Source: Basidiobolus meristosporus CBS 931.73
Taxonomy: Eukaryota; Fungi; Basidiobolomycota
Direction of reading: 5' to 3'
NCBI GenBank assembly: GCA_002104905.1
Contig: MCFE01000335.1
Span: 1-64,000, forward strand
Length of the DNA stretch: 64,000 bases
Part shown: piece after piece, positions 1 through 64,000 of the stretch
Numbering within the stretch: position 1 is the first letter of the stretch
Layout of the letters: each line of letters begins with the position of its first letter
Position numbers and translations under genes: made by a program
The notes under the pieces: model-generated
What the model was told of the DNA's origin: nothing
The model's database searches: none
Seen by the model: the letters and a program-made list of their open reading frames with translations, nothing else

Positions 1-202
1 ACTAAGAAAAGTAACTGCCCACCCCAATCCTCATGAATAATGGTTAAACACCATAGGTATTGGCGCAGTCATCAGTTCTGTTACTCCAAGGAATATGTGT
101 GGGAAGTTCCCTTATAAATTGGGCCAATATAGCAATACATATCCAATCTTTCGACTCTCGCATTTGGTGCCACCTTTCATGATGCACTTTCTTGGCAGAA
201 AT

Positions 203-402
203 ATGGATGATCAGTTACTCCAGAATCCACGAAACTACTAGGCAATCTTGGTGTATTTATTAAACTGAAAATTGGCATGATGGCGGGGGTAGTTTTGGTG
301 AATGGATGATCAGTTACTCCAGAATCCACGAAACTACTAGGTAATCTTGGTGTATTTATTAAACTGAAAATTGACATGATGGCGGGGGTTGTTTTGGTGA
401 AT
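203..402. repeat. 99-bp direct tandem duplication just downstream of the UNC93-like stop
   Basis: ATGGATGATCAGTTACTCCAGAATCC... begins at 203 and again at 302; only about 3 substitutions between units. Confidence 0.9.
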
Positions 403-404
403 AT

Positions 405-1706
405 TTAGGGTTTGTCCATGTCGATCTTCTCATGGTCCTCCTCAGAGGTATCCCGGACATCTCTGGCAACCAGGTAGGCAAATGGAAGAGAGGCGGTACA
501 TAATACCCAGTTGATGATTAGCTGGGTCAAGAAAGGAGTATTCTTGGCATCAATGTCCCACGCAATGGCTGCGCCGGCAGATTGAAGCCCTTTGTAGTAC
601 CCGGCATAACGGGCAAGAACGTGACTATCGTTGGAGAGCGCCCCCATCAACCAATAAGCATAGGTCTGTAGAACGGCGTCCAATAAACCGTAGAAAAGAT
701 ATAGAACAAACTTGCCTCCCCATCCTGGGCCATTGATGAAATCGATGTCCTTAGGATGGTCTTCGCGGGTGTATTGCAACTGCAGACCAAGACCACCACC
801 CCAGATGATAGTTGTCAGGGCTGCCACCAATGCCAGGCCGTAGAAGGCACGGGTGCGGCGGTGAAGGTTGGGATTATCAAGCAGCAGACCCACTCCATAC
901 GCACCAATCATTTGAGCGCCCCAGTAAAAGGCACTGTTGAATGAACGGGTACGAACGTTAAAAAGAACACCGTTAACCGCACCGAACTGGTAAGAGTAGA
1001 ACCAGTTGGAGGTCACGCACAAGGGAAGTAGCAAAAGCATATTCCTGTTCTTGAACAGCTTCAGAATCTCGATGATTTCGCCACCAACATTCTCATACTT
1101 CGAAACTTGCACACGTGAACCATCCTCACGAACCACCTTCTCAGGAGGAATCAAGCCTAAGCCAAGACAGGCGCCGATGACCATGAGTGCCATCAGCACA
1201 TAGTAAGTGGCGGTACTTACATGGTCAACGGCGGAATGGAAGTTAAGGCCGAAGGGGATGAACGAACCGAGAACGGCGCCCATGTTGAAAATGATCCAAA
1301 AGATTCCGACTGCACGGCCTTTCTGATTTTCGGACGGATACGACATCATGATGGTGCCTTGAGCAGTCCAGAACATGCCGGCACCAATGCCCAGGATTGC
1401 GCTGGCAATAATGACAAAGGCTGGTTTCTTGGTGTCACTGTAGTATACGAGAGAACCGGAGTAAAGGGCGTAGGTAAGACCACCGGTGACCATGGTCCAA
1501 CGTCCGCCAAGGACGTTGTGGATGGCACCGCCGAACACACCGAACACGGAGAAGCAAGCGTACAGAGCCACGTTACCGTTCTTGGTGGTGTTGTCATCCA
1601 TCTGGCCACCAGCGCCCAGACTGTTGATCACGTTGTACATACCCGGACAGCAGAAGCATGCAAAGCCAACCAATATGACCTGCATCATAGGAGAATTGAA
1701 CCTCAT
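405..1706 (-). CDS. UNC93-like MFS membrane transporter; probable start MRFNSP at 1706 (ORF is open to 1934)
   Basis: Many hydrophobic helices; N-terminal QVILVGFACFCCPGMYN and GAGMFWTAQG motifs typical of fungal UNC93-like proteins. Confidence 0.85.
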   Translation of the reverse strand: MRFNSPMMQVILVGFACFCCPGMYNVINSLGAGGQMDDNTTKNGNVALYACFSVFGVFGGAIHNVLGGRWTMVTGGLTYALYSGSLVYYSDTKKPAFVIIASAILGIGAGMFWTAQGTIMMSYPSENQKGRAVGIFWIIFNMGAVLGSFIPFGLNFHSAVDHVSTATYYVLMALMVIGACLGLGLIPPEKVVREDGSRVQVSKYENVGGEIIEILKLFKNRNMLLLLPLCVTSNWFYSYQFGAVNGVLFNVRTRSFNSAFYWGAQMIGAYGVGLLLDNPNLHRRTRAFYGLALVAALTTIIWGGGLGLQLQYTREDHPKDIDFINGPGWGGKFVLYLFYGLLDAVLQTYAYWLMGALSNDSHVLARYAGYYKGLQSAGAAIAWDIDAKNTPFLTQLIINWVLCTASLPFAYLVARDVRDTSEEDHEKIDMDKP

Positions 1707-1764
1707 TGTAGTGGGAAGTTTAGAACTGGTGAACGGTGGTTTGCGTGGAGATGTATTTATACTC

Positions 1765-1840
1765 GATCCCTCGACAAGCACCCTCGGGATTGTGACCAGA
1801 TGGATCCTTTGGCAAGCACACTCGGAATTGTGACCAGATG
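1765..1840. repeat. Two imperfect 38-bp tandem units upstream of the probable UNC93-like start
   Basis: GATCCCTCGACAAGCACCCTCGGGATTGTGACCAGATG followed by GATCCTTTGGCAAGCACACTCGGAATTGTGACCAGATG. Confidence 0.85.
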
Positions 1841-3352
1841 GCAAAATCTCCATGTACCATGAGTGTATTTCAAATTTAGCCTTATTGGCACTCTGTGGGA
1901 TTCCACCAACCTGCCTGTGAGCTGAGTCTCCCATTCAGGAAGGCTTGGTTGTATTGTTTGCGCAACCGAGAGGTATACAAGTGATGGAGACACTCCATGA
2001 TTTGCCGGATTTCCTGACGCAGAAGTTGGGACAAACTGGTTGCGTTCAGTGAATCTGCCCTACGCCATAGGTCATAGGGTGGAGTTGGGCAGGTTCTTGG
2101 TGGAATACCAGTTTGCCAGACATATTGATTAGATGCCCTCGCGTGAAATTATTCATGGTGAGAACCTATGCGAGGCTTCGAGGCCACTCCACAGCAATGA
2201 TTATTCTGGTTCAAGCCAAACGCACAATCACCGACTGTACAGCTCTCATTAACACATCCAAGGAGTCAATCCTCTTTTCCTACTATACGCCACCCTCCTC
2301 CTTGCATCTAAGCGAGTCCCAGCTAGGCTTGCTGTGAGCAAAGGTGGAAAATCCATGGTAGTAGTCATATTAAGTAATGTAAATCGAATCTAGATGGTCG
2401 TGTGATGGCTCGGAATCACAACCGCCCATTGGCTTATCGACTCTGGCAATCTTGAGTTTCCCACCTTCGCTCAAAAGTCGTCTCCAAACCAACCAGCAAT
2501 TGTTACCTTGAGGCATCATAGGAGAAAGGGCGATCGGTGGAGATGATCAGCAACTCTGGCTTCAGGTAGGCCTTGAGAACCGCATCACTCTAGCCTGCAC
2601 ACTGAGTGGTCGTGTAGTTGGGACGATAAGTACTACAATGAACGCATGTATTAATTACTAATTCCCTCGACCATGACACTAGGGGTAGTACATCTCCGCC
2701 GATTCAAAAGGTTGGCTTCGTGGTACAGTGAGCATTATTACAAGTATAGCGCCCATTACAAGGGTTTGGGACGAGTAGTCTCAGTCAGCAAATTCAGTTA
2801 TATTGGATACCAGACGCACGCCTAACAACCATTAAACTTTGCTGCCGGACGCCACATCCCAGGGCGATAAGCATATGCAGGCTGGACTACTTCACAGACC
2901 TCTGGGGTATTGCTGCAGACAATATACCGTGACTCGCAGGTGATGCTCATTTAGCTCAGATTCCCCAAGCGTGTTTTATGTTCGTGTTACACTCTGGCGT
3001 GTCGAGGCAATATTCTCAGGGGAGGTTGTTACCTCTGTTCTCAGCAAACATTGATTGGTCGACCGAAGTATTAGGGATCGTAGATGGAAAGGCACGTGTT
3101 AGCCACCACCCTCTTGCATCCAATCTTTGACCAGCTCACTTAATTAACTCGGCCCCATTGGACGCAAGCGTCAGAAATAGTGCTTTATATGCATGGATAA
3201 TAGGGAATCGTAGTCAACATAATCATCCCACGAAGTTCGGTCAAAAAGCTGAGATGATTCAAGGCGGGGATTGTATGGGATTGTATGGGATTATATTTAC
3301 AGTGGTATAAATAAATAGTAGCAACGGGCAGGGGTATCTAATTAGGGAGATT

Positions 3353-4810
3353 TTAGCTTGTGGAGGAGATGTCCGATTCCCGCACCTCGTCCAGCGTATC
3401 CGTGGTCACGTTCGAGCCGACTCGCGCAAGAAAGAGGCGGAACTTCAGGCGCAGGCAGTCTAGATAGATTCTTTGTAATGAGCCCTTCACAATGCCAGCA
3501 TGCAGTAGCCGGAGGTACGAGTAAAATTCGCATATCGTATACAGTCGATCCCGGCAGAATGGACAGATCTCCTTCGCTTCCGAATCGTTGTCTTCGTAGA
3601 AAAATCTATAGAACAACGGGGTCTGTATGATCTGTAAACAGAGCGTGCACCCGCTCTGGGGCTTCTTGGCAGGTGGAGTTTCGGAAGACCCGCGTTGCCG
3701 TCTCGATGATAAGGGTTCCTCCCTGGATGGAGGCGGTGAGTTTGCGTTGTTGGAACCAGCCGCGAACATTCATGGACTCGAACTTCATGGAGGCGTCTAT
3801 ATCTTCCGCTATACAGCGCTTGACAAATTTCGAGGTGAGCAGGTTCTTGGGGGTCTTGGGGGATTCGAAATACTCCTTGAACTCGGCAAAGCGGTAGTCG
3901 CACAGATGGAACGTAAGTACGTGCCCAGTGGAGGCTGTTCCCTCGGCATCAGAGCTATAGCAGCTGTCATACAGGGATTCCTGACGTGAAAGTACTGATG
4001 CCCGGTTGACTGGCTCGTTGGTGCACTTGGCGTCGTCCCTTTCCTTCTCCTTTTCCAATTTGGCTCGTTCGCTTGCCCATTGTGTCTTCTCTTTCTCCAG
4101 CTCCTCCACCCGTAGCTTCAACTCGTCGAGCTGCTCCTTTTGAAAAGTCATCAGGTCCACAAGCTCTGCGTTCTGCTTCTCCAGCGTCTCGTTCCGATTC
4201 TCGATCTTCGCGTAGAGTTGCTTTTGCTCGACGACCATCTTGTTGGCTTCTTCAAAGAGCTTGGTCGAGAGGTCCTCGAGCTCATGTTCGATCTGACATT
4301 TTTCCAGTTCTATCTCTCCCCTCATCTCGGCTTCAGCCAACAGCTTCTCATTCAAGCGCAGCATGTCCCTTTCCAGCTGCGAGTTTCTCTTTTGCATGTT
4401 GAGTTTCGATAGAATCTTCTCGTGCTCCTCCTGTAGCGACAAAAGATCGATTCGAAGCTGATCATTGGCCACCAGCGATTCCTGGTATTTGATTTTCAAC
4501 GAGGTGAATTCCTCCTGGGCCTGGTGCTGCTCGGTTTGAAGCTGGAGTTGCCGTTTCTGCACTTCCTCGTTTTGCTGAGTGAGCAATTTTTCCAAGCGCA
4601 GCACCTGCTTCGAGGTTGTCTCCAGCTTCGTCACCAGTTCACCCTTTCTTCGTTGTCAAGGTCTTTGCTAACTGTGGGTTCTTTCTCTTCATGGAGCTCG
4701 CTGTGAACCAGATACGGGGTACTCGGAATAGAATTGGAGGTGGGTGAAGGCAATTGAGATGGAGTTTCATGGAAGGGAGTTCCACAATTCCAACACTTGA
4801 GTGTTGACAT
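3353..4810 (-). CDS. SEC2: Sec2-family Rab GDP/GTP exchange factor, split over three frames (frameshifts near 4640 and 3690)
   Basis: Long coiled coil with IEHELEDLSTKLFEEANKMV Sec2 motif; C-terminal CTLC...CPFCRDRLYTICEFYSYLR domain lies in the next frame; N-terminus MSTLKCWNCG starts at 4810. Confidence 0.8.
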
Positions 4811-5794
4811 TTTAACCGTTCGTGTGAGGAGTTTATTAAAATAAACAACAAGACGAAGATGGATGTGCCAGGGGTGAAAGGGTCTTTACTGCTACCGCTA
4901 TCACTACTACTACTATCAAAGTAACGGAGTAAGAAACTAGGCTGAATGGGGAAATGGGGGAAGAAATTATGCCTGGGAAACAGTAGAGTGGTGGTCAAGA
5001 GGAAGAAGAGGAGTTGGAAGTGGGATAGCGAGAAAAAGGCGAACAAAAGGAGGTGCGGGTCGAAGGGTTAAAAAAACTTTAACGATGAAGATAATTAATA
5101 GAGTATCTGTATTACATTTCGGGTGAGCAATCATGCATGTGAATAACATGGCTCAGTACAGGCTGCTGGGGAGCCGGGATACACCGAGTGAATAAGGAAA
5201 GGGACAGTGACGCAATGTGAAGTATCAATTAATATGAAACCGTTTGAGCCCTAATAATTGAACTGATCGTTAGTGGCAGTGGATTGCCTTCCTTGAAACA
5301 TCACCCTCATTCCCGAAACATCTGTGAAACATACAGAGGCCTGGCTAGCTATCCACTCAGCACGAGAATGGCTGGAACCAAATCCGGACTAAACCTGAGT
5401 GGCGGTCGTTGCCAGTAACCATATATAAGCGATTTCCATTGTTGAAATCGGTCGCGTAGCACAGATGATCAGAGAGACGTACTTCAGCATGCACCAACTT
5501 AACTTTGTTCTTAAACAAGTTGTTAATACGAGTACAGTGGGACTAGGCGAGATTTGAAACTTCTGATCTCCAGCTACAACATTTACTTCAGATACTGGCT
5601 CATTCATCGTAACGATCTCCTATTGCCAATTGTCTGGACGTTGCTACATTGATGTAATTCGGGTCAATCTGAATAAAACCAAAGACATTTATTGTGTATT
5701 GTGACAATACAAGAGTTGGGACTGCCTAGCGTTATAACTCACGAGTGCAACTACATGTAGGACTGGGAGTATTTCGACATCGAAGGGTTTTCCC

Positions 5795-5802
5795 TATATA
5801 TA
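5795..5802 (+). promoter_or_regulatory. TATA-like element of chitin deacetylase 1
   Basis: TATATATA about 65 nt upstream of the ATG at 5864. Confidence 0.45.
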
Positions 5803-5863
5803 CTCACCCTGGCCCCATCGGTGAGAACCAGATCTCTTCAAGCTACGAACATCTCCAACAGCA

Positions 5864-6853
5864 ATGTCCTCCATGAATTCGAAGCTCTCTCTGCTTGGCA
5901 TCGCTAGCCTTGCACTGACCAGCTCGTTCATTTCTTCCATCCAGGCCTACGCAGTCTCCAGCCCGGTACGCTATTTGGACCAATCGTGTGGTAGTGTGAA
6001 TGGCACTTGTGCTGCCGGACTCTGCTGTAGTCAATACGGAGTGTGTGGATACACCTCGGATCACTGCGGCGCCAACTGCCAGTCCGCATACGGCGCTTGC
6101 GATGATGGAACTGTCGCCAACGTATATACTGGCTGTACGGTTCCGGGCAACTTCGCAGTTACCTTTGACGATGGGCCAAGCGTGCTCACCTCCGGATTGC
6201 TTGACTACCTAGACTCAAAAAAGGTGAAGGCAACATTCTTCATGAACGGGCTTAACTGGAAGAACGACGATACCGGCAATGCAGTTCTCAGCATCTACGA
6301 TCTGGCGAGTGTGGTGAATCGGGCCTACCAGACAGGCCATCAGGTATGTTCCCATACGTGGAGCCACGTTGATTTGGTGAGGGTGAATAGCTACAACATC
6401 ACCTACGAGATGTCTCGCCTCAACCGAGCATTTGCCACCATCCTCAACAAGGTCCCCACCTGCATGAGACCACCCTACGGAAGCACCGACAATTCCTCAC
6501 TTGCGGTGCTCCAACGTATGGGCTACACCGTGACCACCTGGAATGTTGACCCGGTCGACTGGAATCCTGCCAACTCCATCGACCAGATGTATGCCAACTA
6601 TCTGAATCAAACCGGCGCTGCCGATCCCCAGGTCGGCAAGTTTATTTCTCTGGATCATGACGTTTGGAATACCACGGCGGATTTTAGGCCGGTCAACTAT
6701 CCGAAGACTATCCCCTTGGCTCAGCGGATCATCGAGTATCTCCAAGGTCTAAAGTGGAACCTTGTGCCTCTCTCCCAGTGCCTTGGAAGCAGCTCCCCTT
6801 TTTATCGCGACCCTACCCCATCCGACCAGGTTTGTGGGCCCAGTGGGTGCTAA
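5864..6853 (+). CDS. Secreted chitin deacetylase (signal peptide + CBM18/hevein + CE4 NodB domain), copy 1
   Basis: CCSQYGVCG hevein motif; CE4 motifs TFDDGP, HTWSH, RPPYG, DPVDW, LDHD all intact. Confidence 0.9.
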   Translation: MSSMNSKLSLLGIASLALTSSFISSIQAYAVSSPVRYLDQSCGSVNGTCAAGLCCSQYGVCGYTSDHCGANCQSAYGACDDGTVANVYTGCTVPGNFAVTFDDGPSVLTSGLLDYLDSKKVKATFFMNGLNWKNDDTGNAVLSIYDLASVVNRAYQTGHQVCSHTWSHVDLVRVNSYNITYEMSRLNRAFATILNKVPTCMRPPYGSTDNSSLAVLQRMGYTVTTWNVDPVDWNPANSIDQMYANYLNQTGAADPQVGKFISLDHDVWNTTADFRPVNYPKTIPLAQRIIEYLQGLKWNLVPLSQCLGSSSPFYRDPTPSDQVCGPSGC

Positions 6854-6911
6854 GCAGCAGCATCATCATCATCATCTCAACAATAAATTTTCATTCGGCA
6901 TTGAGAACATT

Positions 6912-7007
6912 TGGTATCATCCATCACAGTACCTCTGGTAACATTCGTCACAGTACCGCTGGTATCATTCAGGATAGGGCAGATGGCATCACGAGGCATT
7001 CATCGAC
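6912..7007. repeat. Four imperfect 24-bp tandem units between the two deacetylases
   Basis: TGG(T/C)A-starting units at 6912, 6936, 6960, 6984; first two share TCACAGTACC. Confidence 0.6.
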
Positions 7008-7240
7008 GATGATTTGCAGCATCAATACATAGGAACGGTGTCGTATAATAGGGTTGGGCCTTAGGGTTAAATAGCCTCTAGATTCGCATCTATTCGATCG
7101 AGATGGCAGTAGGCAGTGGTCTCTTTTGTTTCGGGATTAATTCTCCGCTATGTACGCTTCCCAAATACCTTTGATATCTGCGCCCTCGGCGACTTCTAGA
7201 TATCGATGCAATCTTCGATCATTAATAACTTCCTTGTAGA

Positions 7241-7246
7241 TATAAA
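7241..7246 (+). promoter_or_regulatory. TATA box of chitin deacetylase 2
   Basis: TATAAA 45 nt upstream of the ATG at 7286. Confidence 0.45.
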
Positions 7247-7285
7247 TATTCGGTTCCTTCAAGTGTCTTACACTCACATCCAACT

Positions 7286-8338
7286 ATGACGTACTCAAAG
7301 ATCACTCTGCTCTACATCGCTAGTATTGCTCTGGCCACCTCATTTCCACCCACCCAGGCCATCGTCGACATTGATGTCAATATGAACGACCATGACGCAA
7401 ATGGAGTAGAGCCTTCGGCGGATTCAACCGGCGTGGCTAGTGGCACCCTGCGCTATTTGGATCAGACATGTGGCAATGGGATTGGCAGTTGTGCATCCGG
7501 GTTATGCTGCAGTCAGTATGGTTATTGTGGATACACATCTGATCACTGTGACGCCAACTGTCAGTCAGCGTATGGCTCGTGTGATGATGGAACAGTGGCC
7601 AACGTCTACACGGGCTGTACCAAACCAGGGACATTCGCCATCACCTTCGACGATGGGCCTAGTGTGCTCACGACCGGATTGCTCGACTATTTAGGGACGA
7701 AAAACGTGCAGGCGACGTTCTTCATGAACGGGCTGAACTGGAAAAACTACGACACCGGAAATCCTATCCTTAGCATTTATGAACTTGCAAGCGTTGTTCA
7801 ACGCGCTTACAAACTAGGTCATCAGATCTGCTCCCATACATGGGGCCATGTCGATCTGATCACTGTGAATAGTTACAACATCACCTATGAGATGTCTCGT
7901 CTCAATCACGCGTTTGCCACCATCCTCAACAAGGTCCCCACCTGTATGCGACCACCATACGGAAACACCGACACTCCTTCTCTGGCCGTCCTCAAGCGTA
8001 TGGGTTACACCGTGACCACCTGGAATGTTGACCCGGTCGACTGGAACCCGGTCAACACGATTGACCAAATGCTTGCCGGTTATGTTAATCAGACTGAGGC
8101 GACCAGCCCCTATGACGGCCAATTCATCGCTCTGAACCACGATGTCTGGAATACAACCGCCGATTTTAGGCCCATCCACTACCCCAAGACCATACCCTTG
8201 GCTCAGCGTGCGATCGAGTATCTTCTCAGCCGTAGATGGCGCCTCGTGTCTCTCCCCGAGTGTCTTGGTAGCAACGCTCCGTTTTATCGGGACCCCACCC
8301 CGTCGGACCAGGTGTGTGGATTCTCGGGATGCCCATAG
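7286..8338 (+). CDS. Secreted chitin deacetylase (signal peptide + CBM18 + CE4), copy 2
   Basis: Close paralogue of 5864-6853; TFDDGP, HTWGH, RPPYG, DPVDW, LNHD; extra acidic spacer after the signal peptide. Confidence 0.9.
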   Translation: MTYSKITLLYIASIALATSFPPTQAIVDIDVNMNDHDANGVEPSADSTGVASGTLRYLDQTCGNGIGSCASGLCCSQYGYCGYTSDHCDANCQSAYGSCDDGTVANVYTGCTKPGTFAITFDDGPSVLTTGLLDYLGTKNVQATFFMNGLNWKNYDTGNPILSIYELASVVQRAYKLGHQICSHTWGHVDLITVNSYNITYEMSRLNHAFATILNKVPTCMRPPYGNTDTPSLAVLKRMGYTVTTWNVDPVDWNPVNTIDQMLAGYVNQTEATSPYDGQFIALNHDVWNTTADFRPIHYPKTIPLAQRAIEYLLSRRWRLVSLPECLGSNAPFYRDPTPSDQVCGFSGCP

Positions 8339-8687
8339 AGCGTAGACTATGTATAACTCTTATGCAATATACCACTCGAATCACGTATGTTACCCCCTCC
8401 TTACCGATCTATTCTGAACCCCCTTTTTATACCTCGGAAAATCCAATAAACGCGCATTTCTAAGGATTTCGTCGATTTTGGTTTCGACGGGGTTGGTCGA
8501 AACCCGATGATTTCGTGGTGATTCTCGTGGTGACGGATTTCCCAACCCATCATTACTAATGGCCCTGGACTGCATTGATTAGTAATTCCATCGAGTATCG
8601 TCATCTATATCTAGGGATTCGATTCGCCTGAGGTGAATCCTACCTTTGACCAAGCCGTTTATTTAAGTGACCAGCCACCGCTCCAAC

Positions 8688-9425
8688 ATGCAATCCACTT
8701 TAGCCCGACTTGGTCTTCTATCCCGTCACTTGAAATCAGTTATCATGTTCAAACCCAACATCACCGTGTACACCGCCGACACTCCCAACGGCCAGAAGGT
8801 CACCTTGGCCCTTGAGGAGCTAGGTATCCCCTATAATCTGAAGAAGCTCTCTTTCGCCAAGAACGAGCAGAAGGAGGATTGGTTCCTGAAGATCAACCCC
8901 AACGGACGCATTCCGGCCATCGTGGATCACTCCCGCAACGACTTCCCTGTCTTCGAGTCTGGAGCCATTCTTCTATACCTCGTACAGCACTACGATCCTA
9001 ACTATCGTCTGTGGCCGACAGATATCGACCAGCAATCGGAAGTGGTCCAATGGGTGATGTTCCAAATGGGCGGTGTGGGCCCTATGCAAGGACAAGCCAA
9101 CCATTTCTCCCGATTCGCACCCGAGAAGATCCCCTACGGTATCAACAGGTATCAATCGGAAACCAAGCGACTCTACCAGGTGCTGGACGGGAGACTTCAA
9201 GGCCGAGAGTACCTCGTGGGAGATCACCTAACCATCGCCGATATCATCAACTTCCCCTGGGTGCTGTCGCACAACTTCTCCGGCGTGAGCCTCGACGACC
9301 TTCCCAACCTCCAAGCGTGGGTGGAGAGGATCAGAAGTAGGGCCACCATCGAAAAGGCGTTCGGAAGCGAGGCGTTGGAGCGCCTAAGGGTGGTCGACGC
9401 AGAGGCTAAAACTGGCTCGGCTTAG
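8688..9425 (+). CDS. Glutathione S-transferase (Ure2p/YfcG-like class); in-frame ATGs at 8688 and 8745
   Basis: TPNGQKV, INPNGRIPAI, FESGAILLYL, QMGGVGPMQGQANHF and TIADI motifs. Confidence 0.9.
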   Translation: MQSTLARLGLLSRHLKSVIMFKPNITVYTADTPNGQKVTLALEELGIPYNLKKLSFAKNEQKEDWFLKINPNGRIPAIVDHSRNDFPVFESGAILLYLVQHYDPNYRLWPTDIDQQSEVVQWVMFQMGGVGPMQGQANHFSRFAPEKIPYGINRYQSETKRLYQVLDGRLQGREYLVGDHLTIADIINFPWVLSHNFSGVSLDDLPNLQAWVERIRSRATIEKAFGSEALERLRVVDAEAKTGSA

Positions 9426-9546
9426 GCACCGAATGACTTTCGACCTGGGCTGATGTTTTCCCTTGCAACCGTGCTTAGCCCCTAATGAAACTATGATTGT
9501 TAGTCCAAAAAAAAAACGAATAAAATCCGCGATGTGTATGTATAAC

Positions 9547-9566
9547 CGGTTCGGTTCGGTTCGGTT
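9547..9566. repeat. (CGGTT)4 microsatellite
   Basis: Directly visible. Confidence 0.9.
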
Positions 9567-9839
9567 CAGGTCAAGGTGGTGTTGTGCACCTCACGGAAAT
9601 TATCTGCCTTCTACTGGGCACACGTTGTAGTATGCTCTATTGATGTGGCGTTGGCACTCCAGCGGTGGGTAGTGTTTCTCGGAAACGGCTGATCTTGGGC
9701 TCCTCAACCTGGAATTGCCATTCAGAAGCTTTGACATTGGTGGGACTCACCTCCAGCGAGTTGAATCCTATGGTGTGAGTGAGGACACTAGGTAAGACCA
9801 CTAATCAGGTCCGTTTATACAACCATGCCCGAGCCAGGA

Positions 9840-10231
9840 TACCACCCACCTTGGTTCGACTTGATCTTCCAGCGTATTGACTTAGCCGATAAGCCTGACA
9901 TAGACGTATACATTACTGAGATTCCCATCAGTCACACTAGCCCTTGAGAGGTTGAGCGTTCCATATAGAGTGCTTACACTCTTTTCCACCAAAAATGAGG
10001 GGCAGATTTCTGGAAATCAACTCTAATGAACATATCCCAGCCATTCTATAGGCGATATTCCAAATGGCTGGTGTGAGCTTCATGCAAGGTCAAACCAACC
10101 ACTTCCTCCGGCTCGCATCCAAGAAGATCCCTTACGATGTCAATAGGTATCACATGGAAACCACGCAACTCTACCAGGTGCTTGACTGGCGACTCTAAGA
10201 TAGAGAGCACCTCGTGGGTGATCACCTAACC
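9840..10231 (+). pseudogene. Decayed, internally deleted tandem copy of the GST gene
   Basis: GTCACACTAGCCCTTGAG, GAAATCAACTCTAATG, CAACTCTACCAGGTGCT and GATCACCTAACC align to 8700-9235, with stops and deletions. Confidence 0.8.
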
Positions 10232-10630
10232 TAGCTGCTCTGAACAGTTGCTCACAAGGCCGGACGCATCTGATGGGAGCCGACGGCCTCCCCCATAGTT
10301 GTTCTTGACCTCCAACAAAAACATCGAAACTGTGAGTATGCAGTCACAGTGGTGTGGATCAGTCTCCATGGGCAATTGGGTCTAGCCAACCACTGCCCAA
10401 TATATGTAATCTACTCCAAATAGCAACATTATTGGCCTAGATGTCGAAATCACTGACTGGAATGTTTTCATGTGCTACGTTCATTGTATTCTGCCCAGGC
10501 GAAACGTTCGCCGAAAATGATTTGATCTGCACACCCTCCGTTCCACCAGGATCATGGCGGTCTACGTAAATGGCTGATTTATTCCAAACACGGTGATCAT
10601 CCGATCCGTAGAATATGTGAAGTGATTCCG

Positions 10631-12003
10631 TCACGAAGTCTCCTCCAACTGCTCAGGACGGAGTGGAAACAGCTGGTCCCTCATCATGGGCCACACCGTC
10701 AGGGAGACAATGGTCGTCAATTGCGGGGCTTGTCCTAGCATTGAGTGGCTTGGTTGCATGTTGGATTCTTTGACAATCTGGTTCAGCCGTTCACGCAGGC
10801 CTGGCAGGTTAGGATTGGACTCCACTGAGAAGCTGCCAGAGGGTTAGGTTTGGTCAGTAAGGTGGGGGCTTCCTTGGCAACTGTAAATGGCTTACTCATC
10901 GATCTTTTCCCCCCGTGCTTCAATGCATAAATCCACCACGAATCCTTGATGACGCGTGCTGAAACGAAGAGCGGAAACGCCGAGGGTGGAATCCTCCTTG
11001 ACCGTCAATCTACAGTTGAATCCAACACTATCGGGAGACGCTATCAACCAAATGGTCGGTTAACCTTAACCCTGATCCCTGAAGCTCTGGTCTGTATCTT
11101 ACGTGGAAAAGTCTCGGTTGCAGGATGAGCTCAGCTGCATCAGCTCGAGATACCAGAGAGTCAAAAGTTGCGATTGGGAATCGAGGGGAAGTCCCTTCAA
11201 CCTCTTGTAATGCTCGGCCGAGTTCTCTTGAAACCAACACGTCAATCAAGGGTCCCACCATGTGTAATTTACGTAATTTACCCGGGAGGAAAAAATAGTC
11301 GGTTTCCATTTGGGAGAAGGCTCTACCCCATGCAACCTCGTCTCGCACACTCTCCAGCTCTTCGCACTCTTCTTCCAAGGCGAGGGTGTCAAGCCACAGT
11401 TTCCCTAGCTCCGAAACTCTACACCAACCAAAGAGACCAGTCAAAAAGTGTACTTCGGGGGGGGCGGGCATTGTTTCCGTTTCAACAAATCCAACTTACG
11501 TTGGGTCGTCTCTGTCCTCCAGGGAGGCAAAGGCGGCCGACTTTTCGGACCCTATTTTCAACAAGTCAAGTTCGATCTCCTCGTTGACAAGGATCCGCCG
11601 TAAATTTAGCTACAGGTTGGGGAGGGAAGATAACGAGTGAATCTCAGGCGAACCGGGTGTCGAGGCTGGTCCAAACTTACTTCGTGGTGTTGATCCAGCA
11701 AGTGCTTAGTTTCTTTTCGAAGCTCAAGTAGTAGATTTTGTAACTCGTGCGCGGATTCCCGTCCCCTTTCCAAACTCTCCAATAAACTATCTAGAGGGAA
11801 GTCTGATCAGTGCTGCTCCACCCACTCAACCAGATGTTCCGCTTCTACCTGAGGTCTGCTCATGTTGGGTGATGTGTTCCAGGGTGGTTCGTAGGGACTC
11901 CACCTTGGAGAAGGAATTTTCCTTCAAAGCCGCAAGTGAGGTCATAGATGATCCTTGTTTACTCCGGCGGTAAATGAAGAATCCCAACCAATTTCTTACT
12001 CAT
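10631..12003 (-). CDS. 7-intron gene encoding a ~301-aa protein with an N-terminal coiled coil; function unknown
   Basis: GT-AG introns at 11999-11954, 11848-11791, 11680-11610, 11499-11419, 11281-11227, 11102-11010, 10895-10833; splicing gives a 906-nt open frame. First 4-nt exon is uncertain; alternative start at 11945. Confidence 0.8.
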
Positions 12004-12443
12004 CCCGGGATCACGAGATAAAAATAGATTTCAAGCCCAGTCCTCACTGAATCTAAGATTGTTCAGGCTACGCTGGGTTTCACGAGGCAGTACCTAATTT
12101 ATTAATCAATCCACCGCAGGGAATCCCATTTTCTTGACAATTCCCTGTATTACGCTGCTCTCTGCGGATCCATCCATTTCCCACCACCAATCAGGCCCCG
12201 GCGGAAAAATCAGGTGCGGAGTCAAGTGAGCGCTTTTAGGTTAGATCTGAAACGGCCATAGGTCATAGATAAGGTTAAAGTTATCGAACAGACGCGGTGA
12301 GGAAGTGAGTGCGCATAGCCTAATCAAGTGATGGAGATGACATGAATCCAGTGCCAAGCTTTAGCCAAAGACATCCCCCTTCCCTCGGAAATTGGCCAGT
12401 CTATAAAATCCCCCCGATCCCCCCATGTTGCCCCTCAACCAAC

Positions 12444-12830
12444 ATGGTCTACAATCCCTCGAAATCATTCAAGAAGCGATCAGCCTTCGACTTCTCGTTG
12501 GATCCGATGTACGAGGTCCCGAATTACAAGAGCATCGGCTCCCCAAGGATCACCACCGACAACTTCCACTCCCTGTACATCAATAGCTACTTCGACAACA
12601 AACCCACCAGCATCATCCTCACCCAAGAGAAGCCCCAGACTGTGAAGCCTTCAACCAAGGTTTCCTATAATATGGAGGACAGCTGGAGGACATGCCAGAT
12701 GTCGGCCAAGTTTTCTCTACCCAAGCCCAAGCCACAGATCAGAAGCAGCAAACCCGCTGACCGTCGACCACTAAACAACTCCTCCGTTTTGCAACGCTTC
12801 ATAAGGAAGCTTCGGCTATGCTGCCACTAA
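12444..12830 (+). CDS. Small hypothetical basic protein (~128 aa) ending RKLRLCCH
   Basis: TATAAAA at 12402 and AACATG start; no recognisable domain. Confidence 0.5.
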   Translation: MVYNPSKSFKKRSAFDFSLDPMYEVPNYKSIGSPRITTDNFHSLYINSYFDNKPTSIILTQEKPQTVKPSTKVSYNMEDSWRTCQMSAKFSLPKPKPQIRSSKPADRRPLNNSSVLQRFIRKLRLCCH

Positions 12831-15269
12831 CCACTTCCGACCCCGACCCTGACCCAGCTTCCAACCTCATCCTGACCCCTCCGTATAAATATAACCTTGC
12901 TAATCTTGTAAATTTCTGACCAAAGGTCATTGTAACAATAAAGAGATAACCAGCACCCGTAGTGTCCCATGATGTCAGGAGGAAGTCATCGACCCTGACC
13001 AAAGCCCGCAACCAATCCCCCCTCGGAAGCTTCCACGAAGGTTGATCACCTCACGAACAGGTGAATCAACCATCAACAAACCACCCCCCTCGTCCAACCC
13101 AACCCCCTACCACTCAGCATCTCCTACCTTGTCTCGTTCCCGATCTAGAAAGCACCGCGGTCGGTGGGGTTTGGCGGGCAGTGAGACAATGCATGATCAC
13201 CCCTTGGATATGGATTGTTCCAGGTGGGTCCTTGGATAGTTCCGGTGGAATGGGTGTTACCAAACAAAGATTAAGGTTGAGGAAACATTCATTCTAGGTG
13301 GTGGATCTGAGATGACCGATTCACGCCCATCCCAAATTGGTCCAGGGTTAGGGTTGGACCGAAGCTTTGGCTGGATCAAGCATGGTTTGTTTGGTCTGGC
13401 CTGGCCTGTATGGATGGATAAGGACCAGTGATCCGTGACGTTCGGTCGACAGGTTGGTGCATTGATCTGGCTTGGTGTGGTTGCTTTTGGCTTCTTGGAT
13501 GATCCTTCCTATGCAGTACGGATTGCTGGTAAACGAAGTGGAGGCTCATTTAGCCGCGACCGGTCCTTCCCATCCGCCCAGTGCTCCCAGGAATTGGGGG
13601 GGGGTGGTGGTATGCTTAGGGGTACACAAACAAACGATACGCGTCTCGACCAGGGATGTATTGCCTCGATCTGGCGTGTTGTTGTCCATGGCCCTTTGTA
13701 CACGGCTTCGAGGCGTCCCATTGGTTGGATTCCCCACTTGTCAACATGCGGGCTCCCCTCCCCACTGCTTGGCATTGGAGTGACATCTAGAGCAGCTGGA
13801 GAGACCTAACTATAGCCCAAAACCCGAGCGGCGAGCCCATTTTTACTCGAGTTAGGCTTGGTACTCCACCCAAGCCTACGCTGAAGGGAAGTTCAGGGAG
13901 GTTGGCTTCGGTCGGGTCCGACCACAGGCTCTTCCGCATCCACATAGCCTAGGTAAAGGCTCGTCTCTTCTGTGCTGATGGTCTCCACACCAAGGCCACC
14001 CAACTGTATATGGTCCGCGGGGTTCGGTGGCGATACGTCTAGGGGTTACGCAACAATCAACCAATGCCACCTCGATCTGCGCCCGAGAGTCCCGCTCGCA
14101 TTGACGCCTCGTTCCTCGATTCGTAGGCCTTGGTGAGCGGGTTTCGTTCTGAAGATGCCGCTTAATAAGTCGACACCGGTTCGTACCACCTTCGCGATCG
14201 CCGGTTAGGGGTTGAGCGGGGACGGGGGACGCTTTCGGCTTACCGCTGTGGAAAGGGGCTCGGGGTGGTTCCGGGCCTGACCTTCCGGGTCGGAACATGC
14301 CATTCTGCGCCCATGGGCTCGCTGCATGAAAGTCGAACCGGGTGGCCGACTGACGAGCGGGTCTTCTAGGCAAACGAAGGTATAGCGGATTCTGCGGCAT
14401 GGCCAAACCAGCAATGGGCCCTGGTGGACTGAACATGGAGACCTGGATATCCATCACGTCTCACCGTTCGAAACCCGGGAGGTGCGAAAGAGGTCCCCAT
14501 CGCGTTTGCCAAGGCCAATACTTCAGGTAGGCCTTCAACGTAACATCCACTTGGTGGCTTACTTCAACCCGCTCCAAACCTGGGGCTTCCCAGGCACCCG
14601 AAGGTATCCTGTGGTATCCGGCCGCTATCGTTCCTCCGTAGGGACATGATTCTTGCTGGAAACTGTGGGCGGCTTGACATGCCCAAAATCACAGTCCTCC
14701 GATATACCATTCGGTTGGTGAATCATTATCATCATCGTCGTCGTCGTCCTTGTCCCAACCCCGGTCTATATCGGAGCGTTCTATACGGATCCGGGAGATG
14801 GGCATTTGAAGCATCAACCATGCGTACCTCCTCAGCCAGGTGCGTGCGTGTGAACCAATCAAGTTGCCCACGAGATGGTTCGAGCATTCCATATGTGGAC
14901 GCGGCAAGGTATCTCAGGTCCTACACAGGATGATGTAGGCTTGTTGAACTGGACTGGGATACCCGCTGGAGGTGTACTTCATGACAAAATCTTGCAAACC
15001 GGAGGGTTTGTATGGTTCACACATGTCGACTGACCACCTGCAAATGAGCCGTTGATATTTCCGATGGTATCCCAAACTCTGCACACACACTCTTGAGTCC
15101 TCTCTTCATCATATTGCATAGGCCTCTTCTGACAGGACAATGTAAATGTACCCCAAGAAAAAAAAACTGCTAAAGCCCCACCACATGCCAGTGTCACATC
15201 AGTTGAGTTACAAGTTTCTATAAACTTACAACTTGCAATATCAAAGGTTCCAGCTCTTGGGCACACAAG

Positions 15270-15760
15270 CAGACATATTTGCCAGGAGGAGACTAGGCCA
15301 AGTAACATTCATGACAAACTTGGTAATAAGCTACTCACCACTTCCACATTCACTTGAATAGAAATTCCAAGGAAAAGCACTGGTGAAATGACAGCAAAAT
15401 ACCATCAGAAGACCAGCGGAATACTGGCAAATTGCCAGAACAAAATGGGTATGAGATTTTCATGGGGGTATGGAGAGTCCTCTCTTGCTCAACAAGCCAT
15501 CAAGATTGGACCATGTAGTCTACTTACTCTTCTGTTTTCTTCCAATAGCTGCAAAGCTCTTGAAGATATCAGGACCGCAGTTGACTGGCATCCAACTCCT
15601 CATTGAGCAACACAAACTAATCAAACAGTCCAATAGGGAGACCTGGAGCCTACAGCGCCAAAGAGATCACTACAGGCAGAGTGAATGCAAGACACCTACC
15701 AGTACAGTGATGCATGTAGACCAGCATAAACTTGGAGTCCTAGGATCACAATGAGCTAAG
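15270..15760 (+). mobile_element. Degenerate retrotransposon gag-like fragment; related copy at ~22190-22508
   Basis: Shared GCAGGAGGAGACTAGG...TTGGTAAT sequence in both places; weak gag-like translation. Confidence 0.4.
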
Positions 15761-17134
15761 GTAATAATCAATTGAATAGTATATCAAGCTTGAATGGTGA
15801 TTACCCAACTAATAGGCAGTAGACATAGGAGTACTGCTGTATTTTGCAGGAAAAGGGTGAGAACAATATAGTCAGAGAATTGGAGATATTGAAGGTGACT
15901 GGGAGGACAAGTAGATCATGTGGTTTTTACTTGATGAACTATTGAATATAAAGGAAGTGTTGACACTTTTACATGATCTTGGCAAAAAAGCACATGGAGT
16001 ATGCTCAGGAAGGTCTTAAGAGTATTTGTACAAAGCATGCGGCTGTTTGGATAACTTTTCCAATCTTGATGCTGCAGGTACCTGATGCTATGGTGAAAAT
16101 ATTCCAAGTAGAACCTAACAAGCAATTGGTCAGTATTCACTAAGATTTGTGGGTAATGATGTGAGTGACTAAGCTAGGTGACTATTTAGGAGGAATTACA
16201 AGCTTCTACAACACCCCACACAACTAAATACTCTCATGCACCAATCCTATTGTGGACCAAGATGTTTAGATATATCTCTAGCTGATAGTTTGGTAAGAAT
16301 ACCTGCAATCATTATGTCTGTGGGACAGTAAGCTAAGTTAGCCATGCTACTTTCTATTGCTTCAACTATGAGAAGTTGCCTAACATAGATGTGCTAAGGT
16401 CTAGTATGAAAAGCTGGATTCATACATTGCTGTATACATCCATGATTATCTTGAAATAATTTAGTAAAAGCTTTTTGACATATGCCCAAGTCTTTAAAAG
16501 CATTCTGTACCCCATAGTTTCTTTTGTAGCTTCACAGGCTGTCAAATACTCTATCTTTGTGGTGGAAAGTGCTACAGTTGGTTGCTCCTATGAGTTCCAT
16601 TAAATTGCTCCTTTAGAGTCATGAAAGATGCATCCTGTGTTGCATCTTCTGTTGTCTGAGTTTTGTCCCTAATCAGCTTCAGAGCATCCAACAGGATCCT
16701 GCTCTGAGTCCTTATAGCTGCTTTTTTATGCAGATATCAGCAGCTCCTTTTAATTATCTAAAAAAATGCTTAACTGCTGTAATATGCCCAGATCCATAGT
16801 TTGATTATGCTGACTGACATCTCCCACTGTATATGAGAAATCTGGATATGTTTCAAGCATGATATACATTAGAATGACAATTGTTGCATGGTAAGGGAAG
16901 TCTAGGCTTTCAGAGGGCACTAAGCACTCTTGGTTTAGTTGAGTTTTGACCAGGTTAAGTTTTGTCTCCATTGGGGTAGTAGCTAGTTTACAGTCTTTCA
17001 TTTGGTACAGCTAAAGTCCATCTTGAATATATTTAGACTGGCTTAGGGTAATTATCTGAGTACCTCTGTCAATGGAGAGCATTATCCCTATGTAGTAACT
17101 CATCTTTCCCAGACTTAGCATTTTGAACTTTGTA
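15760..17134 (-). mobile_element. Ty1/copia 3-prime fragment: RT end, RNase H and probable 3-prime LTR
   Basis: MKDCKLATTPMET...FPYHATIVILMY RT motif; YCPTDIMIAGILTK RNase H end; purine-rich tract then TGTTGTAG near 16210. Confidence 0.75.
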
Positions 17135-20100
17135 CCCTGTGAAAAATAACATAGTTCTGCAGGTGGATCTGATCCAGATCTGCAATCAGGATCCTACAAC
17201 AAGGCCTTCATAATGCCTGCAGCTTAGAGCTATTTACTCCCTATACAATCTGAGAGTAGGATCACAAAGGTGATTTGCTGGGTTTACTACCAAATAAAGT
17301 TAAAATCCTGACAGTATTAGAAAAATATTTTGACATGAATTGCATGGCATTCTGATGGCCCTAATGTGGTCCACATTGCTCTGAGTGAGCCTAACTGGCA
17401 AACACATCTAACTGCCTTTTATGGCAAAAAACTTGACAGTGTTTTGATGGCCTCTTTGCTAACCTCTGTTGGGATAATAAAGGCAGTACAGCAGCCTAAA
17501 GCTAGTTCTGCATAATGCTACCATGCCAATTTACTAAATGGTATTTCCTTTTCTACCTCCTCTTGCGCTCTTCATATACTCTGCTGTAGATCACCCCTCC
17601 TTATTTGCTTACCCACCACTACTAGGGGTATTCCACATTTAGTTTGAATAAAAAAACAATGGCCTCTTGCTTCATAACCACTACATATGCATGCACTGAC
17701 TGCAATTGGTACACTTCTATTACCTTAACTTTCTGGTTTCTCAGTGTGGCACTTGCAAAGGTGCCTCATACTTTGTATCACTGGTAATGTATACATCTTG
17801 TAAATATATGCTTGGTTACCACCACTTTTGCCATGAATACTTCCTGAATGTCTGTAAAGAACTTTTTGGTACCTGGACCAAATATACCTTCTCCCTGCTG
17901 GATTCTAGTTCCCCTAATGGGTGTGCTCTGGGTCTGGTTTGTGTAAATTCTATATTGAATGATGTAAAAGTTGGCTTGTAGCCAGGAGAAACCCAGCATA
18001 CTTTGGTAAGATTATCCTAATCAAGTTAGTGGCTTGTTTTGTCCAACCCAACCTTGCATTACTTAACCAACTTCCCACTCATTGGGGGTACTTAGCTTCT
18101 CAACGGCAAAGGTGTATTTGTTTTCATGTTCACACCTGTCCTTGGTATTTTCCAACCCTTCCTGGCTGTCCTCTTTGCACTAAATTATAACATCTATGAC
18201 AAATTGAATGTTACATTCTCAATGAAATTGGGATTTGTTAGTACCTGCAACTTGACTTGTCTTCTTATCTCCCCACACACCTACTCCATAGGAAACTGCC
18301 TAAAGGTGAGGCAAGGCCCAATATTCTCCACATGATCAGCAAGATAAAGTACAGAGTGGATACAGTAGCAGCAGAAATCTACATGCTCAGCTTTATGCTG
18401 GTGGTATTGCTGCTCAGATCCAGTCACAAACTTCTTGCATAAAAGTTGTAGTTATGCCAAATTGGCATTGGTGATCTGCTTCTGGATTGATATTCCTACA
18501 ATGTCAGCACATGATTCCCAATGCTTCCAGTATGCTATTGGCAGAAATGGCCTCAGAAGGCCACTTGAATAAACATGTATCCAGTGCATCCAGTCCTTGC
18601 ATTGATATTGCTACATATGTGTATGAATATGGATTGGAGCTGGAGAGAAATACTTTGGATTGCAGATACTCTGTAATATCCTGCCAATTCTTTCAAATTT
18701 CTCCGGTATCTTGAGTGGCTTATTTAGCTAGATATGCCCCATGTACAACTTAGTCACCAGTGTAGGGATATTGATGAAGTGCCAATGCATTGCACCCAGT
18801 GGAAAGCTTTTGCTCCAACAGATTTAATCTATCTTAGGGATCATCAGCTTATAAATAATACCATATTCTGACCAATGAATTATAACTTACCAACTTTGCT
18901 GCAGTTGTATGCTGCCTTCTATATATTCTGTTAGTGGAATGATGATGTTCTTAGTGCCAGCTTGGATAATAAATATGTGTGTGAGTTATGGACTAAATCC
19001 CCTGTATCTCACTCAGTCAACAGCAAAACCATTCATTGTTCCCATAAATGCCAGCTATCATGCTGATGGCTAGGTATCACAAATACAGATAATAATAGAT
19101 ACTTTGCCATGACAGGTATTTACTAATATCATGCTTGAAAGCATACAAAATTCATCTGGTAGTGGATGCTGGTGGCCATCCAGGTTGGATGGTGATTTAG
19201 GCCCAGATACCAGTGAGACTACTATTAGAGTTCTGCACTGATACTGCAAGATTGGCGGCAAATTCTGGTTAGTGAGAATCAGTAGCCTGCAGGATTTGCA
19301 TATGGAGTACTTACATAGTGATGATCCATCAAGTGCCAAGGCAAAGGCATGGTTATACATACCTTTGAAATAGACCTTGCTTCATAGTAGTTGTAATCTT
19401 AGGGTTAGCAAAAGCTTGCTAGGAATACTTGGGTTCTGTATCTAATCTAATGTGAAGGGGAACAAAGCCACAAGCTTGTCAAGGGAAAACTATTGAGCTA
19501 CAATCCCCAACTTAGCTGGCATCTTAACAAAAGTATGTGCTGGGCTCAGCGTCCTTTGAGATGACAATGTACTAAAGCTTCCAAAGTCAAAACAACTGTA
19601 AACTCCACCAGCAGGGACTTGATAGGAATGCAGCTGTGGTCAATAGTTACAAAGACAGAAAAGTATCTTTGCCTGTACAAGAACAAACTTGGGAAAGAAT
19701 CAAATATAATAAAAGATACCTACTCTGAGTATTCCTCACAAGTAGTGCCTCCAAGGTCAGTTGGCTGTCAGCGTGGTTTCCTGGGAGTGTCCTGTAGTCT
19801 GGGGTTGGAAGTTCAGGTAGCAGCAGGTAGCAGTGCTCACACTAATCAACAAGTTGGTATATTGATAGAAGGGATGATGATTTATTGTTGAGGGATAGCC
19901 TCCCTTATATACCTTTCTTACTGGCTAAGTGATTACTAATCATGGTGTTCCAGAAGGTTCTGGATATCAATAGAAATCTTAATGACATCAGAATGACCTA
20001 AGAATGTTCTAAGTTGGTGCCAGAAGGTTCTAAGAGGCATAGCACATCCAACCAATCATGAATCAGTATTCTGAAGCCTGTGTAACATAGGAACACCATA

Positions 20101-22150
20101 TATGGTATGCAAATGGTAGGGATGGTGACATGGGTTGAACATGTGTGACGGGTACTGGCATGGGTACTTGCCTAATATAGAAGAACTTATAGCTAGTAAT
20201 CTTACATAAAGTGAGGGGTAACTTATGCAATAAAGTAAGCAGGTGTGATAGTCAACCGGCTTATGGGATAGTACTGATTGGGTAAGATCAATGGGATAAA
20301 ACTAAAATCAATGTAGTAGAGATACAGGGAAGTAGAAAATAAGGGAATGAGCATATCTGTCAGTGGGTGTCACTGTCACCCCACTACAGCGCACCCAGCA
20401 ATGGTAGCAAGACTGAACAGAATATCAATATTATAGCACATTTTTGTTAATACTCATGCAAGGTTGAAACATTCCTGTATTTGAAATATTGCACCAAGAT
20501 GAGTGTAAGAACCAATGATGACCCACCACTGTAAGCATTATAAACAAAGTTGTGCACCACGTACCCAGATGAATGTAACAGTATTTCCCCTTTGGTTTGA
20601 CTAAATTCTAAAAATAAGCAGCCAAAAATAAAGCAAAGATGCTTGATTCCCATCCAAATCCCACTACTGACAGCAGCAGAAGAATGCTTAGACAACAGCT
20701 TGCTTTGAAATTCAGTGCAACAAGTGGGCTTCATCCACAAAAGGCCCTGTTGACAGTGCACCCACTAATGGTAATAATGCAAACTCCTCAGGCTCTTGGT
20801 CAAGTAGGCAACTGCAAATGTCTGCAGCACTGCAAGCAGACCATGATGCTCAGGTATATGAGAATAGAGCAAATGCAGTACCTCTGATGGATAACCAGCA
20901 AATGGCTGTCACAACTTCACCACCACCAGTATCAGCAAGTATATTGCCAGCTCATACAAAAGCACTAATGAGGCAAATTAGTGCAGTGACAAATAGGATG
21001 GATGCATTGGCCCAGAAGAATCAGCAAGTTGTCCAGAAACAGGATGAGCAGCATGGAAACTGTTCTATGAGCATTATTCTGGACTCAAAAAAGCAAATGG
21101 ATCTTGGACTGGCATTGGCATAATGAGCAGGTATCTCAAGAATAGCAGAAACAATTAAAGGCAGGAATATCCGGGTGCCATAGTCAAAGACAAGCAGCTT
21201 CCTCAGGACCCAGTTACATGCGGACCAAAAGCTATAAACAAGTGGCAAAGAAGCATCAAGTAGCCACAAGAGTACTAGTAAGTAGCAAGCAGGCAGAAAA
21301 AGATGAACCAGTCCTACATGTAACAAAGAGAATGGGTAGGTGCATTGAATAAGCACTCATTCAAGGTATCAGTGAAGTAGATGAAAGTAATAAGCAATAG
21401 CAGCTTCCTCAGGAATGTGCCATAACAAGGGCTGAAAGCTCAAAACATGCAGCAAATAAGTGTTAGGTTGCCAGCAGAGTGCTGGTGAGGGACAAGCAGG
21501 AAGAAATGGATGCATCAGTGCAGCACCTATCATGGAGAAAGCATAGTACGATACAAGAAGCACTCTGGCAAAGTAGCAGCAAAGAACTGGCAGTGACAAA
21601 GGAGAAGTAAAGGGAAAGAAGTCTACCTAAGATGGAGACAGGGAAGCAAGGGAAAAAGCTGTAGCACTCACCAGTTAATGTCATAAGCCTGGAATAGGCT
21701 GAATCCCATGTTAGCCAAGAACAATTACAAAAAAGACAACAGCAGTTTTCCTAACAGTTGGAAATGCTGCCAGTTGGGCTACACTCCCATGAGGCAGACA
21801 ATTTTGCAGCAAAAGGAGGTTTGTCTACCACAGCCTCCACATTGCAGTTGGGTCATAGCAAAATGTATCTCCCCCTTAGACTTGTACATTACCACAATGT
21901 CCTCCATTGTAAACAGAGTGGAGATCACGCCAACAGAAATGCAACATATCAAGAACTTCAATGACTATCCCCATACCTATAGTGGAGTTCCTGGGACAAT
22001 AACAGGCACAGCCAAAGATTGCAGCTCCTCTTCACAAGGGTGCAATACCAGTGCAGTCAGCAACATCAAACATTTAAAAAGAACGCTTGCAATCGCAATC
22101 CCAGTACCATTAAGAAAAAAAATTAAGAGAAGGCCATCAAAATATCATTA
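17135..22150 (-). mobile_element. CACTA/EnSpm copy, internally deleted: left end, transposase relic (-), ORF2 relic (+)
   Basis: Left end CCCTGTGAAAAATAA at 17135; Transposase_21-like KSCRLLILTNQNLPPILQY...SGPKSPSNLD; ORF2 relic at 20620-22150. Confidence 0.75.
19400..20388. mobile_element. LTR-like insertion related to 37361-38165; boundaries approximate
   Basis: Shares AAGTGATTACTAAT, GAAGGTTCTAA, CAACCAATCA.GAATCAGTA and ACCATATATGGTAT blocks. Confidence 0.55.
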
Positions 22151-22508
22151 TAAGATCTGCTGAATCCAAGTTTTTCAAAATTGGCAACTCTCAACATCTC
22201 TGTTGTTAGCTGATGGCCAAGCAAGCAAAAGAATTCTGCAGGAGGAGACTAGGTCAACAAACATCCATTCTAAATTTGGTAATTAGCTGCCCATTACTTC
22301 CATCAAAAATTACATTAACATTTAAACCAAAAACATCAGCTGAATACTAGCAAAACACCATGATAATACCAGCCAAATTCTAGCTCAAAGTCAGATGAAT
22401 GCCAGGTTTGAGATATTTCATAGGGGATTGACACTACCACACACTCAGAAATGGTTAAACCAATAAACAATGATATTCCATTAATTATCAAAGACAATCC
22501 TTGACAAT

Positions 22509-25500
22509 CCCTATGAAAAATAATTTGGTCCTGCAGATGGATCCAATTCCAATCAAGATCACACAATGAGGCTGTCTTAATGCTAGCAGCTTAGAATTAT
22601 TGACTCTCTACACAATCCTATGACAGGATTGTGATGGTAATTTGCTGAATTTACCAGCAAATAGAGTAAAAAACTTGACAGTGTCTTAGCAGTCTTTTGA
22701 CAAGAATTTCATAGCATTTTGAAGGTCTCAATGAACCCAACATTTATTTGAATACACCTAACCAGCCAATACATTCAAGTTTCTTGTCATACAAGAAACT
22801 TGATAGTGTTCTGACAGCCTCATTACTGACCTCTGCTGGTATTATACTGGCAGTACATTGAGCAGCAGCTAGCTCTGTGTAATGCTACCATACCAATTTA
22901 CCAAATTGTATTTCCATTTGCTACCTCCCCTTGCACCATTTGTATACTCCACTATAAAATCACCCCTCTTTATTTACTTACCCACTACTACCATGGGTAT
23001 TCCACACATAGTTTGTATAAAAAAAGCCATGGTATCCTGCTTACTAACCTCTACATATGCACACATCTACTGCAGTTAACATATATCTATCATATCAGCT
23101 TTGTGTCATTTCAGTGTGATACTTGTAAAGTTGCCATATACCTTGTATTGATGGAGACATATATCTTTCAAACATATTCTTGGTTGCTGTTGCCTTTGCC
23201 ATGAATAACTATTGAACATTGGCAAAGAACCTTTTGGTGTATTGCCAATATATTACTTGTCCCTGCTCAATTCTAGGCCCCCTGATAGGTATATTCTGCC
23301 ACTTCTTTGCGTAAACTCTGTATTAATGGTGTAGAAACTGGCTTATGACCAAGAGGAACCTGTCTTACTTTGGTAAGGTTGTCCCAATAGAAATTAGTTG
23401 CTTGTGTGTTCCACCTAACATTATATTACTTAGCTATTCACCCATACATAGGGGCTGCTTAGCCTCTTATTGACTAAGGCACAGGTGTCTCCATGTTCAC
23501 ATTGGTATTTTGTATCTACTGGCTCTTCCTGGCTGTCCTCTATGTGCCTACTCATAAAATCAATGATGGACTTGCAGGTTATATTCTTAGTTAGATTGGG
23601 ATATGGTGGTACCTGCAACTTGAATTGTCTTCCTATCTCCCCACACATTTGCTTCATAGAGAGCTCCCAAAATGTGAAGCAAGGCCCAGTATTCTCTACA
23701 TATCAAGCAAGATTGGGTGGAGAATAGATGCAGTAGCAGCACAGATCTATGCATTCAACTATACACTTGTAATATAGCTGCTCAAATGCAGTTACATACT
23801 CCTTACACAGAAATTGTAGATGCATCAAGTTGGCTTTGTGATTGGCTTCTGGTTAACTATTCCTACAATGCTGACATATGACTCCTAATGCTTCTGGTGT
23901 ACTGTTGGTAGAAATAACTTTAGAAGGTCACTTGAATAAATACATATTTAGTCCATCCAGTTCCTGCATATGTTTGGTTGTAAATGCATATGAATATTAA
24001 TAGGCACCTGTGAGAAGTACTTTGGGTGGCAGATACTCTGTAGTGTCTTGCCAATTCTTTTAAATTTCTCTGGTAACTTAAAGGCTCATTTAGCATGAAA
24101 TGCCCCATTTACAATTGGTCACTAGCATAGGGATATTGCTGAAAGGCCAATATATTGTTCCAAATGGAAAGTCTTTCCTCCAACAGATACTCTCCATCAA
24201 AAGTATCTGCAGTTTCTGATTAGCTCCATACCTGAACCAATGGCTAAGAGCTTGCCAACTTTGCTGCAATTGCATGCTGACTTCTGTACATTCTCTTTGT
24301 GGGAAGATGGTGTTTTTAGTGTTTGTATTTGGATAACAGTAATATGTGTGAATCTTGGAGTAAATCCCCTAGATCTCACAAATTTGACAGCAATACTGTC
24401 CATTGTGCCTGGAAAAACCTGTTATCTTGCTGATGGCTGGGTATCTCCAATGCATAAAATAATATGCACTTTACATAACAGCCATTTACTGTTATCCTGC
24501 TGGAAAGCATTCAAAACTCATCCAGCAATGGATAAAAGTAACTGTTCAGGTTGAATGGTACTTCAGGCCCAGATACCAGTGAGACTACCATCAGATTCTG
24601 GCTCTGATACCATAAGATAGGTGGCAGATTCAGGTTGATCAGAATCAGTGGCCAGGAGGATATGCTGTTATTGTACTTGTTTAATGAGAGACTATTGAAT
24701 GCCAAGGCAAAGGCACAGTCATACATTCCTTCAAAGTAGCCCTTGCTTCCTAGCTGCTTGTAATATTTGCCACCAAATGTATTTGATATGCTTGAGCTTG
24801 ATTAATACCAAGTGCAGTACTTAATAGCTTCACAATACTTGTTTGACTCTATGAGCTTCTTGGTATAGGGTATTACAGGAATATATCCAGAGTGCGAAAA
24901 ATGTTTTCCCCCAATTGTGGTGGATTCCTGACAAGTTGGACACCTTGCAACAGAGGCATTTTCTGATATGAATGCCATGCAACTGTTAGCACATGCTGTT
25001 AAAATGATGGTCTCTTGGTCATATGTTGCCAGCTGCATGATGGTCTTCATATATACTATACACATGGTAAGTTGCATCCCAGGATGATTTTGGCAAGAAG
25101 TAGCTGTAAGTCCTTAATGCCCCCATTACTGATAAAAGTGAAAATGTGCCACTTCTCTAGCCCCAACATAACATCATTCACCAGTAAATGGATAACTGGG
25201 CTCACCCAATTCCATAAAGTATCTGTGGCATTTTTTCCAGAGGTGTTGTCTCATTGCATAATGGGATTTTGCCAGGCTCATGCAGGGTACTGTTGTTAGG
25301 GAACATTGACTCACAATCCATCAGTGAGCCTGCTAATTCAGAGCTATCACTTTGTGTACTATATTCAGAAGGCTGGGGTGAGCCCAAAGGCATCACAAAC
25401 TCTCTTAACTCTGTTTGCACAAGGTGACAAGTAGGGCCAAATGCTGTTACAGAAATATCAAGTGGCTGGCAAGATATTGTTGGTACTGTAGTAAATGGTA

Positions 25501-26127
25501 AATGGTCAAATATGACTTGTGTGGCAAAACACTGACCATGATCCTTGGAGTACTTCTTATGCTGTCCACATGCTTCATGGCTGAGAGGCCTGCTACAATA
25601 GCCCCATGGCTTTTTTCTCTTCTCTTTTGGCATGGAATCAAAGTAGTCTTGTCCATGGGGCAAACAGTTTAACAGTCCACAACATAATGCTATTATATCA
25701 CTTTTTTGTCAAAACCCATGTGAATTTAAGACAGTATTGTACTTGAGACTCTGCAACTACATGAATGTAAGATTCAATGATGACCTTCTGTAGTAAGCAT
25801 TATAAATAAAGTTGTGGCACTACATAACATGTATATAACACCATTTCCCCTTTGGTTTAAATCACTTCCATATATATGCCGCCAAAAAATAAAGCAAAGT
25901 TGTCTGGTTCCCAACCAAATCCCACAGCTGACAGCAGCAGAAGTACATTTGGACAACAGCTTGCTTTAGCATTCAGTACAACAAGCAGGGCTGCAACTAA
26001 AAAAGACCCTGTGGACAGTGTGCCCACTGAAGGGAATAATGCGGACTCCTCAGGCTCCCAGTCAAGTAGGCAATTGAGAATCTTGGCGGAGCCACAAGCT
26101 GATCATATTTCAGAGGCATATGAGAAT
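22509..26127 (-). mobile_element. CACTA/EnSpm copy; its ORF2 is interrupted at 26127 by another copy
   Basis: Left TIR CCCTATGAAAAATAAT at 22509; transposase relic ~22600-25660; ORF2 start MPPKNKAK at 25876. Confidence 0.8.
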
Positions 26128-26199
26128 CCCTATGAAAAATAATTTGGTCCTGCAGGGTGGATCCAATTCAGATCAGCCGTCAAGATCCTGTTTAGAGTC

Positions 26200-29100
26200 C
26201 GTCATAATAACAGCAGCTTGGAATTAGTGACCCTCTTAACAATCTTATAACAACATCATGAAGGTGTTTTGCTAATTTTACAGCCAAATAAAGGGATAAA
26301 ACTTGACAATATTTTATTGGTGCTGTAACAATATTTACATGGTATTGTTGCAGTCTTTCAGCACTCTATAACTATGTTAAGTAAATCCAGTTGGCCAGGA
26401 CATCCAGTTGCCTTATATGGCAAGAAACTTGACAGTATTTTGATGGCCTCACAGCAAGACTCTGATGGCATTATATTGGCACAATGATGGCTTACCACTG
26501 GTTCTGTATAATGCTACCATACCAATTTACCAAATGGTATTTCCTTTTTCTACCTCCTCTTGTGGAATTCATATATTCCACTGTAGTATCACCTTTCTTT
26601 ATTTGCTTACCCACTACCACCTTGGGTATTCCACATATAGTTCAAATCAAAAACAAATATGGCCTCCTGCTTGCTAACCTGTACAAATATGCACACCTGC
26701 TGCAATTGACATACTTCTATAACCTCAACTTTACGGCTTTTTAGTGTGATACTTGCAAAGTTGCCATATACCTTGTATGGCTGGTAACATATACATCCTG
26801 CAAACATATGCTTGGTTGTCACCACTTTTGCCATAAATACCTCCTGAACATCCATAAAGAACTTCTTGGTATTTAGCCAATATATTCCTTCTCCCTGCAG
26901 GATTCTAGTCCCTCTTATAGGTGCACTCTGGCTTTTGTTTGTGTGAATTCAGCAATGAATGATATAGAAGCTGGCTTTTGACCACAAGTGATCCAGCATA
27001 TCTTGGTGGAGTTTTCCTGATAGAAATTAGTTGCTTGTTACACCAAACCCAACTTTGCATTACTTAACTGATTACCCATTGATTGGGGCTGCTTAGCTTC
27101 TTAATGCCATAGGATAGGTGTCTCCATGTGCACATTTGTCCTCAGTATTTTCCAACTCTTTCTGGCTGTCCTCCATGTGCCAACTCAACACATTCATGAC
27201 AGACTTAAAGGTAATATTCTTAATGAGATTGGGATATGGTAGTACCTACAACTTGACTCATCTTCCTATCTCCCCACACATCTGCTCCATAGGAAACTCC
27301 CAAAAGGTGAAGCAAGGCCCAATAGTCTCCACACACCATGCAAGATGGAGTAGAGAATGGATACAGTAGCAGCAGGGATCTATGCGTTCAGCTTTATGTT
27401 TGTAGTATAGCCGCTCAAATCCTGTTACAAACTCCTCACCCAACAGCTGTAGATGCATTAAGTTGGCATTAGTGATCTGCTTCTGAATAAATATTCCTAA
27501 AATGTCCACATATGACTCCCAATGCTTCCAATGTACTCTTGGTAGGAATGGCTTCGGAACACCACTTGAAAAAATACATATCTAATTTATCCAGTCTTTG
27601 CATTTGAATTGCTTCATATGCGTATGAATATTAATTGGAGCCCATGAGAAGTACTTAAGGTAGTGGATACTCTGTAACATCTTGCCACTTCTTTCATATT
27701 TCTCCAGTATCTTGAAGGGCTCATTTAGCTTGAATGCACCATGTACAACTTGGTCATCAGTATAGGGATTGCTGAAAAGCAAGCACATTGCTCCCAGTGG
27801 AAAGCTTTTGCTCCAACAGATAACTGCTATCTTAAGTATCTCTGGTTTCCAATTGATTCCATATTCCAGCTGATGGTTTATAGCTTGCCAACTTTGCTAC
27901 AATTGCATGCTTACTTCAGTATGTTCTCTCTATGAAAAGATGATGTTTTTAGTGCTGGTGATTGGTAATAATAATCTGTGTGAGTTATAGAGTAAATCTG
28001 CTGGATCTCACACATTTGACAGCAATGCCATCCATTATGCCCAAAAAACCTGCTATCTTGCTAATGGCTGGGGCATCTCCAATGCAGATAATGATATGCA
28101 CTTTACATGACAGCCATTTACCGTTATCCTGCTGGAAAGCATACAAAATTCATCCAGCAATGGTTACAGGTAGCTATCCCAGTTGGACGGTGATTTAGAC
28201 CCAGATACCAGTGAGACTACCTTCAAATTATTGCTCTGATACCGTAAGATGGGTGGTAGATTCAGATTGCTGAGAATCAGTGGCCAGCAGGATTTGCTAG
28301 TAGAGTACTTGTTTAATGAGAATATACCAAGTACTAAAGCAAAGGCATGGTCATACATAACTTCAAAGTAGCCCTTGCTTCTTGGCTGTCTGTAATGTTT
28401 GCCATCAAATATATTGGATATGTTTGTACTTGATTGCTACTGAGTGCAGTACTGTATAGCTTTGCAATATTTGTTGGACTGCAACAGCTTCCTCATATGG
28501 GGTATGACCAGAATATATCTGGAGTGTGTACAATGTTATCCATCAATGGTGGTGGATTCCTGACAATTTGGACACATTACAATGGTAGCATTTTTGGATG
28601 TGAATGCCATGCAACTGTTAACAGATGCTGGAATCAGGACAGTCTCTGGATCATATGTTGCCAGCTGCATGATGGTTGTCTACTTGTACCATGTACCTGG
28701 TAAGTTGCATCCCAGTATGATTTTGGCAAGAAGTAGTAATAAATCCTCAAAGCCCCCATTACTAATATTAGTGGAAACATGCCACTTCTATAGCCATAAC
28801 ATTACATCATACCACAGTAGATGGATTACTGGGCTCACTTGGCTCCATAAGTTATCCTTGGCATTTGTTTCAACAGGTGTTGTCTCATTGCATATAGGGA
28901 CTTGACCAGGCTCATAAGAGGTACTGTTGTTAGGGGAGATAGGCTCAAAATCCATCAGTGAACCTTCTTTATCAGAGGTATCACTCTGCAGGCCATATAC
29001 AGAAGGCTGAGGTGAGCCTAGAGGCATCACAAACTCACCTGACTCAGTTTGTGCAAGGTGACAAAGATGGCCAGGTGCCAATATAGAAGTTTCAACTGGC

Positions 29101-29300
29101 TGGCAAGATAATGTTGGTACAGTGGAGACCAATACATGGTCAAATATGACTAGGGTGGCAAAACACTGGCCATGATCCTAGTAATACTTCCTATGCAGTT
29201 TGCATGCTTCATGGCTGTGAGGCTTGCCACAATAGCCACATGGTCTTTTCTCTCTTCTTGTACAGCGTTGAGTCAAAGTAGTCTTGTCCATGAGGCACAT
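26200..29300 (-). pseudogene. CACTA transposase (Transposase_21 and DUF4218-like regions), multiply disrupted
   Basis: SCWPLILSNLNLPPILRY...SGSKSPSNWDSYL; FVTGFERLYY...IHSLLHLAWCVETIGPCFTFWEFPMEQMCG. Confidence 0.8.
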
Positions 29301-30167
29301 AGTTTGACCTTCAACAACATAACACTATTACATCACTTTTTGGTCAATACTCATGTGAACTTAAGACAGTCTTGTATTTGAGACATTGTACCTATATGAA
29401 TGCAAACTTCAATGATAACCTGCCATAGTAAGCATTGTAAATAAAGTTGTGGCACCACATACACATGTATATGTAACACTATTTCCCCTTTGATTTGACT
29501 CACTTCCATATATATGCTGCCAAAAAATAAAGCAAAGTTATCTGGTTCTCAATCAAACCCCACCACTGATGGCAACAGAAGAACAGTTGGACAGCAGCTT
29601 GCTTTGACATTCAGTGCCACAAGCAGGCTACATCCAAAAAAGGCCCTGTGGACAGTGTGCCCAATGAAGGTAATAATGCGGACTCCTCAGCCTCTCAGTC
29701 AAGAAGACAATTGAGAACCTCTGCAGAGCCACAAGCTGACCATTATGCTCAGGCAGATGAGAATGTAGCAAACACAGTTCCCTCAGTTGAAGATCAGCAA
29801 GTAGCCATGATAACATCACCACCACCCATATTAGCAAGCTTGTTGTCAGCTCATACCAAAGCATTAATAAAGCAATTAGGTGCAGTGGGTGATAGGATAG
29901 ATGCAATTGCCCAGAGGAATCAGGAAAAAGTCCCAAAACAGGATGAGCAGATAATACATGTAGAGCAGTCAATACTACAGGTAGAGAAAGCAGTAGACTT
30001 GTTCCGTTGGATAGTGCCACACAGTGCCAGCCGGTTTATAGTGCCGGATCAATCTGGCACTATCTGGCACTATAATTTCTACCATGATGCCAGTGGTATG
30101 ATACAGTTACTGGTAATTTTACTCAATCTTACTTATGTTGCTCAGAATAGTGCTTTCCTTGCTTTAT

Positions 30168-31052
30168 TTACTCTTCATAATGCTCCAGACACATTTCTCT
30201 CAGTGGATGTCTTCTTGTATGAACATACTGTGCATTAATAAGTATCTTAACTATTTTACCTATTCTGCTGTTTTCATCTATATATGACTTTCCTCTGTAT
30301 TTACCTGCCAATATGCTGAATCTCTTCAGATATCCAAATGTGTGCTCTACCCTTACTCTGAAATGATTAAATATCTCATTGTAGAGCTTCTGCTTCCTGC
30401 TAAGCACACCATTCCTTGGCTTCCTATAAGCTGTAATACATCCTAATCTCTGACAATCCTCTCCTATATAGGCCAAGTCTGCCATACATTTCTCCCCTCT
30501 ACTGAATTCAGGATGATTCTCTACCCAGAGTGCTTTGTCATGCCTACTTCCAGCAAATGGCCCACTAAACCAGATGATGTTACCCTCAATGTCAGACAGT
30601 GCTTGAAACTTCACACAGTGTGCCTTGTACTTGCCAGAATAAAAGTGCCTCTGCCCTCTAGAAGGTCTGTTAATCCTCACTGGGAAGGTATCCAAAATAC
30701 TCCTGATATGGAACCTGTTGCTGAACACTCTGGGATATGGAAGTCTATTGGAGCTTCTGAACCTAGTATTCCAAGCTTGCTCTAAGTCATTCATACCCTC
30801 TGCAAGGTGGTTCTCCATTGCTGTCAGCTGGGAATGAAAGCTTCTAGGACTTTCGTTGCCATGGATGGTGGGATGAAACCTTGTAGGGCAATAGTTCTTT
30901 TAATAGCAGAGAAGCTTAACAAGGGATCTCCTTGAGTAGATTGGGGTTGATGGTCCACAGTACTTGGAATAGATCTCCTCCAGTGTGTCAAAAGGAAATC
31001 CAGTGGTAGTGATGGGATTGATGAGAAAAGACCATTCAGATGAGTAAGTCAT
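30168..31052 (-). pseudogene. DDE_Tnp_4 (IS5/Harbinger-type) transposase, ~294 codons, one premature TAA (TAC in copy 2)
   Basis: ILDTFPVRINRP, YSGKYKAHCVKFQ, GSRHDK, MADLAYIG, RVRVEHTFGYLKRF. Confidence 0.85.
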
Positions 31053-31504
31053 ATTAAAATTGATGGATGATTGTATGGAGGTGGTTTGAATCGATTTGGC
31101 GCAATCTGCGTTATTTATCTGATTTTTAACACATTATGGTTAAATCTCCATCAATTGCCATGTATCCCATCATTATGTCGCAAAAATCATCCGCAAACAA
31201 TGCCTTGGTACTTTTATTGATGCTTTAATCATAGGTCTATAATCTAATAGGAAATCTGCAATTGATGTGATCTGATCCGTGTCAACGCAATCCAAGATGC
31301 ATCATGCATAATATATGGAAAATTCAACAATCACTTTAGTTTTCATATATATTTCATATAAGACCAGGTTGATGCCAATATACTGCTGTATAAGTATCCA
31401 AATCCGTTGCTATGGTCCCCATACCAAGCCTCAACTCATCTTTAGTACAACCCAGACAAAACCCATCCCCCAGCTCACTAGCGCGGTCCGGACCGGAGAA
31501 GTCG

Positions 31505-32674
31505 ATGTCGGATCCGTTCAAGTTCTCCCCAAATGATTTTAGTATGGCCCAAGTGTCTATGATGTGCCTTCATACAGATATTTGGGCACTACTGATTAAT
31601 CTAGCAGAACTAGATACCTCAGAGAGTTGACAAAGATGGAAGAATTTGAGTAGAAAGCTGTGGCATGAGTTCTACATCAAGATGCCAGCCGATGTATGTA
31701 AAAAGATATATAACAAGACAAGTATTGAAATCAAGAATGAGCTGAGAGTGAGGGGATTTGACGAGGAAGCCGCGCGGGAACAATTTTGCGCGCAATTTGC
31801 ACAGTACGGGCCGGACGCGTCCGTTTGTGCCTCAACTTTGGGAACCAAAGAGATTTTGAATGAATTTTTGCCTCAAATGACTAATGTACTACGTGATATA
31901 TTAGTAGAGCTAAGTGGCTTCTGAGAGCAATATATGCAGGACTCATCCAGGCAACAGCTCCAAAGTATGAGACAGAGGGTAAGTGAATACCTTGAGGAAT
32001 CAGATGGTGAGCTTCAGGAGGAAGAATACAGACTGCAAGCAACATTGTCCAGATTGCGCCAGCACGCCTCGCTGGATTCCCTAACATCTCTTGCAACCAC
32101 AGCACGCCGGCGCACGTCAGTCCAGACCATGCCAACACCCTTTAACAGAATGCCCCGCGTTGAGTCAACGTGCATTGAGTCAACGCGCGTCGGGTCAACG
32201 CACGCGCTTCAGAGCAAAACTACCAGAACTCGCCAAACTGCTCATTTAGACACAAGTCCATTGGAGCGGACTGAGTCACGTCAACATGTGGCATCACATT
32301 GAACTCAGCCAAGGGCCATCTCAACGCGTCAAGGCGCGCCTGCGCGTGCCGTTTCGCCTGACCATCAGCAAGTTACTTCTGGTGAAATGACTGATGATGA
32401 CCAACATGAAGTGACTCAACCACTGGAGCCCTTGGCAAGTAAAAGAACGCGTCAGCGCGTAGCACTACAGGCCGGTTCAGTTGGTTCAGTCGGAGTGATT
32501 CAGCGCGGCCAAGCTGCAGCATTGCACTCATCAACTAGGAGGCAAAATACTGACTACAAATACACAAGTAGCCAAGATGATAGTCAGCCAGGAAGTAGTA
32601 TAGGTGTGCAAAGTGAGTCACTACCAAATGCTTCAGTAGTAATCCCTGTGAGAAAAAAACCCAGGAGAAGATGA
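31505..32674 (+). pseudogene. Second gene of the PHIS element, ~389 codons, divergent from the transposase, ending RKKPRRR
   Basis: ORF pieces 31412, 31646, 31934 and 32387 share one frame; the three internal stops are all TGA, consistent with CGA decay. Confidence 0.7.
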
Positions 32675-35355
32675 TGCGATTGCTTTGAATCGCTCACATT
32701 TGTAATGATCCCAACAGCCCTTTTTTTTTTGCAATCTGAATCAAGCCATTGCAAATCAGTGATCATCAAATTTTTGATATAAGTAATATCAAGGACATCT
32801 CACATTTGAGACAGAACCCCTATAAATAAACACCCTGCATATATATACGTCATCTGTAATACCAGTGCAGCTATTGGATCTGTTTCGCACCTACACAATC
32901 GCTTGCATGCTAGCTATGACACCTTGCCCAATCACTAGGATCAGGGACTTACTTGCTCAATGGGCTAAATGGGATATTTGATGGCAAATCAGGTAGCTTT
33001 TTCAGTAGTCAATGAGCCAATTGGGGGCTGCCAGCTTCAGGATACTTTTGGACCAATTAACCACTGAGATACCGTCCAATTGGAGTGAGGGTAACCAAAA
33101 TGGTAAGTATCAGTGTAGTTTATAGTGTGATACACATTTATTTCCATTTACATTAAAGAAACATATCCAAATACCGGATTTTACCTGCCATTATAGTGGT
33201 ATCTGATCGCGCACGTGATGCAAGCATTACAAGTTGGCGCAATCATCTGCGCCAACCTCATCGTGTCAGATTGTGCCATAGTGTGCGAGATTGTCCCGCA
33301 TAGTGCAAAATTGTCCAAGAACGATCCTGCCTTCTGGTAGCTATAATATTGCGCCCGATTGTTCTTTGCAACCAGCGGATCACGCCGCACGCCCTGGCAT
33401 GGTACGATGGAACAAGTCTAGTATCTTTGCAGCAAAGAAGGAACTCAAGTAGCTCAATGTCACAGCCAAGAATTGAGCCATTTCCCAATGTAGCAGCAGA
33501 GGAGCACCATGCAGTCTTTGGGGCACAGCAACAGTGCCTAAAGATAAAGCCCACAGAAAAACCTATCACAGCATGGGAGGGAGACAATGTGGTGTTTATA
33601 CTAAAGCCCAAAAATCAAAAGATATTGAAGATCCATGAGGCCATTGAGTGCAAAATGAAGAGTGGGCTAATATATAAGAGGCTGTCAGAAGTCTAGCACA
33701 CCATCACCTTAAGGCCAGCATACCATGGGACCATCAGGAACTCAAGGCCAAGCAGAATGCACTTGACTTGTTCCATGAGCATTATCCTGAATTCAAATGG
33801 GCAAGTGGATTTTGGGCCAGCATTGGTATGCTAAGGAAGTATCTCAAGAATAGCAGAAACTATCAAAGGCAGAAGAACAAGGATGCCATGGCTAAAAACC
33901 AGCAGCTTCCTTAAGAGCCCATTGCAAGCAGGGCCAAAAGCTCCAGACAAGCGTCAAAGAGACGCTAGGCAGCTGGAAGAGTGCCAATTGGGGACAAGCA
34001 GGCAGACATGGATGCACCAGCACAACATTCATCAAGGAAAAGGCATAGTACCACTTAAGAAGCACCCAGCCAAAGTAACAGTAAAGGACCTGGCAATGAT
34101 AAGAACTAGCTGCTTTTATATGAGCCCATCACAACTACAGTTGAGAGCTCAAAACAAGCTGAAAAGAAATGTAAGGTTGCCAGAAGAGTGCCAGCAAGGG
34201 ACAAGCAGGCCAACACAGATGCATCACAGCGGAATTTATCCAGCAGAAAATGTAGTTCTTTGTAAGAAGCACTCAGACAAAGTAGCAGTGAAAGACCTGG
34301 CAGTGATAAAGGAAAAGGTAAAGGGGGAAATGTCTATCCAAGCCTGAGAAAGGGAGGCATGCAAAAAAACTGCAGTTCTTGTCAATTAACACTGCAAGCC
34401 AGGAACAGACTGAATTCCATCATAGCCAAGAAGAATTATCAACAAGACAACAGCTGTTTTCACAAGAGTTGGAAGCGCAGCCAGTTGAGCTACACTCCAG
34501 CAAGGTAGATGAGTTTGCTGAAAAAGGCAATTTGTCTACCACAGCATCCTCAGCCTCCATTGCTGACAGGGTGGAGATCCCACTGACAGATAAGACCACA
34601 ATGTCAAGAGCTCAAAAGACTATCACAATGCCTTCAGTGTAGTTGTGGAACATCAATAGGTACACCAAGAGGTTGCAGCACTTCTTCAAGAGCAGTGCTC
34701 AAGAATGCACTGGAATATTGCAAGGAATTATTGCAAAGACTAGTAGATGAGGAGCTAGACCTGGCAGTGCTGGCTGAAGACCAGGATGTGTGGGAATCAG
34801 TGAATGAACAGTGGCATAAAGCCATTGGGTTCCTGCCAAAGTCATGGAACCAGAGCGTTACAGCAGAAATACTTATTGAGTGGTGGATTTTAATGGAGCT
34901 ACTTATTGAGTATGGTGTTGTGCTTAATGTTAGTGTAGGGTATAGGGACTTGTATAGGTCAATAAAATTGGCAATTGAGGTACAACTGGAGGTTCAATGG
35001 AAATAAACCAATTTGTATGCATGAAAAGTAAGAGAAACAGATGAGTCAGGATGCAAGCAGTGTGAAAAAAAGGTAATAGGCAATCAATTCACACAAATGT
35101 AGAAGGCAATAGAGTGTCTGGGATCAGAAAGTGAGCAAATTGGCAGGGACTCAATCAAAAGTCACTTATACATTGTTGTGATGAAAAATTTTGACTAAGT
35201 TTTTTGTGAAATCTGGGGTGCCATTAGTTTCAACAGTCTCTGGACAGTGTCTTGCCACAATCAGTACCTCTTAGTCACAGGACTTGCAATTTGTGATGGC
35301 CTTTTGATGGGATCATCTGAATAATTTTTCATAGGGCAATGTAGCAAAGGCAGTA

Positions 35356-35447
35356 CATTATGAAGAATAATTGGTACTGCTTCAATCTGGATTGGCTATC
35401 AAGATACAGTCAGGAAACCCCAATGAAACCAGCAGCTTGGAATTAAT
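35356..35447 (-). mobile_element. CACTA left-end fragment
   Basis: CATTATGAAGAATAATTGG...CAGCAGCTTGGAATT matches the left end at 26128-26225. Confidence 0.65.
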
Positions 35448-38400
35448 AGACTTGTTCCATTGCACTGTGCCAGGGTGCACGGCTCAATCTGTGGTTGTAA
35501 AGAATGATCAGGCGTTATATTATAGCTACCAGAAGGCAGAACTGTTCTTGGACAATTTTGCACTATGTGGGACAATCTGACACAATGAGGTTGGCACAGA
35601 TGATTGCGCCAACTCATAATGTTTGCATCACGTACACAATTGGATACTGCTATCATGGCAGGTAAAATCCGGTATTTGGATATGTTTCTTCAATGTAAAT
35701 GGAAATAAATGTGTATTACACTATAAACTACAGTGATACTTACCATTTTGGTTACCATCACTCCAATTGGACAGCATCTCAGTGGTTAATTGGTCCAAAA
35801 GTATCCTGAAGCTGGCAGCCCCCAATTGGCTCATTGACTACTAAACAAGCTTCCTGGTTTGCCATCAATTATCCCATTTTGCCCATTGAGCAAGTAAATC
35901 CCTGATCCTAGTGATTGGACAAGGTGTCATAGCTAGCACGCAAGCAATTGGGTAGGTGCAAAACAGATCCAATTGCTGCACTGGTATTACAGATGATGTA
36001 TATATATGCAGGGTGTTTATTTATAGGGATTCTGTCTCAAATGTGAGATGACCTTGATATTACTTATATTAGAAATTGGATGATCACTGATTTGCAATGG
36101 CTTGATTTAGATTGCAAAAAAAATGGGTTGTTGAGATCATTACAAACAATAGCAATTCAAAGCAATTGCATCATCTTCTCTTGGGTTTTTTTCTCACAAG
36201 GATTACTACTGAAGCATTTGGCAGTGACTCACTTTGCACACCTATACTACTTCCTGGCTGACTATCATCTTGGCTACTTGTGTATTTGTAGTCAGTATTT
36301 TGCCTCCTAATTGATGAGGGCAATGCTGCAGCTTGCTGTGCTGAATTGCTCCAACTGAACCAACTGAACCGGCCTGGAGTGCCATGCACTGATGCATTCT
36401 TTTACTTGCCAAGGGCTCTGGTAATTGAGGCACTTCATGTTGGTTATCATTAGTCAGTTCACCAGAAGTAACACGCTGATGGTCAGGCAAAAAGGCATGT
36501 GCAGGCGCAACTTGACATGTTGAGATGGCCCTTGGCTGAGTTCAATGTGATGCTGCATGTTGACACAACTTGGTCTGCTCCAGTGGACTTGTGTCTAAAT
36601 GAGCAGTTTTGCAAGTTCTGGTAGTTTTGCTCTGAAGCGCATGCATTGACCTGACGTGCATTGACTCAATGCATGTTGACTCAATGCAGGGCGTTCTGGT
36701 AAAGGGTGTTGTTGTAGTCTGGACTGACGTGTGCTGGCACACTGTGGTTGTAAGAGATGGTAAGGAATCCAGCAAGGCGTGCTGGTGCAATTTGGACAAT
36801 ATTGCTTGCAGTCTGTATTCTTCCTCCTGAAGCTCACCATCTGATTCCTCAAGGTATTCACTTACCCTCTGTCTCATACTTTGGAGCTGTTGCCTGGATG
36901 AGTCCTGCATATATTGCTCTTGGAAGCCACTTAGCTCTACTAATATATCACGTAGTACATTAGTCATTTGAGGCAAAAACTCATTCAAAATCTCTTTGGT
37001 TCCCAAAGTTGAGGCACAAATGGATGCATCTAGCCTGTACTGTGCAAATTGCATGCAAAATTGTTCCCGCGCGGCTTCCTTGTCAAATCCCTCACTCTCA
37101 GCTCATTCTTGATTTCAGTACTTGTCTTGTTTTATATCTTCTTACATACATTGGCTGCATCTTGAGGTAGAACTCATGCACAGCTTTCTACTCAAATTCT
37201 TCCATCCTTGTTGACTCTCTGAGATATCTATATCTGCTTGATTAATCAGTAGTGCCCAAATATCTGTATGAAGGCTCATCATGGACACTTGGGCCATACT
37301 AAAATCATTTGGTGAGAACTTGAATGGATCCAACATCAACTTTTCTGGTCCAGACCACACTGTGGATGGTGTAGAGTTACTCCTAGGAGAAGCTACACAA
37401 CTCAAGGTGTGTGAAGTGTCTGATAGGTGCAATAACCTATGTGCCTAAACTGCTGGTGTCTTTGTCAATATGTCACTATAGTAAAAGCTCCTGCTTCTCT
37501 AGCTTCCTAGGTGCTCCAAGTGTCTCAAAAGGTCTCTGTGTGTCTTGTGCACTACCCTGAAAAGCTCCTTGAAGGCAGGTCTGAGATATACTGTTGAAGG
37601 CAGGTGCAGTGATCAACTGCTAATCAATAAGGTAGAAGTGTTACTGATGGAAGGGATGATTCATTGATGAGGAATTGCTTTCCCTTAAATACTTTTCCTG
37701 ATTGCCAAGTGATTACTAATGACAAGGTTCTAGATGATTCTAGGTATCAGTGGAATTGTTGATGACAGCACTATGAGCTAAAAATATGCCAAGAATGTCC
37801 TGGAAGGTTCTAAAAGGCACAGCACATTCAACCAATCAGGAATCAGTAGTCTGAAACCTGTACAACAGTGAAATACCATATATGGTATTGCTATGGTAGG
37901 GATGGTAGCGCAAACCTAGGCCATGTGTCACAGGTACTGACACAGGCACCTGCCTTATGTAGATGACATATACTGATTGCAAAGCTGTATAACATCTGGG
38001 ATAACTATTGCTAATAACTAATCAGGGTATCACCATGTGGGGATAATACTGATAATATGGGCAAAAGAAGAATGCGATAATACTGATAAGATAAAATATG
38101 GATAAGTATATCATAAGGACTATATGAATAAACTTGTCTGTGGGAGGTATGTTTACTCTACCACAGCGCTTGTGAGCTGGGGGAAGGGTTTTGTCTGGGT
38201 TGTACTAAAGATGAGTTGAGACTTGGTATGGGGACCATAGCAACAGATTTGGATACTTGTACAGCAGTATATTGGCATCAACCTGGTCTTATATGAAGTA
38301 CATATGAAAACTAATGTGATTGTTGATTTTTCCATATATTATGCGTAATGCATCTTGGATTGCATTGACACAGATCAGATCACATCAATTGCAGATTTCC

Positions 38401-39666
38401 TATTTGATTATAGCCCTATTAGTAAAGCATCAATAAAAGTACCAAGGCATTGTTTGCTGATGATTTTTGCAACATAATGATTGGATACATGGCAATTGAT
38501 GGAGATTTAATCATTATGCATTAAAAAGCAGATAAATAACGCAGATTGTGCCAAATCAATTCAAACCACCTCCATACAATCATCCATCCAATTTTAATAT
38601 GACTTACTCATCTGAATGGTCTTTTCTCATCAATCCCATCACTACCACTGGATTTCCTTTTGAGATACTAGGGGAGATCTATTCCAAGTACTGTGGACCA
38701 TCTACACAAATCTACTCAAGGAGATCCCTTGTTAAGCTTCTCTGCTATTACAAGAACTATTGCCCTACAAGGTTTTATCCCACCATTCATGGCAACAAAA
38801 GTCCTAGAAGCTTTCATTCCTAGCTGACAGCAATGGAGAACCACATTGCAGAGTGTATGAATGACATAGAGCAAGCTTGGAATACTAGGTTCAGAAGCTC
38901 CAATAGACTTCCATATCCCAGAGTGTCCAACAACAGGTTCCATATCAGGAGTATTTTGGATACCTTCCCAGTGAGGATTAACAGACCTTTAAGAGGGCAG
39001 AGGCAATTTTATTCTGGCAAGTACAAGGCACACTGTGTGAAGTTTCAAGCACTGTCTGACATTGAGGGTAACATCATCTGGTTTAGTAGGCCATTTGCTG
39101 GAAGTAGTCATGACAAAGCACTCTGAGTAGGGAATCATCCGGAACTCAGTAGAGTGAAGAAATGTATGGCAGACTTAGCCTATAAAGGAGAGGATTGTCA
39201 CCAATTCTGATGTATTACAGCTTATAGGTAGCCAAGGAATGGTGTGCTTAGCAGGAAGCAGAAGCTCTACAATGAGATATTTAATCATTTCAGAGTGAGG
39301 GTAGAGCATAAATTTGGATATCTGAAGAGATTCAGCATATTGGCAGGTAAATACAGAGGAAAGTCATATATAGGAGAAAACAGCAGAATAGGTAAAATAG
39401 GTAAGATACTTATTAATGCACAATATGCTCATACAAGAAGACATCCACTGAGAGAAATGTGTCTGGGGCATTATGAAGAGTAAATAAAGCAAGGAAAGCA
39501 CTATTCTGAGCAACATAAGTAAGATGGAGTAAAATTACCAGTAACTGTATCATACCACCGGCATCATGGTAGAAATTATAGTGCCAGATAGTGCTGTAGG
39601 ATGCCAGATCAATCCGGCACTATAAGCAGGCTGGCACTATGTGGCACTATCCAACAGAACAAGTCT
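35448..39666 (+). mobile_element. PHIS element copy 2, inverted relative to copy 1, carrying a solo LTR
   Basis: TIRs at both ends with AAT on each flank; transposase relic ~38578-39483 (+); second gene ~36171-37330 (-). Confidence 0.85.
37361..38165. mobile_element. 805-bp solo LTR (family Y) inside PHIS copy 2
   Basis: TGTGG...CCACA ends; 4-bp TSD GCGC at right and ACAC at left; empty site CCGCGCTAGTG in copy 1. Confidence 0.8.
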
Positions 39667-39669
39667 AAT

Positions 39670-39765
39670 AGATAGCACTGATATACTGATTGGCTAAGCA
39701 TATAAATAACTGATTTTATTAGAGATGATCTAACTTAAACATTTTGGTGGTAGATTGTAAAAGTG
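39670..39765 (-). mobile_element. 5-prime fragment of the gypsy-family LTR, truncated at the PHIS end
   Basis: Reverse complement of the first ~100 bp of the 41322 LTR. Confidence 0.7.
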
Positions 39766-39769
39766 GCAT

Positions 39770-41100
39770 CATATAAAACTGATGTATAACACTATTTCCC
39801 CCTTGGGTTTGATTCACTTTGATATATAAACCACTAAAAAATGTACCAAAGGTGTCTGGTTCCCAACAAAACCCCTCTGCTGGCAGCAGCAGAAGTGCAG
39901 TGGAACAACAGCTTGCTTTGACATTCAGTGCATTAGGAAGAACTGCATCCAAAAATGGCCATGTTAGCAGCATGCCCACTGAAGGTTATAATGAGGAGTA
40001 TTATGTTGTATTATAATTAGTTTGTGGCTTCTGATGTGATAAAGGGGATAACCAATATTATACAACAAATTTCATTATGCCAGTACTGAAATAGGTGATT
40101 GGGAGCTTAATATACAAACAGAAAATGCAACTTTCACTAATATCTTAACCTTGGGCTCAAAAAATAGTGTAGGCAGTAATTCTCACTTATATAGCAGAGT
40201 ACCAACCTTCTGTTGACTACTTGGCCAATTAACTTTTGGAGCAGCTTTTCTAGCTTTAGATGTCTCTTTCCTTTTGAGGCAGATATCCCCTTATTAGGAT
40301 ATTTAGAACTGTCCCTTAACCTGCAAGTGCGTGGTAAAGAGGTCTCTAAAGGATACCTATAGACCTGAATGGGCATCTAGCAGGATGCCTTTAGAGTAAA
40401 GGGGCTCTTGGAGGGACACGTTTCTGACAGAAATGTGGGAGTGTTCCTTGTGAAAATTTGATGGAATTCTTGTGAGCTTTGCAGTCACTTTACTGATGTA
40501 GTACCAATCCAAATGCTCAACAGTGCAAGTGATAAAATGTGGTCTTGAATACATAGGTACAGCACCAGTGAAATAAATGATGTGATTTGGCTGACTGGTT
40601 CAAAAGCTACATGTAGTCAAAGTCACCATGGTAATTGTAGTGATTGAGGCCTAGTATATGTGGTTATTGAGCTCTTGTGATCAAAACTACTTAAGCACTT
40701 GTCCAAATGAGCTGCATTTTGAAAAATGTGCAGGCTACTGCGTGTACTGCATGACATAATATTCTTGGATGGATTGGTTCTCAAAGTCTTGGACTTTTGT
40801 CCCTCAATGTTGAGTATTTGTAATACTTCATTTCTATGTGATGGTAGCAAAAGGCAAGACAAAGCAATGTGTGCAATATTGGTTTTGTGATATTATAGTA
40901 ATGGCATAGTTTCTATTAGCACAGGACATCTCAGGCTCACAGCAAAGTAGGCAACTAAGTATCTCTGCAGAGCTGTCAGATTAGCAAAATGTTCAGAGAG
41001 ATGTGCATGTGGAAAAAGCAGTACCTAAGACAGAGGACCAGCAAATGACCATCATAACTAATGCAAGAGTCTTAGAGCTGTTAGAAGTGATTGGCAGAAC
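39770..41100 (+). mobile_element. CACTA ORF2 5-prime fragment interrupted by family X
   Basis: KVSGSQQNPSAGSSRSAVEQQLALTFS matches the other ORF2 copies. Confidence 0.7.
39999..40923 (-). mobile_element. Solo-LTR-like insertion, family X
   Basis: Start TGTGCTAATAGAAAC matches 47799; near-TSD GGAG/GGAC; host rejoins. Confidence 0.7.
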
Positions 41101-44100
41101 TAGCAGATAGTGGCTTTCACTAATTTTTTATTGATTGTAAAAGTAGACTTGATACTATATTTGTCTCTTGCTGATAGTTTAGTGAATATGTCTGCAAATA
41201 TTTCATCTGTAGGGCAGCAAACCAAGTTAATCAAGTTATTCTTCATAGGTTTATGTATGAAATCATATCCAATATCTGTGTGCTTAGCTCTTACTTGAGA
41301 AGTTAAATCTCTATCTAATTGTGTTATGATCTACCACTTGAATATTTAAGTTAGATCAGTTTTTTGTCATATCAATTAGTTATATGTTCAGCTTATCAGT
41401 ATATCAGTGTTATCTATCAAATCAGTGGCATTAGTCAGTATATAAATCAGCAGATCCTTATCAGACAGTAATAAATATATTAAGCAGGATCTTATTGGGT
41501 GATGATGATGCAATCAAATGAGTCATCAGTCACAACCTACATTAGGAGAAACAATTAGTCAGCAATTGATCTGGCAAAATGTATATAAGGAGCTGCTGGA
41601 GCCTCAATAAAAATTAGTTCAAGTTTTAGTGAGAACAATAGTAGCTATACTCCCTATTCCTCTACAAATCTTATTCCAAGATTTGTAGCATTTGTTGCAG
41701 CATTAACCAAAAACCTACCTCCTGAAGAAAGAAAAAGCCTCCCTCATTTGTCCAAAAATCAAGAATGGAGGAATGCTATGCAGCAAATCCAGGCCCAGCA
41801 GCAATGTTACTACAGATCCTTAGCCAGCAGCAACAAGGAATGACTGCTATTGCCCAAAGCCAGCAAAACCCTGTCAAGAGCAACTTTAGTGTGAAGGTAC
41901 ACTGGTTCCATGGTAGAGTCAATGAAAATCTGGGAACTTGGCTCTTCCTGACAGAAGAAGCTTTCAACGCTAAGGGAATTGCTCCAGAAAGCAAGTTACA
42001 TATGCAGCCTCTTACCTGCCAGATGCAGCTTTACAGTGATAGCATAACAAGATCAGGTCAGCCACCATGATGGGATGCTCTACAATCTCTACCTGGGATG
42101 AGTTTGTGTTGGAAATTTAGGATGATTTTGAACCTCCACACCAGCAGACACCACTAAGAAGAAAGCTGAAGAAACTCAGACTGAAAGGAATGGTTCAAGA
42201 GAGCATCTATGAATATAGATGTCTACTAGGACAAGTTGAAAGAATGAACCCCCTGGATCAAGTGGAATACTTTATTGATGGGCTAAATGAAAGTACTTGC
42301 AAGGAAGTGAATTATCAAAGTCACCAGGCTATTGAAGAAGCCATCAAGATTGCCATTAACTATAACTCAGCTATGTTTGGGGTTGGTAAGCCCACAATCA
42401 CTAATCAGAGAGGCTACAATCACTATGAAAGAAGACAATCAGAAGCAGTGCCAGTAGAAATAGATACGCTGCAGAAGAATTCTACCACAGAAGAATGTAA
42501 GAAGAAGGGACTTTGCTTCAATTGCCACAAGCAGGGATATATTGCAAAGTTCTGCCCTCAGAAAAGAAATGAGCACCAGCCATCAAGAACCTTCAGCCAT
42601 ATTGAAGCCCTTGAGCATAGCAATATGGAGGATGAACTCAAACAAGACTCAGAATTCACCTCCCATATGACAGAAGAATACCTATCCCAGATGACCTCAA
42701 ACTCAGGAAGCTATTTTACTCAAAGAGAATAATTAACAGAGTACCTGCCAAGATTGTGAATGGCTCAGGAGCATTGCATGAGTAAATATCAGGGCAATTT
42801 GCTTTTAGGGCTGGAATCAACTTGGAACCTACCAAATCAGCTTCAGTTTCAACAGCTGATGGGAACTCTCACATAATCAACCATATTACTCAGCCAGTAA
42901 GGATGAAGATCAATGACTATGAAGAAGACCTACAGGTCTATATATTTAGGAACTGCAGGTTTGACCTTGTATTTGGAAAAACCTGTCTATTTTGTTGTGA
43001 TCTATCAATCAACTAGAGCACCCAGATGTTCCTTATGCTGGTATTACAAGTGGATTCCTCTACTTGCGTACCCCAGAAAGTCATGACTCATTTGAAGGAA
43101 TATTTAAAAGTATTTCCAGATGAACTTGGTAGCCTACCACCAGTCAGAGATGTGGATCTTGCCATTGACACAGGAGATAGCCCTCCAGTGAGTAAGACAC
43201 CTTACTGAATGAGTCAATTGGAATTGGAAGAGATGAAGAGACAAATAGATCAGTTATTGGAGCATGGATATATCAGACCCAGCAAGTCCCCTTGGGGAGC
43301 ACCAGTACTATTTGTGAAGAGGAAGGATGGCAAACTTAGGATGTGCATTGACTACAGAGCCCTCAACTTGGTTACCATAAAGAATAAGTACCCCATACCT
43401 TGAATTGAAGATCTTTTGGACCAACTCAATGGAGCCGCTATATTCAGCAAGATTGACCTTGTGTCAGGATACAACAAGATCAGTGTGAAGCCAGAAGACA
43501 TCCCTAAGACAGCATTCAGGACCAGATATGGACATTACAAGTACTTAGTCATGAGTTTTGATCTCACTAATGCCCCTTCAACATTCATAACCCTGATGCA
43601 GACTATCTTTCAGGTGTATTTAGACAGGTTTATGATAATCTACCTAGATGACATATAAATATACAGCAAGACAGTAGAGGATCACCTGGTGCACATTAAA
43701 AGGTCTTGATGAAGTAAAGAGAAAACAAGCTATATGGCAAGCTACCCAAGTGTGAATTCTTCAAGGAACATGCTGAATATCTGGGACATAGAGTGACTTG
43801 CACAGGAGTGACCTTGGACCCTAAAAAGGTTGAAGCTGTCAAGAATCTGAAGTAGCCCCATAGCATATTGGAACTCAGATCATTCCTTTGACTGGTTTCC
43901 TATTATTGGAGATTTGTCAAGTCCTTTGCAAATATGGCAGCTCCTTCAACTGATATCCTCAAAAAAGGCAATACCTACAAGTGGGACATAGCTTGTGAGA
44001 CTGCCTTTGGGATGCTCAAGAATGAGCTTGCTAAGTTGCCAAGCTTAAGAATACCTGACTTCAGAAAAGAGTTTACTCTGTGTGCAGATGCTTCAGATTA

Positions 44101-44796
44101 TGCAATTGGTGGAGTGTTGAGTCAAGAACATGAGGGAAAGGACTACACAGTTGCCTTTGAAAGCTAGGAACCAGACTTAGCGGAACAAAGCTATCCAGTG
44201 CATGGGAAGGAGATGCTTGCTATAATACACTGCTTGATGACATGGAGATGCTATATTGCAGGAGTCAAATGCACTGTGAAGACTGATCATGCCTCCCTCA
44301 AGTATATATTTACTCAGAAGGTACTCTCTAGAAGAATGACAAGATGGAGTGAATACATTCAGCAATTTGACCTGGAGATTGTCTACTGCCCTAGGATAAA
44401 ACAACAAGGTTGCTGATGCCTTATCAAGATTAGATCAAGTTGCACAACTCCACTTGGTGCATGAATCAGATTGGCCTAGCCTATTACCAAAGTACTTGGA
44501 GGACCAAGCCACTCCTGAATGAGGTGGATGAAGAGATAAAGAAGATAATCCGTGATGAAGCCAGCAAATTTGTAATACAGGATGAAACACACTATCAATT
44601 GTTGATGGAAGCCCAATTGCCTATTGCCCTTACATTTCTTGCCTGGATTTAATACATAAGCTACACAATGGATATGGACATCTTGGAATTGAAGGAACAT
44701 ATAGCCTTGTGAGAGCCAGAGCATGGTGGCCCTGAATGAAACAAGACATTAGAAGCTAGTAAAGACATGCTCAAATTGCCAAATCAACCATGGCAT

Positions 44797-47558
44797 AGAT
44801 ATCCAAGTGTGTGCTCTACCCTCACTCTGAAATAATTAAATATCTCATTGTAGAGCTTCTGCTTCCTGCTAAGCCCACCATTCCTTGGCTTCCTATAAGC
44901 TGTAGGACATCCTAATCTTTGACAATCCTCTCCTATATAAGCTAAGTCTGCCATACATTTCTCCCCTCTACTGAATTCTGGATGATTCTCTACCCAGAGT
45001 GCTTTGTCATGCCTACTTCCAGCAAATGGCCCACTAAACCAGATGATGTACCCTCAACATCAGACAGTGTGGGAAGCTTCACACAGTGTGCCTTGTACTT
45101 GCCAGAATAAAAGTGCCTCTGCCATCTAGAGTTCTGTTGATCCTGACTGGGAAGCTATCCAAAATAATACAGATATGGAACCTGTATATGACTAATTTAG
45201 CATGAATATTTTGGTGACAACTTAATAGTTACAACAACCCTCAATGTCAGACAGTACTTGAAGCTTCACTCAGTGTGCCTTGTACTTGCCAGAATAAAAG
45301 TGCCTCTGCCCACTAGAAGGTCTGTTAATCCTGACTGGGAAGGTTTCCAAAATACTCCTTATATGGAACCTGTTGCTGAACACTCTGGGATATGGAAGTC
45401 TGTAGGAGCTTCTGAACCTAATATTCCATGCTTGCTCTAAGTCATTTATATCCTCTGCAAGGTGGTTCTCCATTGCTGTCAGCTGGGAATAAAAACTTAT
45501 AGGACTTTTGTTGCCATGGATGGTGGGACAAAACCTTGTGGGGCAATAGTTCTTGTAATAGCAGAGAAGCTTAACAAGGGATCTCCTTGAGTAGAATGGG
45601 GTAGATGTTCCACATTACTGGGTATAGATCTCCTCAAGTGTGTCAGAAGGAAATCCAGTAGTAGTGATGGGATTGTTGAGAAAGGGCCATTCAGATGAGT
45701 AAGTCATAATAAAGCTGGTAGGTGATTGGGCTGAGGTGTATTGATCTGATTTGGAGCAATCTACTTTATTTATCTGAATTTCCATGCATTGCAATTAAAT
45801 CTCCATCAATTGCCATGTATCCCATCATACGTTGCAAAAATCATCCGCTAACAATGACTTAATATTTTTATTGATGCTTTACTCACAAATCTATAATAGA
45901 CAGAAAATCTGCAATTGATGGGATCAGATCTGTGTCAATGTGATCCAAGATACATCATGCATAATATATAGAAAACTCATCAATCAAATTAGTTTTCATA
46001 TATACTTTATATAAGACCAGGTTGATGCCAACACATTACTCTATAAATATCCAAATTCATCACTTTGGTCCCTATATCAAGTCTCATCTTATCTTTAGTA
46101 CAACCCAGACAAAACCCTTCCCCCAGCTCACAAGTGTGGCCAGGACTGGAGAAGTTGATATTGGATCCATTTAAGTTCTCACCAAATGATTTTAGTATGG
46201 CCTTAGTATCTATGATGAGCCTTCATACAGATATTTTGGGACTACTTATCAATCTAGCAGAACTAGATACCTCAGAGAGTCAACAAGGATGGAAAAACCT
46301 GAGTAGAAAGCTGTGGTATGAGTTCTACTTCAAGATGTCAGCAAATGTATGTAAGAAGATATATAACAAGACAAGAATTGAAATCAAGAATGAGGTGAGA
46401 GTGATGGGATTTGATTAGTAGCCATACAGGAACAATTTTGCACGCAATTTGCACAGTACAGTCTGGACACATCCATTTAGGCCGCAACTTTGGGAACAAA
46501 AGTGATTTTGAATGAGTTTTTGCCTCAAATGACTAGTATGCCATATGATATATTAGTAGAGCTAAGTGGCTTCTAAGAGCAAAATACACAGGAATCATCC
46601 AGGCAACAGTTCCAAAGTATCACACAGAGGGTAAGTAAATACCTTGAGGAATCAGAAGGTGAGCTTCAAGAGGAAGAATAAAGACTGCAAGCAACAACAT
46701 CTAGATTGCTCCAGCACTCCTTGCGGGATTCCTTACCATTCCTTGCAACATCAGTGCACCCCACATATCAGTCCAAGCTACGACAACACCCTTCACAAGA
46801 GCTCCTTGAATCAAGTCAATGTGTGCCAGATCAACAGGCATGCTTCAGAGCAAAACCACCAGAACTTGCCAAACTGCTCATTTAGACACAAGTCCATTGG
46901 AGTGGGCCAAATTGTGTCAACAAGTGGCATCACATTGAACTCAGCCAAGGGCCATGCCAGCCCATCAAGTTGCATCTGCAGGTGCCATTACACCTGACCA
47001 TCAGTGAGTTTCCTCTAGTGAATTGACTGATGATAACCCACAAGAATTGCCTTCACTACTGGAGCCTTTGGCAAGTAAAAGAACGCGTCAGCATGTAGCA
47101 CTGCAGGCCAGATCAGTTGCATCATCTGGGGCAATTAAGCATGGCCAAGCTGTAGCATTGTACTCATCAGCTAGGAGGCAAAATACTGACTACAAATACA
47201 CAAGTAGCCAAGAGGATAGTAAACAAGGAAGTAGTTTAGGTGTGCAAGGTGAATCACTACCATATGCTTCAGTAGTAATCCCTATGAGAGTAAAACCTAG
47301 GTGAAGATGATGTCACTACATTGAATTGCTATTACTTGTCATGATCCAGACAATGCATCAGTGATCACTAAACTTTTGGTATCAGCAATAACAAGGCTCA
47401 TTGTGTCAGATTGTGCCATAGTGTGCAAGATTGTCCCACATAGTGTGAAATTGTCCAAGATTAATCCTGCTTATTGGTAGTTATAATATTGCGCCCAATT
47501 TTTCTTAGTGACTGCAGATTGTGCCACGCACCCTGGCACAGTATGACGGAACAAGTCT
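44797..47558 (-). mobile_element. PHIS element copy 3, lacking the transposase-side end
   Basis: Right TIR GGAACAAGTCT followed by ATT; ~140-bp internal duplication at ~45050-45380; fused to the gypsy integrase start. Confidence 0.8.
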
Positions 47559-47798
47559 ATTGGTATCACAAGAAAAGAGTTAGAGGAGAACCCTCTCAAC
47601 TTGAGTAGGGGAAAATGATATGATCTGCCACTTGAATGGCTAAGTTAGAGCAGTTTTTGGACAAATCAATTAGTTATATGTTTAGCCTATCAGTATATAA
47701 GTGTTGTCTATCAAATTAGTAGCATTAGTCAGCAGATGAATCAGCAGATCCTTATTAGACAGGAATAGATATATTGAGTAGGATTGTATTGGGTGATG

Positions 47799-49231
47799 TG
47801 TGGTAATGGAAAGTATACCAATACTACAATATCTCAAAGCCAATATTGCACTCATTTCTTTATTTTGCTTTTTGCTATTGTAACTCACAAGTGAAAGATC
47901 AAGAAATTTCAACTTTGAAGGACTAATACTCCAGACCCTGACAAGCAATCCACCCAAGAATACTATGCCATAGTGAACATGGAGTAACCAACATATGTTT
48001 CAAATTACAGCTCATTTGCAGCAGTACTTGAGGAGTTATTACCAAAAGAGTCTAATTATAAGACTTATTCTATCATTCCAGCTGATCATAGTGCCCAAGA
48101 GTGCCATAGCATGCCAGATGGTGCCTGATCATGCCACAGAGTGCCAGATGATGCTATACAATGCCAATTTGGGATCAAAATTGACATACACATGACCCTA
48201 AAATATCAAATTAATAGCAAAACATACAGCACTTTCTGGCACTATGATCAATAGCACAATGGAACAAGTCTATTATACATACTAGGCCACTATTGCTAGA
48301 ATTACTATGGTGACTTTGATTGTGTGTAACTTTTGAACCAGCCAATCAAATCACGTAAAGTTTTCACAGGTGCTGCACTTATGTCCAATCTGCGCTACTG
48401 CAGAACTTTAGCTCTGTATCATGTGTATTGCTTGCCCAAAAACCTTGATCCTTTGGAAATTTCATATATATGACTTCCCCAGCTGAAAAATAAGGAGAGC
48501 CTCTCTTTCTAGAATCTCCACACTACAATTACAAGCTCAAAGGTTATAGACTTCCCCTGCATCACTTGCACTGTTGAGTATTCTGGCTCTGATTGGTACT
48601 ACATCAGTAAAGAGACTGCAAAGCTCACAAGAATCCAATCAAAGTTCTACAAGAAACTATCACTTTTCTGTTGGAAAAGTCCCCTCTGAGAAACCCTTTC
48701 CTCAATTGACACCCTGAAAGACACCCCTTTAGTCTAAAAACCCCTTTAGAGACCCCTTTAAGAAACTCCTTTACTCTAAAGAAGCCCCTTTAGTGTAAAG
48801 TCCACTTTAGAGACCACTACAAGAAGCCCCTTTACTCTAAAGACACCCCTTTGGACACCCCTTTAAGTCTTAAGGCCCATTGAGAGAATTCTACAACACA
48901 CCCCTTTAGGTTAAAGGGGAGCTCAAAATTTCTGTATCAAGAAATATTTCCTCAGATGGAAAGTGACTTCTAAGTAAGGAAAAGTTATTATAAAAATACA
49001 TAAGCCCATTAGTTGGCAGAAGGTCAGAAAACTGCTGTAGAAGTGAGAAACACTGCCAATAGTATATTTTGAGCCTAAGATCAAGGATATTAGTGAGAGT
49101 TTTATCTTCTTTTGGTATATCAAGCTCCCAATAAACTAATTCAGTAGTAGCATACTGAAAGTTGTTGTATATTGTTGATTAGACTCTACATTGTAGAACA
49201 AGCTCTAAACTAGTCATAATACAACACAACA
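47799..49231 (+). mobile_element. Family X solo-LTR-like element inside the gypsy 3-prime LTR
   Basis: TGTGG...CAACA ends; TSD GATG; CCCCTTTA repeats at ~48715-48910. Confidence 0.8.
48061..48271. mobile_element. 211-bp MITE with PHIS-family ends
   Basis: AGACTTATTC...GGAACAAGTCT; flanks ATA and ATT; AGTGCC/GGCACT subterminal motifs; absent from the other X copies. Confidence 0.75.
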
Positions 49232-52200
49232 GATGATGATGCAATCAAATGAGTCATCAGCCACAGCCTACATTAGGAAATACAATTAGTCATCAATTGA
49301 TCTGGCAAAATGTATATTAGGAGCTGCTGGAACCTCAATGAAAATTGGCTCAAGTTTTAGTGAATACAATACTAGCTAAACTCCCTATTCCTCTACAACT
49401 CTTATACCAAGATTTGTAACAATTGCATGCACCCATATTATTGTGATATAATGTTGTAGACATTTTTGATAAAAACCTAAATCTCTAAAGCGCTTCCTTT
49501 CCAACATATCTTCTTTTGTAGCCTAACAGACTGCCATATAATCTACCTCTGTGGTGGAAAGTGCTATGAAAGTTGCTTTTGTGAATTCCAGCAAGTTGCT
49601 CTTTTTCAGTAACAAAAGTGTAATGAGTGGTGTATCATCTGTCTTCAAGACTATGTTCCCAATCAGCATTAAAGCATCACAGATAATCCTGCTCTAAATC
49701 AATATATGAGTACCTCAAGCAGATATAAGCAATTCCTCTTGGGTATTTCAAAATTGGCTTAATTGCTGCAATATGATATGTTCCATAGTGCTAATTATGC
49801 TAGGTGACAGCTGCCACTGAATTTGAGATGTTGGGGCATTTTCAAAGCATGACATATGTCATCATGGTGACCATACATTGATAAGTAAAGTCAGGGCTTC
49901 TGGATGGCACCAAGCTCTGTTGATTTGGTGGAGAAGTGACTAACTTAAGGTATGCCTCCATTGGAGTGGTCACCAGATTACAATTTTCCAGCTGATATTT
50001 TTAAGTATATCTTAGATATACTAGACTGACTACAGGTGATAGTCTAGGTACTGCTGTCTATGAAGCACCTTATTCCTGAGTAGTGACAAGTTCTCCTAGA
50101 TTGGAAGTATGCAATTTAATAGATAGGCTGGATTTAGTTGCTTTTGAGATTTCTTTGTTATTGGTGACTGTAAGATCATCTACATATAGAGCTAATAGAA
50201 CTGGATTTGCCCTGTCTGGCCTATAGCAGATACTATAATCAGCTGTACTCCTTTAAAGGCTCAAAGATTTCAGATAAGAATGTATCTTGCAATTACTGGC
50301 TCTTAAGGATTGTTGCAGACCTTGTATTGACTTTTAAGCTTACAGACCAATTGTGGGGTGATATCGGTCAACATGCCCATAAGGCCAGTCCATGTATATA
50401 TCTCCACAAGCTTAACCATTGCAAAATGTAGTTTTTAGATGCATTTGGTATAATAAAACATATATTTGGCTGCAATAGCCAATATTAGCTCAATGGAATA
50501 CAATTTGGCTACCAACACAAAGGTTGTAGTATAGTCAAGTTATTTTGCTAAAAGTATCCTTTGGCCACAAAGTGAAACTAATAGACATAAAGCAAGTCAT
50601 CTGTCTTAAATTTTGTCTTGAAGACCCATCTGTTGCAAAAGTTTGTAATTCCACCTAAATAATCACCCACCTTAGTCACTTAGATCATTACCTTCAGATC
50701 CTAGAAAAACTGACCAAATTACTTGTTGGGATTTACTCAAAATATTTTCACCAAAATACCAGGTACTCAGAACATGAAAATTCTTAAAGTTGTCCAAACA
50801 GCCCTAAACTTTGCACACATGCTCTTGGGACCTTCCTTAAGCAATTCTACATGTTAGTACTGCCAAGAGCATGTAAAAGTATGAATACTACTTTACATTC
50901 AATAAATCATTAAGTGAAAACCACATAATCTGGTTATCCTCCCAATTACTTCCAAAATATACAAGATTCTTGCAACACCATCTGCATCCAATTGATTTAT
51001 GATTGACTTGTAATTTGGCTATGATGGAATTTTGATTTTTTACTCCTAGTCATTGCATATCTCCAAAAGCCTGTCTGAGAGCAATATTGAGCCTCTTTTA
51101 CAGTCTGGAGCTCACCAATATTGACTGAGTAGGGATAAACTAAGTTGGCATCCTCATTGATATTGTAATATGGGCTATATCAGGTATGCTAAGATCTCCT
51201 GGATTATATGACTGGAATGAGCACTGTAGATTAATTTTAGGTACTAATTCAGGTAAAACCACAGTGGTAGAGTCCCCTGGAGTGAAAGAACTCTCAGTGT
51301 TGTACTCTCATTCAACCTCTACTATTGGTAGAGTGCATATTTTTGTCATCATCCCATGTCATTTCTTGTAAGTTGCATGTTTTCATCAAATATCACACCC
51401 TTTGACTGGTTAAGCATCTTTGCTTTTCCATTGAAGAGTCCTCATGCCCTACTCTCATTGCAGTAGCCCAAAAATATGTGTTTAGCACTTTTTGGTGCAT
51501 ATTTTGACTGATTTATGGTCAGTTTCTTCGCATAAGATGTGCACCCAAATATTCTTTTGTTTTGTGATAACACTATGCCTTATGTGGAGTGTATTTACAA
51601 AGTATTTTGCTATAACTCCTTTCTCAGCAATATACTGCTGTAGCAACTGTTTTACCTTACATCATTCAATATTTTTTGATCAGGAATTATAGATCTTTCA
51701 GTGTGAGCTATTAGTCTGTTATCATGCTCTGCCACTGTATTTTGCCGTAGAGAATATGATAGAGTGGCCTCTTGCTTTATCCCATGAATTTTGCAGAAGT
51801 AGATGAAGAGCTTTGAGTCACTTTTTCCACCTTTGTCAGAGCATTTTTCTTGATTCTTCCACCAGTTTCTCTCTCCTACATTGTCATAAGCTCTCTGAGC
51901 TTAATCAAAGCTACTTCCTCTTTTTCTATGAAGTAGACCAACATGCATTTTGTGTAATAATCATCAAAAGTGACTAAATACATCATCCTGCCTAATGTTA
52001 TATCTGACTATGCCTGCACAGAGCTTGGTGAAATAGATGTAAATGTCTACCAGTTTGATTGACACAGGGCTCTGATAACTGTCTGGCTTCTTTCCCATAT
52101 ACTCAGGCAGCACAGTGCTCCAAATTAGCAACAGGATCAATTTTTACATTGGAAATTAGCTGATTGTTAGTCACTTTGCTCAAAAATTCAAAGTTGATGA

Positions 52201-52727
52201 ATCCAAGTCACCTGTGCCAAAGCATTGGTGTTTCCTCACGCAAGTCAGTAGTATTGGCATCCATATATGATGAAATATAAGCCAGCTTGTGCAGATTCAA
52301 ATTCCTAATACTTAAAGCAGTATAGGCACCATCTTGATCAGTAATCCTGCTTTCAGAATTGCCATAACTGAAACTGAGCCCTTCTGCTATGGCCTTGCTA
52401 ACAAATGGTAGGATTGTTGCTATATCTTTTACACATACTACATCTTTGAAAGTAAGTAAGTTGCTTCCTCCACTACTTCTAAGGTGTACTTGGTTAGTTC
52501 CACCTCCTACTGCATCAAGTGTTCTATTGCCACTTATGGAAACCTACTCCATTGAAATTTCTTGATATTGGGTAAAGCTATTATTGGTGCATAAATGTTG
52601 AGATGCTCCAGAGACAATTTACCATGTCTGAGAATCCTTGTTTGCGCTTATATTTAGTGCAGATACAAATAGTCTATCTTCAGTTCTTGCAACACTTCAA
52701 TATTCAGGCTTCTTTTGCAGATTATCT

Positions 52728-53290
52728 CCTTCAATAAAGAACTATTGTGATGATCCCATTGAAAGGCTGGCACAAAATTTAAATCCCAAGACTAAGAGGC
52801 ATTGAGGCCATTAGCACATGGTGCAAAGGCTGTTTAAAAAAAATTGCACCCCAGGTTTCACAAAAACTTGGTCAAAAATTTTCATCACAACAATTCATAA
52901 GTGGCACTTGATTGGTTCACTGCCAGTTCTCTCACTTTCTGATTGCAGACACTTGATCACCTCCTATGTGTATTTACATTGATTGGCTACTGCCTCTATT
53001 TCACACTCCTAACTTCCTGTCTCAAATAATGCCCTTACTTTTCATGTATACAAATTGGTATGATACCTTTCAATCTTCAGTTCTAACTCTATTGCCAGTT
53101 GTACTAGTCTATTCAGGTCCCTGTATTCAACACTAAAATTAAGCCTTACCTTACACTCAACAAGTAACTCCTTAAAAATCCACCATTCAATAAGTACTTA
53201 GGCCAAAATTCCCTTTTTCCATCATTTTGGCAGGAGCCCCAGAACTTTATGCCTTTGTTCATTAACCAGTTCCTGTTGCAGTTTATGAAA
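52728..53290 (-). mobile_element. CACTA right-end fragment
   Basis: Reverse complement of ~34800-35336; degenerate terminus. Confidence 0.7.
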
Positions 53291-54490
53291 TGATTTGATT
53301 ATAAGGAACTTATCAAGAAATAGTGATAATGGTTGGACTGTTGTTTATCCATAAAGAGGATCAGTATTTATGCCTTTGTAGATGTAATGCAGCTGTTACA
53401 CTAAGTAAGGAGGGTTTATTAGCATTCAGGAGCATTTGATAACAGTTTCAGGGTTAGAACATAATATTTGGTCAAAAGTGTTAGTTTGATTTTTACTACA
53501 GGAAAATAATGTTAGGTTCATAGATCTAAAAAAACTGGCAAAGCTGGGGCTGCAAATTAGTCCTAAAGAGACCAAGACTAGTCTAGAGTTGTTGAGTAAA
53601 TTTCTGGCTGCTGAATGCTACCAAATAGTTCAATATCTGAACATTTCCCTCAACTAAATAATTTCTCATTCTTCTCTGAGATTCTTGAATTGTGGTCTAG
53701 CTAGTGGTTTATCAATATATCTGCCACCATTTTGTCAATATATTGGCCACCATTTTGTCAGTTGGACAGTAAACTAACTCTACTAAGTTATTTTCTACAG
53801 CTTCCTTCACAAAGTTGTGTTATATAATTATAAGCATAGTACTGGCATGATTAGTAGAATTCCTGGCTAATGAGATACAACTTTGATTATCTTTGTGAAT
53901 ACATGTTGATTCATCTTAAGTAAAGTCTAAGTCTTCAAGTAAGCTCTATAGCCATATATCCTTAAGAGTTGCTTGCCAAGCAGTCATATATTCAGCTTCA
54001 GTTGTGGATAGGACCATATTTGGTTGTTTCTTGCAACTCCAATCAATAGCTGCACCAGCATAAAGAAATACATATCCTGTGGTAGAGCATCTATTAATCA
54101 GATCCCTACCCCACTTTGAATCCCTAGAACCATCAAATATTTGCCTATTAGCTGCTCCAGAGTATTCAGGTACCATATTTATGGTACCTTGTAGCTATTT
54201 GAAAATCCACTTAACCGCTGTGATTTGGCCTGATCCATAATTCAGCATGAGTTTACTGACTATTCAAACTGCCACTGCAGTAACTGGACATGTAGACACC
54301 ATCTAGTACATTGTGCTACCAACCATTGCTTGGTAGGGAAAGTTTTGGTCCATATTTGAACCATATTCACCTAAAACTGGCTGAGATTTGCTCAATTATA
54401 GATTATTGTCCTTAGGGATTGTTGCAGGTTTGCAATCTTCCATATTGGGTGTCCAGAAATATCCCTGATGTACTTAGACTGATAGAGCAC
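53290..54490 (-). mobile_element. Second Ty1/copia 3-prime fragment with probable LTR
   Basis: RCSTTGYVFLYAGAAIDWSCKKQ...LSTTEAEYM; purine tract then TGTTCAG near 53644; 24-bp tandem duplication at ~53725-53770. Confidence 0.75.
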
Positions 54491-55498
54491 AATTTTGTAG
54501 AACAGAAGTTTTGGTAAGAGAAGGTTGGTGGCTTATAAGAACTTAGTCATCATCCAACAATAACTTCTTGTAAGTTTGGTTGACAAAGATTGAGTTTGGG
54601 TTGTCAATAGGAACTTTGTTGTTAGGTATAACAATATTTATGTGGTTAGAAAAGGATTTTAAGTTATGCTTGTGAATACAAATAGGAATACAGATGTTAT
54701 CCAAAATATATTTTGGGATATAAATTGTGTTATAGTCAAGACATAGATCTCCGGTAATAACACTACAGGCAGATCTTTCTGTACGTTTTCCAAGCATAAT
54801 GTCACAAAAGATGCCATTTTTTCTGGACAGAAATTTTGCCATACCTTCTGTACATTTGGTGCCCACAATTTTTGAGTAAGCAAGATAAATGTTATGAACC
54901 TTGCCTTTTTTGGCATAGTTGACTAATTGTGTATATTTGGTGGATAAATCTGACATATATTCAGGATCTTCTGGGGAGCAAGTTTGAATAGGGGGGATGA
55001 GAATGTATTAATAATGTAATTGGTAATTTTGGAGTTATGATAGAGTTTAGAATTCTTTTCAAGGGTAGAACAAATTTTATCTAAGGATATTTTTATGCCT
55101 GATTCTTGAGAAGATTTGGAGGTAGGTTTGTGTAAAACTAACCCATCTCTAGTGACAGAATAACTACAAAAAAGTTTTGCTTTACATTGTGGCCATTTAG
55201 TTTCATCATGATTGGTGATTTTAATGCCGCATGAGCTACACATGTTGTTGAGTTTAAACTCTAAATCTTTTTTAAACAATGGGTGACATATGTAAGTGCC
55301 AATATTTAAGTATGCATAATGTCCTGTGCAGTGTTTATTACATTTGATGCAAATATCACCATGGGTGCAAGGACCAAATTTGGGATTGTAGATATCCCAA
55401 GACTTGTTGCGACAGAAGTCAGCAAGTTTGGTAATTTGTTGGTCACATAAAAGGTTACATTCCATAATGTGCATAGATGTGAGTGTTGGTAAGGACAT
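54490..55498 (-). pseudogene. Divergent, compact RNA polymerase largest subunit (RPB1/beta-prime) N-terminal third; virus-like
   Basis: KFGPC..GDICIKCNKHCTGHY Zn site; CHPLF...CSSC; ILIPPIQT after a frameshift near 55000; GKRTERSACSVITGD; VLISHQPSL; cut before NADFDGD. Confidence 0.85.
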
Positions 55499-55515
55499 TT
55501 TAAAAAAGTATTCTA

Positions 55516-55975
55516 TTAATTTGTAGATGCGTATCTAAAACAAATAAATTTGTTGCCAATCATGTATGCATTTTCATGCTCATGAATATGTTCACAAAAT
55601 CCTCAATAGGTTGGTTTAATACATTTCAAGGTTACTGGGCCACTGTCAAGGATTTTTCTAACTTTAAAACTGGCAGGGTTGGATGAAGGGGGAGTGTCTG
55701 AAGATGGTTTAGGTAAAGGAGGGTGGGAGATGAAATATTGGTGGAGTTGGGATTCAGGGATAGAGATGAGGTGCATAGTTTGTGTATTAATTTTACCCAA
55801 TAAGCTATCAGGGAAAGATTTGGGATAAATTTGTTGGGTGCCAAATAAGTATTTCCATCTTTTTTGTTGCCATTTGGTGGTACCTTAGAGGTGGAAACCT
55901 TGAACCAATTGTATATGCCAGTATCAACAAATAGAGTCCAGGGAGAGTTTTGTGAGAATTGGATCAGGGAATTGG
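55516..55975 (-). pseudogene. C-terminal half of an AEP-superfamily primase with Zn finger; virus-like
   Basis: Reading through stops: QGFHL*GTTKWQQKRWK (motif III-like) and LKCIKPTY*GFCEHIHEHENAYMIGNKFICFR. Confidence 0.65.
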
Positions 55976-55976
55976 T

Positions 55977-56391
55977 GAGAATGTGCTGCAGCCTTTTGCA
56001 ATGGCTGTTGTTGCCCCTGAACTCCACTGTAAGCATTGCAAAAGTCTTTCCAATTCTAGACCTCATTGCTTTGTGCATCAGTGGCATCTCCACTCTGTCT
56101 GCAGTGAAGGATGTGGAGGCTGTACTAAGTAAGTTGCTTTTTCTGCAAGCTCATCCACCTCACCATAGTGTAGCTCAGGTGACTGCACTTGCAACATGAG
56201 TAAAGAGCTTTTGTCTTATTTGTGAATCTTCTTGGCTATGATAGGATTTAGCCTATTCTAGGATTAGGCTTTTATTGGCAAGAACTACAGCTTTTCTTAC
56301 AGTTCCTTGTCTCTGGCTTGGGTAGATATTTTCCCCTTACCTTTTCCTTTAAACTGCCATGTCTTTTGCTGCCACTTTGTTGGAGTGCTTC
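55977..56391 (-). mobile_element. CACTA ORF2 internal fragment
   Basis: Reverse complement of ~34300-34690. Confidence 0.7.
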
Positions 56392-57412
56392 TGTGATGAT
56401 TGAAAGTATGCCTTTATTATAATATAACGAAACCAATACAGCACTTGTTTCTTTGTTTTGCCTCTGGCTATTATCAAATGCAAACAAAGGATCACAAATA
56501 TGCAACATTGATGGCCAAAAGCTCAATATCCCAGTAATTGTTTCATCCTAGAATATTATGTCATGCAGAGCACTCCGTAGCTGGCACATGTTTCAGGTTA
56601 TATCTCATTTGAAGGAGTACTTATGGAGTTATGATCACAAGAGTACAGTAACCATATACTAGTCCTCTATTGCTCTGATTATTATAGCCTTAAAACCCAT
56701 CAATTAATCCACCTGATTTTCTTACAGGTGCTGTGTCTATATTTGATCTGCACCACTGTAAAGGTTCAGCTTTGTATCAAATGTATTGAATGCCCAATTG
56801 TTCAAAAACTTTGCTCCTTCAGAATTCTTATATACTTGACTTCCCCAGCTGAAATATAAAGCAGAGCCTCTGTTTCCAGAACCTCCACATGGCAATTCCA
56901 AGTATAAAGGCTTTAGGACCTTACCTTCACTGCTTGCACTTTTAAGAATGTTGACTTTTGTTGGTACAACATCAGCAAGGCAACTGCAAAGCTCACAAGA
57001 GTCCAATGTAAGTTCTACAAGAAAACAACTACTTTCTATTGGAAAAGTCCCCTCCGCAATGCCCTTTCACTATAACAATACCCCTTTAGACACCCCTTTA
57101 GCCCAAATATCCCTTCAGTGACTCTTTCAAGAAGTCCCTTTACTCTAAGAAGTCTGTTTAAGCGCCCCTTTAGTGTCAAGTCCACATTAGAGACAACTCT
57201 AAGATGCCCCTTTAGTCTAAAGACACCACCTTAAGTCTAAGGTCCCCTTCCAAGACCCCTTAGCAATACTGCTAAGGTACATGGAGGGTTCAGAATTTGT
57301 AAATATGAAAATAATATCTCAGAAAGCCAAGTGACTTCCAGATCAGGTAAAGTTGCCATAACAGCTAATGCACCCAATAGCTGATGGAAGGTCAGAACCC
57401 TGCTGTAGAAGT
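56392..57412 (+). mobile_element. Family X copy, 3-prime truncated and fused to gypsy RT
   Basis: Start TGTGATGATTGAAAGTATGCC; CCCCTTTA repeats ~57080-57270; junction at TGGGGAGCAC. Confidence 0.7.
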
Positions 57413-60231
57413 GGGGAGCACCAGTACTATTTGTGAAGAGGAAGGATGGAACACTTAGGATGTGCTTTGACTACAGAGCCCTCAACTCAGTTACCATGAA
57501 GAATAAGTACCCCATACCTTGAATTGATGATTTTTTAGACCAACTCAATGGAGCCATTGTATTCATCAAGATTGGCCTTGTGTCAAGACACAACAAGATC
57601 AGTGTGAAGCCAGAAGACATCCCTAAGACAGTATTCAGGACCAGATATGGACATTACAAGTACTTAGTCATGAGTTTTGGCCTCACCAATGCCCCTTCAA
57701 CATTCATAACCCTGATGCAGACTATCTTCCAGGTGTACTTAGACAAGTTTATGATAATCTACCTAGATGGCATATAGATATACAGCAAGACAGAAGAGGA
57801 TAATTTGGTGCACACTGAAAAGGTCTTGATGAAGCAAAGAGAGAAAAAGCTATATGGCAAGCTACACAAGTGTGAATTCTTCAAGGAACATGCTGAATAT
57901 CTGGGAAACATAGTGACTAGCACAGGAGTAGCCTTAGACCCAAAGAAGGTTGAAGTTATTAAGAATCTGAAGCAGCCCCATAAAATAGCAGAACTCAGAT
58001 CATTCCTTAGAATAATCTCCTATTATTGGAGACTTGCCAAGTCCTTTGCATGTATTGCAGCCCCTTTAACTGATATCCTCAACAAGGACAATACCTGCAA
58101 GTGGGACATAGCTTGTGAGACTGCCTTCAAGATGCTCAAGAATGAACCTGCCAAGCTGCCCAGCTTAGGAATACCTGACTTCAGGAAAGAATTTACTCTG
58201 TGTTGATGCTTCAGATTATGCAATTGGTGGAGTGTTGAGACAAGAACACAAGGGAAAGTACTACCCAGTTGCCTCTGAGTCCAAGAAACTGAACTCAGCG
58301 GAACAACACTGTCCAGTGCATGAGAAGGTGATGCTTGCTATTATACACTGTTTGAAGACATGGAGATGCTATATTGCAGGAGTCAAATGCACTGTGAAGA
58401 CTGATCATGCCTCACTCATGTATATCTTTACTCAGAAGATACTCTCTAAATGAATGACAAGATGGAGTGAATATATTCAGAAATTTGATTTGGAGATTGT
58501 CTACTGCCCTGGGATAAACAACACGGTTGCTGATGACTTATCAAGATTGGAGTTAATTGTACAACTCAGCTTAGTGCATGAATCAGATTGGCCTAGCCTA
58601 TTACCAAAGTACTTGGAGGACCAAGCCATACGTAATAAGGTGGATGAAGATATCACAAAGATAATCTGGGATGAAGCCAGCAAATTTGTAGTACAGGATG
58701 AAACACTCTACCAAATTGCTGATGGAAGCCCTATTGAATATTGCCCTTATGTTACTTGCCTGGATCTAACACATAAGCTACACAATGGATATGGACATCT
58801 TGGAATTGCAGGAACCTATAGCCTTGTGAAAGCCTGAGCATGGTGGCCCAGAATGCAACATGACATTAAGAAGCCAGTGAAAACATGCCCAAATTGCCAA
58901 ATGAACCAAGGCTAACTACAGATAATTGCTGAACTCTTTCGCTTGGAGCTTGTAAGGCCATTTGAAAGATGGGGAACTACATTAGTGGAAGACTGCCAAC
59001 CACCAGGAAATGCAACCATTGGATCTTAGTAGCAATAGACCATGCCACCAAATGGCCAGTGGCTAAAGCTCTACCTGTAACAAGCAAACAAGAAGTTGCA
59101 AGTTTCATCTACTATGAGATCCTTATGAAGTTTGGATGCCCTGTAAAGATGCTATTTAATAGAGGTACAAACTTTATGGCAAAGACATTGGAGGCTTACC
59201 TGGATATGCAGCAGATGAAACACTTGAAAATCTTTGCTTATCACCCCAGAACTAATGGAGTCACTGAATGGTTTAATGGATTGTTTGGAAAAATGCTGAC
59301 CAAGTATGCAAATGGAGTTGTCAGTAGATGGGATGAGTATGTAGACCAAGCACTCTTTGCATGCAGAGTCAGAGTACACAACATCACCCAACAATTGCCA
59401 TTTTACTTAATATATGGATGTGAACAAAGGATTCCGGGAGATCTCACACAACCAAAGCTTACAGACACCTTAGAGGATAATCTCAGTCAGCCAAGTACAC
59501 ACCAGCAGCTGGAACAAAGACATCAATAGGCACAGACCAGGGTATCTCAAAGTGCAGAAATGATGAAACAGAGATTTGAAAAGACTATAGCACCAGAAGC
59601 ATTGACAGTTGGGAGCTATGTATTGCTAAGAAACAACACTTGGAAGAAGTGTGAGCCACAATGAACAGGACCATTCAATAGCATCAGAGAATGTCCATTT
59701 GCAACTTACCAACCAGTAGGCAAACAAGGCAATATCTGGGAAGACTTAGTATATAGGGACGGACTCAAGCTAGCAAGACTTGATGATAATATTGAATCAA
59801 CAACATATTGGTATCACAAGAAAACAGATTCAGAAGAACCCTCTCAACTTTGGTAGCGGAGAATGTTATAATCTACCGCTTGAATGATTAAGTTAGATCA
59901 CTTTTTAGTCAAATCAATTAGTTACATATCTAGCCTATCAGTATATCAGTGCTATTTATCAACTTGGTAGTATTAGTCAACAAATGAATCAGCAGATCCT
60001 TATCAGACAGAAATAGATATATTAAGTAGGATCTTAGTGGGTGATGATGATGCAATCAAATGAGTCATTGCCACAGCCTACGTTAGAAAATATAATTAGT
60101 CAGCAATTGATCTAGCAAAATGTATATAAGGGGCTGCTAGAACCTCAATAAAGATTAGTTCAAGTTTCAGTGAATACATTACTATCTAAACTCCCTATTC
60201 CTCTACAACTCTTATGCCAAGACTTGTAACA
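57413..60231 (+). mobile_element. Second Ty3/gypsy copy: RT, RNase H, integrase and 3-prime LTR (59864-60231)
   Basis: RT YLDGI; integrase WILVAIDHATKW and YHPRTNGVTE; 368-bp LTR matching 41322. Confidence 0.85.
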
Positions 60232-62778
60232 CCATTGCATGCTGACCTCCAAGTAAAGCCTTGCTAGACTTCCTATAGCTTGTAGAGTATTAGCAAACTC
60301 CTTATCCTTGCACTCAATGGCTTCACGGATCTTTGATGTCTTTTGCTTTTTAGGCTTTGGTATACACACCACAGTCTCACCCTCACATGCTGTGATAGGT
60401 TTGTCAATAGGCTTTATCTTTTGCACTATTGTTGAGCGTCAAACTGTTTGCCCCAAAGAAAAGACTGCCTTGATTCAATGCTTAAAGATAAGAGAAAACA
60501 GACCATGTGGCTATTGAAATAAGCTGCTGAGCTGTAAACCACTAAGGGAGCATAGGAAGCATTAAAAGGATCACAGCTAGTGTTTTGCCACACGATTCAA
60601 ATCTTACTATTTGTCAGGCACAACTGTACCAACAATATCTTGCCAAACAACTGGTTCACCTATAACAGCACCTAGCACACATGTCACCTTGGGCAAACTG
60701 AGTCAGGTGAGTTTGTAATACCTTTAGGCTTACCTCAGCATCCTGAATATGGCATGCAGAGTGATAGCTCTTAAGAAGTAGGCTCATTGATGGAATGTAA
60801 GCTGATCTCCCCTGACAATAGTACCATGCATGGGCATAGCAGAATCCCAATATGCAATGAGACAACACCAGTGAAACAAAATGCCAAGGATATTTTATTG
60901 TGCCAAACAAGCCCAGTAACCTAGCAACTAGTGAATGATGTGATGATGCAGCCAAAGAAGTGGTGGGTTTCTACTAGTATCAGTATAGGGGGCTTTAAAG
61001 GTTTTCTACTACTTCTTGACAAGTACATTTCAGGATGCAATATACTATATACATGGTACAAATGAGCAACTAACATGTGGCTGGCAACATATGACCCTCA
61101 GACAGTCTTGATGCCAGCATGCATTAAAAGTTACATAGTATTCACATCATAAAGTGCCACCACTGCAAGGTGTCCAACTTATCAGGAATACACCACCGTA
61201 GGAGGAAAATGTTGCTCACACTCCAGACATATTTTTGCAATGCCATGTCTAAGGAAGCTCATATAGGCCAACAAGAGTTGTGAAGCTATAGAGTGCCACA
61301 CTCAACATCAATCAAGCCATTGCTGGATGAAATTTGTATGCATGTGAGCAAGATACTAGTACATAGCTGTCATTCAAAGCAAATATTATCATCTGCATTT
61401 GAGATACCCCAGCCATAAGCAGATAGCTGGCTTGTCTGGGCACAAAGTATGGTATTGCTGGCCAATGTGTGAGATACAGAAGATTTACTCCATAACTGAC
61501 TCACTTTGTTATTATGCAAATACCAATACTAAGAACATCATCTTCCTACACAGAGGATGCACTAGAGTCAGCATGGAATTGCAGCCAAGTTGCCAAGCTA
61601 TAAGTCATTATCTAGAATATGGTATTAAACAGAAACTGACCAAGTTGTATATGGGGCATGTCAACCTACATTAGCTATTTGAGATACTGAAAAATTTGGT
61701 AGAATTGGCAAGATATTACAGAGTATAAACTACACAAAGTACTTCTCATATGCTCCAATTAATATTAATATGCACAAGCAATTATATAAAAATATGGACT
61801 GGTTGAACTAGAATATATTCATTCAAGTGGCCTTCTGAAGCCAGTTCTACCAACACTACATTAGGGGCACTGGTAGTCATATGTTAAACTGTTAAAATTT
61901 TTATCCAGGAGTGGATCACCATTGGAATTGGATCTGAGTGGCTACACCACAAGCATAAAGCTGAACACATATATTTTGCTGCTGCTGTATCTATTCTCTA
62001 TTGCTTTTTGTGGCGTGTGTAAGAAATATTGGGCCTAGCTTCATCATTTGGGAGTTTTCTATGGAGCAGTGTGATGGTGTATTAGTACTCCTGGGAAAAG
62101 CTACACAATTCAGTGTGTGTGAGGTGTTTGAAAGGTGCAGTAATCTCTGGGTCTAAGCTGCTGGTGTCCTTAGTACTATATTACTATGGTAAATGCTCCT
62201 GCTTCTCTAGCTTCCTAGGTGTTCTAAGAGTCTCTAGAGGCCTCTGTGTATCTTGTGCACTACTCTGAAAAGCTCTTCAATGGCAGGTCTGAGGTGTAAC
62301 TGTTTAAGGTAGGAGCACTGATCAATTGCTAATCAATAAGGTGAAAGTATCAAAGACTGAAGGGATAGTTTACAGTTGAGGGATTGACTTCCATTAAATA
62401 CCTTTTCTGATTGCCAGACAGCATTGGAAGCACTGGGAGTCATTTGATGAAACTGTAGGAATATTTAGTCAGGGGCAGATTACCAATGCCAACTTGATTC
62501 ATCTACAGCATTTTGCAAGTATTTAGTGATAGGATTTGAGCAGCTATACCACAAGCATAAAGCTGAATGTGTAGACCTCTGCCACACCTGTATGCATTAT
62601 CTACTCATTCTTATTTGGTGTGTGGAGAATGCTGGGCTTTGCATCACCAACTAGAAGTTTCCTATGGAGAGGCTGCATGGGGAGATAGGAAGACAAGTTA
62701 AGTTGCAGGTACTAACATATCCCAATCTCATCAGGAATATAACCTTCAAGTTTGTCATGGTTGTGATGAGTTGGCATA
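60232..62778 (+). mobile_element. CACTA fragments: ORF2 (-) and transposase (+), with the FERLYY/WEFPME region present twice
   Basis: Reverse complement of 33500-33720 and of parts of 24000-25400 and 27100-27500. Confidence 0.7.
62070..62415. mobile_element. Truncated family Y LTR
   Basis: TGTGATGGTGTA... matches ~37361-37700. Confidence 0.7.
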
Positions 62779-64000
62779 CACTATGAAAAGTTATTGAGAT
62801 GAACACATCAAAAGGCCAGAACAAAGTTAAATTCCTGTGACTAAGAGGTACTGATCTCATCAGGATACCATCCAGAGCCCATTGAAAAATAAATGTACCC
62901 CCAATTTCACAAAAACTTGGTCAAAATTTCTCATCACAACAACATATTGGTGGCATTTGATTGGTTCCCTGCCATTTTGCTCACTTTCTGATCCCAGACA
63001 CTCTATCACCTACTACCTTTGTGTGCATTGATTGGCTATTGCCTCTTTTCCACACTCCTTACTTCCTGACTCAACCGTTTCTCTTATTGTTCATGTGTAC
63101 AAATTGATTTATTTCCGTTGAGAATTCAGTTGTATCTCAATTGCCAGTTGTATTGACCTATACAAGTGCCTATACCCTACATTAACATTGAGACCAGCCC
63201 CACACCCAACAAGTAACTCCATTAAAAACCACCACTCAATAAATATTGCTGCTGTAGCATGTTTAGATCTACCGCTTGAATGTTTAAGTTAGATCAGTTT
63301 TTAGTCAAATCAGTTAGTTATATGTCTAGCCTATCAGTATATTGTTGCTCTTTATTGATTAGGTGGCATTAGTTAGCAAATGAATTAGCACATCCTTATC
63401 AGACAGGAATAGATATACTAAGTAGGATCTTATTGGGCAATGATGATGCAGTCAAATAGTCATCAGCCACAACCTACATTAGGAAATACAATTACACAGC
63501 AATTGATATGTCAAAATGTATATAAGGGGCTGCTGGAACATCAATAAAAAACAGTTCAAGTTTTAGTAAATACAATACCAGCTAAACTCCCTATTTCTCT
63601 ACAAATCTTATAACAAGACTTGTAACAAATGCTCTGGTTCAACAACTCTGGCAGGAGCCTAACAGCTTTATGCCACTGTTCATTCACTGGTTCCCACATG
63701 TCCTGGTCTTCAGCCAGCATAGCAAGGTCTTGCAACTAATCTGCCAGTCTTTGCAATGAATCCTTGCAATATTCCAGTGTGTTTTCTTAAGCACTGCACT
63801 TGAAGAAGTGCTGCAATCTCTTGGTGTGCCTATTAATGTTCAAAATTTCCACTGAAGGCATTGTGATAGTCTTTTGTGCTCTTGACGTAGTAGCCTTGTC
63901 TGTCAGTGAGACCTCCACTCTGTCAACAATGCAGGACATGGAGGCTGTGGTAGACAATTATCCTTTTTCAGCAAACTCATCTACCTTGCTGGGTGTAGCT
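62779..64000 (-). mobile_element. CACTA element entering by its right end and running off the window
   Basis: Terminus CACTATGAAAAGTTATT at 62779; reverse complement of ~34500-35336. Confidence 0.75.
63260..63627 (+). mobile_element. 368-bp gypsy-family solo LTR
   Basis: TG...CA ends; same family as 41322 and 59864; host ORF2 rejoins. Confidence 0.85.

Follow-up and report, generated by a model that had tools for sequence, protein, structure and literature searches.

A decayed primase and RNA polymerase relic of probable fundsalphavirus type in Basidiobolus meristosporus, and a high-depth relative in another isolate

The window analyzed here, a 64,000-nucleotide stretch of Basidiobolus meristosporus CBS 931.73 (positions 1 to 64,000 of contig MCFE01000335.1), contains, within a block of repeats, a broken fragment that carries parts of two viral genes and shows CpG decay. 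This relic was probably captured from a fundsalphavirus-type relative of the giant viruses, the free form of which likely still replicates in another isolate. The fundsalphavirus-type nature of the relic can itself be stated with considerable confidence, and the relic is very likely a new member of a group that has already been described. Here, we lay out the evidence from the two genes, their relatives and the sequencing runs, and then weigh the competing explanations.

The relic and its setting

The window falls into two parts, with a sharp border near position 15200. The gene block (1-15 kb) has a GC content of 50% and a CpG observed/expected ratio of 0.8, and its chitin deacetylase and other genes are consistent with a fungus. 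It includes a tandem pair of chitin-binding polysaccharide deacetylase genes (5825-6853 and 7229-8338) that are 77% alike in DNA. The relic sits in the repeat block (15-64 kb), where GC content is 40% and the CpG ratio 0.11, and where repeats are 65-94% alike and CpG-decayed. A DDE_Tnp_4 transposase ORF (E 4e-24) occupies 30168-33400, with repeat copies at 35.4-39.7 kb and 44.8-47.3 kb; the CpG ratio of about 0.7 at 31-33 kb suggests that part of this repeat is younger or unmethylated. The features of the relic and its flanks are as follows.

54477-55982, minus strand: two-gene viral relic (3' half of a primase gene and 5' part of RP1n)
55516..55982, minus strand: decayed 3' half of a PrimPol-type (AEP) primase gene with C-terminal Zn finger, matching residues 128-282 of protein P0157
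55466..55515, minus strand: intergenic gap, 50 nt to the homology-supported start
54477..55465, minus strand: decayed 5' part of the gene for a compact split RNA polymerase largest subunit (RP1n)
53700..54476, minus strand: left flank, a very high-copy decayed repeat, directly abutted by the polymerase
55978..56392, no strand assigned: right flank, a dispersed repeat of unverified class with no Pfam match

The initial annotation, made from the sequence alone, had proposed a viral relic in which a primase Zn-finger gene lies beside a compact, intronless RPB1, and both profile searches and trees bear out that proposal; the motifs that it named are present in the sequence. Its gap of 17 nt is indeed the distance to the first in-frame ATG (55498), but 50 nt is the likelier distance between the genes, because the homologous proteins P0001 and P0002 both begin at a methionine aligned to 55465. 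The 1.5 kb had also been said to match no other repeat in the window, and no second copy of 54490-55975 was found there. The stretch is not unique in the genome, however, since sequencing run X1 contains at least two further diverged copies, one of 1830 nt that is 82% identical over the matched pieces and a short one with 10 differences in 151 nt. These copies suggest that capture or duplication happened more than once.

A Pfam search of the left flank (53700..54476) gave no match; an RNase H motif would make this repeat copia-like. Over 53991-54536 the depths of X1 contigs sum to 6e4-2e5, as against 145-740 over the relic. The right flank had been called a CACTA fragment, a label that is not upheld by Pfam; within the window this dispersed repeat recurs at 34265-34685, 21556-21842 and 63848-63986. 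Useful terminal or target-site repeats were sought around the relic and none was found.

The relic has a CpG ratio of 0.12, close to that of the repeat block and far from that of the gene block. Deamination of methylated CpG converts arginine codons into those for cysteine, histidine or glutamine, and just such losses are seen: relative to P0001, the RP1n fragment retains arginine at 2/17 sites versus 225/312 for other residues, and 13 of the 15 arginine changes are to Cys, His or Gln. The primase fragment retains 3/7 arginines relative to P0157.

A compact, split RNA polymerase subunit

The polymerase fragment comprises the N-terminal ~320 codons, from the Zn clamp cysteines through the QPSL motif, with one frame break near 55007 and one stop at 54545. 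It ends at the left repeat, about 25 codons short of the catalytic DFDGD motif. The second RPB1 frame passes the cut-off for Pfam RNA_pol_Rpb1_2 (E 6e-8), while the best PDB match of the first is asfarvirus RPB1 at E 0.014. Across both frames, the relic matches residues 1-323 of P0001, a 447-aa protein from a 3.5-kb contig of B. ranarum, with 69% identity (E 1e-121).

Intact relatives of the fragment stop just past the bridge helix, at 550-690 aa, so that the largest subunit is split and its N-terminal half is a gene of its own. P0002 (607 aa) exemplifies the intact form, with clamp cysteines, the catalytic motif at 333, the bridge helix and then the stop. A search of 1.84 billion representatives together with a profile search returned many such proteins, and we chose 95 compact RP1n proteins among the 150 and 120 matches listed. 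The median length of these 95 is 648 aa (447-730, some of them partial), and their catalytic motif lies at median residue 350, compared to 481-495 in two Pol II rows. Compact RP1n proteins P0003, P0010, P0152, P0222 and P0267 lie on contigs of 19.8, 25.7, 26.6, 97 and 102 kb.

P0002 scores 170 bits against Pol II, 122 against Pol III and 114 against Pol I, and up to 432 against members of its own family; its best PDB sequence matches are to Pol II. Some 830-860 columns are needed to align the predicted model of P0002 (pLDDT 87) with Pol II; for a protein of 607 aa, this suggests that roughly a quarter of the region has been trimmed. When this model was compared with the viral structures of BFVD, the matches were, in order, Pithovirus LCPAC104, an unnamed protein, Pithovirus LCPAC101, an iridovirus and a ranavirus, so pithovirus and iridovirus proteins account for four of the top five. 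An asfarvirus origin is therefore not favored for the polymerase, for which the nearest named viral structures are pithovirus- and iridovirus-like and the asfarvirus connection consists of the one PDB match given above.

Scans with A1 and P0004 matched mainly through the universal DFDGDEM motif, and among the at least 160 loci of the A1 scans, only L121 and L001 are members of the clade by score. Viral contigs searched with P0001 and P0009 yielded no relative, and the matches in PLSDB were to bacterial rpoC only.

Phylogenetic placement

In a 138-row tree from a quick search, the relic pairs with P0001 and then joins P0002 and P0003 (99), within a 35-row compact clade (99) that also contains P0235 from Mortierella and the metagenome locus L121; P0231, one of the 39 rows labeled compact, falls outside this clade. 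In a 39-row tree from a careful search, the same groups recur: the relic with P0001 (100/99), these with P0002 and P0003 (100/100), and a compact clade of 14 rows (100/99) that again includes P0001 of B. ranarum and P0235 of Mortierella. Forcing the relic and P0001 together with seven Pol II rows in the 39-row tree is worse by 290 log units (p-AU 5e-52). The check proposed at the outset, grouping with host RPB1, thus ends in rejection for Pol II, with Pol I and Pol III unlabeled in the tree.

How far does this placement reach? The relic covers only 27% of the tree columns, and long branches may attract one another. The Pol II rows were labeled by tail repeats or position, one of them (L124) being confirmed as Pol II in PDB, and three archaeal rows were labeled by NCBIfam; the trees hold no labeled Pol I or Pol III, killer-type plasmid, Mycodnaviridae or published fundsalphavirus or moss sequences. 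The exclusion of Pol I and Pol III would accordingly follow from the bit scores of P0002 (114 and 122, versus up to 432 within the family).

A stand-alone primase

The primase frames of the relic correspond to P0157 from its residue 128 onward, with 107/127 and 19/23 identical residues in two frames (84%). P0157 is a B. meristosporus protein of 282 aa whose gene lies in a 154-kb contig; it is the nearest relative with a name for the primase, as P0001 is for the polymerase, so that in both cases this relative comes from a Basidiobolus assembly. The fragment has a frame break near 55907 and stops at 55887 and 55605, ahead of the natural stop at 55518-55516. P0157 carries DxD (69-71) and SxH (110-112) motifs, a third motif (147) and a Zn finger, all conserved in a three-row profile, A3; the relic has lost the part with DxD and SxH and has kept the third motif and the Zn finger. 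With a primase that lacks the first two catalytic motifs and a polymerase that lacks the active site, the window copy cannot work.

P0157 by itself had no match in Pfam, PHROGs, NCBIfam or PDB, and its single-sequence fold has a pLDDT of 32. It aligns with a viral-contig protein that carries a weak UL52 Zn-finger match (E 8e-7), and, at E 4e-21, with a primase from another viral contig in which an origin-binding helicase is part of the same protein, in keeping with the likeness to primase-helicase fusions noted for this gene in the initial annotation. Profile A3 finds PrimPol as its best PDB match (E 7e-14) and the poxvirus D5 primase at E 8e-5, so that the upstream gene does have the AEP/Zn-finger identity claimed for it. 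The DxD, SxH, third motif and Zn finger of PrimPol-type primases and of the primase-helicase fusions of large DNA viruses all align with P0157, but P0157, unlike the fusions, stands alone at 282 aa with no fused helicase. Primase scans matched one locus, and no homolog of P0157 was found in the clade loci L121 and L169.

Related loci and the described group

Metagenomes provide a view of the genes that accompany RP1n. Locus L121, which takes up 13.4 kb (1-13433) of a 16.5-kb contig, encodes RP1n, a D5 helicase, a DUF5757 protein, an 824-aa family B polymerase (PolB) with exonuclease and several ORFs without assignment, all intronless and almost gap-free. By eye, a 359-aa ORF appears RP1c-like and a 191-aa ORF SSB-like, with comparisons that are not significant, and capsid families sought in the 10 ORFs scanned of this partial locus gave no match. 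L121 is a candidate for a near-complete core cluster. On a 40-kb viral contig, L169/L001 encodes a 780-aa split RP1n from a lineage sister to the compact clade, along with D5, DUF2738, a capping enzyme and DUF5757. The ORFs of L121 and L169 match the window at RP1n only.

The published group to which the relic very likely belongs has as its genes RP1n, RP1c, RPB2, RPB5, PolB and D5 helicase. Members of the fundsalphaviruses and the NCLDV-like elements of moss would be recognized by linked D5, SF2 helicase, methyltransferase, RPB2 and RPB5 and by the lack of capsid and packaging ATPase; at the window locus, 1.5 kb survives. According to the accessible parts of PMC7017919, fundsalphaviruses have split RP1n/RP1c and an affinity to pithoviruses and other Pimascovirales, and they are endogenous, broken and flanked by retrotransposons in fungi of early-diverging lineages, among them Mortierella and two species of Basidiobolus; one Basidiobolus contig is mapped there with D5, RPB5, RP1n and PolB. 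The relic is likewise endogenous in an early-diverging fungus, with stops and frameshifts and with adjoining retrotransposon-type repeats. Fundsalphaviruses were defined on PolB, and the window has none, so that membership is likely rather than proven, and the PolB screen of PMC7017919 would not list this locus.

The initial annotation had attributed the relic to a divergent cytoplasmic DNA virus or virus-like plasmid, possibly of an undescribed lineage. A viral relic, rather than a paralog of Pol II, is what we find, but the lineage is not new: split RP1n has been described in Basidiobolus, Mortierella and moss, as accessible sections of PMC7017919 and PMC4083422 attest. Two features do go beyond what we found in print, namely the stand-alone primase and the high-depth relative described below. 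A stand-alone primase is present at the window locus and absent from the accessible text and gene maps of PMC7017919, which present the fundsalphaviruses as fossils only, without read depth or a free form. The NCLDV-like regions of Physcomitrium resemble the relic: RP1 is split, the core genes are densely packed without introns, insertion occurred independently several times, and the donor would be cytoplasmic. They differ in the moss host and in that their living donor is not known (PMC4083422, accessible portion). Table 1 of that paper lists D5 and no separate primase, which may hide among eight families of unknown function. Neither a free or high-copy fundsalphavirus nor a primase belonging to one turned up in a literature search that lay mostly outside the subscription journals; among the matches listed, the word 'fundsalphavirus' occurred only in the 2020 paper, and the terms 'virus' and 'plasmid' were not found in the available text of a study of 19 Basidiobolus genomes (bioRxiv 10.1101/2025.03.31.646025).

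Mycodnaviridae are also giant-virus DNA in fungi, but the available text of PMC13533422 describes zoosporic hosts, kinship with Algavirales and Imitervirales, genomes of about 350 kb, a major capsid protein and an integrase, and it leaves Basidiobolus unmentioned. The fold matches of the P0002 model would favor Pimascovirales over that affinity.

A high-depth relative in another isolate

Six sequencing runs were screened, and words of the window sequence were present in two. Runs X4, X5 and X6, from one sample of a different study than X1 and X2 with the same species label, were matched at 80% identity, and each has contigs collinear with the primase and RP1n. In X4, one 3890-nt contig carries four matched pieces, amounting to 577 nt at 84% identity to the window. 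The depth of the relative's contig is 5029 in X4, 5143 in X5 and 2266 in X6, compared to 14.1 (range 10-14), 14.3 and 7.05 for low-depth contigs. The resulting ratios for this one sample, 357, 360 and 321, use contig depth as a proxy rather than a copy number, and a baseline of only six low-depth contigs assumed to be single-copy nuclear.

Gene order in the high-depth relative is the same as in the window and the spacing is nearly identical, with differences of +1, -1 and -15 letters. The -15 falls in the primase linker. The +1 spans the frame break of the window copy, which suggests that the frame is open there in the relative; an intact frame is predicted for the contig, of which only 577 of 3890 nt align at the 80% threshold. 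The contig also keeps more CpG than the window relic. At transitions where the relative has G or C, 8/14 are in CpG against a background of 0.26 (p 0.015), in a pooled test that drew on the 38 of 92 differences that were listed; an A/G-only test, with fewer sites, gave 5/11 and is not significant (p 0.07).

One end of the contig is fixed at 1808 nt past the last primase match in all three runs and is either a terminus or a repeat boundary, and the other end varies (925, 439 and 1924 nt past the last match). The element is at least about 4.9 kb in size. X4-X6 also contain a separate low-depth contig (804, 894 and 674 nt; depth 14.1, 14.3 and 7.05) that matches window positions 54501-54550. This is the QPSL region of the polymerase, and the contig is likely a nuclear relic residing beside the high-depth form in the same isolate.

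Precedents for reading depth as replication are the coverage of about 50-fold for Mycodnaviridae in Allomyces (PMC13533422) and of 4-80-fold for killer-type plasmids (PMC13348850), each as given in the accessible text. The depth of about 350-fold for a close match in another isolate indicates that a virus-like donor is likely still replicating, and it suggests that an element otherwise known from fossils alone has a free form that replicates. We regard the existence of such a free form in that isolate as rather more probable than its absence.

Origin of the relic and competing explanations

The proposed donor would be a cytoplasmic DNA replicon of Nucleocytoviricota descent that persists in some isolates. 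It would replicate and transcribe itself with its own enzymes (RP1n, RP1c, RPB2, RPB5, PolB and D5 helicase), and the stand-alone primase may lay the primers for RNA-primed replication. The cytoplasmic site is taken from the reasoning of PMC4083422 (accessible text), according to which an element retains a complete transcription apparatus in the cytoplasm and nowhere else. Pieces of the donor would reach the nucleus accidentally and repeatedly, where they would be methylated like the surrounding repeats, deamination would deplete their CpG, and inserting repeats would break them up. Whether the donor makes particles is about an even question. The nature of the donor has been debated since 2014: it could be a very small virus, one that depends on a helper, part of a large virus or something other than a virus (PMC4083422, accessible text); because the high-depth relative is in public runs, the question is now directly testable.

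Perhaps the donor of both the fungal and the moss fossils is alive in Basidiobolus as a persistent, capsid-less, miniaturized derivative of a giant virus that replicates in the cytoplasm, reaches hundreds of copies per nucleus and goes on seeding dead copies among the host's repeats. This suggestion, which we make tentatively, would give the donor its own PolB, its own helicase, a primase that stands alone and an RPB1-type polymerase among the smallest. Slightly better placed, though still short of even, is a conventional capsid-bearing large virus (at least 100 kb) of which only the core replication-transcription cluster has been seen. Such a virus is compatible with our reading of the relic, and it is an option raised in accessible portions of PMC4083422. 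Family members on contigs as large as 97 kb and 102 kb (with contents that are unread and perhaps host DNA) and a sister row, L001, from a 40-kb viral contig favor it, while the failure to find a capsid family in the 10 ORFs of the partial, 13.4-kb L121 argues against it.

A further explanation accepts the relic but denies that the high-depth relative is a free element of the fungus, taking it instead for an amplified chromosomal array, for the virus of some co-cultured organism or for something that amplification of the library produced. The signal comes from one sample whose library type is not on record and from contig depth alone, and the fixed contig end may be a repeat branch point. Against this explanation stand a ratio that is steady over three runs, the contrast between the diverged, CpG-decayed repeats of the window and a 3890-nt contig that is unbroken and keeps its CpG, and the 84% identity to a chromosomal fossil in a fungus labeled as the same species, a likeness that links the lineage with this host. 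Taken as a whole, the explanation is unlikely.

The remaining alternatives fare much worse. Killer-type virus-like elements with a protein-primed polymerase are common in Zoopagomycota and are cytoplasmic, high-coverage and capsid-less, with their own virus-derived RNA polymerase subunits (PMC13348850, available text); by analogy, they may be a lifestyle parallel of the donor. As the source of the two genes they are very improbable: replication of killer-type elements is protein-primed, L121 has a D5 helicase and a family B polymerase of 824 aa beside RP1n, and the accessible main text of PMC13348850 contains neither the word 'primase' nor a mention of Basidiobolus. Misassembly or contaminant DNA is more improbable still. 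Junction support comes from short-read contigs in runs X1 and X2 that are possibly the window's own source, and no one contig covers the whole stretch; nonetheless, the left junction lies within one X1 contig (54368-54622, 0 differences), the right junction lies within X1 and X2 contigs spanning 55843-56600 (0 and 2 differences), and the relic shares the repeat-type CpG loss of its host. A processed pseudogene of host Pol I, II or III beside a host PrimPol fragment, as might be read from the PDB matches of P0002 to Pol II and of the primase profile to cellular PrimPol, is largely refuted and has a negligible probability, given intact relatives that end just past the bridge helix, the rejected Pol II grouping and a primase-RP1n pair that is collinear in an independent isolate.

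Capture from a fundsalphavirus-type relative that likely still replicates in another isolate therefore remains our preferred account. The window copy by itself is an ordinary fossil. The compact RP1n, at about 600-650 aa, is a natural minimal model of a eukaryote-type polymerase. If the capsid-less derivative suggested above is real, it would represent a plasmid-like lifestyle in an RNA-primed Nucleocytoviricota lineage with many metagenome relatives. The accessible text of PMC13533422 reports capsid genes in one non-zoosporic species only; that record would be extended if a walled fungus without zoospores proved to carry a living DNA virus or a replicon derived from one.
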